From positions 124,001-188,000 of IMG/VR virus record IMGVR_UViG_3300014720_000001: DNA of 64,000 nucleotides, one strand, 5' to 3'. Position 1 is the first letter of the stretch; the number at the start of each line of letters is the position of its first letter. Under the pieces are notes generated by a model. The model saw nothing but the letters and a program-made list of their open reading frames with translations, ran no database searches and was not told the origin of the DNA. Below, in pieces: positions 1 to 64,000 of the stretch. The translations under genes and the position numbers were made by a program.

Positions 1-365
1 GCGTTTGCATACTGCGGATCGCCCCACCCCGTTTGCGGATCATCGGCGATCCACGGGTTGCCGGTAATAGGCGTGTCAGAGTTTTTATCGGCCTTTTGCC
101 ACGAGACCGTAATCGGATCTTCCCAACGGCCGGTTCTATAGGCATTAGCCGTAAATGTCGCGCTAAACGTGCACGACGCGTTTACGTCTGACGGATTTTG
201 CCCGATGCCAAAACCAGTCGTTTCGGGCGCGAGTACTGTCGGCCAGCTGGAACGAAGAAGGGCGTCGTTCGCTTCTTGCAGACCCCATACGCCGTTCGCG
301 CCAGAACGTTTCGGCAACGAGGTATCACGCGCACCGAAGCGCCCGCCAACACGACCGCGACTCAT
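1..365 (-). CDS. Partial structural/tail-associated protein (runs off window start)
   Basis: ATG at 365 overlaps the TAA of the upstream gene (TAATG); frame stays open to base 1: MSRGRVGGRFGARDTSLPKRSGANGVWGLQEANDALLRSSWP..., with a GVWxLxE...WP motif seen in phage virion proteins. Not in the ORF track. Confidence 0.6.
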   Translation of the reverse strand, partial: MSRGRVGGRFGARDTSLPKRSGANGVWGLQEANDALLRSSWPTVLAPETTGFGIGQNPSDVNASCTFSATFTANAYRTGRWEDPITVSWQKADKNSDTPITGNPWIADDPQTGWGDPQYAN

Positions 366-1369
366 TAGGCGATCTCCTCATACGAGCAAATGTAGTCGAG
401 CCGGTTATCCGCACTGGCAAAACAACTGATGCGGTCACCTTCTTCTAAATAAAGCGGATTCTCTTTTGATAATACAGCTAACGTGCCGCCGGCCGGAACT
501 GTGATTCTGTGCGCTATACGGCTTTCCGCGCCGATGAACGCACTCTGCGACGTTTTGATAACAGCCCCGCCAATACCTGTAATTGCATGCGGCGTCAACA
601 CGCTGTCCGTAAATGTCGTGGACCCATTTGCGCCGTCGGCGTGCATAAGCAGCACAGTGTTGGCGTTGTTATCTGGAAACGGCGCTGCCGGCGGCGTAAA
701 GTCACCGGAGTAGCGCGCAATCGTGCTGACGCGCAACTCTTCAAGATAACCATTCGCGTATTGTCCGTCCATGAGGCGGCCAATACGTGGATTATTATTG
801 TTTGCCGTGACTGTGCTTGTATTAACAAACGACACGCCGGTATCACGTATGCCGTCAACATAAAAACTTATGATGTTACTGGCACGACAAATAGCGACAT
901 GCGTCCAACGCTGCAGAAAGATTGGGATTGTTGAGTATTGTGTGCCGGGCGCATCAATCCACGCAAGGCGATAAAACCCGTTGTTTGTTACGTAAAATAA
1001 ATAACCCGTTTGATTTGCTGCCGCACGTGTTTCAAGCAAACAAAAATGATTAGGAAGTGAATCTAAGTACACCCATCCTTCAATTGTGAAATCGCCGGTA
1101 AACGTAAGCCCGGTATTGCTGTTCATCGTTAGATATCCGCTGTAGCCGTCAAAATACGCGGATGATGCGCCAGTAACGCCGCCGCGGCGCAGAACGGCAA
1201 TGACATCAGCATTTGCGGTGCCCGTAGTGTTACTGATTAACAGCGTGCCGACACGGAGCGATTTAAAACTGCCGCTTGGATTCAACAGCACATCAACGCC
1301 GTCAGCCGGAATTCTGCCTGTTACTGTCTTACCGTAAATCGCTGTTGTAGAAACAATGTTTGTCGGCAT
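365..1369 (-). CDS. LamG/concanavalin-A-like domain virion protein
   Basis: GDFTIEGWVY...WTHVAICR...FYVDG...GYLEELRVS LamG motifs followed by NTVLLMHADGANGSTTFTDS; start reset to MPTNIV at 1369, 1 nt after the collagen gene stop. Confidence 0.8.
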   Translation of the reverse strand: MPTNIVSTTAIYGKTVTGRIPADGVDVLLNPSGSFKSLRVGTLLISNTTGTANADVIAVLRRGGVTGASSAYFDGYSGYLTMNSNTGLTFTGDFTIEGWVYLDSLPNHFCLLETRAAANQTGYLFYVTNNGFYRLAWIDAPGTQYSTIPIFLQRWTHVAICRASNIISFYVDGIRDTGVSFVNTSTVTANNNNPRIGRLMDGQYANGYLEELRVSTIARYSGDFTPPAAPFPDNNANTVLLMHADGANGSTTFTDSVLTPHAITGIGGAVIKTSQSAFIGAESRIAHRITVPAGGTLAVLSKENPLYLEEGDRISCFASADNRLDYICSYEEIA

Positions 1370-1370
1370 G

Positions 1371-3731
1371 TCATCCTCCGAGAATAAGTGCAGCCCAAAT
1401 TGAAGGCGGTCCGGGCGGGCCTGATGGGCCGCCGCTAGGACCTGTTGGCCCGGCAGGTCCTGTTGGACCAATCGGCCCAGACTCACCGGTTAAACCGCGT
1501 GCGGCATATACAGGAACACCGCCAATTAAAATAACAGAAGGGTCAGTAGTGGCTTCAACCTCGGGTGGCGGGCCTGCGACGCCTGTCGCGCCCGTTGGAC
1601 CAGTGGGTCCGGTAGCGCCTTGCGCAGCATATACCAACACGCCGTCAACATAAATAGAATCGGACGTCGGGCCTGCTGTAACTGTAAGCCCGGGACCTGT
1701 CGCGCCGGTCGCTCCGGTCGGGCCGTCGATGCCTGTAGCGCCAGTTACACCTGCACCTGTGGCGCCGGTCGCCCCGGCCACACCTGTTGAACCGCGTAAA
1801 CCGCTCGGACCAATTAATCCTGATGGTCCTGTTACGCCAGTCGCGCCTTTCGTACCGGTGGCGCCGATAGCGCCGGATATACCTATAGGCCCGCTGGGTC
1901 CAGCCGGACCTGTCGCGCCGCGCTCACCTTGAATGCCTTGCGGACCAGCTGGCCCAACAATACCGGTCGCACCAACGGGGCCTTGAATGCCGATAACGCC
2001 TTGCGGGCCTGTTGAACCCCGCGGGCCGGTCGCGCCAGTTACGCCGGTAGATCCTTGCGCACCTGTCGGGCCAGTTGAGCCCTGTACGCCAGACGGGCCG
2101 GTTGGTCCGTCAACACCTGTCGGGCCAGTTACGCCTGTTGCGCCAACGTTTCCTGTTAAACCTGTAACACCAGTTGCGCCTTGCGGCCCAAGAACGCGCC
2201 CAATGTTTTGCCAGCTCGTGCCGTTCCACGTATAAGCGACACCTTCGGTTGCGTTTGCAGGTAGATCTTCATCGGTTAAAGCGCCGGCGCCAATGATCCA
2301 CGTGTCGCCAATAACGGGTGTACCGGCGGGCGGCCAACTCTGTAGCGTACCGTAGAACCGAATACCGACACCGCTCGCACCTGTCGCGCCAGTGAGCCCA
2401 GTTGCCCCGGTTGTCCCCTGCTCGCCCTGCGGGCCAGTGTTGCCGGTTATACCTTGCGGTCCTTGCGGCCCGGTAGCGCCCTGCGGGCCAGTCACGCCGA
2501 TCACGCCCGACGGACCGCCGGGAACAAACAGCTGCCAGTCGCCGGTGTTGTCAGCCGGGCTGATGCCGGTAACAAGCGGATTATCTACGCGGATATAAAC
2601 TGAGTTATTGAACGCCGCAAGGTCGTTTTCTCTGTAATCGCTTTCACTTTGATAATCACCGGTCCAGAGAAAACCAGCGCCGGCCGCTCCTGTGGCGCCT
2701 GTGGCGCCGGTAACACCAACGAGTCCAGCTACACCTGTCGCGCCCTGTACACCGCTTGCACCTGTCGGTCCTGCGACGCCGGTAGCGCCCACAACCCCGC
2801 TTACACCTGTTACACCTGTTGCGCCCTGAACGCCACTGGCTCCAGTTGGGCCGGCAACACCGGTAGCGCCCACATTACCCTGCGCGCCTGTTGCGCCCTG
2901 CACGCCGCTTGCGCCAGTCGGACCCGCAACGCCAGTAGCGCCGGCCGGGCCCTGTAAACCTTGCGGACCAGAAATACCTTGAGTGCCTTGTGGGCCCTGC
3001 GGTCCCGATAAACCCTGTAAACCTTGCGCGCCAGTTGGGCCTTGGATGCCGGTTGCGCCCGTAGCGCCGGCAGGCCCTGTTAATCCTTGCACGCCAGTGG
3101 GGCCGGGCTCGCCTGTCGGACCAGTGGGGCCTGTCGTACCCTGAATACCTGTCGCGCCAGTTGCGCCGGCTACGCCAGTTGGCCCGGCGACGCCAGTCGA
3201 ACCAGCGAAACCGCGCGGGCCCGTTTCGCCCTGCGGTCCTGTAGCGCCGCTTGCGCCAGTCGGGCCGGCAATGCCAGACGCACCAGTAGTGCCTGCAGGG
3301 CCTGTCGCGCCTGTGGGGCCACGTACACCCGTGGCACCCGTAGGACCGCTGACGCCCGGCGTACCGGCTGTACCCTGCGCGCCAGTAGCACCTGTTGCGC
3401 CAGACGCGCCAGCTGTTCCAGCAACGCCGGTCGCCCCGCTGGCGCCCGCTGGGCCGTCTACGCCCGTTGCACCTCTCGGCCCTGACGGACCCATGGCGCC
3501 GACCATACCGGCTACGCCTTGCGGCCCTGTCGCGCCAGCCGGGCCTACAGCACCTGTTGCGCCTTGCGGGCCTGTGGCGCCCTGCGAAAAGATATTTAAA
3601 GCAGCCAGCAGATTGCCGACTGTGGTTTTTTTCGTAGTGGGAAGCTCTGCCTGCTGATCGACAATTGCGATTAAATCGTCAGCGCCCGGTATTGGTTTAC
3701 TGGGCAGGTCAGATATGCGCTTTTTAGCCAT
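1371..3731 (-). CDS. Collagen-like (Gly-X-Y) tail fibre protein
   Basis: Long GAT/GPT/GPQ triplet tracts interrupted by small globular inserts; N-terminal KKRISDLP motif. Confidence 0.85.
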
Positions 3732-3786
3732 CGTGCTATCCCTGCAGACAGAATGCCTGCCCTATAAAATAGCATATTCAGGCCAA

Positions 3787-4050
3787 TCAGTCGCCGAGTG
3801 TTTTATCCACGTCTTGAAACAGTTTGCTAAGCCGATAGTCGCTGTCGTAACGGGAGTAAGACCGCCGGCGCAGCCTGTGAATTTGCCAGCTGCGGCGGGG
3901 ATAAAACCGATACCGGCGAAAGCGCAACGTGTGATAGTGCCGGCGGTCTAATTTGGGCCACGCGTTATACCAGTAAATCTTTCGCGCGGCCCAGTGCAGC
4001 ACAGCGCCTACGACAGCGCCCGTTAGAAAACACAACACGAGCGGCAGCAT
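3787..4050 (-). CDS. Small membrane-anchored, Arg-rich hypothetical protein
   Basis: ATG at 4050 preceded by AGGAG; N-terminal hydrophobic helix. Confidence 0.55.
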   Translation of the reverse strand: MLPLVLCFLTGAVVGAVLHWAARKIYWYNAWPKLDRRHYHTLRFRRYRFYPRRSWQIHRLRRRSYSRYDSDYRLSKLFQDVDKTLGD

Positions 4051-4072
4051 TACAAACTCCTGTGGAACTATG

Positions 4073-4219
4073 TTAACGAGACGCGGCGTAATACATGCCG
4101 ACGTTGCTGAGCGCGTAACCGAAAAAAGCAAGCGCAAGGCCGGGGTTGTTACGGCGCCATTGCTCACCAGCGCAGTACAGGTATACCAGCGCGACACCTA
4201 GAAGCAACCAGCCACTCAT
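4073..4219 (-). CDS. 48-aa two-helix membrane protein
   Basis: Read by hand: MSGWLLLGVALVYLYCAGEQWRRNNPGLALAFFGYALSNVGMYYAASR*; fills the gap between neighbours; below ORF-track cutoff. Confidence 0.65.
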   Translation of the reverse strand: MSGWLLLGVALVYLYCAGEQWRRNNPGLALAFFGYALSNVGMYYAASR

Positions 4220-4240
4220 AGCTTTCAACTAGATCCGTTG

Positions 4241-4642
4241 TTAGAGCGTTGCGGCTTCACGAAACGCCTGATCGAGTTGCAGTTCAGTCATACCTAATGC
4301 CTGCGCCATAGGTACGAGCCACGGATGCGCGCGCTCAACGTAGGGCGCATATTCCCATTCCACGCGCACGCTGTCACGCGTTTGTTGGTCGGGAATAGCG
4401 TCAATGGCTGTTTCAACTGTCGCGAGAGAAATACCGTTGCGGACGAGCCACAAACGAATCTGACGCGCCGATACGGATTCTGGTACAGGAGAATTGTCGG
4501 GCGCGTATTCCCAACCTTCTGGTAGTTCGTCGTTTGGTACGGCTGTGCAACCTTCCGGCGGCTGCCAACCTTCCGGCACATCAAGCCGCACAAACGTCAC
4601 GACTTTGCCGGCGCTGTTCAAGATTGCAAGTGAGTCTGCCAT
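4241..4642 (-). CDS. Tail-fibre-associated (chaperone-like) protein
   Basis: VPESVSARQIRLWL...VEWEYAPYVERAHP...LDQAFREAATL, a type commonly found just downstream of phage fibre genes. Confidence 0.65.
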   Translation of the reverse strand: MADSLAILNSAGKVVTFVRLDVPEGWQPPEGCTAVPNDELPEGWEYAPDNSPVPESVSARQIRLWLVRNGISLATVETAIDAIPDQQTRDSVRVEWEYAPYVERAHPWLVPMAQALGMTELQLDQAFREAATL

Positions 4643-4644
4643 TG

Positions 4645-5976
4645 TTAACTCCACACCGTGATACGCACATATCCGTTTGACCCGTTACCACCAGCACCGG
4701 AATTAAATCCGTTGGCAGACGCACCGCCTCCGCAGCCGCCATAACCAAAACCTACTGCGTTAGCTCCAGCAATTGCCGCAGCCGACGAAGATGCCGCGCC
4801 GCCGGAAATAGTTGCGCCAATTTGCGTTGTAGACGCAAAAAAAGTCGCCGGCAGCGTTAACGCTCCTACAGCGTACGCGACGCTGGCGCCGTCAAGGGAG
4901 CCGCCGGCTACGCCGCCTAAAACAGTATTACCTGTGACTGATATACCGCTGGGATAATTCCCCAACGCGCTCAGCGCTGCAGCCTGACCAGATGTGCCGC
5001 GGTAGGTGACAATACGGTTGCTAACAGCTGTACCAGCAGTACCCGCCGTAGTCGAGCCACCGCCTCCGCCCAGTCCAAGCTCTGCTGTAAATACGGAAGA
5101 GCTACTGCTATTAAATGTTACAGTTGTTTGAGAACCGTTACCGCCGTTATTTCCGTTTGTGTCGTCCGCGGTGACGGCCGCGCCGCCAGCGCCAGCCGAA
5201 CCAACCGTGATTGAAATAGCTGTTTGAACTAATGACGCTAAAACGGTGGTGTGTATTACGCCGCCGGAACCGCCGCCGCCACCACCATAACGCGCTGTGC
5301 CGGCCGCTCCGCGCCTGCCGCTCCCACCGCCGCCACCACCACCAATCATAAAAAATTCAACAAGTTTGGCGCCAGCAGGCAGCGACCACGTATAAGCACC
5401 AGCGCTGCCGGTTGCCGTTGCCGGGGCGCTGGACGTGGTGAATTCAAAAATTTGCGCTTTTGTGATCGTAACAGCACCGTTGCTGCCGTCGACGCTAGTA
5501 ACCGGCGGCGCGTCCACACGCCACACAGCGCTGGTTGCGTCATACACAATGCGAGCGGCGCCGTTTGGATTCAAAACAAAATTACCAGCCCACGCGGTCG
5601 AAAATCGATTTCCCGCTGAACTGTTAGATGAATTGTGCGCTAAAGTGATCGCGTTAGATCCAACATTAACCAACGTTTCAGTTTGTCCGTCATATCCCGC
5701 AACAACGCCTGAAATTGTGACGGGCGTCGAGGCCGTAAAGCGAAAGATGTCGGCTGTGGTTGGGAGCGCGTAATTGTTTTGATCGGCCGCAAGCGCTGTG
5801 GGGCTGTTTACCAGCGGGTCAGTAGAATAACGAAGAGAATTCCATGCCGTTGTGCCGTCGCCGATTTTGACTTTGCGCGTGTCAGTTTCAAAACCCGGTT
5901 CGCCAGCGGCGAGCGTCAAATTTAGCGCCGCCATGCTGGCCGCTGTGCCGCGCTTAAGTTGAATCTGTGTGGGCAT
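4645..5976 (-). CDS. Tail fibre protein with Mtd/hyaluronidase-type N-terminus and Gly-rich C-terminal domain
   Basis: IQLKRGTAA...LAAGEPGFETDTRKVKIGDGTTAWNSLRY; C-terminal GGGGGGGSG...GGNGSNGYVRITVW. Confidence 0.8.
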   Translation of the reverse strand: MPTQIQLKRGTAASMAALNLTLAAGEPGFETDTRKVKIGDGTTAWNSLRYSTDPLVNSPTALAADQNNYALPTTADIFRFTASTPVTISGVVAGYDGQTETLVNVGSNAITLAHNSSNSSAGNRFSTAWAGNFVLNPNGAARIVYDATSAVWRVDAPPVTSVDGSNGAVTITKAQIFEFTTSSAPATATGSAGAYTWSLPAGAKLVEFFMIGGGGGGGSGRRGAAGTARYGGGGGGSGGVIHTTVLASLVQTAISITVGSAGAGGAAVTADDTNGNNGGNGSQTTVTFNSSSSSVFTAELGLGGGGGSTTAGTAGTAVSNRIVTYRGTSGQAAALSALGNYPSGISVTGNTVLGGVAGGSLDGASVAYAVGALTLPATFFASTTQIGATISGGAASSSAAAIAGANAVGFGYGGCGGGASANGFNSGAGGNGSNGYVRITVWS

Positions 5977-6000
5977 GGGTATTTTCCTTGAACGGGTTTT

Positions 6001-6029
6001 ATTCTATCAATTTGCGGGAAGGCGGTAAA
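6001..6029 (-). promoter_or_regulatory. Possible sigma70-type promoter
   Basis: Minus strand TTTACC-N17-TAGAAT with extended -10 TG, 25 nt upstream of the 5976 start; overlaps a GGCGGT/ACCGCC hairpin. Confidence 0.4.
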
Positions 6030-6049
6030 TAAACCGCCAACGACACAAA

Positions 6050-8626
6050 CTACTGTCCTCGGTTTAATGTGTTGCGAAAAGTTACAAGTGCGTCATGGTA
6101 AGCGGTGCGCCCCTCTGCTGTTGTAAACGCGGCGCCAAGAGAATACGAATCAATCCAATGAGGGCTGTAGCCAACAAAACCCGTACCAGTCTGCTCGCCG
6201 GTAAAAACATAAAACTGCGTTGTTTCTGTTGACACATATGCCCCCGCGCCGCCGCCAAACGCGCCTAAATCAATATTTCTTGCAAAACTTTGCAGTACTG
6301 AACCATTGGCGGTTTGCGCTAAAAACTGCGTGCGCCCCGTTGCCGGTGCCGCAGACCCTGTAGGTTGAAACCCAACGCTAAACAAAGCCACGCGGGGCCG
6401 ACTAACGCTGTTTGAGGTTGGCGTGTAAACAGCTTCTAACGCTAACGAGTTTGATAAATTAGCGCGAGACGAAAGTTGATGCGTAATGCCTTCTGTTGTG
6501 GGCAAAAAACTGACAAACATGTGAACGAGATTTGACCCAAGAAACGTCATCGGCAAACCCGTAGCAAGGTATTTGCTGCTGCCGTTGCCTTTCAGGCCGC
6601 CGCTTGAGCCGCGTTCATTGTAATCAGTTGCAAGAAAATTAACATTTGTGTCTGTCGTGTTTCCAAATTGCGTACCGCTCAAACTTGGACCACGATACAG
6701 CGGCGTTAAACAGGCTTGCAAATTAGTCCCACAGAACAAGTTAAGCCGATAAAACCGATCACGAATACCGGCGGCGTCGATGGCGTTGCAAAACGTGTTG
6801 ACAGCGTTGGCGGTGCTTTGCGACACAGTACCGCCGTTTGCGTACGCGCGGTTAATCCAACTTTGAGCGTCGGCATTTGCCACGATTGGCGGCGCAATTG
6901 AAATACCCCAGCGGTCGGCCAAGTACCGCACGACTGCTGTACGCTCTGCAACTGACACTACGCGCTGAAACGCAATTAACTCACAAATATGTCCCGTAAA
7001 ACTATTGGTGCCGCCGTCTGACGAGCCAAGACTTGTTACAAAATTTGCTAAACCAAAATTACCACCATTACCGAGCGCAGACGCCGGTGTTGGTGTGATA
7101 TCTGCGCCATTAAAAAGTAACGTAACGCTAACGGGGGTTGTTGTCGTTGCGGTTTTTTGCACGACATATATTTGCGCAGCATTATTATGCACCGGAAACG
7201 CGGGTGTTGCGCCGGCATGATACCAATATAAAGCTGATGCGCCGCCAAACGTTTGAGACAGCAACGCGTACTCAAACGTCGGGCCGCGGTAACCAATCGC
7301 CACGCGACCCGCTATACCAGATGTTTGAGTTGTCTCACGAATAACAACAAACACAGAGAACAACTCATTGTTGTTCGCTGGCATGTTTGAAATTGCTAGC
7401 CGCTGTGCGTTTGCGGCCGTAGAAGAACCCGTGAACAACAGCGTATTTCTATTGTTCGCCGCCACTGCTCTTATTGGCCTGTTCGCTGCTGTTGGTTGCG
7501 TCGCATGCCTGTTATTGCCAGATTTGTCGAGCCACGCACCAACGGGGTCGCTTGTCGCGCTGGCGGTGACTGTACTGTGAACGTTAGATACGCCCCATTT
7601 TGCCGCAAGATATTTTTCTACGCGCACACGGTCTTGCGTAGACAGCGCCGCGCTGTAAGCAATAACTTCAGCGATGTCGCCGTTTAGCGGGTGCGGGTAC
7701 GCGTTGCCGCCTGCGCCGTCACTCGTACTAATACTGCCAATAACAAAGCCATTGTTTGTTGGGCTACTTGAAAAAGTAAATGAGTTGTCAATAGCTATTT
7801 GCGCGGCACCAACATTGCGTAACTCAGCAATTGCAGACGCCGATGAAATTAAAAGTGACGTAATAAACGTGCCTAACGTATCGGTTGTTGCGCCGACGCC
7901 CGGATACATAGTCGTGCTTGATCCGCCTAAAGCGCGAATTGCCGCGCTGTTAGAATTTGTTGTCAAACAAAAAAGGCTGTCACTGTCGTACGAGTTTGTG
8001 GCTGGTTTAGAAAGAGAAAACAAACCACCGTCGGCTTGTGTGTTGTCTTTTCGCGCTACAACGAACAACGTCACGGGGCGAACAAAATTTGCCGCAGACG
8101 CGTCGTAGTTTAAGCGGTCGTTACTGCCGTCGAAACGGATAACGGATTTCGAATTTAAACTGTTTGTAACTAACGTAGGGCGTAAATTTGTATTTGTTTG
8201 CGTTACGTGCCGTGTGCCTCCGCTTTTATCTTGCCAGCGCGCTACCGTGCCGCCGTTAACAACTTGACTCCCGCCGCTCGTTGCGTCAAACATGGTCGTT
8301 GTGTCGGCACCGTCAAGCCACAAAATACAGTTGGCGATGTCCAAAGGGCTCGTCGCAGCGGAGAAATTTGCGGCTTCTGTTTGATACAAAGTAGAAGTAT
8401 CAGACGAGTCGAGCCACAGCGCCAGATTAGATATGTTTAACGGCGTAAACTGCTCGCCGCCGTCTGCCACGCTAGGCTCTGTCAATTCCACGACAGTCCC
8501 AGCGGTTGTGCGCGTGTAGGCTTTTCCGTCGGCCGTGTTGAGCGCAATTTCGCCCACGGTCAACTGAGAAGCCAGCGGTGCAATACCGGCGTTGGCGTTG
8601 CGTTTATGATAGATATTATTCGGCAT
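6050..8626 (-). CDS. Modular tail/receptor-binding protein (LamG-like modules plus one NADAQ..RDRFYRLNLFCG module)
   Basis: N-terminal HKR..GEIALNTADG; LWLD.SD / W.DKSG / GDIAE / YLA.KWG lectin-like repeats. Confidence 0.75.
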   Translation of the reverse strand: MPNNIYHKRNANAGIAPLASQLTVGEIALNTADGKAYTRTTAGTVVELTEPSVADGGEQFTPLNISNLALWLDSSDTSTLYQTEAANFSAATSPLDIANCILWLDGADTTTMFDATSGGSQVVNGGTVARWQDKSGGTRHVTQTNTNLRPTLVTNSLNSKSVIRFDGSNDRLNYDASAANFVRPVTLFVVARKDNTQADGGLFSLSKPATNSYDSDSLFCLTTNSNSAAIRALGGSSTTMYPGVGATTDTLGTFITSLLISSASAIAELRNVGAAQIAIDNSFTFSSSPTNNGFVIGSISTSDGAGGNAYPHPLNGDIAEVIAYSAALSTQDRVRVEKYLAAKWGVSNVHSTVTASATSDPVGAWLDKSGNNRHATQPTAANRPIRAVAANNRNTLLFTGSSTAANAQRLAISNMPANNNELFSVFVVIRETTQTSGIAGRVAIGYRGPTFEYALLSQTFGGASALYWYHAGATPAFPVHNNAAQIYVVQKTATTTTPVSVTLLFNGADITPTPASALGNGGNFGLANFVTSLGSSDGGTNSFTGHICELIAFQRVVSVAERTAVVRYLADRWGISIAPPIVANADAQSWINRAYANGGTVSQSTANAVNTFCNAIDAAGIRDRFYRLNLFCGTNLQACLTPLYRGPSLSGTQFGNTTDTNVNFLATDYNERGSSGGLKGNGSSKYLATGLPMTFLGSNLVHMFVSFLPTTEGITHQLSSRANLSNSLALEAVYTPTSNSVSRPRVALFSVGFQPTGSAAPATGRTQFLAQTANGSVLQSFARNIDLGAFGGGAGAYVSTETTQFYVFTGEQTGTGFVGYSPHWIDSYSLGAAFTTAEGRTAYHDALVTFRNTLNRGQ

Positions 8627-8846
8627 CTTCCACGCTGCTCTGTTTGGGCTGCTCGTCGGTTGGAGTCAGGGTCGCCAGCCATTCGCCATAGGTTTCCCAC
8701 GTCTGGCCGGGGCCGCAGTCTGTCAGTAGGTCAGCGCCAACAAGCATGCTGCCCTGCTCACCTTCAACGGCTTGGATCTGCCGGTCAGTGTGGTGGGTGT
8801 TTAATTCTGCAAGAACGTCAAGATCAGGAACGATAAGCCAGTTCAT
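8616..8846 (-). CDS. Small acidic hypothetical protein
   Basis: ATG with GAGGAG upstream; sits between tail paralogues. Confidence 0.6.
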   Translation of the reverse strand: MNWLIVPDLDVLAELNTHHTDRQIQAVEGEQGSMLVGADLLTDCGPGQTWETYGEWLATLTPTDEQPKQSSVEDAE

Positions 8847-8856
8847 AGGGTTCTCC

Positions 8857-11800
8857 TCAAGTTACAGCCCGACTTAAAGCAGACTGAAAGTTTTGCATGG
8901 CGGTGTTGTAGGCTGCTACAACGTCATTAGTTAAATGCAACCCAACGCTATATGCCGCAAGCAGTTGATTGCTGTACAAAGATATCGAGTATGTTGTACC
9001 GTCCACGGCCTGCGAGTTACGCGCAAATACGGCAAACGGTAGAGAAATCGCCACTACCTGTTCGGTGGCAGCGTTGTCTTGGCTAAATTGATCGTTACGA
9101 AACGCCCGTACGAACTGGCTGCCGGTATTAAACGTGCGCGTAACTCCTAGCAGCGCGTTATGCGTTCCGGGCGCGCCGAAGGAGCCACTTCTGCCGCCCG
9201 CACCATTTCCGCCGCCACCAAACTCCCAAACTTGATTTTGAGCCGCGGCCGCCGCACGAATACCGGCGCCAAGTAGCGCGCCGCTATTGACCGGCGTACG
9301 TTTGTAAACCGACAGATGCGAACCAAGATTTAACGCCACCCACGCGCTCGGCGCAATACCGGTTTGCAAATACTTACTGCTTCCGTTCCCTAACAGCCCG
9401 CCGCCAGAACCAGATTCCACGTAATCCGCAGACGAGAAATTAACATTCGTGTCTGTCGCGTTTCCAAGTTGCGTAGCAGTTAACGCCGGTCCTCTGTATA
9501 GCGGCACAAGACACGCAGTCAGATTATCGCCGCAGAATAGATTGAGGCGGTAGAAGCGGTCACGGATACCGGCGGCGTCAATCGCGTTGCAGAAGTTATT
9601 GACAGCCGCTGCGGTGCCGGGCGAAACAGTGCTGCCAGCCAGATACACGCGGTTTAGCCAATCTTGCGCGTCGATGTTGGCTACCTGCGGGACAATATTC
9701 AGTCCCCACTTAGTCGCCAAGTATTGTTCAACGCGCCGCCGCTCGGCCGCCGTTAAAACGCGGGAGTATGTGATTAGTTCAGCGATATCAGCCGCGAGCG
9801 GGCCGCCGCCTTGCGTCGAGGGATTGTACGCACCCATTTCAATTGCACCCGCGTCGGTGCCAGTGCCAGTTACGGGATCAGCGTCTGCTAATACGCTATT
9901 GACGTATAAGGCTGTGGTGCCGCTCGTCAGAGTACCGCTAAAAAGCGCAGGCGCGGTTACGCCCAACGCCCCGGCAGGAGTAAACACGGATTTATTTGTT
10001 CCGCCCGTGAGCCACATTACGCCGTTGTCGACCATGAGGTTCGGGCCTTGGTTAGACGTTCCCGCGCCTAAAATTGTGCCGAATCCGCCGCCGCCTCCGC
10101 CGCCCCACGTAGTCGGGCCGCGCTTCACGACCGCAAACAACGACATTGTTTGTCCCATGCCCGCGCTGGTCGTAGTTCGCAAACGAGACGTTGAACCATT
10201 CCACGTTAACGTATTACGGGCGTTAATTGTCGTCGCAGAAATAGTCGGACGATTTGCTGCGGTCGTTTGCGTAGCGTGGCGGGCGTTACCAGATTTATCG
10301 TACCAAGCACCTACACCGGGTGTTGGCTCAATTCCGCTTGTTCCGCCCCATTTCGCGGCAAGATACTTTTCAATACGGGCGCGATCGGTCGCTGACAACG
10401 CGACGTTAAAAACAATGAGTTCGGCAATGTCGCCGCTAAAGAAACCGTACGTGCCGCCGCCTTGCGTTCCAACATTAACAGGCAACGCTGTCGCAGGCGT
10501 ATTTCCAGCGTCCATGTACGCCGTGTCAGTACCGAAAGAGACTCCGCGAGAAAAACCAGTAAGTGTCGTTGTCGGATGATTAACGACTGACGACAAAACG
10601 TAAGTGCCGCCGAGAGTAAGCGTGCCACTAGCTGCTGTAACGCTTCTGAGCGTTTCTGCGCCAGTTCTGCGTCCGCCTATAAACGGGCGGCTGTCTTGTT
10701 GCCCTAAACGGTAAATGACTGTACCGCCACCAAAACCAAGCACAAACCGCTCGCCGGCCGCGACGCTATTCGGGCGCACAACCGCAAAACACGTATAACC
10801 CGTGATGTTTTGAATGGCGGTTTGCGCAGCTGAATTACCGGTTAGCGTATTGGCTACTCCGTCAAAAGTTAAAACAGAACGGCTATTAATCGTGGCGGTA
10901 TACGTCGGGCACGCGGTCAAAGCCGCCGTGAAATTTCGCGCATTTCCGCTTTTATCAGCCCACTGCGTCACAGCGTTGCCGGAAAGCGTAACTGTTGCGG
11001 CGTCAGCTGCGTCGAGCCACAGCGCGCAATTTCCGATATCTGTAGGGCTACTTACAGCCGGTATTAACTGCGACAACTGTTGATGCAGCTCAGTGATGCC
11101 CCATTTATTCGCTAGATAACGCTCAAGTCGCGCCAAATTGGTCGACGACAACGCGGACGAAAACTGTAACACTTCACAAAAATACACGTTTTGAAACGAA
11201 CCGGCCGCGTTTTGACGCCCGCCAAAAATGACGCCATTTGCGTTTATTGCTGTCGCGGCCGCTGAACCTGACGCAAGTTGAAACCCGTTATGGCGCAGCG
11301 TGACGGTAGCGTTGTTATTCGTCCAGCCCGTGATAAAACGCTGCCCGAGCGTCGGCGTAACAGCAGGTAAAAGCTGTATGTAACCGCCAGAACTATTGGA
11401 GTACCAATAAAGCATGCCGCCTTGCACCATAATCGACGCCGTGGCGTTTAAACCGATTGTGGCGGAACCGTTTCCCGGCGTAGTAAACCACTGACCGACA
11501 AATAACCACGTGTGCGTAGAAGAACCGGTGACACTTGCGTTTAACAGGTCGTCAACGCCGTCAAATAAAACGGCGTTTCGATTATTAACGGATGCTAGTT
11601 TAAGTAGCGGCCGCGCGGTTGACGTTGCCTGTGTGGCCGCGGGCCGGCCTGATATTTTATTAGCCCAGCGCCCTACGGGAGCGTCGGCGGCAGTGGCGGG
11701 TATTGTTCCTGCGCTATCCTGAAACAGCGTGGACGCGTCGCTTGCGTCCCACCAACCAACACAGCCGGCAATGTCTGTCGGGGCTGTGACTGCAGTGACT

Positions 11801-12060
11801 GGGCCGGCATCCGTAGTGTAAAGCGTGCTGGCATCAGACCCGTCGAGCCACAGCGCCAAGTTAGAAACATCTAAAGGCGTAAACTGCGCGCCGCCGTCCA
11901 TCACAAGCGGGTCAGTGAGGTCTACTACCGTGTTATCTACTTTCTTGGTGTAGACCTTGCCAGAAGCAGCGTTGACGGCCAGTTCGCCTTGAGCTAATTG
12001 CGCTGCTGTAGGAACTGCGCTGGCGGTCGTGCTTGTTTTGTGGCGAATTTCGTTGGGCAT
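8857..12060 (-). CDS. Modular tail/receptor-binding protein, paralogue of 6050-8626
   Basis: Same N-terminus, three LamG-like repeats and one C-terminal RDRFYRLNLFCG module. Confidence 0.75.
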   Translation of the reverse strand: MPNEIRHKTSTTASAVPTAAQLAQGELAVNAASGKVYTKKVDNTVVDLTDPLVMDGGAQFTPLDVSNLALWLDGSDASTLYTTDAGPVTAVTAPTDIAGCVGWWDASDASTLFQDSAGTIPATAADAPVGRWANKISGRPAATQATSTARPLLKLASVNNRNAVLFDGVDDLLNASVTGSSTHTWLFVGQWFTTPGNGSATIGLNATASIMVQGGMLYWYSNSSGGYIQLLPAVTPTLGQRFITGWTNNNATVTLRHNGFQLASGSAAATAINANGVIFGGRQNAAGSFQNVYFCEVLQFSSALSSTNLARLERYLANKWGITELHQQLSQLIPAVSSPTDIGNCALWLDAADAATVTLSGNAVTQWADKSGNARNFTAALTACPTYTATINSRSVLTFDGVANTLTGNSAAQTAIQNITGYTCFAVVRPNSVAAGERFVLGFGGGTVIYRLGQQDSRPFIGGRRTGAETLRSVTAASGTLTLGGTYVLSSVVNHPTTTLTGFSRGVSFGTDTAYMDAGNTPATALPVNVGTQGGGTYGFFSGDIAELIVFNVALSATDRARIEKYLAAKWGGTSGIEPTPGVGAWYDKSGNARHATQTTAANRPTISATTINARNTLTWNGSTSRLRTTTSAGMGQTMSLFAVVKRGPTTWGGGGGGGFGTILGAGTSNQGPNLMVDNGVMWLTGGTNKSVFTPAGALGVTAPALFSGTLTSGTTALYVNSVLADADPVTGTGTDAGAIEMGAYNPSTQGGGPLAADIAELITYSRVLTAAERRRVEQYLATKWGLNIVPQVANIDAQDWLNRVYLAGSTVSPGTAAAVNNFCNAIDAAGIRDRFYRLNLFCGDNLTACLVPLYRGPALTATQLGNATDTNVNFSSADYVESGSGGGLLGNGSSKYLQTGIAPSAWVALNLGSHLSVYKRTPVNSGALLGAGIRAAAAAQNQVWEFGGGGNGAGGRSGSFGAPGTHNALLGVTRTFNTGSQFVRAFRNDQFSQDNAATEQVVAISLPFAVFARNSQAVDGTTYSISLYSNQLLAAYSVGLHLTNDVVAAYNTAMQNFQSALSRAVT

Positions 12061-14723
12061 TACACGGCTCTATTTAGCGCGAGTTGAAACGTCGTCATGG
12101 CGGTACTGAAAGCGGCGGCTTGCGTTGCCGTCATTCCGGCGCCCAAAGAGTAACCGCCCAGCCGCAAACCAAAAAAACGCACCAAGGAACCATCTAGATT
12201 TTGTCCAAACACAAAAAAGGTAAGATTCGACGCAAGAAGCGACGCAGTCACGTCTGTTGTGTTGGTAATTTGCGGTAAACCGTTGATATAGCCGTCAAAC
12301 GAAGTGACGGACGTTCTGTTAGTTAGCCAGTGTTGCGTTGTGGCTAAGGCAGGCGTCCCAACGATCAAATTCAAATTTGCGCCAGCATCAAAAATAACAG
12401 TCGTTTGCCGGTAATCGAACCCCCACCGATTTGACGGCGCCGTGCTAGAGCGCACTCCGATAGGGACCGCCTGATTACCGGCTGAATTTGTTACCCCGAA
12501 TACAAACGCACTGGCATGAAACGACGAAATTACGGGCCATGAAGAAGGCGCAAGCCCGGTATCGAGGCGTTTAGCACCGCCGGGAACGGCGTCGCCGGCG
12601 GCGCCGGTCGCTATTAGTCCTGCTGCCTCGACGTAATCGCTGGCCACGAAATTGAAATTCGTGTCTGTCGTGTTTCCGTACTGTGTGCCGCTTAAACTCT
12701 GCCCGCGGTAGAGCGGCACGCAGCAGGCGGTCAGGTCATTACCGCAGAACAAATTAAGTCTGTAAAACCGGTCCCGCAAGCCAGCAGAATTGATTGAGTC
12801 GCAAAACGTGTTAACCGCATTTGCCGTGCTTTGCGAAACAGCGCCGCCTGCTGCGTAAACACGATCAATCCAACTTTGAGCTTCGGCGTTTGCGACCACG
12901 GGCGGGCGATTTAAAGATGTTTGAAACGCGGCCATTGCCGTAGTGTATGTTGCAACTTGAGCGTCTGTGAGCGCCGCGCCAATGCTGTAAGCGCGCAAAG
13001 GTATGCCCGCGGGCCAATAGCCGCGGGATGTCGTCCCGTTGTTATCTGCAAACACATAAAACGACCGAGTTGTGCTGGCGGGCGTTGTACTTGTAGTATT
13101 TTCAGAAATAAACGCGTTGCTGCCGTATAACCGCACAGACGTCGCAGACGTGCGAGACACAACAAGAAAACTGCCGCTATCTTTGTTGGCTTGCGCCATA
13201 GCCACGACAGTTACGCCGCCCCATATGCCGTCGGTGGTATTACTGCCGCCCTGCCTGAATAGTCGATAAAGATGCGTCTCTGTTTCATCGCGCACAGCGA
13301 CTATATGCGAATTGTTGCCGACGCCGGGGGCTTTATATGCGGCAATGTGACCAGTGCTTAACGTGGGCAGCGCGCTCACCGCCAACCCAGTGTCTAGATA
13401 TTTTGATGAACCGTTGCTGGATAAACCACCAGACACACCTGTTTCCGCGTAATCAGGCGACGTAAACGCAATATTTGTATCCGTCGTGTTGCCGTACTGC
13501 GTGCCTGTACGTGTCTGCCCGCGATACAACGGCACAAGGCACGCGGTCAGGTCATTACCGCAAAACAAGTTGAGCCTGTAGAACCGGTCGCGGATACCGG
13601 CGTTATCAATTGTGTTGCAGAACGTATTTACCGCGTTAGCCGTGCTTTGCGAGACAGTGCCGCCGGCAGTATGCACACGTGTAATCCAATCCTGCGCATC
13701 TGCGTTTGTCGCTGTCGGTATACCGCGCGTTAAAGCCGTTTGAAACGTCTGCATCGCGTTGTAATACGCGAGCGCTTGCGCCGCGGTCATATCCAGTCCG
13801 ACAGAATAGGCGCCAAACGTCCCGCCAGAATAGTCGGCCAACGAATTTGCGCGATTTAACGCAAACACATATAGCGAACTGTTGTTTGTTGTGCCGCCAA
13901 GCCCGTCATTTGTCCCATTGTCGGTCGTTGTTACAGCGGCACCGTTTTTATAAAGCGAGCCGGTTGTGCCAGTCTGCGAACCAATATACATCGCGCCTTT
14001 TTGCGTGTAGTCCGAGTCGAATTTGAAGTTCGTACCACTGCTGTAACGAAAACCGTAATTTGCGCCGGTAGCGCCTGTACCGAGCGAAAATTGTTGAGAA
14101 AGTTGACCCGGACCTTCGGCGCCAATTGCGATGTCAAATTGCGTAGCGCCGCGAACGATTTCGTAAACGGCTAGATGCCGGCCGCTAGTTGGCACAGTGT
14201 TTACAGGAAAACCAGTGTTTAAATACTTTGGGCTACCGCCTTTTAAACCACCAGCAATCGTGCCAGTTTCAACGTAATCGCCGCTGCCAAAACTGTTGTT
14301 AGTGTCAGTCGTGTTTCCGTACTGCGTTCCCGCTAAAGACGGCCCTCTGTAGAGCGGCACTAACGCTGCGGTTAAATTATCGCCGCAGAACAAGTTGAGC
14401 CTGTAGAACCGGTCGCGAATTCCGGCCGCAGTAATCGCATTACAGAAGTTATTGACCGCAGTAAACGTCGTCGCGGATACAGTGCCGCCAGCCGCTATGA
14501 CGCGCGTTTGCCAATCCTGCGCGTCGGCATTAATCCCGGCAAGAGGCTGCGCGCCGCCGTCTGTAATCAACGGCTGGCGCAGATCGAGAACAGTACCGTC
14601 GGTTCGCTTTAGGAACCACGTACCGTCGGCGGTATTTAACGCAAGTTCGCCGTTGGCTAGAAGCGCGGCGTGCGGCACAACGCCTGCTGTGCTGCTGCGT
14701 TTATGCAGAATAGGATTTGGCAT
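12060..14723 (-). CDS. Modular tail protein with three tandem RDRFYRLNLFCG modules
   Basis: Three ~270-aa internal repeats beginning NA(D/E)AQ(D/S)W; TAATG coupling to the next gene. Confidence 0.75.
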   Translation of the reverse strand: MPNPILHKRSSTAGVVPHAALLANGELALNTADGTWFLKRTDGTVLDLRQPLITDGGAQPLAGINADAQDWQTRVIAAGGTVSATTFTAVNNFCNAITAAGIRDRFYRLNLFCGDNLTAALVPLYRGPSLAGTQYGNTTDTNNSFGSGDYVETGTIAGGLKGGSPKYLNTGFPVNTVPTSGRHLAVYEIVRGATQFDIAIGAEGPGQLSQQFSLGTGATGANYGFRYSSGTNFKFDSDYTQKGAMYIGSQTGTTGSLYKNGAAVTTTDNGTNDGLGGTTNNSSLYVFALNRANSLADYSGGTFGAYSVGLDMTAAQALAYYNAMQTFQTALTRGIPTATNADAQDWITRVHTAGGTVSQSTANAVNTFCNTIDNAGIRDRFYRLNLFCGNDLTACLVPLYRGQTRTGTQYGNTTDTNIAFTSPDYAETGVSGGLSSNGSSKYLDTGLAVSALPTLSTGHIAAYKAPGVGNNSHIVAVRDETETHLYRLFRQGGSNTTDGIWGGVTVVAMAQANKDSGSFLVVSRTSATSVRLYGSNAFISENTTSTTPASTTRSFYVFADNNGTTSRGYWPAGIPLRAYSIGAALTDAQVATYTTAMAAFQTSLNRPPVVANAEAQSWIDRVYAAGGAVSQSTANAVNTFCDSINSAGLRDRFYRLNLFCGNDLTACCVPLYRGQSLSGTQYGNTTDTNFNFVASDYVEAAGLIATGAAGDAVPGGAKRLDTGLAPSSWPVISSFHASAFVFGVTNSAGNQAVPIGVRSSTAPSNRWGFDYRQTTVIFDAGANLNLIVGTPALATTQHWLTNRTSVTSFDGYINGLPQITNTTDVTASLLASNLTFFVFGQNLDGSLVRFFGLRLGGYSLGAGMTATQAAAFSTAMTTFQLALNRAV

Positions 14724-14740
14724 CGGTCGTCACCTTACAC

Positions 14741-16306
14741 TTAGAAGGTGCCGCCGTCAACTGTAGACTCGTTGCTAAGAATAGTGCAAGCGGTAATACT
14801 TGCGCCGTGATCGGGGAGTGAGTACGTACGGCTGGCCGTGAGCGTGGCTGTATCCAGAGTGGCATTAAATCCGCTGCTGCCGCCCGCGCGGCCTCTGATA
14901 ACAATACCGTCGTTGTTGGCCGCCTGCCGGAACGTCTGGCCGGTCGCATTCACGAACGTATTGGCGCCGGTGAAAGCGTTGTTGCTGCCGACGTAGGCCA
15001 CCGTGCCGCCAGCGCCAAAGGCTACTGAACTCGCGTCAGTGCCAGTAAAAGTCAAGGTGTTGCTTACCGTCAGCGTCTTACCGTCCGCGATAGTCAGCGT
15101 CGAGCCGGTGGCGGGCTGGGTAAACGACACGCGATTGATGGACGTAGCCGTAGCTGCGCCCAGTGCCGGGGTTGTAAACGACGGGCTGTTGGCGAACACC
15201 AGCGCGCCAGACCCAGTTTCGTCTGAAATAACGCCCGCGAGCTGCGAAGACGTTGTGGCGGCGAAAGCACTTAAGTTATTGCCCGTATAAGCAACAGTAC
15301 CGCCGGCTCCAAAAGCGACTGAAGAACCGTCAGTACCGGTCAGCGTCAGCGTGTTATTAGCCGTCAGCGTTTTGCCGGACGTCACAACTACCGGATTAGC
15401 CCCCGCCGTGACGCGACCGTAAGTATCAACTGTGACGCTGGTGTACGTTCCGGCAGAGACACCCGTAGTAGCGAGGTCGATACTGTCGGCGTTCACAACA
15501 ATACGTTGCGCGCTGGCGGTTACAACGTCAAGCGTGTTGCCGATTTTAGTTAAACCGGCGCCAGCAGTAATTTGACCCGCGCCGGAGAATTGGGCAAACG
15601 TCAGGAGCGTCGTGCCGAGCGTAACCGGCGCAGCGTTTGTCAACACCCAGCCAGAGTTAGCGTTTAATGTGCCCTCTTCGACAAACGTAAACAGGCCGGG
15701 CGTGACTTCAGCGTTTGTATCGGCGTCTGTTGCGCGCGTCCACGCGGCGGTAGCAACAATATAAATACCGTTAGCGGAAGCCGACGACTGATTTTTAACA
15801 AGTACGCGATCACCCGCGACTAGTACAACGTCGTCAATTGTCTGCGCACCTACCAACGTAATATTGGCCGTAGTGGCAGCACGCACACTAGCTTTAACGT
15901 CGAGGCCGGAACGAGCAGCGTCTACGTAGGCTTTAGTAGCGGCGTCCTGTGGATCGACTGGATCTGCGAGACTTGTAATGCGCTGCGCGTTAAACGCTAC
16001 GTTTGCATTCGGAACGGTGAATTCGTTCAGCCGCTTGCCGAGAACGTAGGTGTTGATGCCGGTGCCGGTAACCGTGCCGTCGAGCGTGACTGTGCCGGTG
16101 TTAAACGTGTAGCTGCCGGTGGCTGTGTTGCTGCCAGTCAGCGTCAGAAACGCGCCGATGCCACCAACTGCGGCGACCGTCAGATTTGAGCGGCCGATAT
16201 ACAGGACGTTATCGACTTCATTGTAAGCCAGTTCAGCTGTTGCGAGAGAAGCGGGCGCGCCGGCAGCGCCACTTGTACGGCGCTTAATCTGGATGGTATT
16301 TGGCAT
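14741..16306 (-). CDS. Tail fibre / virion structural protein
   Basis: IQIKRR..ELAYNE N-terminus; DPQDAATKAYVD; GDRVLVKNQ...NGIY...WTRATDAD; internal GKTLT..NTLT.TGTD.SSVAFGAGGTVAY repeat; C-terminal DGGTF. Confidence 0.8.
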   Translation of the reverse strand: MPNTIQIKRRTSGAAGAPASLATAELAYNEVDNVLYIGRSNLTVAAVGGIGAFLTLTGSNTATGSYTFNTGTVTLDGTVTGTGINTYVLGKRLNEFTVPNANVAFNAQRITSLADPVDPQDAATKAYVDAARSGLDVKASVRAATTANITLVGAQTIDDVVLVAGDRVLVKNQSSASANGIYIVATAAWTRATDADTNAEVTPGLFTFVEEGTLNANSGWVLTNAAPVTLGTTLLTFAQFSGAGQITAGAGLTKIGNTLDVVTASAQRIVVNADSIDLATTGVSAGTYTSVTVDTYGRVTAGANPVVVTSGKTLTANNTLTLTGTDGSSVAFGAGGTVAYTGNNLSAFAATTSSQLAGVISDETGSGALVFANSPSFTTPALGAATATSINRVSFTQPATGSTLTIADGKTLTVSNTLTFTGTDASSVAFGAGGTVAYVGSNNAFTGANTFVNATGQTFRQAANNDGIVIRGRAGGSSGFNATLDTATLTASRTYSLPDHGASITACTILSNESTVDGGTF

Positions 16307-16315
16307 TGATCACTC

Positions 16316-16747
16316 CTAGAAATTTCCGCCGTCAAGAATGTTGTTTGTGGGAATACCCGAAGCCAGCACCTCAACCCAGTTATTCAAAACAGTGGCCGGA
16401 GCTGTCGCCAAGATAAAAGTCTTGCTGAGGTCAAACCGCACAGCCACATCGCCAACCTGCGCTGGCAACGCTAACATTCCAGCTTCTGAGTTTACAGCAA
16501 ACGTATCATTTATCGCAATTGCTGGAATGTGCTCAGTCGGGATCTTGCCCTGTGTGTCAAGACCGGCAACGCCGTTGGGCACGCCGATATTGTTAGTTTG
16601 CAGCACGTTAAGCGCCGACAGCACGTTTGCAAATGTCGTACGCTTGGTGGCCAAATTGTTCGGGTTGGCCGTATCGACAATCGGCAGCATGTCTGTGCTG
16701 GCGGGCGCAGACTTGGCCGGAAGTGCGGAAATCTTTTTATTTGACAT
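16316..16747 (-). CDS. Tail-fibre-related structural protein
   Basis: KKISALP N-terminus, NGVAGLDTQGKIP, AQVGDVAVR, C-terminal DGGNF. Confidence 0.7.
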   Translation of the reverse strand: MSNKKISALPAKSAPASTDMLPIVDTANPNNLATKRTTFANVLSALNVLQTNNIGVPNGVAGLDTQGKIPTEHIPAIAINDTFAVNSEAGMLALPAQVGDVAVRFDLSKTFILATAPATVLNNWVEVLASGIPTNNILDGGNF

Positions 16748-16817
16748 GTGTTGCCATCCGTGCGCGTCGGGGTATTGCTATTTTAATCTGTCAACACACG
16801 ACAAAAAACTGCCGCAA

Positions 16818-17120
16818 TTAAAAGTTGTTGTCGTCTTCGTCCTCGCGGCGGGGGCGGTATTTTCGCTTCTTATCGGCTTTTACGCCCTCTAAGTCGTCGG
16901 CCGCGCGGTTGAGCCATTTAGCCAGTTTGCGGGCGTCTGCGGGCGACAGCAACGGCAACTGCGACCCAAATACGTCAACCGTGATGCCCGATTCCGTGTG
17001 ACTACCTGCGTCCCAATCACCAGCCTGAAAACTGACTGTTGGCGAGTCGTCTGGGTTCTTGACGGCGATTACGTTTTTAAATTCTATGTGATCGGGCGTG
17101 TTAACAACAACGGTAGCCAC
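16818..17120 (-). CDS. Hypothetical protein
   Basis: GTG start with GAGG RBS, operon-like spacing. Confidence 0.6.
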   Translation of the reverse strand: MATVVVNTPDHIEFKNVIAVKNPDDSPTVSFQAGDWDAGSHTESGITVDVFGSQLPLLSPADARKLAKWLNRAADDLEGVKADKKRKYRPRREDEDDNNF

Positions 17121-17123
17121 GAA

Positions 17124-17396
17124 TTATTCCTCTTGTAGGTCATCAACAATTACGGGCGTCATATTCCCTACGCGCGTGGCTACAAATTTGCACGCGTAAT
17201 ACTCGTCGGCGTCTTCGCGAGAAAACCCGTCGGCAAGTAATTTGGCGTACAGTTTGGAGCGGCTGTAAACAGGCACGGGGCCGTCGCCGCCGATGTAACC
17301 CACCCCGATCAGGGCGCAGTCCATGTTGTCGAACAACACGGCTTCCGGGTTCAGGTCAGCTAGCTCGGCGAGAATGTGGTGCGGCGTTAAAGTCAT
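17124..17396 (-). CDS. Conserved phage hypothetical protein
   Basis: D.ALIGVG...VYSRSKL...DGFSREDADEYY pattern resembles a common small phage family. Confidence 0.65.
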   Translation of the reverse strand: MTLTPHHILAELADLNPEAVLFDNMDCALIGVGYIGGDGPVPVYSRSKLYAKLLADGFSREDADEYYACKFVATRVGNMTPVIVDDLQEE

Positions 17397-17914
17397 CGCT
17401 TCATCCCCAGTTGGACATCTTCTAGGAATAAGATAGCAATATCGCTTGCGCGGCGGTAGCCCTCGCGCACACCTTTTTGATATTCGGGGTCGCCGGGTGG
17501 GGTTGTTTTCTCCGGCATATCGGCAATTGTGGCTAACGCCGCAATAAACCGATTGCGAAGTTTACGGTACTCCGGCGAGTTAGTTACAACAGCGTTTTCA
17601 ACAGATCTTGTCGGCGCGCATACGTCGGCTTCCAGCGCCGGATTTAAGCCTAATCGCTGCAGCGCCCGAGTGGCCTGCGTCAGCGCGTCAAAGTCGCGAA
17701 ATGTCTGCGCTGACCGCGGCGTGTATTTCTGCGCCAGCTCGTGCAAAATCAGGCACAGGTTTGTTATTTCTAGCTCGGCTACGCCCGGCGCCTTTTTGAT
17801 ATTTGCCCGTTCTTCCCGTCGGCGCGCCTCGTTGCGCGTCAGCTTTACAAAGCGGTCGCGTTCTACCTTTTTCTGTACGACTTCAAAAGCGGCGACCGTT
17901 GGCGTCATGCGCAT
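17393..17914 (-). CDS. Hypothetical protein
   Basis: ORF overlapping both neighbours. Confidence 0.6.
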   Translation of the reverse strand: MRMTPTVAAFEVVQKKVERDRFVKLTRNEARRREERANIKKAPGVAELEITNLCLILHELAQKYTPRSAQTFRDFDALTQATRALQRLGLNPALEADVCAPTRSVENAVVTNSPEYRKLRNRFIAALATIADMPEKTTPPGDPEYQKGVREGYRRASDIAILFLEDVQLGMKR

Positions 17915-18555
17915 CCTTTCGCGGCGGGAGTACGAACTGCGGTGGTACGAGAAACAGACGAAAACAGCTTGTAGATTTCTTCGTGCGTCGAATCAACCGG
18001 CGAATCAGCGTTGATGTGATGCACGATGCTGGCGTGCGGCCGGTAAAGCGCGTGCGTCTTGTACGCCGCCCGCATCCGATGCTGGTCTTCGATGCACCGG
18101 CGCTCGTAACGATCTGGCCGGGTATGGCCGACTGGGCGCCGCTGGCGGACGTTCTCAGGCGCTATGTCCATAAGAAAAAGAATGTCCGGGCAGAGATACG
18201 ACGTCTCTCGGAAGATGTTGATGATCAGGTCAGTCGATATGTTATTTATTTCGCCCTGATACACCAGCGTTGATAGCAACCAGCGATCACAGATCACGAC
18301 ATGATCTTCGGCGAGTAGCTGCTGGATATGCGCGGACAGCTCAGCCCGCGCGGCCGAGAAAAGCAGCATTTGCGCTGCCGGAGAAATAGGCGCGTCATTG
18401 TGCAGCAAGATCTGCCGAATGGCGGTGCCGATGCTCGTCGTGCCCGGGTCAGCCACAATTGTCGCGGTTATACCTTCTTTGTTTAACCGCTGTGACAACA
18501 TGCGCGCCTGCGTTGTTTTGCCGGCGCCATCGATTCCTTCGAAGCAGACGAACAC
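17905..18555 (-). CDS. tmk: Thymidylate (dTMP) kinase
   Basis: FEGIDGAGKTTQ P-loop, LLFSAARA, VICDRW..STLVYQG. Confidence 0.92.
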   Translation of the reverse strand: MFVCFEGIDGAGKTTQARMLSQRLNKEGITATIVADPGTTSIGTAIRQILLHNDAPISPAAQMLLFSAARAELSAHIQQLLAEDHVVICDRWLLSTLVYQGEINNISTDLIINIFRETSYLCPDILFLMDIAPENVRQRRPVGHTRPDRYERRCIEDQHRMRAAYKTHALYRPHASIVHHINADSPVDSTHEEIYKLFSSVSRTTAVRTPAAKGCA

Positions 18556-18569
18556 TGGAGTCCTTTCGT

Positions 18570-18887
18570 TTAGCGGCCGGTGATCTGAAAGCTGGGCGCG
18601 TCGCCAGTGATCGGCTTGGTGATTTTGCTTTGCGTGCCGGTGATGTTGACAGTCTCACCGGGAACAGGAATGACGAGTTCCGCGGGCGGCTCGAACAGCA
18701 GCATTTCGCGACCGTCGGCAAAACGCAGCGCCAGTCCGTTCGGTGTGTGGCCGACGCCGACTACGCCTTTTGTTGCCAGCCATGTTGCCGCGTATTCACA
18801 AAACGCGCGCAGCTGATCGGTAACCAGCTCAGACTTTTTTGCTGTAAAGTCGTCAAGGATGTTATTCAACACTTCGCTTGCGGGCAT
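18570..18887 (-). CDS. Hypothetical protein
   Basis: ATG at 18887 (MPASEV) with AAGGAGG RBS. Confidence 0.65.
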   Translation of the reverse strand: MPASEVLNNILDDFTAKKSELVTDQLRAFCEYAATWLATKGVVGVGHTPNGLALRFADGREMLLFEPPAELVIPVPGETVNITGTQSKITKPITGDAPSFQITGR

Positions 18888-19614
18888 AACGAACCTCCTT
18901 CTTCTTTTTTGTTGGCGCCGATTCTTTTTCAGCGGCAGCGGCGCGTTCTCGTATCCCGGTTGTATGTTGCGCCACGAGTTTGTCAAGTTTCGCCTTATGC
19001 CGACATTCTTTGATTGCGCGGCTGACGTCACCCAACAGATTACGGGCAGCGTGCGAGAACAAGCGCAAAACATAAAAGCGCTCGGTGGCGCGCAGCGCGA
19101 GTAAATCACCGTCAAGCTGGGTAAGCAGTTTTTTGGCTTTTGGAATAGCCGTGGTGCCTCTGGCGTTGACCAGCGTCATAATATCGCGGGCCGTGCAAAT
19201 GATGTCCGCGAGCACAATGATCTGCGCGCCTACTGGGCTACCGCTGACACGCCCCCGAAACTCCATATCGCGTTTTGTCTCAACCATGCGGAAATCGCGG
19301 CTAATGTCGGCAACCATGGCAGCGACCTGAACCGTCGAAATTTCGGCAATATTCTCAAACGCGCAGGCGCTCACGTTCAGCACGTCATGGAGCAAAGCGC
19401 CCTGAATGATGGCCGAAATGCTTTCTTTGCTGTCGTCCGGAAGATAATCGGCGCGTACGTCCTGATACAACTTGTGCGCAATCGTCTCCGCCTGCTGGGC
19501 CACCTGTTTACTGTGCGCGATTAACTCTACGCCAACAGCAGTGTGCAGATCGCGGTAGTGCTGCGCGGCAAATGTCAGTATGTGCTGCAACGGCGACTCA
19601 ATTGGTTTTTTCAT
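18862..19614 (-). CDS. HD-domain protein of the SpoT/Mesh1 hydrolase-like type, degenerate
   Basis: FAAQHY...IAHSKQVA...ALLHDVL...QVAAMVADISRD...AQIIVLAD match the family layout; HDxxED and KLADRxxN motifs are altered. Confidence 0.7.
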   Translation of the reverse strand: MKKPIESPLQHILTFAAQHYRDLHTAVGVELIAHSKQVAQQAETIAHKLYQDVRADYLPDDSKESISAIIQGALLHDVLNVSACAFENIAEISTVQVAAMVADISRDFRMVETKRDMEFRGRVSGSPVGAQIIVLADIICTARDIMTLVNARGTTAIPKAKKLLTQLDGDLLALRATERFYVLRLFSHAARNLLGDVSRAIKECRHKAKLDKLVAQHTTGIRERAAAAEKESAPTKKKKEVRYARKRSVE

Positions 19615-19631
19615 TGCATCTCCATGTGCCC

Positions 19632-20675
19632 CTATACAAGTTTAAGTAGTGTTTGCCAGCCAAGATCAAACGACTTACGCCGCGTCGAGAGGTTGTAATT
19701 CACGCGTCGATTTAAGTTATCAATATGGTTTGGCTCCGCAATCAACGCTTGTAAAGTCGTAATCAACTTTTCGTAGTCCGGGGCGGCGTGCGGAACACCG
19801 TTCTCATCGTAGTCTACGCGTGTTTTGACAAGCACGCCGTTTGCGTCTTGATACACGAAGTCAATTTGCGGCGATAGTGCAAAAGACAAAATAGGTGTAC
19901 CGCAGCTAATCGAGGTCAAACCGCAAAAACCGTAGTTGTCGCATTCGGCCGGAAAAAGCGTAAGGTCGTGCGCGGTGTACATAGCCGGTCGTTTGGCCAG
20001 CGGTACGTTGCGCACAACTTTGACGCGGCCGGCTGTCTTGCGCCCGAGCGTCTGAAAAAACTTAGCGACAGACGGCGCAAACCGGCACGACGTAATCGCA
20101 ACCGTGAGCTGTGCGTCCGGCATGCGCTCCAGCAAATAGCCGAGCAGCCCAAGAAACTGCCCGTTTGCGCAGCGAGCATTTCGGTCAAACCACGGTAAAA
20201 ATATCTTTACCTGCCGGCTGTTGACGGTTTTAGTTTTCTTAGTCGCCGGCAAGCCAACGTCAAACGGAATGTAAGTGACGTTTTTAAATTTGTAGACCTT
20301 GTTAAACAATTCGCGCGATTCCGAGTTCATCGCAATCACATGATCGACGCGCTGCATAACTTTGCGAAACGGCCGCGCTAGTTCTTGCCACATCGGCACG
20401 ATAATCGTGCGCACCCCAAACCGGCGCACGTAATTCAACGTGTCAAGCTTCGGCGGCTGCGTCCAAATAATCGTGTGGCAAGTTTTAGCCCACCGCGTAA
20501 AGGGGCACTTTTTCTTGTGCACAACCGCGCGGTCGTACGCGGTGTGCAGCTTCGCCGGGGCTGCATCTGCGTACAGTGAGCACTCGGCGCCCTGTGCGCG
20601 TAAAAAATCGGCCAGACGAATTGCAAAGTATGCTTCGTCGCAGTGGGCGTAATGTGTATAGATACCGATACGCAT
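19632..20675 (-). CDS. GT-B (GT4-like) glycosyltransferase-fold protein
   Basis: MRIGIYT N-terminus; VDHVIAMN; HDLTLFPAECDNYGFCGLTSISCGTPIL matches D.fv.PS..EgFG...lEAma.G.Pv. Confidence 0.75.
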   Translation of the reverse strand: MRIGIYTHYAHCDEAYFAIRLADFLRAQGAECSLYADAAPAKLHTAYDRAVVHKKKCPFTRWAKTCHTIIWTQPPKLDTLNYVRRFGVRTIIVPMWQELARPFRKVMQRVDHVIAMNSESRELFNKVYKFKNVTYIPFDVGLPATKKTKTVNSRQVKIFLPWFDRNARCANGQFLGLLGYLLERMPDAQLTVAITSCRFAPSVAKFFQTLGRKTAGRVKVVRNVPLAKRPAMYTAHDLTLFPAECDNYGFCGLTSISCGTPILSFALSPQIDFVYQDANGVLVKTRVDYDENGVPHAAPDYEKLITTLQALIAEPNHIDNLNRRVNYNLSTRRKSFDLGWQTLLKLV

Positions 20676-20678
20676 TTG

Positions 20679-22598
20679 TCACTGCGCCGGGGCGCCTTGG
20701 CCGTATTGTTGCGCCATAAGCATTGCGCCGCCTTGTGAGCGGGCCTGCTGCCGAATATCGTCGATGATGCTGGTGACGAGCGCGTGCATCGTCGAGTCGG
20801 ACCGCTTGAGCTTGATTAGCTCCGAGTCTTTTACAGACTCAGGCATAGACAGCAGCTGGTTAGCAATAAGCTGCGCTTGCTGCTGTAGATCTTCCGGCGT
20901 GCGCGGTACGTTCGGCGAGTTCTGCCGCTGGGCAAGAAACTGATCGACAGGGCTGGGCGCCTGCCCGGGCATGCCGCCGGCCGGAGCTGCCCCGGGTGCG
21001 CCACCCTGCGGCATCCCTGTTGCTCCGGCACCGGTGTCACCAACACCCGCGGCCATATCGGGCGCTTGACTCATGTCTTTCATCTGCTGCGCCTGCTGCA
21101 TTTCGGCCTGCATGCGCTCCTGCTCTTCCGCGTAGATCTTCTCTTCTTCGAGCATCTGCTTGATTTCGTCGCGGTAGTCCAGACCCACGCTGGAGAGGCC
21201 CGTGCTCTTGCTGATCTGCTGACCCTGCATGAGCTGCAGCTTGGCCATCTGACGGTTGAGATCGTCAGCGTGTGTGACGCGCTGTAACTTGGCGCCCACC
21301 GGCTCCCACGACATAACGCGCGAGACAGACGACACTAACTCGCTTAAAAACAGATTGAGATTGTGCGGGAGGTGACTCCAGTTGGCCTCGAACAGCCGCA
21401 GCGCTGCCGGAGCAGCCTGTAGCGTCAGCGTCCCGTTAAATAGCTCGACGGGCATGCCAATGCACTTCAGTAACGTTTCGAGGCCCTGATCCAATAGGTC
21501 GCGCGGGGCGAGCTGCGAGGCGTCGCCGCCAAGAGCCTGATACTGCACAGGAAACGGCAGGATGTTCCAGCGCGCCGGGTCGGTTCGGCGAGCGCGAATC
21601 ATCGCATTTACGCGCGCCGTAAAGCTCGACAAGTTAATTGAGTGCACCGGGTCTGACGACTGCGCGTCGCCGCCGCGGGGCATGGGCGTGATCACGCGAA
21701 ACGGAATCACGTAATCGAGCGCGACAGCTTCGTTGTAGCGCTTGAGAATCTGGTAGTACCACGCTTCGCGGAAATTCGCGAGTACGCGCGAGATGCCCCA
21801 GCCGCGATTTCGCATGCCGGCCAGCGCGTCTTCTTTCAGGTGAAAGATAATGCCCTTGTCAAATAACAAATTCTGGCCGTTCTTGATCGCTTGGATAACT
21901 TCCCAGCTGGCGCGCTCAAGATGATGAAGATGACCCTGTTTGATCAGCGTGCGATAGTCTTCAGGAATCTTCCATACGTACGAACACTCGCCGGTATAGG
22001 GATCCCACAAGATATCAATTTCGTGCGGACTCCAACGCTTGACTGTAATGTGGCCTGTGTCTCCGCTGCGTCGGTCAACGTGCTTCCACGGACCGACGTA
22101 TTTGCAATTTGGGCAGGTAGCGTGAAACTGAAAGTTCTGCCACGAGAACGCGCAGGCTTCAGAATTCACGACTCGGTCCAGCGGCATTTCAAAGCCGCAG
22201 CGGGCGCAGAACAGATAGCGCCGAAACGGAACGATCAAACTAGTGAAAGAATTACCGTAGGTCATGTAATCCATGCCTACAGTTTTCAATACGTTTTGTA
22301 TGCTGAGCGTGTCGGCAATGAACGTCTGGTATTTATCTTTCTCTTCGCGGCCTGTCTTATTCTCGCCAACGTCGTAAATTTCAACGTCCGTGATGAAGTA
22401 AGACACAACGCGATCAATGGCCTGCCGATACGGGCCATTCGCGTTCATGATGTATTCTGTCCACCGTAGAGCAGTCTGAATGCTCTCCGGCATTGACAGG
22501 CTGGCTACGTCACAGAACGGGTCGGGAAATCGCTCGTCGGCTTGTACGCCGCGGCCGAGCGAGTTGTAACCCATAGAAGCAGCGGGTAAGAGCGTCAC
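20679..22598 (-). CDS. Probable portal protein with Zn-ribbon insertion
   Basis: 639 aa; RQAIDRVVSY, YGNSF, IFHLK...WGIS, YQALGG, IGMPVELFNG, then coiled-coil and low-complexity Q/P/G tail, consistent with large-phage portals; CxxC...CPxC insert. Confidence 0.6.
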   Translation of the reverse strand: MTLLPAASMGYNSLGRGVQADERFPDPFCDVASLSMPESIQTALRWTEYIMNANGPYRQAIDRVVSYFITDVEIYDVGENKTGREEKDKYQTFIADTLSIQNVLKTVGMDYMTYGNSFTSLIVPFRRYLFCARCGFEMPLDRVVNSEACAFSWQNFQFHATCPNCKYVGPWKHVDRRSGDTGHITVKRWSPHEIDILWDPYTGECSYVWKIPEDYRTLIKQGHLHHLERASWEVIQAIKNGQNLLFDKGIIFHLKEDALAGMRNRGWGISRVLANFREAWYYQILKRYNEAVALDYVIPFRVITPMPRGGDAQSSDPVHSINLSSFTARVNAMIRARRTDPARWNILPFPVQYQALGGDASQLAPRDLLDQGLETLLKCIGMPVELFNGTLTLQAAPAALRLFEANWSHLPHNLNLFLSELVSSVSRVMSWEPVGAKLQRVTHADDLNRQMAKLQLMQGQQISKSTGLSSVGLDYRDEIKQMLEEEKIYAEEQERMQAEMQQAQQMKDMSQAPDMAAGVGDTGAGATGMPQGGAPGAAPAGGMPGQAPSPVDQFLAQRQNSPNVPRTPEDLQQQAQLIANQLLSMPESVKDSELIKLKRSDSTMHALVTSIIDDIRQQARSQGGAMLMAQQYGQGAPAQ

Positions 22599-22610
22599 AG
22601 GCGCCTCGTG

Positions 22611-22760
22611 CTATTTAGCAGTATTTTGAACAGTGTCAGCCGCGCGTTTGCGGAAGTCACTATCAAGCGCCTGAACCTGCGCTTTCTTTTCAGCAGGCTG
22701 CGGGGCGTCCTCGTGTTCGGGAGGTGTGACGCCGGCTTTTATAACTCCACACTTTTCCAT
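22611..22760 (-). CDS. 49-aa hypothetical protein
   Basis: Read by hand: MEKCGVIKAGVTPPEHEDAPQPAEKKAQVQALDSDFRKRAADTVQNTAK*; fills the gap exactly. Confidence 0.55.
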   Translation of the reverse strand: MEKCGVIKAGVTPPEHEDAPQPAEKKAQVQALDSDFRKRAADTVQNTAK

Positions 22761-22763
22761 GGT

Positions 22764-23687
22764 TTAAGCCTCGTCGTAATTTGCGCGAATAGCACGCTCA
22801 ACGAGTAAAACACAGTACTCGCGGTTATCATAAACATACTGAAATCCCGTCGTATGAACAAGGTATAGTCGGCGGTCGTCACTGATTTGTACAGCCCACG
22901 GACGCTGATATGGATCGTTTGACGGCGGAAACCAGCGCGCGGCATTTTGTTCAAAACGCAGGTCGTAAATTAACACGATGAAACCGGCCTCCTCGATACT
23001 GTCCGGGGAGACCTGCGCAACTGACACAATTACGTCGTGAAAAAACGCCGGAACTGTGCCAATTCCCTCTTTTTCAAAGTACAGCAGTTTTTGCGGCGGC
23101 CCGGCTTTGTGTGCGGTCGCTGCGGCTGTCGGTACCGGATTGTTGGACTGCTTTTTTAACCCAAACGCGGCCATCGGACTGTAATTGCGGTCGATCTTTT
23201 CAATGGGCGGCATGGCCGGCGGCGGATCTAACTCAGCCATCATGTCAGCCACCATTTGCTCCTCGTCGTCCTGCGTTTCAAGCGGCAGTGGCGTTGTTGC
23301 AGGCACGGGCTTTTTCGCACGCACAACAGGTACACGCTGCACGCCAGCTTTTTCCATTTTCGACAGCTCTTCAAAAACCATCGCTGCTCTCTCCCTGATG
23401 GAATTAATATCATTACCGACTATAGCCGCTTGCGCTGTTGCAATGGCCTGTTCGACGGCTGGGCCGGTCATCTGATCCAAGGTAAGCCCGCCGACGTTTG
23501 CGCCGTTCGGATCTACAACATTGATTTTGATCTTTGTGCGGTCGTGCGGGTTGAAATTAATCGGAATACCGCCGGGCGTCGCGGGGGCTACAATCACGCC
23601 CTTAAGCCCCTTGCTGCCGCGCATGACGTCAAGCATCGTGCGCCCGTTTTCCATGCGCTCACTCGCCGGATCGCGATAGTCAGCCAT
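22764..23687 (-). CDS. Hypothetical protein
   Basis: 307-aa ORF with GGAG RBS. Confidence 0.7.
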   Translation of the reverse strand: MADYRDPASERMENGRTMLDVMRGSKGLKGVIVAPATPGGIPINFNPHDRTKIKINVVDPNGANVGGLTLDQMTGPAVEQAIATAQAAIVGNDINSIRERAAMVFEELSKMEKAGVQRVPVVRAKKPVPATTPLPLETQDDEEQMVADMMAELDPPPAMPPIEKIDRNYSPMAAFGLKKQSNNPVPTAAATAHKAGPPQKLLYFEKEGIGTVPAFFHDVIVSVAQVSPDSIEEAGFIVLIYDLRFEQNAARWFPPSNDPYQRPWAVQISDDRRLYLVHTTGFQYVYDNREYCVLLVERAIRANYDEA

Positions 23688-23703
23688 AAAAGCTCCAATA
23701 GCT

Positions 23704-23747
23704 AAAAAAAGGGGGCAACGAGAGGCCGAAGCCTAAACGTTGCCCCC
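23704..23747 (-). terminator. Intrinsic terminator
   Basis: 10-bp stem GGGGGCAACG/CGTTGCCCCC (23711-20/23738-47), inner AGGC-TTCG-GCCT (C(UUCG)G loop on minus), followed by T7 on minus. Confidence 0.75.
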
Positions 23748-24020
23748 GAAAGATTCTGAACTCAACTCGGGGCATACCGCGTACAGCTGCGTTTTCGGGA
23801 TATGAAAATACAGCCGGCCAAGGGGTACCCCGCCGCCGCACACTAGTTTGACGTGCTCTTCTGTGGGCAGTACTTCTGCTAGTACTTTGCCCGAGAGGAG
23901 CTGCGCTACCACTAAACCTGTTGCATTGTCGTCCGGAAAGAACGGCAACGTACACGGCGTGTCGTCGATGTTTAACAACCACGCCAACGCCGAATCTTCA
24001 GGTTTAATAAAGTAACGCAT
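23733..24020 (-). CDS. Hypothetical protein
   Basis: 95-aa ORF in the operon. Confidence 0.6.
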   Translation of the reverse strand: MRYFIKPEDSALAWLLNIDDTPCTLPFFPDDNATGLVVAQLLSGKVLAEVLPTEEHVKLVCGGGVPLGRLYFHIPKTQLYAVCPELSSESFGGNV

Positions 24021-24036
24021 GTCAACTAGCTACGGC

Positions 24037-25272
24037 TCAATGCGCAATGCGCATACGAACACTTTCCGAGCACTCAACTGCTACCGCCGAATCATCGTGC
24101 TCCGCCGGCCGGTAATTCGACCGCTTCGGAACAAAGTCGACTGGCGCCAACAGTTCGCCGCGGTAAGGGAACGGCGTGTTTTGCCACTCCTCTACCCAGT
24201 TAACCTGAATCGCGCTGAGGCGACTCAGCACTAAAGGTTTACCCGGGTTTACCGCCGCTGTAAATAGCTCCTCATCGGTCGCTTCGCGCTGCGCCCGCTT
24301 TGGAGCCTGCATCCGCAAATACGTCGCGGCTGCTGACGGCATCTGATCAATCGCCGTCTTGACATCAATTTTCACTTCCAGCGGCTGCTCCGGTGACAAC
24401 AGCGCGTCACACATCTCGCTTTCGGTCGGCTTGATATCGCCAACCTCGGCGTACATTCCGCTGAGAATGTCATCCAGAATCCACTGCGGCATCCCTTCAG
24501 CCGTCTCCAGCCCGTGCCGGGCCAGAATCTTGCCGGCCGGATTGGGTAGCGACACGGTCATATCGCTAACCGAACCAAAGGGATTCCTATCTATCGCGCC
24601 CAACACAGGCGAAAAGTCTTCAATCGCAGCGTCGTGCCTGATTGCCTTGGTTACGTCCTTTGCCGATTCTTTGGCAAGCGCAGCAACGTTAATGTAACTT
24701 TTGTTGCCGAACTCCTTAACCATGCTGTCGCGCAGCTTTCGGCGATACGTTTCAACCAGCTCGGCCGGGGCGTTCTGGACGGCCAGCGCAGTCAACTTAT
24801 CTTCGTCGATCTGCATGTGGTTACGTACCGGAACATAAACCGTCGGCCATCGGCACGGGTCGAACGCCATCGGTTCGCCCCGTCTGTCGCTGTAACCGTA
24901 GTTGCAGATGTTGTGCAACATGTCACAGCCACGCTTCGCATTGAGCTTGTGCTTGTAGTTACGTTTATTCAGCTGCGGCCCAAAGCCCTCGTACGAAATG
25001 GGCGCACGGAAGTCCCACTTGCCTAGGGTTTCAAGCCACACACGACCAGACCTGTCAGCCAGCGCCATCACTGCAGACAACGTAAGCCCGGCGTGCTGCG
25101 TAACTTCGAGCACTAACGCAGACGGACGAACACTATCACCAAATCGACGAGTCGGCGAATCGAATTTCTTACCCTCACCGGCTAGCCAGCTGACCGCTAC
25201 GAGTCCTTCGCAACGGCCGGCGACGCGATCGAACGCCGCGATAATGTCCATCTGTGTTTTCGCAATATTCAC
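24037..25272 (-). CDS. Hypothetical protein
   Basis: Long ORF; GTG at 25272 has an AAGGAG RBS (alternative ATG at 25299). Confidence 0.7.
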   Translation of the reverse strand: MNIAKTQMDIIAAFDRVAGRCEGLVAVSWLAGEGKKFDSPTRRFGDSVRPSALVLEVTQHAGLTLSAVMALADRSGRVWLETLGKWDFRAPISYEGFGPQLNKRNYKHKLNAKRGCDMLHNICNYGYSDRRGEPMAFDPCRWPTVYVPVRNHMQIDEDKLTALAVQNAPAELVETYRRKLRDSMVKEFGNKSYINVAALAKESAKDVTKAIRHDAAIEDFSPVLGAIDRNPFGSVSDMTVSLPNPAGKILARHGLETAEGMPQWILDDILSGMYAEVGDIKPTESEMCDALLSPEQPLEVKIDVKTAIDQMPSAAATYLRMQAPKRAQREATDEELFTAAVNPGKPLVLSRLSAIQVNWVEEWQNTPFPYRGELLAPVDFVPKRSNYRPAEHDDSAVAVECSESVRMRIAH

Positions 25273-25480
25273 TGCTAACTCCTTTTCTTGAAATACCATC
25301 CCTGTCGGATTGAGTTCCAAAGTGTTTCGACGAATATAAGGCCCACTCGTTCGGCGTTACGACAATTTCTTCGTAGTCCCCATCGGAAGTCTTGTCATAA
25401 AACTGAATAAGTGTGCGAGTTACATCTAAAACTTCTTGCCTGCGAACAGGCCGTCCTTGGAATCTCACAACGTTACGCAA
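25175..25480 (-). CDS. Hypothetical protein
   Basis: TTG start after AAGGGGGA; N-terminal part protein-like, tail overlaps the next gene. Confidence 0.45.
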   Translation of the reverse strand: MRNVVRFQGRPVRRQEVLDVTRTLIQFYDKTSDGDYEEIVVTPNEWALYSSKHFGTQSDRDGISRKGVSSEYCENTDGHYRGVRSRRRPLRRTRSGQLASR

Positions 25481-25586
25481 ACATCAGTCCCCCTTACAGC
25501 GCTATAGCTGCAGTTATTAATGCGGTCCGCGCTAAACGATAAAGCGCAGTACAATAAATATGCCAGCTTATGCCGAAAAATTTAGT

Positions 25587-26033
25587 TCAGCTGTCGGGGT
25601 CTGGCAGCACGCCGTCGAAGACGTTTAAAGAGCCGTCGTCTTCGTCAGAGAAGAAGTCGCCCGAGTTTACAGACGACTTTGACGCGGTTGGCGATTTGAT
25701 TTCTGGCGGCGCTTCTAGATGAATCGGATCAAGGCCGAGATAGCCTGTGTCATCTGGCTCTAGCTCGTCCTGCTTGATATCAAAAAGCGGAAGGTTGCCC
25801 CACGGCGTAAGAAGGTGTCGAAACGGCGGTTTAGATATCGCCAGCCGCGTGCCGGCAAAACTGAACACGCTCACATCACGATCGACTAGCTCTTTCAATC
25901 GCGCTGTTAGCTTTTCAAGGGTGTCAAACTCTTCAACCTTAAACTCGCCGTCAGCCGTGAGCATAGCCGCGTAATAACGCTGCGTCTCGATGGGGTTCGG
26001 CTTATCGGCTTCGGGCTGCGGTTGTTCAGTCAT
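25587..26033 (-). CDS. Acidic hypothetical protein
   Basis: ATG at 26033, 1 nt after the upstream stop. Confidence 0.65.
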   Translation of the reverse strand: MTEQPQPEADKPNPIETQRYYAAMLTADGEFKVEEFDTLEKLTARLKELVDRDVSVFSFAGTRLAISKPPFRHLLTPWGNLPLFDIKQDELEPDDTGYLGLDPIHLEAPPEIKSPTASKSSVNSGDFFSDEDDGSLNVFDGVLPDPDS

Positions 26034-26034
26034 G

Positions 26035-26676
26035 TTAATCTCGCATGTCCAGCGGGTCTTTGCCGTTAAAACCACTCATCGCGCCGGCCCGATAAATGCC
26101 GCGCGGTAGAGACTGCAATTTACTGGCGTCGATCTGCCGAACAACAGCCGGCGCGTTTAGTTGCGTTTCTGCGTACACAACACTCTTATTCGATATAACG
26201 CCAACGACATGCACCTCAAGGATCTGCCCTGTTTTCGACGTTGGGTCTGGAACTGTGACTGCATGCAAAAACGAGTTAGCAAACCACTGTGCTTTTGGAT
26301 TCGAGTATGCGATGCCGCCTAAGAACTCAAAGCATTCTTCCTGCCGCCGCTGATCAATGGCGTAAATCCGCTTATCCCAGTTTACGGGTCTCGACTTGCC
26401 GGGCGCGGGCATGACACCAAAGCCATAAAAGAACCGCTCATGCTCGCGCGTGAGGTCTACGGAAAACGGGCGCAGATCCCGCGACTCCGCCGGGAAGCGC
26501 GCGTCAAACTCGATTACTGGGTCGCGGTCAAAACCGCCGCGTGTAAATAACAGCGCCGGCGTAAACAGCACAAGCGGGTTGTCTCGCTGGTTAAACGCGT
26601 CGGCGCAAGAGATGGGCGCTAATGAATCAGCGCCGGTTACTTCGTCAACTTGTACAAACGTGTCAGGACGGTCCAT
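26035..26676 (-). CDS. Hypothetical protein
   Basis: 213-aa ORF in the operon. Confidence 0.65.
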   Translation of the reverse strand: MDRPDTFVQVDEVTGADSLAPISCADAFNQRDNPLVLFTPALLFTRGGFDRDPVIEFDARFPAESRDLRPFSVDLTREHERFFYGFGVMPAPGKSRPVNWDKRIYAIDQRRQEECFEFLGGIAYSNPKAQWFANSFLHAVTVPDPTSKTGQILEVHVVGVISNKSVVYAETQLNAPAVVRQIDASKLQSLPRGIYRAGAMSGFNGKDPLDMRD

Positions 26677-26685
26677 ACCGCAGCG

Positions 26686-27324
26686 TCATTTTTTAGCGTG
26701 GGTCAACCCGGCGTTGGTTGTTTGAATTAACAGCAGCAGCACAAACGCGGCGTCCACCACGTTGTCGATGCCGGTTGATTTGTATTTCGCTGAGTCAAAC
26801 GCCGCGCCAAGAGATTTGTTAGCCGCCGAAATCATGTCTTCTTTGCTGGCCTTGCCGTTTCCGGTAGCAAATTTTTTGATCGTACTGATAGCAAAACCAG
26901 TAGATATCAGATCCGCTTCTTCAGCCCACGTCGCTACCGTCACTTTCATACCACCCAAAACTTCAGACGCCGTCGCGACTCTAGACAAAACAGCGGGGAT
27001 CCCAAACTTCTTGTTTACAAAGAACTCGCGCGGCGGTGTGTATTTTACATCTTCGTAGCCGATAACGTCAGCCGCAACCGTGTTCAGAAAAGCCCGCAGC
27101 CGCACAAATCTAGACGCGCCAGATTCTAAGCCCTGTACAGACAAATCCCACTGAAACAGCTGCAGCTTTTCCTGCAGCATTTTTTTACCGGGGATGAAGT
27201 CGTAAACCGCGACCCCACAGTTACTGCCTAAGTCGAGCCCAAGGAACCGAATCGCGTCTGCCGGCTTTTTATCCAGCTTTGCCCCAAATTGCTTGGGGTC
27301 TTTGTACATCCTGTACTTGGGCAC
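26686..27324 (-). CDS. ruvC: RuvC-like Holliday junction resolvase
   Basis: FLGLDLG (D), IGYEDV (E), IKKFATGNGKASKEDM, DNVVDA (D..D). Confidence 0.85.
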   Translation of the reverse strand: MPKYRMYKDPKQFGAKLDKKPADAIRFLGLDLGSNCGVAVYDFIPGKKMLQEKLQLFQWDLSVQGLESGASRFVRLRAFLNTVAADVIGYEDVKYTPPREFFVNKKFGIPAVLSRVATASEVLGGMKVTVATWAEEADLISTGFAISTIKKFATGNGKASKEDMISAANKSLGAAFDSAKYKSTGIDNVVDAAFVLLLLIQTTNAGLTHAKK

Positions 27325-27337
27325 GCAGCGCTCCTAA

Positions 27338-28012
27338 CTATTTCGGACCGGGGTAGTCAGTTTGCTTACCACACCAAGCAACTAAACGCCGCCACAACGA
27401 CGGCTTAGTTTGTTTCGCCGCGGCGATGAGGGCGGCGGCTTCGCTGAGTTTTGCGTGAACGTCCTGTAACTCCTTATACACCACGTTGAGCCGAGTCTGC
27501 AATACGTCGTTTTGCATTTTCAAATGCTCGGCCATGAAGTTGGCGTTGTAAGTCGGCGTACCATTGCGCGCGGCAAACTCAACAACTGTAGCGGCAAAGC
27601 GAGCCATACCGCCGGCAGCAGGCGACTCTTCACCGATTACAGATACCTCGCGCACACCCTTGAACCACGCAGCGCAGAACACTTCGCCGATCGCTGCAAA
27701 CAACGCAAGCCGAACAGGATATCTAAAAGAAAAAAAGTCGCGACGGTTTAGCGCCTGCTCAAACGTTCGCACCGGATCTGCGCCGTTCACGAAGTCGCGC
27801 TGCGCTGCAGCCAACGCTTCCGCGATTTTGACGATCTCGTCCTGCGAAATGTTGTGCTCTTCGTACCATTTCGCGGCGTCGTCTGTGCGGGCTGCCGGGT
27901 CAAGGTTTTCAATCGCACGCACCATCAGTGTTGGCGTGACATAGGCGTAATCCCGCTCGGGGTTGTACAGCGGGCCGCTATCGCCCTTTTGTCGATAACC
28001 AATGCTGCTCAT
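27338..28012 (-). CDS. Hypothetical protein with C-terminal coiled coil
   Basis: 224-aa ORF. Confidence 0.65.
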   Translation of the reverse strand: MSSIGYRQKGDSGPLYNPERDYAYVTPTLMVRAIENLDPAARTDDAAKWYEEHNISQDEIVKIAEALAAAQRDFVNGADPVRTFEQALNRRDFFSFRYPVRLALFAAIGEVFCAAWFKGVREVSVIGEESPAAGGMARFAATVVEFAARNGTPTYNANFMAEHLKMQNDVLQTRLNVVYKELQDVHAKLSEAAALIAAAKQTKPSLWRRLVAWCGKQTDYPGPK

Positions 28013-28024
28013 AAACGTCCTTTC

Positions 28025-28876
28025 TCAATGAGCGGACTCTGCCGGCCGCGAGGCCGTATGTTTACAACGTACGCAAAGCACGCCGCCGTCTTGTGGGTCA
28101 AAAAATGCCTCTGTCTGACAACCGTCGCAATGGCGTGTGACATAAGTGCGCGTATGGGTCGCAAAAGCGCACTGATCAGTGCCGAGCCAGCAGTGCACGC
28201 ACGAATGTTCGTACGCGTCAGGGCACGGTCTGGCGCGAGTGCGAACTTCGATGAGCGCACGATTGTGCTGAAACATACTGCTGCTGACGCTGACCTTAGA
28301 AAACGCTGGCGTCTCGCGGCTCCGCTCCGCCTCTACATGCGCGAAAAATAGCAGATGCAAAAAGTGCATTGCCGTCGTATACGGGTACGCGCCCCACGGA
28401 GCAGAAAACCCCAACGACTGCGAAATAGCCCGACAACTATTCTGCGAAAAAAACTGATTAAACGTCATCGGACACGGGGAACCGCCGATTGCCCGACATT
28501 CCAGCATGTACCCCTGCATCGTCTTACGTTTATACGGACGAACGCTTTCAACACGGACCGGAACAAGCTCGTCTTCCAGCTGGCGCGTCCACGGTAAAAC
28601 CGGCATGCCGGCTTTCAGTTTTTCGAGATTCCCGGCCAGCCGCCAAGCCAGCGCGTACGCGGCTTGTCGAGTCAACCGAGTACCGGCTAACGCGCGAATA
28701 GAGTCAAACAGCGCTGGCTGTGACACCGCCGCTGGTAACTCGGCTAACACGTCGCGACAAACGTCGCGCAACGTGTCGCCGGAAATAACAGCGTCGATAT
28801 ACGGCCGGAGCGATTGTTCTGCTAACCGGTCACGATATTTGCGAAGCCGCGCATAACTAAACGCTGGGCGTGTCAT
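28025..28876 (-). CDS. Hypothetical protein with Cys-rich (Zn-binding) C-terminus
   Basis: CP...CVHC...C...CDGC...CVRC; start reset to MTRPAF. Confidence 0.65.
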   Translation of the reverse strand: MTRPAFSYARLRKYRDRLAEQSLRPYIDAVISGDTLRDVCRDVLAELPAAVSQPALFDSIRALAGTRLTRQAAYALAWRLAGNLEKLKAGMPVLPWTRQLEDELVPVRVESVRPYKRKTMQGYMLECRAIGGSPCPMTFNQFFSQNSCRAISQSLGFSAPWGAYPYTTAMHFLHLLFFAHVEAERSRETPAFSKVSVSSSMFQHNRALIEVRTRARPCPDAYEHSCVHCWLGTDQCAFATHTRTYVTRHCDGCQTEAFFDPQDGGVLCVRCKHTASRPAESAH

Positions 28877-29498
28877 TGACGCCTCGCAGCGTGATATCGG
28901 CCGGCGTAACAGGCGCGGCGGATTCGGCCGGCGCTGTGGTGATCGCGCCAGACTCGCCGCCGCGCGCCACAATCTTGCGATCAGGATTGTTAGCCTCCCA
29001 CTGCTGCCGCGCCTTGGTGCAGGTCGTCTCAGCAGAGGTTGCCGTCTCTTTTACCGCCAGCGCTTCCTGCTCCAGCGACAAAATGATCGTACCCAGCTCA
29101 CTCGACAGCAGGTTTGCAATGTCGCCGACGCATACCACGTTTTTGATATGAGCGACCACCGGGTCTGCTTCTTTGCCGTCCTTCACGGGGCGAAACGTGA
29201 TCGCGATGTCTTCGATCTTAATGCTGGCAGGGACGGGCTCGCTCATCGACTTACCGTTGAGTTCCGCCCCTAGCTGGCGCAACGCATTGAAGCGCGTATA
29301 CAGATCTTCCATGCGCGCTGCCGCTTCTTTGATCAATTCAGATGGGTTAACCCGAATTGTCTGCGGTTGCGAAGCAGCCATTTGCAGCGCCTTCGCGAGA
29401 GAGGACGCGTCCATTTTGATCGGCACGGTTACGTTCGTCGTGCCCAGCGTATTCGGGGTCTCTGACTTGACCGCGTCTACAATCGTCGTTTTTGTCAT
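28857..29498 (-). CDS. Hypothetical protein
   Basis: ATG at 29498 with AAGGA RBS. Confidence 0.65.
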   Translation of the reverse strand: MTKTTIVDAVKSETPNTLGTTNVTVPIKMDASSLAKALQMAASQPQTIRVNPSELIKEAAARMEDLYTRFNALRQLGAELNGKSMSEPVPASIKIEDIAITFRPVKDGKEADPVVAHIKNVVCVGDIANLLSSELGTIILSLEQEALAVKETATSAETTCTKARQQWEANNPDRKIVARGGESGAITTAPAESAAPVTPADITLRGVNDTPSV

Positions 29499-29508
29499 TG
29501 CTTTGTCC

Positions 29509-29913
29509 TTAAAGAAGTTTGACTGCGAAACCAAACCAATACCGTAAACCACTGTTCAATCCGGTGTCGGGATCATACAGCAGCTCTACGGGATTACCAG
29601 TCGCGATATAAAAATGGCGAACGGGGCCGGGAAGATAACCCGCGCAGGCTAGACCGACCTGTAGCATAAACGCCATTGCCAAGTCAGCCCGCGGACTCAA
29701 ATCGTACGAAAAAAGCGGAATGCGTAAATACTCGTCGTGCTCGGAAAATGACCACGTGGGCTGCTCGCCGGGGTTGTACGCGGCATCCAAAATATGCCAC
29801 CGCGAGCCCCCTACCGCCTCGACGGGTTTGACTAGTGCCGGCGCGAACGGGACGCCTTCCGGCCAGTTGTCCCGCGTTTTTTTCATATCTAAACGGTCAA
29901 CAGAAATTTTCAT
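29509..29913 (-). CDS. Hypothetical protein
   Basis: ATGA-coupled to the upstream gene. Confidence 0.65.
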   Translation of the reverse strand: MKISVDRLDMKKTRDNWPEGVPFAPALVKPVEAVGGSRWHILDAAYNPGEQPTWSFSEHDEYLRIPLFSYDLSPRADLAMAFMLQVGLACAGYLPGPVRHFYIATGNPVELLYDPDTGLNSGLRYWFGFAVKLL

Positions 29914-30608
29914 GCTGTCATCGTCCTCGGTTCAGCGGCTTCGACACCCGCTGAATTTACATTGATTTTGACGCCTTCCCGAAAATGACAAAACCGAATG
30001 TCCTGATGTTTGAAAGCGGCGCCGAGAATCCGGTCGCCATGTTTTTGCTTAAAGTCGGGCGGTGGAAAATCAAACCGCTGCAGTAATTCGGTTTTAATAG
30101 CCCACCAGCCGCCGATGACATACGGCAGGTACGTTTTTTCAAAAGCCGGGTTAAACCACGGCTGCTGCGTTAACCAGTCAAGCTGCTCGTCGGGAAGTTT
30201 GGCGCGCTCTACAGACCCCACAAGATTGCAACCGTTCACGTTAGTCGTTACGCGGGCAAACCAGTTGTGTACGTCGTCCATCGGCTCTAGGTACGAGTCG
30301 TGATCGAACCACATCGTAATCGGCGCGCGGATAGGAGGCGCGTAAAACATCCGGCGCATCATCGGATATTTCATCAGGTTTTCGGCGCTGTGAAATACTG
30401 TTGCCGTATGAAAGTGGTCGGCAATCTGCTGCACAAGAAACCGGGTCGTGTCTGGCCCGACGGCATTACAGCCAAACCGAAACTCAACGTTTTGTTTGGC
30501 TAACTCGCGCATAGGTTCGTTAAGAACGCGCTGCGCCAGTTGAAAATGCTGGTCCTCTGCGCCGTAAAACAAAACGCAGATACAGACCGGTGCGGCTCCT
30601 TCCGCCAT
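29910..30608 (-). CDS. GT-A (GT2-like) glycosyltransferase-fold protein
   Basis: ICVLFYG, MWFDHDSY (DxD), GGWWAIKTELL, GDRILG. Confidence 0.6.
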   Translation of the reverse strand: MAEGAAPVCICVLFYGAEDQHFQLAQRVLNEPMRELAKQNVEFRFGCNAVGPDTTRFLVQQIADHFHTATVFHSAENLMKYPMMRRMFYAPPIRAPITMWFDHDSYLEPMDDVHNWFARVTTNVNGCNLVGSVERAKLPDEQLDWLTQQPWFNPAFEKTYLPYVIGGWWAIKTELLQRFDFPPPDFKQKHGDRILGAAFKHQDIRFCHFREGVKINVNSAGVEAAEPRTMTA

Positions 30609-30633
30609 ACACGACTCCGTTCTATTCCGGTAA

Positions 30634-31182
30634 CTACAGCTTCATCGGCGTCATTGCCGAACGAGCGACGGCTACCGGCATCACTACCGGCGGCACGCGA
30701 GAGCGACCAAGAAGCTTCAACGCCCGCATTACGTCTTGCGGCGCAGGCGCGACATCCTTCTTGGCGTCTTTGACCATCTTATCGACCAGTTCAAGAAACG
30801 TCGTGCGATCTTTCACAGACGTAAAATTGAACCTGACGGAAAACTGCGTCACGGTTTTGCCGGCGTGTTCATCAGCAACGTCGCACCGCTCCCACGCCGA
30901 CTTATCATCGCCGCGGGTGTAGACACAGGCAATCCGACCAAGAAAGTCATAGATAACAATAACCGCCGACTTCTCTACGTCCCCGAGCAACGAGAACACG
31001 TGTGGAAACTGGGTCGCCGGGATAAACGGCAACTTGGAAACCACCGTCTCGTCGAGCGCAAGGCGCTGGAGCTGAAGCGGAAACGTGCGCTGACCGCGCG
31101 TCTCGTCTTTGATGAAGAACTCAGCCTCCAGCGCGCCTACACCGGGCTCAATCACAATCGGCACATTACGTACAGAAAACAT
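30634..31182 (-). CDS. Hypothetical protein
   Basis: AGGAGG RBS, 182 aa. Confidence 0.65.
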   Translation of the reverse strand: MFSVRNVPIVIEPGVGALEAEFFIKDETRGQRTFPLQLQRLALDETVVSKLPFIPATQFPHVFSLLGDVEKSAVIVIYDFLGRIACVYTRGDDKSAWERCDVADEHAGKTVTQFSVRFNFTSVKDRTTFLELVDKMVKDAKKDVAPAPQDVMRALKLLGRSRVPPVVMPVAVARSAMTPMKL

Positions 31183-31190
31183 AAAACCTC

Positions 31191-32078
31191 CTATCGCGTC
31201 ATGTCGGAACGGCGACGCGGCGAGGCTTCCTGCTCTTCCGTATCGTCATCAATCTCTTCGCGCTTGGTCAGTTCTTCCCGAACCTTAGCACACATTGCAC
31301 GGTGATCAGCCACGAGATCAGACATTTTCTCGAAGTTCTCAAGGATCTCCGAAAAATAGCCCTGTAACGTAGCGTCAATCTTGGACGGCGGCGCATTTAC
31401 GATATCGTCGTAAATGTTGTCGCGCTTCTCGTTGAGCCACAGAGACTCAGACCGAGAAATCCACCGCCGCTGATGCTGCAGCAGATCGTGCATCTGCTGC
31501 TTGAGGCCCTTGGGCGACTGGTGCGTCCGCCCGCTGCTCTTCTGCTTCCCGCGCATCTCCTGCAGCTCAGTGGCCAGCGATCGAGCTGTGAACGCCTCTT
31601 CGGCGCACTTCTCCTCGATGGCTGCCCGCTGCTTGTCATCCGGAATCTGCGTGAGCAGCTGAACATGAGACGTCGTGAGCCGCCATCGCGGACGATCCGG
31701 GCAGCGCATACTCAGCAGGCGAATCACCTCCGCCTCGCTGGGATACTTCTCGAAGAAGTTCACAGCGCCGCGCATCTGCTCGACCGTGTAGACAGGCGCA
31801 AAAATCGACATGAGCAGTGACGCTCCGTCGATGTGCTGCGACTGCTGCTCGGCCGTCAGAAACCGCTCAGGGTCTCCCTTAACTTCACAGATCAACTTGC
31901 CGATCCGCCAGTAGGCGCGCAGACTAGCCTCCTGCGCGTCACTGAACAGCCCGTCGATCTCTGATACGACATCCTGAAGCTCAGGTGTCAGATTTTCTGC
32001 CGCTACTAAATACGGCGAATTGCGAGACTCGACCATATCAGCCTGAATCATCGCCGCCGCTTTAGACTTCCTACCCAT
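31191..32078 (-). CDS. YhcG/DUF1016 N-terminal-domain-like DNA-binding protein
   Basis: YWRIGKLI...FFEKYP...LTTSHVQLL...RAAIEEKC..EAFTARSL parallels YWxIG...FYxxYP...LSWSH...WSxRxL; no C-terminal PD-(D/E)xK nuclease seen. Confidence 0.6.
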   Translation of the reverse strand: MGRKSKAAAMIQADMVESRNSPYLVAAENLTPELQDVVSEIDGLFSDAQEASLRAYWRIGKLICEVKGDPERFLTAEQQSQHIDGASLLMSIFAPVYTVEQMRGAVNFFEKYPSEAEVIRLLSMRCPDRPRWRLTTSHVQLLTQIPDDKQRAAIEEKCAEEAFTARSLATELQEMRGKQKSSGRTHQSPKGLKQQMHDLLQHQRRWISRSESLWLNEKRDNIYDDIVNAPPSKIDATLQGYFSEILENFEKMSDLVADHRAMCAKVREELTKREEIDDDTEEQEASPRRRSDMTR

Positions 32079-32104
32079 TGAATCTCTCCTTAAAAAGGAA
32101 TCAA

Positions 32105-33259
32105 CTATTTACGCTTTCTGCTTTTCGGAGCAGGAAGCAGCAATTCAAGCGCTGTTGTTTGCAGTAAATCGCGAAGGGTATGGTAATGCCCACGCGAGCA
32201 CCGCAACATAGCACAAAATAAGTCATAGGCGTTGCGCCGCTTCAATGACTCTTTTGTGTATACGTCCATGGCGTCACGCGGCTCAAGGTCCGCGCCCACC
32301 ATGACCGTGTTTCGAATAATCTGTTTGGCGTCTTCCCGCGTAATTTTGAACTTCATCAAATACGCGGTCCACTTGTCAGTCGCGGCGTCCATCGTCGTTT
32401 TGTCTGGTGAAAACTCCATCGACAGCCGCATGAGTGCCGCCACACGCTCCGCCACGACATTCATATCAATAACGCGTTCCGCTACGGTGCCCGCCAGTAT
32501 GGCTGTCCGCCCTACTAAATCTGCGCCGGTGTGGTTTAACCGGCCGCCTTTGCCCGGCGATGACAATGCTGCGCCGAACTTTGTGTACAGGCACGTTGAG
32601 GCCCGGATCGCATTACCGGTGTCCTCGCGGTTCGAGAAATACCAGCCCGCCGCGAAAGTATGCCGCGGATCGGTATAGATATCAGTACGCCGCGATTTCG
32701 GGTCAATGAAGTACAGCCGAAGTTCCCGGCCCAGTAACTCCGCCCGAAAAAACTCGGCCTGCGGCTGCTTGTCGCGCAGCTCGTTGCTGACCGTCTCCAG
32801 AAAAACGCTGTTGTCCAGCATGCGGTGGTCGAGGCCCAAAAAGCCCTCCACAGACTGCTCGCGGTGATTCACGAGCAACGTCCGCTCCCGCAGGGCGTCA
32901 AAGCGGACTCGCAGCGTGGTGTTGTAAATACTCACCGCTGCGGCGATATCAGTAGCCCGCGTGGTGGTCCGAATCTGCCGGACGTTCTCGCCCGACAGCT
33001 CGTTAAACAACTGCGCCAGCCCGACAGACAGCGCACCAGACAGCGCGCGAAAACCGATAGCATTAAACCGGTAGCCGTTTTCAGCAATCCGCCCGTCGGG
33101 TCCCATGATTAACTGGGACTCCTCGACAAGGGGCACAGATTCAGTGCTGGTCGAGCGGGCTTCCAGAAACGCCCGGCACTCCTCTAACTGGCTGGCCGAA
33201 AACGAGAACGCCGGCACGGGCGCAAAGACACTGCGCACAGTTGTTGTTGCCGACGCCAT
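32105..33259 (-). CDS. DUF932-like protein
   Basis: FLGLDHRMLDNSVFL...AGWYFSNREDTGNAIRASTCLY...LNHTG resembles the DUF932 core. Confidence 0.5.
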   Translation of the reverse strand: MASATTTVRSVFAPVPAFSFSASQLEECRAFLEARSTSTESVPLVEESQLIMGPDGRIAENGYRFNAIGFRALSGALSVGLAQLFNELSGENVRQIRTTTRATDIAAAVSIYNTTLRVRFDALRERTLLVNHREQSVEGFLGLDHRMLDNSVFLETVSNELRDKQPQAEFFRAELLGRELRLYFIDPKSRRTDIYTDPRHTFAAGWYFSNREDTGNAIRASTCLYTKFGAALSSPGKGGRLNHTGADLVGRTAILAGTVAERVIDMNVVAERVAALMRLSMEFSPDKTTMDAATDKWTAYLMKFKITREDAKQIIRNTVMVGADLEPRDAMDVYTKESLKRRNAYDLFCAMLRCSRGHYHTLRDLLQTTALELLLPAPKSRKRK

Positions 33260-33277
33260 CCGGGCCTCCGTGCCGCA

Positions 33278-33841
33278 CTAATCGTAATACCAGTCTGCGC
33301 CGATCGCGTTAAAGAGCGTAGCGGTGTGCTCAACTGTAAACATATTCTTGACAGTTGGCGGAAAGCTGCAGATCCACTGAACACGGGGAATGCCGGTGTC
33401 GTCCGTTATGTGGTTGTGGGCGCACAGCATCGTACGAACCACAGGAAAACACATAATGAACCGGCGTTCTGTATTGATTTCCAGTCGGTGCAGGTTTTTG
33501 GCCACCGCGGCGAGTAATCTGTTTTTACCGTCTTTCGGGATTTTGAACAGATCCGCCATCGTCAATTCGTGAAGCCGGGGAATACGCCGGCCACACAGGA
33601 CTCCGGGGAAGCGGTGAAACTCGGAGTTAAACCAGCTAAAGTTCAACTTGTTATGCCCGGTCATGTCCCGGCATTCGTTCGCCATCTTACCCCAGCTGGA
33701 TATCTTAATCCCGCACTCCTTGAAGACGCGCTTGATAATGCGCTCCTCAAAAGCCAGTTGGCGCTGAAACCGGATGGCCTCAGCGCCATCACTGTCTTGA
33801 TTGAACAGTTCGTTGAAAAACTGGTCGCGTGGGTCGGCCAT
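33278..33841 (-). CDS. Hypothetical protein
   Basis: 187-aa ORF in the operon. Confidence 0.65.
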   Translation of the reverse strand: MADPRDQFFNELFNQDSDGAEAIRFQRQLAFEERIIKRVFKECGIKISSWGKMANECRDMTGHNKLNFSWFNSEFHRFPGVLCGRRIPRLHELTMADLFKIPKDGKNRLLAAVAKNLHRLEINTERRFIMCFPVVRTMLCAHNHITDDTGIPRVQWICSFPPTVKNMFTVEHTATLFNAIGADWYYD

Positions 33842-33843
33842 GA

Positions 33844-34053
33844 TCAGGGCGCCGTATTGTTATCAAAGTAACTGGCGATAGACTCGCGCGGCGGGAGCGG
33901 CATCCACAGAAGCAACTCTGTCCGCGTTGCCAATTCGCCGCCGGTCACCATGAACTGGTCGTGCGTAATAGGATCAGCGGCGAGTACCTTTTCGTCGCGC
34001 CCCGGAAGCCTGTCGTTTACGTGCGTCCACCTTCCGAACTTTGGTTCTTTCAT
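33844..34053 (-). CDS. DUF551-like small phage protein
   Basis: WTHVNDRLP...VLA...WMPLPP. Confidence 0.7.
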   Translation of the reverse strand: MKEPKFGRWTHVNDRLPGRDEKVLAADPITHDQFMVTGGELATRTELLLWMPLPPRESIASYFDNNTAP

Positions 34054-34312
34054 GAATCACCTTGTCTACGTTTTGTAGTAACTCTTCAGCGTCGATAATT
34101 TTTTCGCACGCCGACTGAAACACCGGATGAATAAACTCTTTCAACGCACGCCGCGTCGCTGCCGTGCCAACACATCCGTCATCCGAAGCGTCGTTTACAA
34201 CGACATCCAATGCGTCGTTTACAACGTCAGCCAACCAGCGCACTTCCTCTCGCGTAAACGAGATCGTGATGCTGGCTGGCTTGAGCATTTCTTTAATTGT
34301 TTTCTTGGCCAT
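33974..34312 (-). CDS. Hypothetical protein
   Basis: Start reset to MAKKTIKE at 34312. Confidence 0.55.
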   Translation of the reverse strand: MAKKTIKEMLKPASITISFTREEVRWLADVVNDALDVVVNDASDDGCVGTAATRRALKEFIHPVFQSACEKIIDAEELLQNVDKVIHERTKVRKVDARKRQASGARRKGTRR

Positions 34313-34544
34313 CTGCTTCTTTCTTGTAAGCGCGCGGCGACACATGAAATTCGCCACACCATTCGCCTTGTGTCACGATCGGCCACCACGCCTCTTGCTG
34401 GCGTTCGTTCGCGATCTCGGCGACACGCGGACGCGGCGCGTAACGCCGGCACTCCCCCACCGTATCCAGTTCGGCCGAGGCAACAAAGTATATGCAATTT
34501 ATGCAGTCTCGGCGTGGCGGCGTATGTTCAACTTTCAGAGTCAT
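34293..34544 (-). CDS. Small Cys-rich metal-binding phage protein
   Basis: CINCIYF...GECRRYAP...WPIVTQGEWCGEF; start MTLKVE. Confidence 0.7.
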   Translation of the reverse strand: MTLKVEHTPPRRDCINCIYFVASAELDTVGECRRYAPRPRVAEIANERQQEAWWPIVTQGEWCGEFHVSPRAYKKEADGQENN

Positions 34545-34896
34545 CGTCTTCCTCGTCGTACTTGTCGGCGTTGTGCTGCTCGTCGTACTCGTCGACGGCT
34601 TCCATGAATTCATCAAACGTCAAATCTGGAGCGTTTTGACACTCCAAAAACTGATAGATGAATTTACTTTCGCCGGTCTCTTTGTCGACGCGTTCCATCA
34701 ACCGGTAGTGCATCATGTCGCCGGTTTCGTGGTTGTACCCGCTGATAATCGTGTCAGCTTCGGGCAGCGGGACCGGCAACTTTGAACCGTCTACAGGGCC
34801 GCCAAAACATTCGGCGAGCGGGAACAAGCCTTTTTGCATGCCCATAAATTCATGTTCGATAACCCCGTCGTCTTCGTCTTCTTCTGCCTCGTCCAT
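34528..34896 (-). CDS. Acidic hypothetical protein
   Basis: GGPVDG motif; TAATG-coupled to recA. Confidence 0.6.
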   Translation of the reverse strand: MDEAEEDEDDGVIEHEFMGMQKGLFPLAECFGGPVDGSKLPVPLPEADTIISGYNHETGDMMHYRLMERVDKETGESKFIYQFLECQNAPDLTFDEFMEAVDEYDEQHNADKYDEEDDDSES

Positions 34897-36266
34897 TAGT
34901 CCACCTGTCCAAGAGGATCGAAATCCGCTCCAACAACTTCGCCAACTGTGCTAGACGCAGCCATTAGCTCGGGTACGTCGGTCATCTGGTTTTTCTTCAA
35001 CTCTTCCATCACCTGCTCGCGGTACTTGCGCGCCGGATCGCAGACGGTGTAGTCGTTAACACCGAGTAAGCCGTGCAGCATGCCGAGGACCTTTGGGTTG
35101 TCTTCGAGCATGATGGACGCCTCGACTTCCGACACGGCTTCCTGCTTGGAAATACCGAGCGCCTTGGAGAAGACGAGCGGTGTTTCGGCGTTCTTGGTGC
35201 CGTGCTTGTACTCCAGATCGCAGACCTGCTTGAGCAAGCCCGGCAGCTTGGGGTCCATGCCCGGAACCGGCTTACCGTCGCCCGCCTGTAGCTCCATAAG
35301 GAGCCGGATGGACGCAGTGTGCCAGTCCCAGAAATGGAACTGCTGGTTCTTGTAGGTCTCGTTGCCGTTCTTATCGACGGCCGGTACGATCTCGTTGTAC
35401 CAGAGCAGATTAACAACGATCTTGCGCCCGGGAGCGCCGAGATTGTTCTTAGTCGCTGCTATACGAATCGACGCACCCTCATAACGCGGCGGGATGTTCT
35501 TCTGCGACGCCTTCGACATGTCGAGGATCAACGTCGGATAGTAATCCAGACTGGCGCCGCCGGGAGCGTACTTCTTGGGCGGACCAAATCCCATGGAGTT
35601 AATTTCCTCCTTGAGATGGTTCGTCGCAACAAGCGCAATCGGGTAATGCCGCAGCGTAGGCACCAGCGCCGTCCGCATGAAGTCCGACAGATTGCGGGCG
35701 AGATACGGGTGACCGGCCGCGGCGTGACCCTCGTCGGCTACCTTCTCGACGCGCCTATCAACCTCGACAGCCGAGATAGAGTCGATGCCGATACAGATAG
35801 GAATAACCCTGTCCGGGGCGTTAGCGGCGTCAACTTGCTTGTGAATAGCCTGACAGAATTCCATGTAGTGCTTTTGCCATTCTTCCACGCTCGCTGCCGT
35901 CTTGATCCGGGTGCGCGAGATGTACTGCTGGTTGTGACTGAACAAGCCCGACATCATCGTCGGCGAGCCCTTGTTTTCCGTGTCGATCATGATGGCGCCG
36001 CCGCCATACATGTGAAACCAGCGCATGATCTCGATGAGCAACGCGGACTTACCGGCGCTGAACTCGCCGCGAAGCTGCGTGAAGCGCGACAGCGGGAAAA
36101 TGTTAGCCTGCAGCAGATAGCGGGCTGCAAGCGTGGGAAGCGGCAAGCCGATCAGCGGGTCTTGATCTTCCGCCGTCGCCTTGAGCACTTCCGTGATAAC
36201 CGGATGCTCGCCGTTGCGGGCGAACACATCAACTTCGTCGTGATCTTCTTTGCGTTTCCTGCCCAT
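34896..36266 (-). CDS. recA: RecA/UvsX-like recombinase
   Basis: Walker A GEFSAGKS, IDTE, Walker B IGIDSISA, ATNHL, PGGASLDYY, ATKN. Confidence 0.88.
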   Translation of the reverse strand: MGRKRKEDHDEVDVFARNGEHPVITEVLKATAEDQDPLIGLPLPTLAARYLLQANIFPLSRFTQLRGEFSAGKSALLIEIMRWFHMYGGGAIMIDTENKGSPTMMSGLFSHNQQYISRTRIKTAASVEEWQKHYMEFCQAIHKQVDAANAPDRVIPICIGIDSISAVEVDRRVEKVADEGHAAAGHPYLARNLSDFMRTALVPTLRHYPIALVATNHLKEEINSMGFGPPKKYAPGGASLDYYPTLILDMSKASQKNIPPRYEGASIRIAATKNNLGAPGRKIVVNLLWYNEIVPAVDKNGNETYKNQQFHFWDWHTASIRLLMELQAGDGKPVPGMDPKLPGLLKQVCDLEYKHGTKNAETPLVFSKALGISKQEAVSEVEASIMLEDNPKVLGMLHGLLGVNDYTVCDPARKYREQVMEELKKNQMTDVPELMAASSTVGEVVGADFDPLGQVD

Positions 36267-36291
36267 AAATTCCCTTCTGATATGAAAGCCC

Positions 36292-36338
36292 CAGCTCCGG
36301 CGCACACGCACCCAGAGAACAACGTGGCGCCGGAGCTG
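36292..36338 (-). promoter_or_regulatory. Intergenic stem-loop between the putative SSB gene and recA
   Basis: 12-bp perfect stem CAGCTCCGGCGC/GCGCCGGAGCTG plus inner CACG/CGTG; only a weak U-tract. Confidence 0.5.
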
Positions 36339-36349
36339 AAGCGAAAAGA

Positions 36350-37729
36350 TTACTTCTGCGCTGCGCGAGCACGAGCCCGCGCCAGAATATCAGCAGAGTC
36401 GCGCTTTGCGGGCCCAGCCTGCGCCATTGACGGCGGAGCGGGCGGCGCTGGCGGAGCCGAAGCAAAGATATCAGCAACGCTGGCATCTACCTCCGGCGAA
36501 ACTTCAGCCTCCGGCTGCGGGTCCCACGGAGCCGGCGGATCAGCCTTTGGCGCCGATCGCTGCCCGTTCGTCGTCAGCGGGCGCTGACGCGGCGCGGGAG
36601 GAGGAGGAGTCTCCAGATCCTCTACCGGCGTCTCTACGCCCTGAAACGTCGACGTGCCCTTCGGCAGTGCCCGGAGGTACTGCGGGAAGTCACGCCACGC
36701 GTAATCCAGCGCTTCACGCGGAAACACGGGAGCCAGCATCTCAGCCTGCTCCTCGTAGGTCGGCAGCCGCAGGTAATCTTCCCACGTGCCGGCCTCCGAC
36801 ACAATCCGATCCGCGTACGGCTCCAGCGAAAGCTCCTGACCGTTAAACGTGTCATGGAGAATACCAAAGTGTGTGTACTCGCTGCGCGAGTGCGGATACC
36901 CAACGATGTACTGCGTGCCCTGCGGTCCGCGAGCAAACTTCGGGCACTGGAACGTCGTCGGACCTTCCAGACCTGTCGCGATCAAGTTAGCGCTGCCGCT
37001 CTTGAACGCTTCGGGCAGAATCGTAAACAGCTTCGCCGGCCCAAGGGACAGCATATCGCCGCTCAGGTACTCACCGGTGCTTTCGTCGCGGACATTCAAC
37101 GCCGCGTGCAGCGCCTCTGCCGCGCTGGTCTTCAGCCCGATGATCCGCGCGTTACGCTTGGAATCGTCGGAGAAAGCGCCCAGCACGATCTTTCCGTGCT
37201 CGTCAACATAGACCGCTGTGGCTGAAATAAACAGCGTCTTTTCCGGCTTCTTAAGCGAGCCGACGTGAGAGCTGCGGACAAACTCCTTCGACAGCAGGTC
37301 CGAAAACAGTCGCCCCAGTGTCGGGTGCGGGTTGTCCTTAGAGCTGTCATAGGCAACCTTGCGCAGAACGTGCAGCGGGCTCTCGTACAGATTCACGTCG
37401 GGGTTACCGTCGTGAATGATGTAGCAGATGCCCGGATTGCCGACCCAGTGCGCGCACGTCAGCAAACGACTCCAGTCGCCCATGGCAACGTTGTCGTGCC
37501 CTTCGCGGAAGCTGGCAAACGTTTCACCGTTTTTGCCCTCCTCGTAGATGGGAAGCAGCCGAAGGCAAAGGCCGTTTCCGAGGAGTTCACCGCCTGCCGC
37601 AATCAGAACGTTATTCTGCTTGCCGTAGGCGTATCGGCTCTTGTTATTCGAGCCGCCGGTACCGATGTTGTTAGCTTTACGGTACTCAGGATCAATCGCC
37701 GCAAAATTAGCCGCGTTATAGCGTGGCAT
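36350..37729 (-). CDS. Probable ssDNA-binding protein (gp32-like)
   Basis: LRLLP motif, position between polA and recA, long Pro/acidic disordered C-terminus. Confidence 0.45.
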   Translation of the reverse strand: MPRYNAANFAAIDPEYRKANNIGTGGSNNKSRYAYGKQNNVLIAAGGELLGNGLCLRLLPIYEEGKNGETFASFREGHDNVAMGDWSRLLTCAHWVGNPGICYIIHDGNPDVNLYESPLHVLRKVAYDSSKDNPHPTLGRLFSDLLSKEFVRSSHVGSLKKPEKTLFISATAVYVDEHGKIVLGAFSDDSKRNARIIGLKTSAAEALHAALNVRDESTGEYLSGDMLSLGPAKLFTILPEAFKSGSANLIATGLEGPTTFQCPKFARGPQGTQYIVGYPHSRSEYTHFGILHDTFNGQELSLEPYADRIVSEAGTWEDYLRLPTYEEQAEMLAPVFPREALDYAWRDFPQYLRALPKGTSTFQGVETPVEDLETPPPPAPRQRPLTTNGQRSAPKADPPAPWDPQPEAEVSPEVDASVADIFASAPPAPPAPPSMAQAGPAKRDSADILARARARAAQK

Positions 37730-37773
37730 ACAAACCTTTCTATGTAATTGAGGGCCCTATTGCCCTTTGTGGA

Positions 37774-37809
37774 TGTCTGCAACTATAGCAGACAAAACCA
37801 GTCTGTCTA
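37774..37809 (-). promoter_or_regulatory. Sigma70-like promoter with the -10 element inside an inverted repeat
   Basis: TAGACA-N16-TATAGT with extended TG; TGTCTGC/GCAGACA arms flank the -10. Confidence 0.5.
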
Positions 37810-40800
37810 GCCCTTCTCATCGCAAAACCAATCGATCCCCAAACCCCTAGATTTCGCGGGTTTTAGGTTCTCTCCCCAGTGGAAAAACACGTCGCGACTC
37901 ATGCCGAAATGGTATGGCCCGGCGTTCTCAATCTTGGTGCCGTCCAACCTATGCGGCCAGAACGGTACCCCAGTTACCATGCACTCTGGAATAACTTCTT
38001 TGTAAACGCGCTCGGCGTGCTCTAGCGGCACAATTAACACAATCGCGTCATGGATCTGCAGCGCGATTTTGTAATCAATATCCGAGTGCTCTTCGCGATA
38101 CTTGTAGAAGTTGTAAAGCGCAATCGACACGGCGTCAGCTACTCCGCCTTGAATTGGGAAGTTCTGCGCCTGTCGCTCCTGCTCGCCACGTACAGCGCGG
38201 TCCTTGGTGGGCATGAACCGGCGGAAGCGGCCGTACGGACCAACTAACCAGCCCGGGTCTTGAGACCGCATACGGCACTCTGCCAGAAATGACTTCGTGC
38301 CGGGATAAGACTGAAAGTAGGCGTCAATCATCGCTTGGCACTGATCGGCCGTGACGTCGTGACCTTCCTCTTTGCACTGGCGCGCAAGAGCTTCTGAGCC
38401 GCGGCCGTACGGAATGCCGAAGTTCACGTTTTTGGCTGCAACCCGAAGACCCTTTACACCAGCGTCGGCCATACCCTGTTTTGTGGGCGTGACGCCGCTG
38501 AGCCGGAAGGTCTTAACCGCCTGCTGACTGTGGATGTCGTAGTGATCCGGGTGATCCTCTGGCAGAAGATTACGCCGGACGTGCTCGATCATATTTTTAT
38601 CTTGGCTCAACCACGCGAGGACCGCCAGTTCCGCACCAGTGAGGTCGGTTTCGATACCAACGCAGCCCTTGGGTACACGAAGGATCGAGCGCACGGGATG
38701 CTGGTATCGGTCCTTTCCGAGAATGCGCTTGTAGTCGTCTTCTCGGCGGGAACTGAGGTTCTGCAAAGGAGGTCGGCTGCTGCTGGCTCGGCCTGTTTCC
38801 TTCGTCTGAAACATGTGAGTACGGACCTTACCGTCGGTGTGGACACAGCCGACAAGACCTTTCTCATACGTGTAATTACCGTTCTCATCGAGTTCGTATT
38901 CTCCGTCGTCTGTTTCAGAAGGTTTACGCAACACGGACTGCAGCACCTGACTGATAAATTTGTAGTCACGGATTTTCGCTGCGGTCGAGTTAATGTGGCC
39001 AAGGATGCCCAGACTTTCTTTGTCCGTGCTGGGTGTCACGGTGTCAGCGTTCAGCCCGCGGTACGTCAACTCGTTCCACAGCACGGGGCGCTTGCCGGTT
39101 GTTTTAACCGGCCGCAGATCAAGCGTCTGCGCCGCCTCTGGGATCGTCGGCGAGTTTGTATACCGGTCAGCGAAATCCCGGCCAAACAGCGCAATGGCGA
39201 GCTGCGGCTGCGACTTGGGATTAAACTCTGGCCACTGCAGTTCTTCGCGAATCTCGGCCAGTAGTTGCTCCTGCGTGTTCATAAACAGCGTGGTCAACTC
39301 GTCCGCGCGATTGCGGTCGATTTCAAGGCCAGTCATTTCCATCTCTAGAAACGCCAGCGACGCGTTATGGGCGGTCCAGTACGGCAGCCAGCAGTCGTGG
39401 CCTGTGCCGGACCGCGCGATAATTCCGTCTTTGCCGTTGGTGCCGTAAAAACGCATCATGATGCGGCGCGTAACGTCGACGTCATACGAGGCGTACGGAT
39501 GGAGCACGTGCGCCGGACACTCGCCGTACCCGCCGACTTCACTGGCTTTCAATTTGTTATCAGTACGATACTTTTTCTTCCAGTGGTCGAGCGGTTCCCA
39601 ATAGGTCGGCGCCGCCGTAAACCGCATAGAGCATTCGTCGAGCCCGTAGCGCGCGCACTCGTTCACGGCGTGATACATCAGGCTCGTGTCCCAGCCGCCG
39701 TGCGTGCGGTCGTCCGGGTCTTCGGCGGGCGCATACTCCGGCCGAACGTCCACACCGAAATCAACGAGCCACGGCAAGTCAGCGCGGAAGAAGTGCCCGC
39801 CAACGCGGACATGACGATCAGGCGTGCTTTTCAGCAGACGAATCATTTGCTGGCGAGCCGCGTTCAGATTTGGCTGGAACGCTTCCGCGCCGCCTTGGTG
39901 CCGCAGAACTATTGTTCGGGCCCACTTGTCTTTATTTGATATCTGAACCGTCCGCAGATACGCGCCGTCTTCCGTCGGATAGTCGCCGTGCCACTCACAA
40001 TCGATGGCGATGATATTGGCGTTCGGGTCCGGGTCGGCGAGCATGGCGTCCACGACTTCCGCTAGCGCCTCTTCGGTATAGATATCAGCGTGGTCAACCG
40101 CTTCTTCGTCCAGCAGTTCGTCGTGAATAAGCGCTTTGAACCGCCGGATCTGCCCGACAAAATCTTCTGTTGCTTCAGGCTTGCGCACGACAAATGCCGG
40201 GTGCATCACCGACATGGCTTTCATAGTGCGAGTGTTGCCGTCCGCGTCGGGCGCTGAGATATCTAAAATCCGCCCGGCTAATCCCGTCACCGCGGCGTTG
40301 GTACGCATCACCGCTTTTATGGCCTCGTTGCCGAGACACAAAATAAACTCGGGCTGGACGATGCGGATTTCCTGCTCCAGCAAAATCGCGCAGTTCTTGA
40401 TCCACGCGGCCGGTACAGCCGTGATTTCAAACGGCGCGGCAAACTTACACGCAAACGTGACGTACCAGCTTTCGTACATCTCGGGCGGAATACCGCACTC
40501 TTCGAAGATCTCGGCCAGCGCGGTCATGGCTGGACCGGCCGTGGCGTTCAAGCTTTCCATCTCGTAGTAGCCGGGCAGTTTGCCGACGACCATCACCCGC
40601 GCTTTGTGCCACGGGCCGTATGTCTCGACGGCGGCTGATTTTTTGCCCCAGATATGGCCGGGCAAAAACGAAACCGGAATCAGCTCTTTTGACGACTTGT
40701 GCGAGATTGGCAGGTGAAAGTCCGGCCGGTAAAGCGCATTGCGATACAAGTTCGTCAAGTGCGTCCCAACCGGCACGCTCTTCTTTTTCTTCGCGCTCGC

Positions 40801-40974
40801 TTCATCAATTTCATCGCCCAGCACCACTGCGTGCGCAATGAAGTCTGGGCCGGCTGGCGGCATACCCGGATCCGTAAGCGGAATGAACGGGTATGCCGCA
40901 GCCGTAAAGTCTTCTGTATTCGGATCGTACAGCGTCTGCGTCAGACGGTGCGTAAGCGAAATACCCTGTGCCAT
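37807..40974 (-). CDS. polA: Family A DNA polymerase with N-terminal family-4 UDG-like domain and 3'-5' exonuclease
   Basis: UDG-like VMVVGKLPG...LEQEIRIVQPEFILCLGNEA...HPA; Exo DCE and YASYD; Pol TGRASS..P.LQN, DLTGAEL, RVAAKNVNFGIPYG, QIHDA. Confidence 0.93.
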   Translation of the reverse strand: MAQGISLTHRLTQTLYDPNTEDFTAAAYPFIPLTDPGMPPAGPDFIAHAVVLGDEIDEASAKKKKSVPVGTHLTNLYRNALYRPDFHLPISHKSSKELIPVSFLPGHIWGKKSAAVETYGPWHKARVMVVGKLPGYYEMESLNATAGPAMTALAEIFEECGIPPEMYESWYVTFACKFAAPFEITAVPAAWIKNCAILLEQEIRIVQPEFILCLGNEAIKAVMRTNAAVTGLAGRILDISAPDADGNTRTMKAMSVMHPAFVVRKPEATEDFVGQIRRFKALIHDELLDEEAVDHADIYTEEALAEVVDAMLADPDPNANIIAIDCEWHGDYPTEDGAYLRTVQISNKDKWARTIVLRHQGGAEAFQPNLNAARQQMIRLLKSTPDRHVRVGGHFFRADLPWLVDFGVDVRPEYAPAEDPDDRTHGGWDTSLMYHAVNECARYGLDECSMRFTAAPTYWEPLDHWKKKYRTDNKLKASEVGGYGECPAHVLHPYASYDVDVTRRIMMRFYGTNGKDGIIARSGTGHDCWLPYWTAHNASLAFLEMEMTGLEIDRNRADELTTLFMNTQEQLLAEIREELQWPEFNPKSQPQLAIALFGRDFADRYTNSPTIPEAAQTLDLRPVKTTGKRPVLWNELTYRGLNADTVTPSTDKESLGILGHINSTAAKIRDYKFISQVLQSVLRKPSETDDGEYELDENGNYTYEKGLVGCVHTDGKVRTHMFQTKETGRASSSRPPLQNLSSRREDDYKRILGKDRYQHPVRSILRVPKGCVGIETDLTGAELAVLAWLSQDKNMIEHVRRNLLPEDHPDHYDIHSQQAVKTFRLSGVTPTKQGMADAGVKGLRVAAKNVNFGIPYGRGSEALARQCKEEGHDVTADQCQAMIDAYFQSYPGTKSFLAECRMRSQDPGWLVGPYGRFRRFMPTKDRAVRGEQERQAQNFPIQGGVADAVSIALYNFYKYREEHSDIDYKIALQIHDAIVLIVPLEHAERVYKEVIPECMVTGVPFWPHRLDGTKIENAGPYHFGMSRDVFFHWGENLKPAKSRGLGIDWFCDEKG

Positions 40975-40980
40975 AACGCC

Positions 40981-42048
40981 TCACAACAAAAACGAAAGAT
41001 CTGCCGAAACATCCACAGCATCTGCGGACGCCGACAACATTTCAAATAACTCAGACCGGGAGTAGTCAGCTGGATCACGATCATCGGGCAAGATGACCGG
41101 CACAACATTAACGTTCCGCTGGCAAAGAGCCGACACGACCTGCTCTAGCTCTGTCTGCGCGTCGTGGTCGAGCACAACGAACACAGGCTTATTTGCCCAT
41201 GTCGTTGCGATCGTGTTGCACTGCCACGCTGACAACGTCTTACCAAAAATGCAGACGCCGGCAACCCCTAGCCGCCAAACGCTCGGCACGCCCTCGACCA
41301 CGACGGCAACCGGCTGCGTAGCCGCGTTGTCGTAGTTGTAAAGAACCTGACTTTTGCGCATGCCGTTGTAGTACTTGACGGTCATCTTGCTGTTGCCAAC
41401 AACGCGACCCTGCCAGCCGACCAACTGCCCGTGAAAATGAACCGGAATGTAAATACGGCCGTGCATAATCCGATGCTTGTCCAGCCGCGGATTTACGCAC
41501 ACGCCGATTTGAAACATTTCGGCTAGCTCGGCGGGGTCAAAACCGCGGCCGGTCAAATAATCAATCGCCGGGTGGTACGCAGGCAACGTAGCAAGCGGAA
41601 GTATCTCTCCCGGCGGTTCAATCGTCTCGTGCGCCGTGTCGAGCGGCACGGAGCGAATTGGTGTCCGCAGCATGAGTCGCCGGCCGGCGCCGAAAACCAT
41701 GTCTTCAAACTGCTCAAGCCGGCCGGGCTTATCGAGACAGTTTTCGTTGTAGCACACCACCAGATGCGTGTTTGCCCGACGACCGTTGCGAATGTCTGCT
41801 CCGTACCGGTGATTTACCCACAGACGACTTCGCTGGTCGCGACAAAACGGACAACACACGCAGTAATACTCACCCCAGTTTCCGCGATACGTAACCTTAC
41901 CGCGGCGGAGTGGATCATCAAATTGTTCGACCTGCGCGGGCACACCTTCGTTTGCGATAGTTACCTCGCCGAACTTGTGCGCGAGCAGACCGTACAGTAC
42001 GGGATTCAGGGGATTTGAACTTGGCGTCTTTGAAACCGCCATTTTCAT
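40981..42048 (-). CDS. dnaG: DnaG-like primase (Zn finger plus TOPRIM)
   Basis: CPFC, GRIYIPV...VGWQGR, KYYN, VVVEG, VLDHDA, DPAD; ATG at 42048 with AGGAG. Confidence 0.85.
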   Translation of the reverse strand: MKMAVSKTPSSNPLNPVLYGLLAHKFGEVTIANEGVPAQVEQFDDPLRRGKVTYRGNWGEYYCVCCPFCRDQRSRLWVNHRYGADIRNGRRANTHLVVCYNENCLDKPGRLEQFEDMVFGAGRRLMLRTPIRSVPLDTAHETIEPPGEILPLATLPAYHPAIDYLTGRGFDPAELAEMFQIGVCVNPRLDKHRIMHGRIYIPVHFHGQLVGWQGRVVGNSKMTVKYYNGMRKSQVLYNYDNAATQPVAVVVEGVPSVWRLGVAGVCIFGKTLSAWQCNTIATTWANKPVFVVLDHDAQTELEQVVSALCQRNVNVVPVILPDDRDPADYSRSELFEMLSASADAVDVSADLSFLL

Positions 42049-42059
42049 ACTGACTCCTC

Positions 42060-43736
42060 TCACGACATCATGTCTTCAGCAAATGTGTCTACCGGAATAA
42101 TACGCCGAACAGCCGAACGCGGACGGGTGAGTGCCGCCGCTTCTTCTGGACTAACCGGCGCGATGTCGCCGCGCTGAATGATGCGCTTGGCGGCTTCAGA
42201 CGCGGTGTACTCGTCGTTTACAAGACGAATCTCGGCAACTTTGTCATCAATCTTGATCAAACCTTTGAGGTTATCTGCCCGAAGGTAACGCAACTTCGAC
42301 CAGTAGATCGTCGAAACATGGCACGCCTCATCGCGCGCATTTACGCAAAGGCACGCGTGCAGATTCTCCGCGAACGACTTTGAACCGGACGCGTCAGCAT
42401 GCGAAACGTACCGATACGGGGGGATGTTTTTAACTTCACCCTGCGCGAGCTGATGCGCCAGCATAATTACAGCGCCCGACGGCACCGCAATCCTCGCCCG
42501 TAACTGGTCAACTGCGTTTTTGATTGGCCGCGCCATCGACTCTGAATACTTCGTCTTGACGTTGGCGTTCATTTCACGCTCAACCATGACGCCGCAATAG
42601 TCGATGGCCACAAACCCAATTTCCATTCCACGCTCGCGGGCCAGTTGCTCCAGCGCCACGACAATCTCCGCCACGCCGCCAGCGCCGCGATTACCGGTCT
42701 TCTCGTTCTGCGAAAAGTCCAGATACATAAAGTTATGATTAAACCACGAAATAGCGGCGACCCAACGCTCGCGTTCACCGAACATGACTTCGCCGTTTCG
42801 ATTGACCGGCAACTCGCGATCGTAGTCTTTAAGGTTGTCAGCGGTCGACAGCTCATTCCAAAAGTCACGCCCGACGGCAAACAACGAACGATCAATTTGC
42901 GCAGCAGCAGACCAGAACGTCGGATTCATCTTTTCGGCCGGATCTTCGTAGCCGATAAATACCGACAGTTTATTGGGCGAGTTTGCGGCATACTGCTGTG
43001 CCATACGGACAGCCGTAACGGCCAGAAGTGTCGTCTTACCGCCGCCATAGGGCCCTAAGACGCCAATAATGTCACCTGCCCGAAAACCTTGCAGGTACTC
43101 GTCAATAAACGGCAGCGTCGTTGGGACCGCGACCGGCGGGAGCGCAATGGGCGATCCGGGCTCAGGCATCATGGCCGCGTTCTCAAACCGCTTGCCCAGT
43201 GCCTCGACCGATTGTGCTTTTCTCGTCCACTGCGCTAACTGCGACTCTAGGTTCTCCGGCGCGCCGCCCAAAGTATTCAGTACGGCCTGCGCCTCGCCTT
43301 TGACCATGCGCTCGCGAATAAACCGGCGAGTGATGTCCTCGATGTAGGACTTCTCGGCGCGAGCTTCGGTTTCGGCCAGCGGAGTAACGCTAAAAGACGC
43401 GTCGACAAAACGGACCAACTCCTCGACCGCGTCGTTACTTAACGGAAGGGCAGAGGTACCGGCGACGGCGCTGTCACGCCACGCCAGTAATCGCGTGTTG
43501 ATCATTTCGGCCGTGAGCGCGCCGAACTGTTCGTACAGTTCTTTCATCGCCGCAAACAGATAGTAAAACGGCAACTCGTCCAGCGTCTGACCGAAATGGC
43601 CGTGTGTAAGCCCAACGCGCAACGAATCACGCAGCAGGGAGGAGTGCTGTAGAAACCCCGAGATCATCGTGCCAATCTCGGACGTTGTCACCGCGTCGAC
43701 TGTCTTTAATTTTTCGTCTATGAACTCACTAGGCAT
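42060..43736 (-). CDS. dnaB: DnaB-like replicative helicase
   Basis: Walker A GPYGGGKTT, IGYED, Walker B VAIDY, AHQL, SKLR; adjacent to primase. Confidence 0.8.
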   Translation of the reverse strand: MPSEFIDEKLKTVDAVTTSEIGTMISGFLQHSSLLRDSLRVGLTHGHFGQTLDELPFYYLFAAMKELYEQFGALTAEMINTRLLAWRDSAVAGTSALPLSNDAVEELVRFVDASFSVTPLAETEARAEKSYIEDITRRFIRERMVKGEAQAVLNTLGGAPENLESQLAQWTRKAQSVEALGKRFENAAMMPEPGSPIALPPVAVPTTLPFIDEYLQGFRAGDIIGVLGPYGGGKTTLLAVTAVRMAQQYAANSPNKLSVFIGYEDPAEKMNPTFWSAAAQIDRSLFAVGRDFWNELSTADNLKDYDRELPVNRNGEVMFGERERWVAAISWFNHNFMYLDFSQNEKTGNRGAGGVAEIVVALEQLARERGMEIGFVAIDYCGVMVEREMNANVKTKYSESMARPIKNAVDQLRARIAVPSGAVIMLAHQLAQGEVKNIPPYRYVSHADASGSKSFAENLHACLCVNARDEACHVSTIYWSKLRYLRADNLKGLIKIDDKVAEIRLVNDEYTASEAAKRIIQRGDIAPVSPEEAAALTRPRSAVRRIIPVDTFAEDMMS

Positions 43737-44496
43737 CGTAATTTCTCCAATACTGCCTTATCTCGACAACGCCGAGTTTAATTTCGTTTTCTATCCACCA
43801 TGCGTATTCTGGATGCGTCGCGATTACGGCGTCATATGACCGCTGCTGCGCTTCGTAATCCAGCGCGGCTTTCCATAAATAACGCTCGACGGCTTTTTCG
43901 CAGTTACGGCGAGAGGCAAACGCGTTTCGAAAAAACGGAGTCGCTGTGACGTAACTTTCGTCGCAGAGTACGTATAGTTCCTGCGTGGCCTCCGGCATTT
44001 TGTATATCGCGGTTGTTGACATTCGTAACTTCAACGTCTCTGCCGCCACGTGAAAACGATCTTTAAGTATCCGCGGCATATGAGTCATGTAGTCGCGGTA
44101 AATCTCGGCTGACTTGGCGCTGTACAAAATCGCTGGGCGCATTTCCGTCAAACGCTGATTGCCGGTCGCAATGCGTTCGGTCGCAATGGCCGAAAAATGC
44201 GCGTATACCCAGCCGCCAAGATCCGCGTCGACACGTTCTGCGGCGCGAAGAATTTTGCCCCAGACAGGCGTGTGTTTTACGCCGTAGGAGTCTTTACCGC
44301 CGTCCCATGACGGCCTACGCCGAGTATGCGTATTTGCGTCCCAGTCGTGGACGCGTTCATTTAGATATATGTACTGGTACCGGATGTAAGCAAGTTTTTG
44401 CTCCGGCGTCAGAAACCTGTACCAGTCAGCTGATAATAGATCTACATCATTCCCCGCTATCTGCTCCGCGGGTTCGCCAAGAGCGCTGCGCGTCAT
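43729..44496 (-). CDS. Hypothetical protein in the replication cluster
   Basis: ATG at 44496 with GGAG; overlaps both helicase genes. Confidence 0.65.
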   Translation of the reverse strand: MTRSALGEPAEQIAGNDVDLLSADWYRFLTPEQKLAYIRYQYIYLNERVHDWDANTHTRRRPSWDGGKDSYGVKHTPVWGKILRAAERVDADLGGWVYAHFSAIATERIATGNQRLTEMRPAILYSAKSAEIYRDYMTHMPRILKDRFHVAAETLKLRMSTTAIYKMPEATQELYVLCDESYVTATPFFRNAFASRRNCEKAVERYLWKAALDYEAQQRSYDAVIATHPEYAWWIENEIKLGVVEIRQYWRNYDA

Positions 44497-45985
44497 GCCA
44501 ATTCTGCTCCCATCCGAGGAGTTTATAGCTGTTTCGTCGCCCCAGACTCTTCCGATAGAAGGTCGGGTCGAACGTGTCCATGCAATCCAATACTTCGCCA
44601 AACTCTTTTCGCGTGCCGTCTGGAGCTGTGTAAATTCGACTTACACGCCCCGGACCCTGCACGTCCACAATATCGCTATCGCGGTCATCGGCGCGGACAA
44701 GAACATTTAGTTGTTCAAAGTCGACACCGGTGGCCCATACGTCCGTGGCGATTACGCGCTTGAGTTGTCCAGCCTCGAACTGAGAACGCATGTCGTACTT
44801 TTGAATGTCTGTGAGCGGCTTGTAGTCGGCGGGCAAAAGGCCCTTTTTCCGATAGCCGGCACAGTCATAAGGCGACATGTTTCCATATACGAGACTGAAA
44901 TCAGGCAATTGCGCGCCGAGATGAACAGCGTGTTCAATCGTCTCTACGAGGATCAGAATTTGGTGAGATTCTGGATATCCCCGCACGGCTTCGGCGATGA
45001 TACGGTTCCGCTCATGGTTTGTCCAGATGCCGTATCGCTTTCGCGCCACACGGTTGTTGTAGCGCTCGGCAGGGTTCGCACGCAGCCGCATGGGAAGCCA
45101 ATTGACTCGCACCGGCACAACCAGCCCAAGCTCGACAGCGTTCTGGTAGGTCAACTCGAATACCATCGGGCCGAACATGGGCTCAAGCACCGCATGAGCG
45201 TTGTCCATTCGGGCGTATGGCGTCGCGCTCAAACCAAAGTTGCGGCTTGTGCGATAGCGGGCGGCTAGCGCCGTAGAGAAATTGATCGTAGCGAGCTGGT
45301 GAACCTCGTCGGCAAACAGGAAGTCTGCATCGCCATCCGAGTGCGCCAAGCTGCCAGCCGTGATCACCGTGACGCGCTCCCACTGTTTCCAGCCGTCGCC
45401 TACGCGGCCCACTTTCGGCAAAAGCCGTTTCAGGCTGCGCACGATACGGTCGGCTACGTCCACGGACTTTGTAACGACGTGGATCTTGGCGGTAGGAAAC
45501 AACAGTGCGGCAGCGCCGATCAGGGTCGTTTTGCCGAACCCGGTGACCGCCTTGATAATTCCGCACGGCACACGAGAGATCGTGCGTAAACATTCTTCCT
45601 GTCGGGCGCGAAACGTAATCCGACCGTCCAGATTCTCCCACTGCGGCGTAAAGCAGTCTGGCCGCTTTCGCTGGCCGGACCGATCTACAAGCAACGTGGG
45701 ACAACCAAGCTTTTTCAGGCGGTTGACCATGCGCGCCAGATATCCGCTCAGCACAACAACATGGCCGTGCTCGACGCGGTATAGCTTGTATTCTTTTGTC
45801 TGAAAGAACATGCGCTGTCCAGTAATCGGATCCCGGCGCGCTTGTCCGTGAACCTGCTCGACGTGAGAGTATCGCAGGTCGTGTGTGAGCCGCTTGATCA
45901 GCTCTTCGTTTAATGGCGCATTGTCTGCGCCGGTCAGCGTTAAAACGTTGCCAACGCGTGTAATTGTTACCGGTTGTGCAAGCAT
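44447..45985 (-). CDS. Superfamily 2 DExH helicase (UvsW/XPB-like)
   Basis: TGFGKT, FADEVH, GLSATP, ATDVWATGVD, QGPGRVSR; start reset to MLAQPV at 45985. Confidence 0.9.
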   Translation of the reverse strand: MLAQPVTITRVGNVLTLTGADNAPLNEELIKRLTHDLRYSHVEQVHGQARRDPITGQRMFFQTKEYKLYRVEHGHVVVLSGYLARMVNRLKKLGCPTLLVDRSGQRKRPDCFTPQWENLDGRITFRARQEECLRTISRVPCGIIKAVTGFGKTTLIGAAALLFPTAKIHVVTKSVDVADRIVRSLKRLLPKVGRVGDGWKQWERVTVITAGSLAHSDGDADFLFADEVHQLATINFSTALAARYRTSRNFGLSATPYARMDNAHAVLEPMFGPMVFELTYQNAVELGLVVPVRVNWLPMRLRANPAERYNNRVARKRYGIWTNHERNRIIAEAVRGYPESHQILILVETIEHAVHLGAQLPDFSLVYGNMSPYDCAGYRKKGLLPADYKPLTDIQKYDMRSQFEAGQLKRVIATDVWATGVDFEQLNVLVRADDRDSDIVDVQGPGRVSRIYTAPDGTRKEFGEVLDCMDTFDPTFYRKSLGRRNSYKLLGWEQNWHDAQRSWRTRGADSGE

Positions 45986-45986
45986 G

Positions 45987-46484
45987 CTATCCGTCGCTTC
46001 CCGGCCCTGAGACGGGTTCGACGGAAAGGACTTCAAATGTCCCATATTTTTCCTGTGCGTTGTTGAACGGGGAAAACCCCCGATACTTCCCGACCAAGGT
46101 GAGTAAATGCACAAAGTCTCCCAGTGAAATCTCCTCCGGAAGCACCGCCGACAATATCACAATGTCGCCGGGGCGAAAAGCCTCGTGCAGCGCGTAGTGG
46201 CTGCGCATCTGATTATCGGCCTGTTGCGTCAAAATCGTGCGGCGCCAGTCGTTTCTGGGCTCGCCCATGACGATTGGGCACCAATCAATTTTTTTGACGT
46301 CGCTGTGGTGCCGGTTGGCGATCTTGGCCGCATACCGCATACACGACAGCCACGCCGACGGCAGAAACATGACACGCTGGCTGGGGTCACGGTCGAAGCA
46401 GAAAATAATCTGTCCGTGCCGCCGCTTTTTGGCGGCTCCGAGGCACACGCGGTTGAACCGGATTTTGATAGTTATTTCCTGCAT
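45987..46484 (-). CDS. RAMP/Cas7-like small protein (putative)
   Basis: ITIKIRF..CLG; FDRD..RVMFLPSAWLSCMRYAA; HEAFRPGDIV; LLTLVGKYRGFS...YGTFEV follow RAMP motif order. Confidence 0.55.
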   Translation of the reverse strand: MQEITIKIRFNRVCLGAAKKRRHGQIIFCFDRDPSQRVMFLPSAWLSCMRYAAKIANRHHSDVKKIDWCPIVMGEPRNDWRRTILTQQADNQMRSHYALHEAFRPGDIVILSAVLPEEISLGDFVHLLTLVGKYRGFSPFNNAQEKYGTFEVLSVEPVSGPGSDG

Positions 46485-46485
46485 G

Positions 46486-47421
46486 TTATTTCTTGCTCAT
46501 ATGCTCCGCGTACGCCGCCCGTTCTGCCGGTGTCTTGAAAAACAAGTTTGGCGCGAACAGCCCGTCTTTTGTGCCGCGTCGATTTTCAATCCCGTCTAGC
46601 CAGTTGTAACGCAGATAGCGCACAAACGCCTGCGACGCTCGAAGATCGCCCTTCGGGCCGCCCTTGGCCGCTTTGTAAATGCGATACAAAAAGTTAGCGG
46701 GATCTTGTAAATCAATTGCGTCTGGTTCCACGGTCTTCCACGTCCGCAAAACATTTGCGCAACGCAGCTCGCGGCCTTTGTGCAGCAAGCGCTTCGGCGT
46801 TGACACGCTTGTTTGTACCTGCGGAGTCAGACCCAGAAACAGCTCCAGCTTAGCCGCACGATCCGGTGACTTACGGTCCACGTACCAGCGCGGATCTACA
46901 ATCGTGGCCAGCAGCTGCGCGGCCACTTCCGCGTCCAACGTCGGAATAAACGTCAGCGCTTTATGTGCCGGGTGCATCCGAAAGTACGCCTGCGCCGCGT
47001 CGTCAAACACAAAGTTTGTCCGCTGCATGCGCCCGAGAATCGCGTACGTCGGGTAATCGTGGACCGAAAGCGCATGCCAGCCGCCCGCAGCCGGCGCTAC
47101 GTCGACACTGCGCATGCGACGCAAAACAATCTGCGGGTCGTCAATATCTTCGGCAGTGTGCAAGACGTTCGGTCCGGCGATCTCAACGCGGTTAATCTCG
47201 TTTTTATGGCGGCGTAAATACAGCGCCGAAATTAACTCGGCGTTTTGCGGCAGCCCAAGTACGCGCACCTGTACGCCAATGCCGTTTAGCACGGGAGACA
47301 GCAGAAACGAATCCAGCAGCTGCTCGGAGTTGGTTGCCGGGCCGATTCCGGTTGAAAACCAAACCCGACCATCCGTATGCGTGTGCAGTTTAATTACTGT
47401 TTCATCAGTTACGCTGTACAT
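46486..47421 (-). CDS. Degenerate IS110-transposase/Nop-domain-like protein
   Basis: LTFIPTLDAEVAAQLLATIVDPRWY...AKLELFLGLTPQVQTS matches the IS110 C-terminal L.sIPGiG...Aa.ll.eigD..rF....l.ayaGL.P...qS pattern; N-terminal half is RuvC-like without the first two acidic residues. Confidence 0.65.
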   Translation of the reverse strand: MYSVTDETVIKLHTHTDGRVWFSTGIGPATNSEQLLDSFLLSPVLNGIGVQVRVLGLPQNAELISALYLRRHKNEINRVEIAGPNVLHTAEDIDDPQIVLRRMRSVDVAPAAGGWHALSVHDYPTYAILGRMQRTNFVFDDAAQAYFRMHPAHKALTFIPTLDAEVAAQLLATIVDPRWYVDRKSPDRAAKLELFLGLTPQVQTSVSTPKRLLHKGRELRCANVLRTWKTVEPDAIDLQDPANFLYRIYKAAKGGPKGDLRASQAFVRYLRYNWLDGIENRRGTKDGLFAPNLFFKTPAERAAYAEHMSKK

Positions 47422-49558
47422 GCCGCAGCTCCGGAGCTTCGAGTTCAATAGCCGATTCAAACAAGTGAGACAGATTAACCGCGTGGGTTACCAGTAAGCA
47501 CTGCAACCCCTTGGCCGTTGACAGCTCGCGCAGCTTTTCTAGCACCGGGGCCAGCGCTTGAATACGCGGCTGATCCAGTGACGCAGTCGGCTCGTCCAGC
47601 GCAAGCAAGCCGATTTCTTCGGCAAACATCGCGTTGACGGCGACGCGAAACGCAAGTGCCAAGACCGTTTTCTGCCCGACAGATAGTCGTTGAGCGACTT
47701 GTCGTCGTCCGTCAAAGAACTCGGCGATAAATGTTGGTGTTCCATCCGTGGCCACCTTGATAACAAAGTTTACACGAAACACCTGCAGCAACTCATTAAT
47801 CGCCGCTTCAAGCCGCTGCAGGTTACGCTGTGCTACGAGCCGCGGCGCATTCTTCAAAGCCTCTCGCGCTGTTTCTGCCAGTCCAGACCAGCGCCGCAGC
47901 TTACCAGCCCGAACTTCCTGCGCTCGCACTTCTGCGCACTGCTCGTCAAACCGCTTCTTCTCGAACAGGATTTGCGCGCGCTGATCCGCCAGCCCCGTGC
48001 GCGTTTTCAGCTGCTCCTGTAACTGCTGCAACTGCGTCTGCGCCAGATGCGCGTCAGCATGTGTGACAGATATCTCAGCCAACTCTTCTTCGAGCTGCTT
48101 CTTGCGGGCCTTGAGCGCTTCGATTGCGCCATTGACCTGCGCCCGTTCTTCCCGAGCTTTCTGAGCCAGCGGTTCAATCTCTTTCTTGACGCGCTGAAAC
48201 TCTTCGTAATCCACGACCGCCTGCTGCAGCTCATCCTCGCTCGATTCTGGCGGCTTTACAGCGAGTAAGTCTTTTTCAGCTGCGTCAAGCTGCTGTTCTT
48301 TCGCTTCGCGCGCTTTCTGTCGCTTTTCCCAATCCTGCCACACGGCCTCTTTGAGTGTCTGACGACTGGCAGCGTTTTTCCACTCCACTAGGTCTTCTTC
48401 CATTTTCACAAGGTCAAGCTTGTACTGCTCAACCTGCGCCGCCAACTGCGACGACGGTGTGTGGCATGTGGGGCATTCGGCGCAACCGTCAGCCGAAAAC
48501 ATATCAATAAATCGTTTGGCGTCTTTGATACGCTGCTCACGCGAGTGCTGATCGCGGCGCATTTCTTCAGCAGTCGGCAAACCCGGCTTTTCAGGCTGCT
48601 GATCTTTCTCGCATTCGGCGGCTAGTTGCGCGCGCGTGGCCTGAAAGTTTTCCTTGGCTTTCGCGACGCTCTTGTAGCTCGCCCAATGCCCGAGCGCGAC
48701 CCGGGCGGCGGCGTGCGCTGATTCCTGCCCGTCAGCCGCCTGCGTCAACGCCAGCAGGTCTGCGTCGTACTGCGCAGAGGAGTTTACAAGCGCTTCCAGT
48801 GCTTGCTGTTGCTGCTCAAGTTGCTTTTCCAGCTTGGACAGCTCCGCCGCGCCACGCTCTCTGGCGTCCCACTGCTGAATTGTCGTCTGGTCGGCCCGCA
48901 TGAGCGCCAGAATGTTATCTGGGTTCGGCAGTTGCGCGATCTGCTCCGCCAGCGCCTGCGCCCGCTTTGCCGCATCATTTGCCTGCGCCTCCAGCTCGTC
49001 AGCGGTATGCACGATCTCTGGAATGCTCAGCTTAGATAGCGACTTGCCAATTACGTCTTGGCACTTGTCAGCCCGCGACGTGTTAAACAGCCGCTGAAAA
49101 AACTTATCAGTGTCAGTTTGGTTGTCGTCAATGAACGAAAAGATCTCAGTCTGCGAGACAATGATAAACCGACTGATAAACTTGGCGTCGACACCCAACA
49201 GCTTCTCGATGCCGGCGGTTACGCTCTTGTCGCCGCGGCCTATTTCTTTGCCATCCACGAGTAGGGTGGACTGCTCTTTCTCCGGCAGTAGGTGCCGTGT
49301 CACAACAGCGATATGCCCGTTATGTTCGAACTCTAGCGTGGCGTACGCAGGTTCACCTTCGCGAGCATATTGCGAAATGTTGTCGGACTTTACGCCAAAA
49401 TTTGGATTCTCGCCGGTGAGCAGCCATCGAATCGCGCCAAACAAGCTGCTCTTGCCAGAACCGTTTTCGCCGAGAATCGCGACTAACCCGCGGGTAAACT
49501 CACACACTCGATAGCGGTGGTGTACCCAATTCTTCACTTCCAGTCGCAAGAGCTGCAT
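47405..49558 (-). CDS. sbcC: SbcC/Rad50 ATPase
   Basis: GENGSGKS, Q-loop, coiled coils with CPTC zinc hook, LSVGQ, LDEPT, VTH. Confidence 0.92.
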   Translation of the reverse strand: MQLLRLEVKNWVHHRYRVCEFTRGLVAILGENGSGKSSLFGAIRWLLTGENPNFGVKSDNISQYAREGEPAYATLEFEHNGHIAVVTRHLLPEKEQSTLLVDGKEIGRGDKSVTAGIEKLLGVDAKFISRFIIVSQTEIFSFIDDNQTDTDKFFQRLFNTSRADKCQDVIGKSLSKLSIPEIVHTADELEAQANDAAKRAQALAEQIAQLPNPDNILALMRADQTTIQQWDARERGAAELSKLEKQLEQQQQALEALVNSSAQYDADLLALTQAADGQESAHAAARVALGHWASYKSVAKAKENFQATRAQLAAECEKDQQPEKPGLPTAEEMRRDQHSREQRIKDAKRFIDMFSADGCAECPTCHTPSSQLAAQVEQYKLDLVKMEEDLVEWKNAASRQTLKEAVWQDWEKRQKAREAKEQQLDAAEKDLLAVKPPESSEDELQQAVVDYEEFQRVKKEIEPLAQKAREERAQVNGAIEALKARKKQLEEELAEISVTHADAHLAQTQLQQLQEQLKTRTGLADQRAQILFEKKRFDEQCAEVRAQEVRAGKLRRWSGLAETAREALKNAPRLVAQRNLQRLEAAINELLQVFRVNFVIKVATDGTPTFIAEFFDGRRQVAQRLSVGQKTVLALAFRVAVNAMFAEEIGLLALDEPTASLDQPRIQALAPVLEKLRELSTAKGLQCLLVTHAVNLSHLFESAIELEAPELRHVQRN

Positions 49559-50681
49559 CGTTAGGTTCTCCCGTCATGTATTTTGAAAACTGTACATCAA
49601 GCTCTTTGGTTGCATCTTCGGCCGCCAACAGTGACGCCGCTAGTTTGTAAGCATCTGTGCCGTCGCCGAGCAGGTCGGCCAGCGCAGACAATAAATCGTT
49701 CTTGGCGCCGTCACGTGTACCAGCGCGCTTGTCGGCGTCGTACTTGTTCGTCAGCGCCTCGCAGAACACGTGCGCCGAATCACCAACTGCCGTGACCAAC
49801 CGGATATACGCGTCGGGCAACCGCTTGTCGAATTTCATGCGCACAATTGGCTTCATGATTTCCAGCGGATGACCAGCCTGCATAGCCTCCGAACGCGCCG
49901 CGCTAATATCTCGAACCAGCCACTCAGCGCAGAGATTGTCGAGCAATTCTTGATCCTCGACGCGGTAGTCGAGAAACCGGCGGGTCTTCAGCGGCACAGG
50001 GCGGAACTCAAAATTGCCCTGCCCGTCGTCATAGATAACAAAAAAGAACTTTGACGGATCTTCGCCGCAGTCCTGCATGCAAATCGAACCCGGCGACAGC
50101 ATCTGAATCGGCTGGCCTTGCGCGTTTGCGGCGGTCACTATCTTGGTCACATGAAAGTCGCCGGCCAGCACGGTCCGGACATGATGCACGTCAAACAGGT
50201 CGCACTCGGTGCGGCCTACGTTGCCCATGAAATCTTTCCAGACCTGATGCACAATCAAGATATCAGTATCTTCCGGCACTTCTTTGAACGCCGTCTGAAT
50301 CTCGCCGCGCGGTAACCAGTCAAGGCCGTACACGCGCACACCGTTGATCGTTACGGTTTGCTTATGGATGTGCCGCGACCACTTATGCACGCTCAACCAC
50401 GGCGCATTGCGGTCGTACTCGTGATTACCCTGAATGTAGTTCACGTCGAGGTTCGCGGCCTGCATGCGGCTCAGCCCGTTACACAACTGCGCAATCGGTC
50501 GAGCTGCGTTGCTTTTCTTCTCCAGCACGTCGCCGCCCAGAATTAACTGCAAGCCGTGATTGATGCAGTAGTCGATGATCTGATTAAAACTGTAATACGC
50601 GTCGCCGTAGATTCCGGGCCGCGTTGACCATGCACCATCTTCAAGGTGCAGGTCAGCGGTAAACACAAAAAGAGGTCTCAC
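49500..50681 (-). CDS. sbcD: SbcD/Mre11 metallophosphoesterase nuclease
   Basis: ADLHL, GGDV, GNHE, VHQ, GDFH, PGS; adjacent to sbcC. Confidence 0.9.
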   Translation of the reverse strand: MRPLFVFTADLHLEDGAWSTRPGIYGDAYYSFNQIIDYCINHGLQLILGGDVLEKKSNAARPIAQLCNGLSRMQAANLDVNYIQGNHEYDRNAPWLSVHKWSRHIHKQTVTINGVRVYGLDWLPRGEIQTAFKEVPEDTDILIVHQVWKDFMGNVGRTECDLFDVHHVRTVLAGDFHVTKIVTAANAQGQPIQMLSPGSICMQDCGEDPSKFFFVIYDDGQGNFEFRPVPLKTRRFLDYRVEDQELLDNLCAEWLVRDISAARSEAMQAGHPLEIMKPIVRMKFDKRLPDAYIRLVTAVGDSAHVFCEALTNKYDADKRAGTRDGAKNDLLSALADLLGDGTDAYKLAASLLAAEDATKELDVQFSKYMTGEPNDAALATGSEELGTPPLSSV

Positions 50682-50690
50682 GCCCCGCTC

Positions 50691-51314
50691 CTAGTCTTTG
50701 TCGTCCTCGTCGTCGTACTCGCTGTCGTCTTCTTCATCTTCGAAATACTCTTGTTCGTCATACTGCTTGCTGTTGTTCTTCTGGCCGTACGGAAGTTGCC
50801 AGTATGGATTTACCGGCGCATCCGGTACGCCGTAGCCGTAGTCGAACGGTTTAAATAGCTTTATCAACGTGGCGATGTACGAACCGGCAATCTTAGGTAA
50901 TTTGTTTACATCAATAGATTGAATCGTGTGCGCCATTTCCTTCCACGATTCGGGTTCGCCGCTGAACCACCCGTCGTCTTTCTTTTTGCCTTTCGGCGTG
51001 GTGGTGACCACCTTGAAAAACGACAGCGTGAACAGCTCAGCTAGCTCCTCCATCGTCGGCGGCGGCGGCGCGATCGCTTTGTGCTTGAGTCTGTGCTTTT
51101 TCTGCAGCGCCATCAACTCGCCGTCGAATTCGGCCTGCAGCGTCCGCAATTCACGGGCTAGCCGGGCTGTCGGCACGATCTCTTTGGCGCCGAGGTTCGT
51201 GGGGTTCATCAGATCGAGAACCGACCACAGCAGCAGATAGTCACGCCTCATGGCCGCGACATACGTGCGAATAAACTGGCGCTCTGCTTTAGAGATGTTG
51301 TTCAAATTGAACAT
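50691..51314 (-). CDS. Hypothetical protein with acidic tail
   Basis: 207-aa ORF. Confidence 0.65.
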   Translation of the reverse strand: MFNLNNISKAERQFIRTYVAAMRRDYLLLWSVLDLMNPTNLGAKEIVPTARLARELRTLQAEFDGELMALQKKHRLKHKAIAPPPPTMEELAELFTLSFFKVVTTTPKGKKKDDGWFSGEPESWKEMAHTIQSIDVNKLPKIAGSYIATLIKLFKPFDYGYGVPDAPVNPYWQLPYGQKNNSKQYDEQEYFEDEEDDSEYDDEDDKD

Positions 51315-51348
51315 GCGGCAGCCTTGATTACACGCACGTTGTTAACAA

Positions 51349-51597
51349 TTACTCAGCCGGCGGTTCTTCCGTATCTGCGGCGCCTGCGCGCTGGATTATA
51401 CCGTCGCGTTCAAGATCCTCCAGAAGCGGTTGCAGGCGGCGCAAGAACGAGCAAGTCATGTTTAACCAGCTCACCAACTCTTCTGGCGACCGCGTTAAAA
51501 ACTTCGCCTTTAGCTCCTCTTCTGTAAGATGCTCAACTTCTATATTGTGCCATTCACCGTCGCGCTCAACGCGCAAATAAGCCCCTGTCATAAACAC
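51349..51597 (-). CDS. Hypothetical protein
   Basis: 82-aa ORF with GGAG RBS. Confidence 0.6.
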   Translation of the reverse strand: MFMTGAYLRVERDGEWHNIEVEHLTEEELKAKFLTRSPEELVSWLNMTCSFLRRLQPLLEDLERDGIIQRAGAADTEEPPAE

Positions 51598-51622
51598 TCC
51601 GTAGCTAGCGTCAGCCTCCGAA

Positions 51623-51698
51623 TAGCCGGGGTGAGATTCGAACTCACGGTCCCTAGCTTATGAGGCTAGTGAGGACGACCAGACTCCTCTACCCGGCG
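51623..51698 (-). tRNA. tRNA with CAT anticodon (Met, initiator-like acceptor)
   Basis: Cloverleaf CGCCGGG/CCCGGCT, GAGG/CCTC, CTAGC-CTCATAA-GCTAG, GTGAG-TTCGAAT-CTCAC; CCA not encoded. Confidence 0.9.
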
Positions 51699-51732
51699 GC
51701 AGCTCTTATTGTGCCGCCGGGTGAGAAAATAG

Positions 51733-52089
51733 TCAATCGTAAACAGTGTCGTTGATCAGAACGACATGCGCCGTGTATCGCCCGCAGTACGTAGCGAACA
51801 CAGACCACCCGCGATACTCAGGGAACCGAATAAACGTCCACTGATCTTTTTTATCGTGGTTTGTATCAAGCGTCCGTTCGTTTGCCGACACCATAATTCC
51901 CGGCAGAGGGTTGCCGGGATGTTCAGGGTCGTTGTCGCTCATCAATCCGTCGATCTCGGCGTACTTGGAGTCAAACCCAAGTTCGAGTGCGACTACGGTA
52001 TCGGACTCGGCAACAATGCCGGCTTCGCGACAGCCGGCTTTGACTTCGCCTTCTTGTATGTCAAGCGGTGTAGTTTTGAATTGACGCAT
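51733..52089 (-). CDS. Hypothetical protein
   Basis: AAGGAG RBS, 118 aa. Confidence 0.65.
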   Translation of the reverse strand: MRQFKTTPLDIQEGEVKAGCREAGIVAESDTVVALELGFDSKYAEIDGLMSDNDPEHPGNPLPGIMVSANERTLDTNHDKKDQWTFIRFPEYRGWSVFATYCGRYTAHVVLINDTVYD

Positions 52090-52098
52090 TGGTCTCCT

Positions 52099-52362
52099 TC
52101 AGTCGTAAACGCCGTGTTCTACGCGCGTAGTCGTGTCGTCGTCCACTTTTTGCTTGAATTCGTCAAGCTTAAGCGTCGCCTTAAAGCTATCAAAAGCCTT
52201 ATCGACACGCAGTTTGGTCATTGTCGAAATGCCGAGCAACGCATTAGCGACATCATCCGTATCCATGTCGCGCTCTAAGATCGCCTCTACCACCAGATCA
52301 ATGTCGTCGGCGATGTTGTAGAGGTTTGTGATATCCGTCTCAAGTTGAAAGCGATCAGCCAT
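52099..52362 (-). CDS. Hypothetical protein
   Basis: AAGGA RBS, 87 aa. Confidence 0.65.
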   Translation of the reverse strand: MADRFQLETDITNLYNIADDIDLVVEAILERDMDTDDVANALLGISTMTKLRVDKAFDSFKATLKLDEFKQKVDDDTTTRVEHGVYD

Positions 52363-52380
52363 GTTTTTCCTTTTTACACG

Positions 52381-52743
52381 TTATCGATTAATAGTTTTAT
52401 TCTGTTTTGGCAGACGAGAAAGTTGACTATACCACCAACGCGACCGCGCGTATTCGCAAAAATCGCGTAGTTCGACATCAAGACCGGGCCAAGAAGCGAG
52501 CGCGTCGTACAGATAATACCAATCCGTAATTGCGTCTAATTTCCAAGCACGAATAGCCTTCATATCAGCTGCGATTTCTTTCAAATCAACACCGACGAGC
52601 GGCGCGTAATCAATCATTATGCGGCAAATGTTTTTAATTAGGTGTTTACGCAGCGGCCAACCGACTAACCGCCGTTCCGTTTTTTGCTTGGCTGTCCGGT
52701 AAGCCTGATAAACCAAATTACGCTTACGCATATTATTCTCCAA
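52381..52743 (-). CDS. Hypothetical protein
   Basis: AT-richer ORF downstream of tRNA-Gln; true start probably the internal MRKRN. Confidence 0.55.
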   Translation of the reverse strand: MENNMRKRNLVYQAYRTAKQKTERRLVGWPLRKHLIKNICRIMIDYAPLVGVDLKEIAADMKAIRAWKLDAITDWYYLYDALASWPGLDVELRDFCEYARSRWWYSQLSRLPKQNKTINR

Positions 52744-52764
52744 AAGTAAAGTAAAACAAAACCA

Positions 52765-52835
52765 ATGCCCGACTAGGATTCGAACCTAGACAAAAAGAAT
52801 CAAAATCTCTTGTGCTACCGTTACACCATCGGGCA
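52765..52835 (-). tRNA. tRNA-Gln(TTG)
   Basis: TGCCCGA/TCGGGCA acceptor, GTG/CAC D-stem, AGAGA-TTTTGAT-TCTTT, CTAGG-TTCGAAT-CCTAG; CCA not encoded. Confidence 0.9.
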
Positions 52836-52859
52836 ACCGCGCATTGATTCCGTTCATTT

Positions 52860-52998
52860 ACGCTCTTCTGGCGCCCACCTTGAGTACCGTCTTGTTGAGC
52901 GTCGCCAGCTCGTGGTTATGACCCACTCACGGTTTGGGTGCCGGGCCGTCGACATACGTCACGGCTTCAGGGATTTCAACCGGGGCGCCGGCACGCCC
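52860..52998 (-). ncRNA. Candidate structured RNA upstream of tRNA-Gln
   Basis: Several complementary blocks, a T-loop-like GGTTGAAATCC and a pseudoknot arrangement (see findings). Confidence 0.3.
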
Positions 52999-53006
52999 GC
53001 CGAGTG

Positions 53007-53285
53007 TCATTCTTCTTCTGCCACGACGTCGTTGAAGCTGACGAACTCGCCGCCCTCGTCGTTAAACAACAGGCCGGGTTCGCCGCCGTCGCCGGCTGCT
53101 TTTGCGGCCCGAGTGGCGTACTTCTTCAGTAGCTTGTAGATCGCTGCGCCCCGTTTGTCGCCAAACTTGATGCACAGTAGCGCCTCTACCGTTAGGTACT
53201 CCTCGTAGCCTTCTTCAACGTTGTCCTCTTCGTACGGATTCTCGTCGTCGATAAACCCGCCGAAATCAAAATTTTCGTTATACAT
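53007..53285 (-). CDS. Acidic hypothetical protein
   Basis: 92-aa ORF. Confidence 0.65.
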   Translation of the reverse strand: MYNENFDFGGFIDDENPYEEDNVEEGYEEYLTVEALLCIKFGDKRGAAIYKLLKKYATRAAKAAGDGGEPGLLFNDEGGEFVSFNDVVAEEE

Positions 53286-53294
53286 AGTGCTGCC

Positions 53295-54455
53295 TTAATA
53301 AATCACGGTCAATGAAACAGCGCAATCGGTGAGCGGAAACAAGTACACACCGCGCGCAGAAAATTGCCTTGGACGATCCAGCCGCATAACAACGCGGCCA
53401 GAATGCAGAAGTGTCGCCACGACGTAAGGCCCGGTTGACGAAACCGAGGCGTCGAGCGAGATAACATAATCCGTACCCGGCACAGGGACTTGGATCGCCG
53501 CGCCTTGCGGGCCTGTGGCGCCAGTAATTCCAAGCCTAACCGCTTCTTTGCCGCCGTCAATAACGCGTTCCAACGACGCTACGTCCTCACGCGGTACAAA
53601 CGCCCAGTGCACCGGCTTTGTAAATTCGCCAAGGTACCCGGGCCGCTCAATCTGCTTGCGCTGCGCTTCGCTGATGACCGCGGCGATCTCAAGATGCCGC
53701 GCAGCAATGTTTACGTAGGCAAGCAGCGCCGGACAGATAGACGCGTAGTCTTCAGCCGTGTTTGTGCCGGTAACCGACGGCGCTGAACGCGGGTTGACCG
53801 GGAAAAACTCGCCGGTCTCAAGTAGCAGGCAATGCGTGTTGGTGCCGTTGTCGAATGAAATACCGCGGTAAGCCGGGCCAAGTTCGCCGCTGGGAAGCTT
53901 ATCGCGAAAATTCACAAGACTGGCCGACAGCGCAGACGCCATCGTGTCTGTGAACTGCGCGGGCGAGAACACACGCGCCAGCATGCGCTCGTTGTAAATC
54001 TCAGGCGCAGACGGGTTCACTGTTAACGGATTTTTTGGGGACTCCGCGACCTCTGCGATCACGGCGTCAAAGATATCTTGGGCAGGAACTTCAGCGCCCG
54101 CCAATCCGTTCTCGATCAGGTCCGAGAACAACACAAGCGCCGCAGTCACAATCGCGGGCGCTGTTTCTTTGGTCGCGCCGTACTGCATCGCGACGTCCAG
54201 CCCGCGATTGAGCGACGCGTGTGTAATCGAAAACGGCACGGCGCCCCAGTTGATGTCGCCAGCTTTCTGTGCCAACGTAGCCAGCGCCTTGATGAACGCC
54301 GGATCTTTCTTCGGCGTGCACGACTGGCGAAACAGTTCGAGCGTGCAGGCCAGCAGCCGTAGCTGCCCCAGATCGTCCGATGCTCGAAACTTTCCTATGA
54401 ACTCCCTAAGTAGAACCGACGGTTTTGGTGATTTGTCCACTGAATACTCCATCAC
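53295..54455 (-). CDS. Hypothetical protein
   Basis: 386-aa ORF; no motif recognised. Confidence 0.7.
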   Translation of the reverse strand: MMEYSVDKSPKPSVLLREFIGKFRASDDLGQLRLLACTLELFRQSCTPKKDPAFIKALATLAQKAGDINWGAVPFSITHASLNRGLDVAMQYGATKETAPAIVTAALVLFSDLIENGLAGAEVPAQDIFDAVIAEVAESPKNPLTVNPSAPEIYNERMLARVFSPAQFTDTMASALSASLVNFRDKLPSGELGPAYRGISFDNGTNTHCLLLETGEFFPVNPRSAPSVTGTNTAEDYASICPALLAYVNIAARHLEIAAVISEAQRKQIERPGYLGEFTKPVHWAFVPREDVASLERVIDGGKEAVRLGITGATGPQGAAIQVPVPGTDYVISLDASVSSTGPYVVATLLHSGRVVMRLDRPRQFSARGVYLFPLTDCAVSLTVIY

Positions 54456-55608
54456 AAGCGTGTAAAAGTGTCATCACGTTCGATTTAAAAGTGCCAGAAA
54501 GATTGTGTGCTGTGCCGCTGTGGCTATTCACATAAGGGGCAAAGTCAGGTTGAACGTGACGGTCGATAAGAACTGCGTGAAAATCTGCCGCGCGCTCCTT
54601 GTCGGACAACGCGCACCGAGCTTGAATAAACAACTGCAATCCGCGCATAGCGTCGCCTATAAACAACACTACGCCGTTTTGCGTTTGACATATCTGACGC
54701 ACTTGCTCGGCAAACACCAGCAAGTCTACGTACGTCGCGGCGCCAAAAGCCGCGCCAATTTCTGCGCCGGGCCCGTCAGGATAAATGTGCCCAGCCATCT
54801 CGCCCAGTTCGACATGAATAGTCGCCGGGACACCCATTGCGTACGCGGACCGCAGCAGGCTGCGCTCTGTCGCGGCGCTAGCTGAATACGCCCACCGACC
54901 AGCCGCCTCGCCGTAACCTAGCCCCTGATTGGCCGCCATACGCGCCACGTAATTCAGGTCGTGCGTGAGTCCCGTTTCGGCCATCCGGATGTCAGCCACG
55001 AGGCCGGCGCCTGTAGTCGCGACGGCGGTCACGTACTTTTTGCGCAGTAGTTCAACGGCAGCGATGCCAGCGCCGGAGTTAATCGCCGGCGCCGAAATAA
55101 ATAACAATACCGGCTGGTCAGCGCCGCGAGCGTTATAGATTGCGCGCGCAACGTCTACGTGCTCGTCGCTAACGGGACAGGGGACCTCAGCGGTTACAGG
55201 CGGCATGGCGTCACACGGCGGAGTCGTGGCCCGAAGGGTGTCGAAAAGCGCAAAGGAACTATTAAGCTGCTTCGGCAGCGCAAGCGCGCTGGGGTCGTCG
55301 CCGGCTGTGGCGCGCAGCATAGCGCCGTTACCCCAAATGAGCCAATTGGCGCTGACGTGTGTGCGGCTGAGCACCTGCGCCAGCAGCGCCGGCGTCACGC
55401 GCAGCCGTCCTGCCAGCACCTGACTCAAGTGCGACGGGTCGAGTGCCAGCGCCCGGGCAAACGCCGGCACATTGTTATCAAAAAGCGTGGCGCAGATGTA
55501 ATCAAGTCTCTGCAGCCACGGTTGGTCGCCGTGTTCCAGTTTGCGCTTGTGCTCTTCGAACTTCTTCTGCTGGTGCGGGCTGCGCTGCCCGTTTTTGGGT
55601 CTCGGCAT
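54406..55608 (-). CDS. XRE-HTH fused to a deoxyhypusine-synthase-like domain
   Basis: AFARALALDPSHLSQVLAG...VSANWLIWGNG (HTH); PVLLFI...VTAVATTGAG...GLGYGEAAG...SLL.SAY.MGVPATIHV (DHS-like). Confidence 0.65.
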   Translation of the reverse strand: MPRPKNGQRSPHQQKKFEEHKRKLEHGDQPWLQRLDYICATLFDNNVPAFARALALDPSHLSQVLAGRLRVTPALLAQVLSRTHVSANWLIWGNGAMLRATAGDDPSALALPKQLNSSFALFDTLRATTPPCDAMPPVTAEVPCPVSDEHVDVARAIYNARGADQPVLLFISAPAINSGAGIAAVELLRKKYVTAVATTGAGLVADIRMAETGLTHDLNYVARMAANQGLGYGEAAGRWAYSASAATERSLLRSAYAMGVPATIHVELGEMAGHIYPDGPGAEIGAAFGAATYVDLLVFAEQVRQICQTQNGVVLFIGDAMRGLQLFIQARCALSDKERAADFHAVLIDRHVQPDFAPYVNSHSGTAHNLSGTFKSNVMTLLHACDGVFSGQITKTVGST

Positions 55609-56599
55609 GGTCGACCTTTCGTTTCTGCTGTGTCACCAAGCTACGCCCGGCTGACCGCAAGATACCAGTCCCCGCTAGTAAACGCATCCGATGCACTGCG
55701 CGCAAGTAGGCGGCTACCAGTTCGTCGTAACCGACGAGCAGCTGTTGCGGGTACCGCGTAAACTCACCAAAGATATGAAAGAAGTCAGACGCCGGTTCGT
55801 TATAGCAGTCCGAGACTTTGATCGACTTTATGTACGTCACGCGGCTACCCCGCACCCGCACTGCCGGCAGCTTTGTCTTTGCCGCGTGCAGAAAAAACTG
55901 GCGTGCTTCAATCAACCAGCCGCCGTCTTGCGGAACTACGGCCAGCCGCCACATCGATCCAAGCACGTGCCTGTTTAATGTCTTAACGCATTTGCTGTAG
56001 GCATCGCGCTCACGCTGAAGCTCGCCCCACAACAACCGCGCGTACACACGCACTTTCTCGGGGCCGCACCCGACGCGCGGATCCCAGTCAGGCGCCGCAA
56101 CAAATCGCGCTGCCACCCGGCACGTCGCGACTAGTTTGGTGTCTTTGTTGTGCCGACCGACAGCCCGCAACTTGTGCTTGACGTCACGATACTGAGCCGC
56201 GCTGATGCGGGCATAACAAAACGGGCAGATGTGCGCCCGGTTGCACGGACGATATACAGCTTTTCGGCGCCAACGAAAGTACATGTACGTCGGCCGGCAA
56301 AACATGCACCGTTGAAACGACAGCCGAAACTTATCAAAGTCAAAGTCAGGTGCGTTCGAGTCGGCATTTGTACCGGTCGGAAACCAGAGCGCCCGAATGG
56401 CCAGCTCTTTTAGTTTCGACACCCACTGCTGCCGAATCGTGTTCGTGCGGCCAGTCACCGTGTTGTGGGTCTTGGCGCCGGTCAGCCCCAGTACAAACTG
56501 CTGCACAAAAATATGCGCAGTCCGCACGCTAATCCGCCGCACTCGCCACGTCGGTATTCTGTACCGGCGAATGAACTCAGCAAACTCAATTAGTGCCAT
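55502..56599 (-). CDS. Degenerate rolling-circle Rep / HUH-fold protein with Zn finger
   Basis: C..C...CNRAHICPFC; GSMWRLAVVPQDGGWLIEARQFF at the expected HUH position; LRAVHRMRLLAGTGILR; start MALIEF. Confidence 0.55.
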   Translation of the reverse strand: MALIEFAEFIRRYRIPTWRVRRISVRTAHIFVQQFVLGLTGAKTHNTVTGRTNTIRQQWVSKLKELAIRALWFPTGTNADSNAPDFDFDKFRLSFQRCMFCRPTYMYFRWRRKAVYRPCNRAHICPFCYARISAAQYRDVKHKLRAVGRHNKDTKLVATCRVAARFVAAPDWDPRVGCGPEKVRVYARLLWGELQRERDAYSKCVKTLNRHVLGSMWRLAVVPQDGGWLIEARQFFLHAAKTKLPAVRVRGSRVTYIKSIKVSDCYNEPASDFFHIFGEFTRYPQQLLVGYDELVAAYLRAVHRMRLLAGTGILRSAGRSLVTQQKRKVDHAETQKRAAQPAPAEEVRRAQAQTGTRRPTVAAET

Positions 56600-56807
56600 G
56601 CGTAGTGAGCGTCTTGGGCCGCGGCGGAATCTTACCAAACCATACCGAGCAGCCTAGCACGATAATACGCATAGCCGGCGCGCTGTGCATGCCAATTGAC
56701 AAGACGTGTCCCAGCCCGACCCAATCAAACCGCACACCCCAGTACCGTTTATCAGTAACGGACAACGTAACCGTCCACGATTCATAGTTGTTAACACTGT
56801 GACTCAT
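56586..56807 (-). CDS. Hypothetical protein
   Basis: ATGA-coupled 73-aa ORF. Confidence 0.5.
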   Translation of the reverse strand: MSHSVNNYESWTVTLSVTDKRYWGVRFDWVGLGHVLSIGMHSAPAMRIIVLGCSVWFGKIPPRPKTLTTHGTN

Positions 56808-56971
56808 TTCTTCGCTTTCTTGCGGCGCTTTGGTTTAGTGGCGTTTTCCAGTTCAGTCCACAACTCTTCAACCGTAAATTGATCGCAGTCAACGGCGCGC
56901 AGAGGGACGTATCGAATCTCATGTAGAAACTGCCGCACGAGCTTTTTCAGTTTTTTCAGTTCGGCGCTCAT
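56804..56971 (-). CDS. 55-aa basic hypothetical protein
   Basis: Read by hand: MSAELKKLKKLVRQFLHEIRYVPLRAVDCDQFTVEELWTELENATKPKRRKKAKK*; GAGG RBS. Confidence 0.6.
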   Translation of the reverse strand: MSAELKKLKKLVRQFLHEIRYVPLRAVDCDQFTVEELWTELENATKPKRRKKAKK

Positions 56972-57218
56972 CGTTTTCCTCTGTTTCGTTTACCAATCTG
57001 TCCAGCGCGGCCATATACGAACACTCCCACTCGTGCGGCGGTTTTGCAGGATATCGCGCGTTCACGTTGTTAAGCAAATCGCTAATGGCGCCACGCAAAC
57101 GCATTACCTCAGCGCGAAGTAGTACAACTTCATCTTGCGCCGCGGCTAATGCAACACCGTCAGCAAGCCATTCGCCTCTCATGCACAAATAGATGTCACC
57201 ACCAAGCTCACCGCTCAT
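56919..57218 (-). CDS. Hypothetical protein
   Basis: ATGA-coupled, AGGAG RBS. Confidence 0.55.
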   Translation of the reverse strand: MSGELGGDIYLCMRGEWLADGVALAAAQDEVVLLRAEVMRLRGAISDLLNNVNARYPAKPPHEWECSYMAALDRLVNETEENDERRTEKTEKARAAVST

Positions 57219-57451
57219 CGCGCATCTCCTTTTTTATTTATCCAGTTGCGCACGTCAACCGGCGGCGGATCAATAGCGTCACGCATTTTGGCGGCAAACG
57301 CGTCACACGCAGATAAAAAATCACGAACGTGCGCGTTTACATACGGCAACGGCACGTCGATGTGATGCTCTAATTTGATTGTGCAGCGATAACCACCGAC
57401 GAGCGGCAAAGATGACATCGCGATAGTTTCAAATTTTGATTCGGTGGTCAT
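57215..57451 (-). CDS. Hypothetical protein
   Basis: ATGA-coupled. Confidence 0.55.
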   Translation of the reverse strand: MTTESKFETIAMSSLPLVGGYRCTIKLEHHIDVPLPYVNAHVRDFLSACDAFAAKMRDAIDPPPVDVRNWINKKGDAR

Positions 57452-57762
57452 TGTTCATTACCTGTTTGATCTAACGCCCACCACGCACCCATCAGCGCCA
57501 AACAAATCGCGAGATATACGCTCGCAATCACCGCGCCCAGCGTGCGTGATTTTGCGCCTGCAACTGAACAGGCCACGCCGTAGGCTACCGGGTACAGCAA
57601 AGACAGCCGCAAGAACGATCCGGCCACCGCAGTTTTTAGCCACGGTGTATTTGGATTTGGCGGCGCGGCCAACCCCATAATGCCCGCCATAAAAATACCG
57701 GGATAAATGCACAACGGTAGCGCGCACAAAACCAAAACAATACCAGCAATTCGGGTACTCAC
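57448..57762 (-). CDS. Three-TM membrane protein
   Basis: Three hydrophobic segments; GTG start coupled to the upstream stop. Confidence 0.6.
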   Translation of the reverse strand: MSTRIAGIVLVLCALPLCIYPGIFMAGIMGLAAPPNPNTPWLKTAVAGSFLRLSLLYPVAYGVACSVAGAKSRTLGAVIASVYLAICLALMGAWWALDQTGNEQ

Positions 57763-58085
57763 TCATAACCTCCCGCGTGCCGCTTCAGCAGTTCATCGAG
57801 CGCTTGCGCGTCGGCCGTATTGCCAACGCGTTCAGTCAGTCGCCTTGCTCGCGCAATGACGTCCCGCTCCGCGTCGGTGAGCGCGGGCTGCGGCCTCTCG
57901 TACAGCGGCACAACCGCCATCGCATGGGCCGCAATACTTTCTGCCTCATCCCTGTTGGCCGTCACCCGATATGTAGCGCCGCCGTTCATTGAGATTGCCT
58001 CTATGGCGTTCAGCACAACCGCCCACGCCACTGGTTCGTCCACAGAACCAGTCGATGCAACAGACCGCTCATTCGTATCGCTCAT
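57759..58085 (-). CDS. Small protein with EPVAW and LTDAER motifs
   Basis: EPVAWAV...VVPLYERPQPALTDAER; AAGGAGG RBS. Confidence 0.65.
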   Translation of the reverse strand: MSDTNERSVASTGSVDEPVAWAVVLNAIEAISMNGGATYRVTANRDEAESIAAHAMAVVPLYERPQPALTDAERDVIARARRLTERVGNTADAQALDELLKRHAGGYE

Positions 58086-58133
58086 GTTTGCCGCCTCCTT
58101 CGTTCGCGGCTGTTGATCTTTCGTGTTCTGTGG

Positions 58134-58370
58134 TCACTTCAGCCGCTCCAGTAGGCCGCGAAGGGTGGCAGGAATGGAGTCATCAAGCGGATACACGCCG
58201 ATAGCAAACTCCAATGCCCGACGCTCCCCGCGAGTGAGTCTCCCAAACTGCCGCAGGCGTTCAATCTCCTCGCGTGCTTCCTGCAAAATATTCTGCACGT
58301 CCGCTCTTGCGGCAACGCTGCTCAGCGGCATCGTTTCGGTATCGCGGATGCGGTCGATGATGTCACTCAT
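58134..58370 (-). CDS. Small LTxxER-module protein
   Basis: DIIDRIR...EAREEIERLR...LTRGERRAL...TLRGLLER. Confidence 0.65.
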   Translation of the reverse strand: MSDIIDRIRDTETMPLSSVAARADVQNILQEAREEIERLRQFGRLTRGERRALEFAIGVYPLDDSIPATLRGLLERLK

Positions 58371-59146
58371 TCGCCACCTCCTTTGGTTCTCTCCAGCAGG
58401 GCGCGAAGAGTGTCTGCGTCTTGCTCTGTTTGTGTTTTCCCGTAGTCCGCCTGCAAGTAGCGAAGCGTCTCCGAAGCCCGATCAACCGCCGCACGCTCCG
58501 CGTCAGTGAGACGCAAGCGGGCAACCTCAGCCCGCAGTGATTCCACTTCTGCGATAACAGCGGGGGCCATATTTAGCACGATATGGTCGTCAGATTGCGC
58601 GACATATTTGCGAAACGTTTGCCGGTGCCACAATTCTTGCAACGCCTTTGCCGACTGAACAAACGGCGTTGACGCAGCTATGTTACCGCTGGCCTGCAAT
58701 TGACCGGCGCGTTCGTACAGCAGGTCATATGCTCGCGACACCGCCTTTCGCTCCTCGTCGGTGAACTTAAGCGGCCCGGGCACAAGCATGACAGCACGCT
58801 TTTTGTCGCGCTCAATTGCCGCGGCCAATACTGCACGTTGCTCTTCGGTAAGTTCAAGTTTTAATTCGGTTGAGCAGTCGATTGTCACGTTGCCGTTGCA
58901 GACCGACAGCGTGGCATCCTGATCGGCTAGACGGCGAATAGCCTCGCGCATCATGTAGATTTCTGGTTCAGCCGCGCGCATCCCGTGAATAAACCCAGTC
59001 GTCCAATACCATTGCGCTTGCGCTGGGCCGGCGCTATCAGCGTTTTCATACGCGCCGTCAGCAACTAGCTCGGCCCATTTGTCGTCAGCCATCTTCAATC
59101 GAACGGCGTGCTGCGCCCGTTCTTCTGGTGTTGCTGGCTTGCTCAT
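58367..59146 (-). CDS. Protein with three LTxxER-type modules
   Basis: LTEEQR, FTDEER, LTDAER...TLRALLER; start MSKPAT with GGAGG. Confidence 0.65.
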   Translation of the reverse strand: MSKPATPEERAQHAVRLKMADDKWAELVADGAYENADSAGPAQAQWYWTTGFIHGMRAAEPEIYMMREAIRRLADQDATLSVCNGNVTIDCSTELKLELTEEQRAVLAAAIERDKKRAVMLVPGPLKFTDEERKAVSRAYDLLYERAGQLQASGNIAASTPFVQSAKALQELWHRQTFRKYVAQSDDHIVLNMAPAVIAEVESLRAEVARLRLTDAERAAVDRASETLRYLQADYGKTQTEQDADTLRALLERTKGGGE

Positions 59147-59222
59147 TCGTACCTCCGAAAGAAAAAGTACATGAACGCAATAGCAATCACTGCGCCACAA
59201 ACTTCGCCTACCCACGCACAAT

Positions 59223-59567
59223 TCACGTTGTCTCCTTCACAAAAATACCTTCGGGCGTCAGTGTGCCCTTGCGGTCTTTGATGGTGTTGTACGCCTCATC
59301 AAGGCAGTACGTCAGATCCAGCTGCGCGTTGTACAGCTTGACGTACAGAATCAGCGTTACGAGAACGTCGCCGATTCCGTCGATGATTCCTTCGCGATCG
59401 TTTTTGAGCGTCGCGTCAGCTAGCTCCCCTAGCTCCGACATGGTCTTGAGCAACTGCGCCATCGGGTTGCTGTTCGGGATGATCTGGCGCGCTTGGGCCC
59501 ACTGAACCACGAGGCTCTGTAATTCCGCAAACGTCCGATCCTTTTCCTCCGGCGATTCCTGCGTCAT
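59223..59567 (-). CDS. MazG-like nucleotide pyrophosphohydrolase
   Basis: QLLKTMSELGELADA...IIDGIGDVLVTL...CLDEAYNTIKDRKG. Confidence 0.8.
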   Translation of the reverse strand: MTQESPEEKDRTFAELQSLVVQWAQARQIIPNSNPMAQLLKTMSELGELADATLKNDREGIIDGIGDVLVTLILYVKLYNAQLDLTYCLDEAYNTIKDRKGTLTPEGIFVKETT

Positions 59568-60012
59568 TGCGCTTCAACTCCTCGATTTCTTTCGTTAAGG
59601 CTTCGATATCCACACCGCCCTTGATCATCATGTCAATCACCGGCTGCTGCGGAAGCTGCCGGCGTTTCTTGCTGACCCAAATAACAGGACCCCATTCAGG
59701 GTTCTTCTCAAAGTGCATATACACATCTTTGAGTTCGTCGTACGTGATATCCTCGGCGTCAGCGCAGCCCCACGCAAACATGTCATTCATGTTCAGGAAG
59801 ATGCAAAACTGCTCGCGTGCTTTCTCGGGCCAGTCTTTCTCCCACCAGTGCTTGTTCATGCCGATCCAGCCATTTGCTATCAAAACGGCCAACATGCCCG
59901 GCTCTTCGTACATCTCTTCCTTGTACGGTTTGCCGGGACAACCCGTACCTTCCCAGTCCATCGTCCAGTGCGCGTCTGTTGGGTCGATGGTGTAGTTAAT
60001 TTCCTTCGGCAT
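59416..60012 (-). CDS. Hypothetical protein
   Basis: NDMFAWGCADAE motif; C-terminal tail overlaps mazG-like gene. Confidence 0.65.
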   Translation of the reverse strand: MPKEINYTIDPTDAHWTMDWEGTGCPGKPYKEEMYEEPGMLAVLIANGWIGMNKHWWEKDWPEKAREQFCIFLNMNDMFAWGCADAEDITYDELKDVYMHFEKNPEWGPVIWVSKKRRQLPQQPVIDMMIKGGVDIEALTKEIEELKRNDAGIAGGKGSDVCGITEPRGSVGPSAPDHPEQQPDGAVAQDHVGARGAS

Positions 60013-60247
60013 TGCTGCGCCCTTTCTGCCGATCGTATGCTTCCATATCGTTCAACAGTTGTTCTTCGTGTATCGAAAAAAGTTCGAGCGCATACGCGCG
60101 CAGCTTCTTCTTCATCTCTTCGCGCTCGGGGCGCAGCAGATTAAGCAGGGCGAGAATGTTCCGCATCTCTTGCGGCGTCATCTCGCCCATTGCCAGCCTG
60201 ATAGACTGCTTGTCGCCGGCCCAGATGGCTTCAAAGTCTGTAGGCAC
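59996..60247 (-). CDS. Hypothetical protein
   Basis: IRLAMGEMTPQEMR motif. Confidence 0.6.
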   Translation of the reverse strand: MPTDFEAIWAGDKQSIRLAMGEMTPQEMRNILALLNLLRPEREEMKKKLRAYALELFSIHEEQLLNDMEAYDRQKGRSNAEGN

Positions 60248-60250
60248 GGC

Positions 60251-60493
60251 TCACCACGTTGGCGTCCACGTTGGCGACCACGGACCTGCCGGCCAGCTCG
60301 GCGCGTCTGGCTTGTGCGGCTGCGGGTACGGATACGACATCGGGATACGAGTGACAGCAGTCTTTACTTCGGATAGTTGCTGCTGCAGTATTTCAATCTG
60401 TACCCGCAGATGCGCTATCTCCAGCGCTAGCTGCGTCATTGGTGACGGCTTGCGGGCTTTCTTCTTCTTTGCTTTCTTGGCTTTCTTGGCCAC
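60251..60493 (-). CDS. Lys-rich coiled-coil hypothetical protein
   Basis: GTG at 60493 with AGGAG RBS; MAKKAKKAKKKKARK. Confidence 0.55.
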   Translation of the reverse strand: MAKKAKKAKKKKARKPSPMTQLALEIAHLRVQIEILQQQLSEVKTAVTRIPMSYPYPQPHKPDAPSWPAGPWSPTWTPTW

Positions 60494-60932
60494 TGATTTG
60501 CTCCTGCATCTTGGCAATCCGAGCGCGCACTAACTCGACGGCGCGCTCAACACTCTCTACTTCAACAAACGGCAGCTTGGCCTGTAGGTGCTCCCACTTG
60601 GTCGGGCCTACGCCGGCTACGTTGATCTCGCCGGGCTCTTGGCTGCCGAACTCGTCCAGCAGCGCCACGGCGGTTGCAATCTCGCGCGACGGAAACACTA
60701 GAATCTTGTTGTCGACGTCGGAGAAAAACTTCACGCCAGTACGATCGCAGATTACATAGCGCACAGCCGACTCACCAGTATCGATGTACTGCATGGCTCG
60801 CGCCTGAGTAGCGTACTGGCTTGCGTGGTTATGCGGGGCGGTTGGGCTGTGGCACGATTTAAACTTTTTGCCGCTGCCGCAAGGACACCGGTCGTTGCGC
60901 TTGATAATGCTATCTTTGCGAATCGTGCTCAC
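60393..60932 (-). CDS. SEC-C motif protein
   Basis: RNDRCPCGSGKKFKSCH at the N-terminus. Confidence 0.8.
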   Translation of the reverse strand: MSTIRKDSIIKRNDRCPCGSGKKFKSCHSPTAPHNHASQYATQARAMQYIDTGESAVRYVICDRTGVKFFSDVDNKILVFPSREIATAVALLDEFGSQEPGEINVAGVGPTKWEHLQAKLPFVEVESVERAVELVRARIAKMQEQISGQESQESKEEESPQAVTNDAASAGDSASAGTD

Positions 60933-61218
60933 GAAAAACCTCCGTGTTGCCGTTGAGCTGGATTAATCTCCGGCCAGTTGGACCGGGTTGGGCTATTGTC
61001 TCTTTTTCTCTCGCCTGTGCAATACGTAGCCAGTTCAGGCGAAACTCTTCAATCGTGACCCCTTCCCGCGGCAGCAGCAGTTCAAGCGACATGCGGCACG
61101 TATTGCGCTCGTCGTCGGCCTGCATTGTGATACCGATGAGCTGCGCGTTAAACAACAGCGCAATGCCCTCCTGCAGCTGCTCTAGCGGGTCGGGGTTCGA
61201 TTCAAACGGCGCCCTCAT
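60910..61218 (-). CDS. Hypothetical protein
   Basis: ATGA-coupled 102-aa ORF. Confidence 0.6.
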   Translation of the reverse strand: MRAPFESNPDPLEQLQEGIALLFNAQLIGITMQADDERNTCRMSLELLLPREGVTIEEFRLNWLRIAQAREKETIAQPGPTGRRLIQLNGNTEVFREHDSQR

Positions 61219-61463
61219 GGTTCGACCGTTACCTGCGCCGTCGTCATGATCAAGCCGGCGCGCATGGTTGAGATCCCGTGAATGGTGATCCGGTCTCCCA
61301 CCACGATCGTGTCGCGAAACTGGACACTGAGCCGTTCAGGCGCCGTCGGGTCGGGGTAGATCAGCTTGGGGGCTCCCTCCGCAAGCACAGTCGGACCCAC
61401 AGGCGGGCTGCTGGGCGGCAGCTGTGGCTCGCGCGGAATCGTCACTACTCCGGGTGTTGTCAT
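61215..61463 (-). CDS. Hypothetical protein
   Basis: MTTPGV at 61463 with GAGG RBS. Confidence 0.55.
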   Translation of the reverse strand: MTTPGVVTIPREPQLPPSSPPVGPTVLAEGAPKLIYPDPTAPERLSVQFRDTIVVGDRITIHGISTMRAGLIMTTAQVTVEP

Positions 61464-61599
61464 TTTCGAGACCTCGGTTAAAAAAGACGTGGAAGCACAA
61501 CTTACCTGTCGGGCCGCGAAGCACAATGCTGTCGAGAAACGAACGGGTCTCGTTGGCGGCAGATTCATCAGCGGAAGATGCACTCGAATCGTTTTGCAT
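61336..61599 (-). CDS. Hypothetical protein
   Basis: ATG at 61599 with GAGGTG RBS; tail overlaps the next gene. Confidence 0.45.
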   Translation of the reverse strand: MQNDSSASSADESAANETRSFLDSIVLRGPTGKLCFHVFFNRGLENDNTRSSDDSARATAAAQQPACGSDCACGGSPQADLPRPDGA

Positions 61600-61615
61600 G
61601 GTCAGGTCACCTCAG

Positions 61616-61875
61616 CTCGCGGATTATGTTGTCATAATCAGTGGCGAGACGTTTGTAGGGGGGTAAATTGGTCAAAAAACGCAACGCAAATGCTTGTGCC
61701 AGTTGGACTTACAACACGCGGTTTGCGCAAATTTTGTCCGTTTTATGTGGACCTAGAGTAAGTCCTTCGGACTTACAAGGAGAAAGGCATTTTTCGAGAC
61801 ATGCAGGCATTGTTTGAATGCCTACTGCATGATCGGGGGGTTGTCCAATTCACGTTGGGCAAACTGGGTAGTTTG
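61616..61875. repeat. Cluster of short inverted repeats in the largest intergenic gap
   Basis: Hairpins at 61622-39, 61758-76, 61800-31, 61841-62 and 61860-75; direct repeat GGACTTACAA at 61705 and 61769. Confidence 0.65.
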
Positions 61876-61894
61876 CACTCAACGTTTGGATAGC

Positions 61895-61947
61895 AAAAAA
61901 AGAGATGGCGTAGGGGCGGGGAAATCCCGCCCCTACGCCATCTCTTT
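61895..61947 (-). terminator. Intrinsic terminator with a 22-bp perfect stem
   Basis: 61899-61920 pairs with 61926-61947, 5-nt loop, T7 on minus, 4 nt after the ParB-like gene stop. Confidence 0.8.
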
Positions 61948-61951
61948 GCCA

Positions 61952-63244
61952 TTAACGGGTCAATCCGTTGTTTTTCTTTTGCCACCAATAGTCTGGCATG
62001 CCTTTGTTACTGCAGAATTTACGGTGCCCCGTAATGTGCTCTGCGCGGGTATTCGCGTCGGCATAAAACAGCTCAAACAAGGATTTGAACCTCGGCAGAT
62101 AATCCGTTTTCGGCTTGTTGCGATCTTTGAACAGCTCGGCTACCTGTTTTACAAGCGCCGTGCATGTTTTGACTGCTCGTCCGTCCTCGGAACCCAGATC
62201 TTTTGCTGCTGGGCACATTACGCGGTTGAACACCTCGCTGGCAATCGGTTTGGTGATTGGTGCAGCTAGGTTTTCAATCAACGTTGGCGTTGTGTTGTGC
62301 AGCATGTGCGCCGTCATATTGCTGTGAATGAAACCGGGGCGCTCAAACTCTTCAATATAAAGCGCTAAACCCGCAATCATGTCGGCGCGCAATGAAGACG
62401 CGTTGCCGTGCCAGTGCGTAAACTGTTCGTCTCCAAGTAGCTCAAAGACACGCTGCAGTACTTCTACGCCGTATCGCCGCACAATGCGTTCCAGCGTAGG
62501 CACCGCGCCAATTTCCGGCCACGGCTTGATGCCTACGCGCAGCGCCAGAGAAAACCCGTGCGCTTCTACAAGTTCTTTGAGCGCCAGAAGCCGTTCTTCT
62601 TCAGACGTCAAGCGATTCTTGAGGATGTCAGAGATTGAGTGTGATCGTCGGCCGTAATTGCAATCGCTTGAAATCTCGGCTTCTTCTCGCACATTTTCCA
62701 CAATCTGCACGCTGGCTTTGATGTGCGTATAACCTAGTTCTTGCGCGGCAACTGTGCGGTGTACGCCGTCCGGCAGTGAGAAAATGATATCAATCAGTTC
62801 CTGCCGCTGGTCGTAAATACACCGCACTGACACGCTCGGCAGCGACATCGATTTTGGGTGGAAATCCATGGCAATGTCAGCCACGTGATTCCAGTCCACA
62901 AGGCGATTGCGCGCCCACGCGTCATCAACCGTAAGCATGTTAATAGGAATCATGTGCGTCGGAATATCGAGCAGCTTGATTCCCTGCTGCTGCATACGGG
63001 CAACGTCCCGCTGCGAGTCTTCATGCAGCATTAGGATTTCGTCGTACAGCTCTCGTTTTTCGGCGAGCGTTGCTTCAGTGGTTTGAAACAGCAGCTTTCC
63101 TTGTCGCGCTGAGTCAAAGTTTTTGAACGTATACTTCTTGTGCGGGTTGCGCTTGCCGTGCACCGTAAATGCGCGCTGTTTTACTCCGCCAATAATGTCA
63201 TCGTTGCTAGCGTTGTCGGCGTCGTCGGCATTGTTTGTTGCCAT
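61952..63244 (-). CDS. ParB/Srx N-terminal-domain-like protein
   Basis: IPINMLTVD...HVADIAMDF...DGVHRTVAAQELG...EEAEI followed by a helical region. Confidence 0.7.
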   Translation of the reverse strand: MATNNADDADNASNDDIIGGVKQRAFTVHGKRNPHKKYTFKNFDSARQGKLLFQTTEATLAEKRELYDEILMLHEDSQRDVARMQQQGIKLLDIPTHMIPINMLTVDDAWARNRLVDWNHVADIAMDFHPKSMSLPSVSVRCIYDQRQELIDIIFSLPDGVHRTVAAQELGYTHIKASVQIVENVREEAEISSDCNYGRRSHSISDILKNRLTSEEERLLALKELVEAHGFSLALRVGIKPWPEIGAVPTLERIVRRYGVEVLQRVFELLGDEQFTHWHGNASSLRADMIAGLALYIEEFERPGFIHSNMTAHMLHNTTPTLIENLAAPITKPIASEVFNRVMCPAAKDLGSEDGRAVKTCTALVKQVAELFKDRNKPKTDYLPRFKSLFELFYADANTRAEHITGHRKFCSNKGMPDYWWQKKNNGLTR

Positions 63245-63262
63245 AATTTTCTCCCTAAAAAT

Positions 63263-63601
63263 TTAGCTTTGCGTAGCTACTTCCGGTTCGCCGCGCTCTA
63301 CCTCTGCCGGCACCTCAATATCCGGCAGCATTTCGTACATCCCCATTTCCATGTCGAGAATCAGGGGATTTTGTACGTCTGGGCCGCCGTAGATCAGGCA
63401 GCGCATATGCGGGTCTGCCGGTTTGCCCGCAATATGTTCGTGGATCATAGCCCACGTAATGATATAAAAGCGCTCGGCCGGCAGTCGGTCGACAAGGCTC
63501 TGCGGCAGGCTGCGGTTGTAGTGCAGCACGTCGCGAGAGATAAAGTTAATCTTGTCGAGCAGTTCTTTATCGAGGTACTTGTACTTACGGGGCTCAGCCA
63601 C
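63263..63601 (-). CDS. Hypothetical protein
   Basis: GTG start with AGGAG RBS. Confidence 0.6.
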   Translation of the reverse strand: MAEPRKYKYLDKELLDKINFISRDVLHYNRSLPQSLVDRLPAERFYIITWAMIHEHIAGKPADPHMRCLIYGGPDVQNPLILDMEMGMYEMLPDIEVPAEVERGEPEVATQS

Positions 63602-63610
63602 CGTTGTCTC

Positions 63611-63865
63611 CTAGCGTTTCCGCGCTTCTTGCGCGTTGTGAAATTTTATGATTGCTGCGGCGGCTTCGGCCGACTCTTTGTCTGAATAGCCTTCGAGCTT
63701 GACGCGCTCTTTGACGTAGCGGTACTCGCGCGAAGATGTATCGGGCTCAAAAGACTGAGTGGTGCTGGTTGTTGAGCCGGAAAATGACCCGGCAAGTAAA
63801 CACCCAAGAACGAGCAGCACAATGAAAACCGGCCACATGGATGCGTTGTTATTCTGATTGCTCAT
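63611..63865 (-). CDS. Small membrane-anchored/secreted protein
   Basis: N-terminal hydrophobic helix. Confidence 0.6.
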   Translation of the reverse strand: MSNQNNNASMWPVFIVLLVLGCLLAGSFSGSTTSTTQSFEPDTSSREYRYVKERVKLEGYSDKESAEAAAAIIKFHNAQEARKR

Positions 63866-63998
63866 GTTTTTTCCTGTTGGTGCACCATTCGTCGATAGCT
63901 TTTATGGCGTTGGTGAGTTCGGGAATCCGTTCGTCTTCGTCAAAAATACCGTCGCCACGCGTATTGGTCGTGTAGACAGTCTCGCCGCCGCAGTACGG
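63849..63998 (-). CDS. 3' end of a gene entering from beyond the window
   Basis: Open frame ...PYCGGETVYTTNTRGDGIFDEDERIPELTNAIKAIDEWCTNRKKHEQSE*. Confidence 0.5.
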   Translation of the reverse strand, partial: PYCGGETVYTTNTRGDGIFDEDERIPELTNAIKAIDEWCTNRKKHEQSE

Positions 63999-64000
63999 TA

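Follow-up and report, generated by a model that had tools for sequence, protein, structure and literature searches.

A minimal RAMP-like protein paired with an SF2 helicase in the replication-recombination operon of freshwater phages: a possible domesticated module

RAMPs (Cas5, Cas6 and Cas7, and now Vipr) and Nop-type proteins (Nop5, IS110 and Tas) are the scaffolds of most multi-subunit RNA-guided systems. VIPR is made up of a phage RAMP (Vipr), an accessory protein (Vap) and a vrRNA of YNNGG repeats (10.64898/2026.04.26.720920, 10.64898/2026.04.26.720927, 10.64898/2026.10.15.759431), the accessory genes of types III–V encoding nucleases or helicases (10.64898/2026.04.26.720920). According to the VIPR preprints, the vrRNA genes adjoin vipr and carry 9–16 tandem YNNGG (or other 5-nt) repeats followed by a conserved 3' tail; the repeats can also be non-canonical. 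TIGR arrays consist either of alternating 8–12-nt repeats with 9-nt spacers or of stem-loop units. TasR proteins with an inactivated RuvC domain, as well as arrayless Tas clades, are known (PMC12045711). In the locus described here, from a lineage of uncultured freshwater phages of ~200 kb, both kinds of scaffold lie side by side, fixed in a replication-recombination operon and with no guide array visible in the window, the whole 64-kb stretch of DNA analysed. The original prediction held that no described system pairs these folds, a statement that no longer stands as worded, since minimal RAMPs of phages, accompanied by accessory genes that in part encode helicases, have now been described as VIPR (10.64898/2026.04.26.720920).

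Table 1. Genes of the locus, with positions in the window, strand and basis of assignment.
Feature	Position	Strand	Basis or remark
sbcD (SbcD/Mre11-like nuclease)	49500-50681	-	Pfam Metallophos; PHROG 100
sbcC (SbcC/Rad50-like ATPase)	47405-49558	-	Pfam SMC_N and AAA_23; PHROG 77
311-aa gene (Tas/IS110-like)	46486-47421	-	Predicted fold and weak family matches
165-aa gene (minimal RAMP)	45987-46484	-	Predicted fold (AF2/Foldseek)
SF2 helicase, 512 aa, XPB/Rad25-like (DEVH)	44447-45985	-	Pfam ResIII and Helicase_C; PHROG 16
ORF of up to 290 aa, function unassigned	43729-44601	-	Between helicase and DnaB; syntenic in relatives
DnaB	42060-43736	-	Label of the original prediction; Pfam families of L066 and L068 orthologues
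Primase	40981-42063	-	Label of the original prediction; Pfam families of L066 and L068 orthologues
UDG-PolA fusion	37807-40974	-	Label of the original prediction; Pfam families of L066 and L068 orthologues

The genes follow one another with very little space between them (Table 1). Read base by base, the sbcC stop codon (TGA, 47405-47407) and the ATG of the 311-aa gene at 47421 produce a 17-nt overlap, the 311-aa and 165-aa genes meet at 'TAA c ATG' with a 1-nt gap at 46485, and the 165-aa and helicase genes meet at 'TAG c ATG' with a 1-nt gap at 45986; the gene order, overlap and two gaps originally predicted are all exact. Judging from the sequence, translation of the helicase is coupled to that of the RAMP. 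Over 37-53.5 kb, sites resembling promoters or terminators do not depart from background frequency, and a UvsX-like recombinase is encoded near the module. The 290-aa ORF has no family match in Pfam, PHROGs, NCBIfam or PADLOC, and its real start probably lies inside the called frame; in distant loci its slot is filled by a gene of 181-233 aa which overlaps the helicase by only 4-22 nt (L066, L068).

The order sbcD-sbcC-(311)-165-helicase-x-DnaB-primase-PolA is found again in ~60 contigs of related viruses and, at 24-38% protein identity, in distant loci, so that the arrangement is not due to chance and the linkage that had been proposed extends well beyond this genome. In every distant locus with a readable downstream gene the RAMP and helicase genes are adjacent, and the pair always stands after SbcC and before DnaB, primase and PolA. 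The 311-aa gene, on the other hand, does not occur between the sbcC and RAMP genes of L066, L070, L072-L074 and L077. Of the three-part unit originally envisaged, the RAMP and helicase are therefore the invariant core, while the IS110/Tas-like gene, absent from several branches, is dispensable. The RAMP and helicase are also the best conserved genes of the cluster, above DnaB and primase (RAMP 64%, helicase 76%, DnaB 40%, primase 51% and SbcC 53% identity in L015; 69%, 76%, 38%, 54% and 54%, respectively, in L039), with the RAMP and 311-aa proteins being conserved as well as the polymerase and more than DnaB. Phage contigs are nearly the sole carriers of the RAMP family, the only match among 185,579 species genomes being one MAG contig. 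The module is also represented by short metatranscriptome contigs from relatives, which may stem from carried-over DNA. The helicase itself carries Pfam ResIII and Helicase_C domains and matches PHROG 16 (DNA helicase, E 1e-28), with XPBII as its PDB match (E 1.6e-7); in three relatives (L013, L014, L019) an intein with a LAGLIDADG endonuclease sits inside its Walker A/P-loop.

The 165-aa protein models confidently as a minimal, stand-alone RAMP of Cas7/Vipr type (AF2 pLDDT 85), as its sequence layout had suggested. It recalls what we take to be RAMP motifs, namely an N-terminal beta-strand followed by Gly, LPSAWL before helix 1 and a C-terminal G-rich loop. Searched against the PDB with Foldseek, the model gives 66 matches at E<=0.001 (best E 2e-5), of which the best 50 are all CRISPR effector chains (Csm, Cmr, type VII, I-B Cascade and Cas7-11-type), although TM-scores to Cas7 structures reach only ~0.5 with an RMSD of 8-9 Å. 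The ESM Atlas structure search places the nearest cluster of the family beside PF03787 RAMP, Csb2 and Cas5d clusters, the model of that cluster matching the PF03787 RAMP cluster with a TM of 0.74. The modelled architecture comprises one RRM, a beta-hairpin at residues 81-99, which is read as the thumb, and the C-terminal glycine-rich loop GKYRGFSPF...YGTFEV. Across the family, which forms 223 clusters at 50% identity, F10, L15-G16, R82, H100-E101, G132, G136, S138-P139, G148 and F150 are near-invariant, and the most conserved segment is this RAMP-typical G-loop. The protein has no Pfam, PHROG or PADLOC match.

The 311-aa protein (AF2 pLDDT 91) is modelled with an N-terminal beta-beta-beta-alpha-beta-alpha-beta domain of RNase H/RuvC-like strand order, for which the ESM Atlas yields no meaningful match, and a helical, Nop/Transposase_20-like C-terminal domain. 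Its best PDB fold match is the IS110 bridge recombinase ISCro4 (9t56_A; Foldseek prob 0.87, E 0.076, TM 0.35). NCBIfam matches residues 139-218 to IS110 (E 0.006) and TIGR_Tas_endo (E 0.027), the latter model (NF052498) being matched over the same residues by 9 of 14 diverse family members with a best E of 1e-4, all far under the cut-off (14-20 bits vs 100). Pfam reaches only Transposase_20 at E 0.043, PHROGs and PADLOC give no match, and the ESM Atlas feature neighbours carry PF02371. These matches, concordant and each sub-threshold, place the protein only remotely in the IS110/Tas/Nop lineage, which agrees with the assignment first made by motif. Invariant residues of the family include GGWH, DPRWYVD and KLxxxxGLxP. 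Its alignment holds no DEDD set and no invariant Ser, and with distant members added, residues 1-120 retain no invariant acidic position; Ser207 after GLTP, equated with the IS110 catalytic serine by motif alignment, is not kept in the L020 and L021 members. The protein thus appears catalytically dead, as had been proposed.

No guide array was found in the window, in line with what had been noted by eye. Explicit scans gave no run of at least 4 YNNGG units, no 6/9 NNNGG window and no 5-nt periodicity, and TRF and repeat scans gave no TIGR (18/36-nt) or CRISPR-type array; the canonical VIPR array at L047:316-830, used as a positive control, was detected. The window also contains a coding repeat at 1.6-3.4 kb, outside which no 16-60-nt periodicity was seen. 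As the window is part of a contig of 204.6 kb, a guide array may exist in the other ~141 kb. Pfam, NCBIfam and PADLOC detect no further Cas or defence family among the four module proteins, nor any Cas5, Cas6, Cas8, Cas11 or adaptation protein. The only true VIPR island among the relatives, that of L047, lies outside the replication operon.

Taken together, the locus is best read, tentatively and at a little short of an even chance, as a conserved accessory module of the recombination-dependent replication operon and not as a stand-alone defence or interference cassette. This reading follows from the gene coupling, deep synteny and high conservation of the RAMP and helicase, from the intein in the helicase P-loop, the nearby UvsX-like recombinase and the lack of an array in the window, from the sporadic occurrence of the VIPR island (L047 only) and the confinement of the family to phage contigs, and from the background frequency of promoter- and terminator-like sites over the operon. 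Since the module behaves like core genes, the alternative already raised in the original prediction, that of domesticated factors, is favoured over its guide-RNA ribonucleoprotein, at least regarding programmability. This suggests a role in replication or recombination for folds otherwise known from RNA-guided immunity. Mechanistically, the RAMP, like Cas7 and Vipr, would polymerise on a single strand, more probably the RNA of an R-loop or a phage transcript but possibly SbcCD-resected ssDNA, and the filament would mark or stabilise the intermediate. The adjacent helicase may then remodel it by R-loop or D-loop unwinding or branch migration, with handover to DnaB, primase, PolA or the nearby UvsX-like recombinase. 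The Tas-like protein could serve as a dimeric scaffold or as a clamp on nucleic acid, comparable to the non-catalytic Nop5, and the module proteins would presumably interact physically. To our knowledge every RAMP characterised to date binds a dedicated guide RNA, which counts against this reading. The bolder proposal, in which a RAMP filament, an XPB-like helicase and a dead Tas/Nop-type scaffold take part in replication initiation or recombination throughout the phage lineage, is a long shot. For example, R-loops held or built on promoter-driven GG-periodic or purine-rich transcripts, of a type predicted upstream of the RAMP gene in relatives without the 311-aa gene, might prime or restart DNA synthesis.

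Such transcripts also bear on a second explanation, unlikely but a serious contender, in which the locus is a genuine RNA-guided system of VIPR type, possibly a helicase type and perhaps with a Tas-type guide binder, whose guide genes lie outside the window or are written in an unrecognised repeat code, and by which competing phages or satellites would be silenced or attacked, or particular DNA sites targeted. Relatives lacking the 311-aa gene have in its place, immediately before the RAMP gene, a promoter and a GG-periodic leader, a candidate RNA partner predicted from sequence, with a tract of 9 units of 8-9 nt in L066 and ~6 units of 7 nt in L077, as well as a hairpin with an (A/G)UGGAG loop. 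Position and layout match those of a single upstream vrRNA, and non-canonical repeats are possible in VIPR; however, the L066 repeats are 8-9 nt instead of 5 and nearly invariant, with CAACGAGG three times identical, so carrying little guide information, and the z-scores for leader folding do not stand out (-0.5 to -1.1). The protein evidence is similarly divided. The RAMP has a G-loop and a hairpin in the thumb position, VIPR is itself phage-borne with nuclease or helicase accessory genes in types III–V, and the TIGR-Tas model is matched by most of the 311-aa family members examined. The family profile touches SUSP1 Vipr (PDB 36pp_D) in the G-loop only (E 0.073), whereas hhalign against the bona fide Vipr of L047 gives a probability of just 30%, again over the G-loop only, and HMMER aligns a proline with Vipr D177, the residue which reads G1 of GGY. 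Neither a 5-nt-periodic nor a TIGR-like array appears in the window with scans that do find the L047 array, and a gene with a fixed operon place, present universally and strongly conserved, does not resemble a conflict system.

Rather unlikely is an RNA-free role in DNA handling, with the RAMP as an ssDNA-binding or mediator protein (the gp32/UvsY role) on SbcCD-resected ends and the 311-aa protein as a DNA-binding scaffold of helix-hairpin-helix type for SbcCD or the helicase. The genes come directly after those of SbcCD, the proteins are small, highly conserved and probably abundant, the window is free of arrays, and no SSB or UvsY-type mediator is recognised among the window proteins scanned, yet a UvsX-like recombinase is present; this absence means little, however, because most window proteins are unannotatable. 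An RNA ligand is hinted at instead by the promoter-driven leader that precedes the RAMP gene in some relatives, and no RAMP is known to us to act on ssDNA by itself. Incidental likeness, with ferredoxin-like/RRM and helical folds of a generic kind and proteins of unrelated roles, for instance as SbcC-helicase adaptors, is improbable: the poor family matches of both proteins, the modest Cas7 and ISCro4 superpositions and the Atlas result for the 311-aa N-terminal domain would fit it, but the best 50 PDB matches listed are CRISPR effector chains and not other RRM proteins, the independent Atlas search leads to RAMP clusters, the RAMP-typical G-loop is the best conserved segment and four independent methods send the 311-aa protein to the same IS110/Tas domain.

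Should the favoured reading be correct and the module act on replication or recombination intermediates, it would contain the first RAMP with a housekeeping role and offer an accessible experimental clue to what RAMPs did before, or do beside, programmable targeting. If R-loops are involved, RAMPs, and perhaps Nop-type guide binders, would have had or gained a housekeeping role in viral DNA replication, bearing on the proposed descent of CRISPR RAMPs from phage proteins. If a hidden guide is used, a VIPR-like system wired into the replisome and coupled to a Tas-like protein would be new too. In any case the RAMP-helicase pair is a well-defined and easily expressed target.

Among known systems, the recombination-replication modules of T4 and T5 (gp46/47 or D12/D13 with UvsW or D10) likewise place Mre11/Rad50-type nuclease genes next to an SF2 helicase and the replisome and include a UvsX-like recombinase, but the helicase here is closest to XPB, and neither a RAMP nor a Nop-domain protein is known to us from those modules. 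IS110 elements (IS621, ISCro4) provide the best whole-chain fold match of the 311-aa protein (ISCro4), whose 'IPT...LLATIVDPRWY...KLELFLGLTP' parallels the IS110 Transposase_20 motif 'IPGIG...GD..RF...GL.P'. In contrast to IS110, the DEDD tetrad is lacking, distant members do not retain the serine that follows GLTP, the gene has no element ends, bridge RNA region or flanking non-coding DNA, and it shows no mobility, its position being fixed in all relatives that carry it. With TIGR-Tas, whose Tas proteins are common in phages, and in particular with TasR of inactivated RuvC, the 311-aa protein shares a RuvC-like N-terminal domain devoid of catalytic residues, which precedes a domain remotely resembling the Nop type. 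Its gene has no array of dual repeats or stem-loop units beside it, the overlap and 1-nt gap on its two sides leaving no intergenic space, and its place in a replication operon, coupled to SbcC and a RAMP, is an association unmentioned in PMC12045711.

Class 1 CRISPR Cas7 proteins (Csm3, Cmr4, type VII Cas7, Csf2) are the best structural matches of the 165-aa model, and a helicase encoded beside the RAMP recalls the SF2 helicases Cas3 and DinG (type IV). Unlike in those systems, the module has no CRISPR array and no partner Cas proteins, the 165-aa protein is ~50 residues shorter than Csm3 and the helicase is XPB-like and not of Cas3 or DinG type. VIPR differs in being a sporadic island, whereas the RAMP gene here holds the same place in the replication operon of all relatives, and in its YNNGG or other 5-nt repeat RNA, which the window lacks; SUSP1 Vipr has 202 aa, the model of the present 165-aa protein shows no helical bundle, and proline stands opposite the guanine-reading Asp of the Vipr G-loop. 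What the two have in common is a phage-borne, stand-alone, single-RRM RAMP of ~20 kDa that has a G-loop and, in the thumb position, a hairpin, weak sequence likeness in that G-loop, the absence of CRISPR arrays and other cas genes, and a small operon with a putative DNA-acting accessory gene, here the SF2 helicase. As some VIPR types have helicase accessory genes, the RAMP-helicase pair might already be one of them.

The predicted feature exists, has clear limits and is unusual. The window corresponds to roughly positions 124,001-188,000 of the 204,621-bp IMG/VR contig IMGVR_UViG_3300014720_000001, a compact genome (52-63% GC) whose genes in the window are nearly all on the minus strand. The genes for a 311-aa and a 165-aa protein, followed by an SF2 helicase gene, stand behind sbcD and sbcC and ahead of a replication cluster (see table). 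Open reading frames and base-level reading of the junctions reproduced exactly the gene order, strand and tight coupling of the original prediction: the sbcC stop codon (47405-47407) lies inside the 311-aa gene, which begins with ATG at 47421, giving a 17-nt overlap, and single-nucleotide spacers occur at 46485 ('TAA c ATG') and 45986 ('TAG c ATG'). Promoter-like and terminator-like sites between 37 and 53.5 kb are at background frequency only, which fits one long operon; the sole intergenic sigma-70-like site of this interval (51736-51708) is upstream of tRNA-Met. In its longest version the 290-aa ORF shares 155 nt with the 3' end of the helicase gene (44447-44601), and its true start is probably internal, for example a Met at about 44496, because distant relatives overlap the helicase by just 4-22 nt.

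Features of the window locus and of leaders in relatives lacking the 311-aa gene
Feature	Coordinates	Strand	Basis or remark
sbcD	49500-50681	-	ORF
sbcC	47405-49558	-	ORF
311-aa gene	46486-47421	-	ORF
165-aa gene	45987-46484	-	ORF
SF2 helicase, 512 aa	44447-45985	-	ORF
ORF up to 290 aa	43729-44601	-	longest frame, TTG start at 44601
DnaB	42060-43736	-	ORF
primase	40981-42063	-	ORF
UDG-PolA fusion	37807-40974	-	ORF
tRNA-Met(CAT)	51623-51698	-	Rfam; upstream of operon
tRNA-Gln(TTG)	52765-52835	-	Rfam; upstream of operon
SbcC-RAMP gap leader	L066:2031-2241; L072:1204-1407; L074:282-514; L077:129-316		190-235 nt

Searches of 50,697 deposited phage genomes by tblastn and megablast returned no relatives of the window at nucleotide or protein level and no cultured-phage relatives of the 165-aa protein, the 311-aa protein or the whole locus; the helicase has remote matches alone (27% identity or less). 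A collection of 185,579 species genomes holds one contig with the 165-aa family, in a MAG (92% identity), and this contig is probably phage. A locus scan with alignment A7 gave four loci in metagenomes and none in viral contigs. Elsewhere in the window, 60393-60932 (-) encodes a 179-aa protein whose N-terminal part bears a SEC-C zinc-binding motif (PF02810, E 9e-9).

Related viral and metagenomic contigs, whose loci are numbered L012 to L079, allow the conserved part of the cluster to be defined. About 60 related viral contigs, many of which measure 190-205 kb, share exactly the order g207 (the gene upstream of sbcD)-sbcD-sbcC-311-165-helicase-290-DnaB-primase-PolA, and two 224-kb contigs (L020, L021) keep it at 28-38% identity. 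Within the cluster, conservation is highest for the RAMP, as the 165-aa protein is classed below, and for the helicase: identities in L015 are 64% and 76%, respectively, against 55% for sbcD, 53% for sbcC, 52% for the 311-aa protein, 41% for the 290-aa protein, 40% for DnaB, 51% for primase and 64% for PolA, with the same ranking in L039. At distant loci of the RAMP family, an orthologous helicase directly follows the RAMP gene wherever the downstream side is readable, and SbcC precedes it, with or without the 311-aa gene, wherever the upstream side is. L020, L021, L068/69 and L079 have the 311-aa gene, the L068 version being homologous in the C-terminal 190 residues only (hhalign, 97% probability); in L066, L070, L072/73, L074 and L077 no copy stands between SbcC and the RAMP gene. 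Since the helicase is adjacent at every readable locus while the 311-aa gene is absent from several, RAMP plus helicase form the invariant unit and the 311-aa gene is an addition found in some branches. The linkage of the proposed three-gene system is conserved, but its core is narrower than proposed. In L012 (8927-10019) and L013 (8915-10657), the 311-aa and 165-aa genes are separated by an insertion of 1.1-1.7 kb, so that they are not invariably adjacent. The insertion holds three ORFs without a Pfam match, which in L013 encode 189, 270 and 120 aa.

The 165-aa protein is a RAMP, as its layout had suggested. It has no match in Pfam, PHROGs or PADLOC, and Pfam gave scattered chance matches only across all 60 diverse members of the family. 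Its AlphaFold2 model, built from 58 homologues (pLDDT 85, pTM 0.79), presents a ferredoxin-like core, a loop preceding the last strand and a beta-hairpin at residues 81-99, which we read in the model as a putative thumb. Foldseek returned 66 PDB matches at E<=0.001 (best E 2e-5, TM about 0.5), and the best 50 of these are without exception chains of CRISPR effectors (type III-A Csm, Cmr-beta, type VII, I-B CAST Cascade and Cas7-11-type). In the ESM Atlas, the model of the family's nearest cluster aligned with a PF03787 RAMP cluster (TM 0.74 over 157 residues), Csb2 and Cas5d clusters coming next. In an exhaustive HMMER search the family comprised 223 clusters at 50% identity, all of them free-standing proteins with lengths of about 110-260 aa. 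Among 60 members with identities as low as 23%, the nearly invariant residues are F10, L15-G16, R82, H100-E101 ('HEAF'), G106 and P116, together with a C-terminal G-loop (G132..G136-x-S138-P139..G148-x-F150). It is at this G-loop that the family profile found its one, weak match among PDB sequences, the SUSP1 Vipr protein (36pp_D, E 0.073), Vipr being the RAMP of the phage system VIPR.

The 311-aa protein is more remote from known families, and the full protein has no match in Pfam, PHROGs or PADLOC. Its AlphaFold2 model (pLDDT 91) has an N-terminal beta-beta-beta-alpha-beta-alpha-beta arrangement, in the strand order of RNase H/RuvC, and a helical C-terminal half. Among whole-chain PDB folds it resembles most closely that of ISCro4, an IS110 bridge recombinase (9t56_A, prob 0.87, E 0.076), followed at low probability by RuvC-like resolvases (MOC1) and Prp31. 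NCBIfam placed IS110 transposase (E 0.006) and TIGR_Tas_endo (E 0.027) on residues 139-218, the latter model also being matched independently by 9 of 14 diverse family members (best E 1e-4); the excised domain matched Pfam Transposase_20 (E 0.043), and among its 100 nearest feature neighbours in the ESM Atlas 75 come from the PF02371 set. These five lines, each weak, all point the same way, to a remote Tas/IS110-type protein, in agreement with the IS110/Nop lineage first proposed from motifs. Other searches were empty: the PDB by sequence profile had no match to the whole family or the C-terminal domain, a BFVD fold search with the model gave nothing meaningful, and a second profile search of a large protein database found just the family itself among the best 120 matches listed.

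The same protein had been suggested to be nuclease-dead, and the alignment bears this out. Once the members from L020 and L021 (about 30% identity) are included, the N-terminal domain contains no invariant acidic residue and Ser207, after 'GLTP', is not conserved, and therefore the residues expected for IS110 catalysis are not retained; from its sequence, the protein is predicted to be catalytically dead. A similar situation is found in TasR with an inactivated RuvC domain, or Nop5 (PMC12045711). The invariant residues are instead F39, R53, G56, N60, A61, GGWH (113-116), DPRW (176-179), K191-L192, G197-L198-x-P200, R220, W228, R247, L260-R261-A262 and W274-L275. The label RuvC-like for the N-terminal domain is tentative, because the ESM Atlas gave chance-level matches only for residues 1-125; DUF4123, one such match, was rejected for this region. 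Holliday-junction resolvase identity was likewise discarded, there being no conserved acidic residues.

The helicase contains ResIII and Helicase_C domains with a DEVH box, matches PHROG 16 and has archaeal XPBII and XPB/Rad25 as its nearest solved relatives (E 1.6e-7). An in-frame intein of about 375 aa with a LAGLIDADG homing-endonuclease domain (PF14528, E 7e-10) splits its Walker A motif (GFGK / insert / TTLIGA) in L013 (10943-13702), L014 (9335-11998) and, at the same position, L019. Inteins tend to occupy conserved sites of important enzymes.

Taken together, the observations favour a domesticated core module, accessory to replication and recombination. This reading rests on the unchanging place in the operon, the coupled translation with SbcC and the helicase, universal presence and strong conservation, as well as on the helicase intein, the absence of arrays from the window and the catalytic loss predicted for the Tas-like protein. 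It suggests a housekeeping rather than a programmable role. A UvsX/RecA-like recombinase (34896-36311, -; phrog_97, E 1.4e-29) is encoded nearby, two genes downstream of PolA, and between the two lies the gene for a 459-aa protein (36350-37729, -) with no detectable family. Of about 20 neighbouring window proteins scanned, none could be recognised as an SSB, UvsY/mediator, clamp or ligase. We infer that the RAMP would coat a single strand, either the RNA of an R-loop or transcript or resected ssDNA, that the helicase would remodel the coated intermediate and that the Tas-like protein would serve as a non-catalytic scaffold.

A VIPR- or TIGR-like guided system, with its RNA encoded outside the window, is a rather unlikely alternative. 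That no guide array is visible in the 64-kb window, as originally stated, was upheld by low-stringency Tandem Repeats Finder, by Rfam (tRNA-Met and tRNA-Gln only), by scans for YNNGG, NNNGG and YNNNG runs, by single-base periodicity at periods 4-7 and by lag autocorrelation over 4-60 nt. The sole exception is a coding repeat in multiples of 9 nt at 1.6-3.4 kb, within a 786-aa ORF (1371-3731, -) that shows strong 9/18/27/45/54-nt periodicity and lies where the window is richest in GC (0.63); it is a coding peptide repeat rather than an RNA array, possibly of a fibre-like protein. The region 34,054-34,895, intergenic at first sight, reads as small minus-strand genes. The scans were validated on L047 (IMGVR_UViG_3300022752_005685), where they detected a textbook VIPR island (235-1897) 1.2 kb upstream of g207-sbcD, comprising a tRNA, six vrRNA-like YNNGG-repeat units (316-830), a small ORF with weak HNH similarity (834-1196) and a 234-aa Vipr (E 1.5e-25 to SUSP1 Vipr, 36pp_D). 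The island occurs in L047 alone, being absent from the window and the other relatives fetched. Its array was rejected as a guide for the 165-aa family, since the gene it accompanies is a different one, a bona fide Vipr, with which that family aligns at 30% probability (hhalign) in the G-loop region only.

A candidate RNA partner is offered by relatives without the 311-aa gene. The SbcC-RAMP gap of L066, L072/73, L074 and L077 carries a near-consensus sigma-70 promoter (TTGACA-17-TACACT in L066, TTGACA-17-TAGACT in L077), while L070, which also lacks the gene, has no such gap. The promoter is followed in L066 by nine units of 8-9 nt, (N)NAAC[GA]AGG (TRF score 63-96), in L077 by about six 7-nt units each ending in GG, and in L072 and L074 by purine-rich, only loosely periodic tracts. 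Next comes a hairpin whose stems differ and whose loop is (A/G)UGGAG in all four (L066, L072, L074, L077); a second adjoins the Shine-Dalgarno site, and L072 has an additional terminator-like hairpin. The layout of promoter, repeat tract, structured tail and RAMP gene recalls the single upstream vrRNA of VIPR; however, the repeats lack a period of 5, those of L066 hardly vary and the folding z-scores are ordinary (-0.5 to -1.1). The leader could equally be a vrRNA-like non-coding RNA, an R-loop-prone origin transcript or a regulatory 5' UTR.

This genome is not present in any public RNA run. Freshwater metatranscriptome assemblies hold short contigs of relatives (150-570 nt, 80-96% identity) covering helicase, RAMP, 311-aa gene, sbcC and sbcD, one of them spanning the sbcC/311-aa junction; these may be DNA carry-over, and transcription is not thereby demonstrated.

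RNA-free roles, SSB- or mediator-like, are unlikely. That the fold similarity is incidental, despite the CRISPR effector chains matched by the RAMP model, is highly improbable.

Among known systems VIPR is the closest precedent, a published cousin of the module. Its minimal phage RAMPs polymerise on vrRNAs of 9-16 YNNGG repeats and silence competing elements, their dsDNA recognition involving a one-nucleotide skip (10.64898/2026.04.26.720920, 10.64898/2026.04.26.720927); seven types are defined, of which types III-V carry nuclease or helicase accessory genes (10.64898/2026.04.26.720920), and divergent 5-mer codes are found. The view that no system pairing these proteins had been described needs qualifying: neither a RAMP-Nop pairing nor a replisome context is mentioned in the TIGR-Tas, IS110-Nop or VIPR papers searched, but VIPR comes close. 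The 165-aa RAMP shares with it the general design and a helicase neighbour, the helicase-bearing types being compared by description only. Unlike in VIPR, no vrRNA was found in the 64-kb window, and the G-loop Asp with which SUSP1 Vipr reads G1 aligns with a proline (HMMER alignment). Furthermore, VIPR is an accessory island, whereas the 165-aa RAMP behaves as a core gene.
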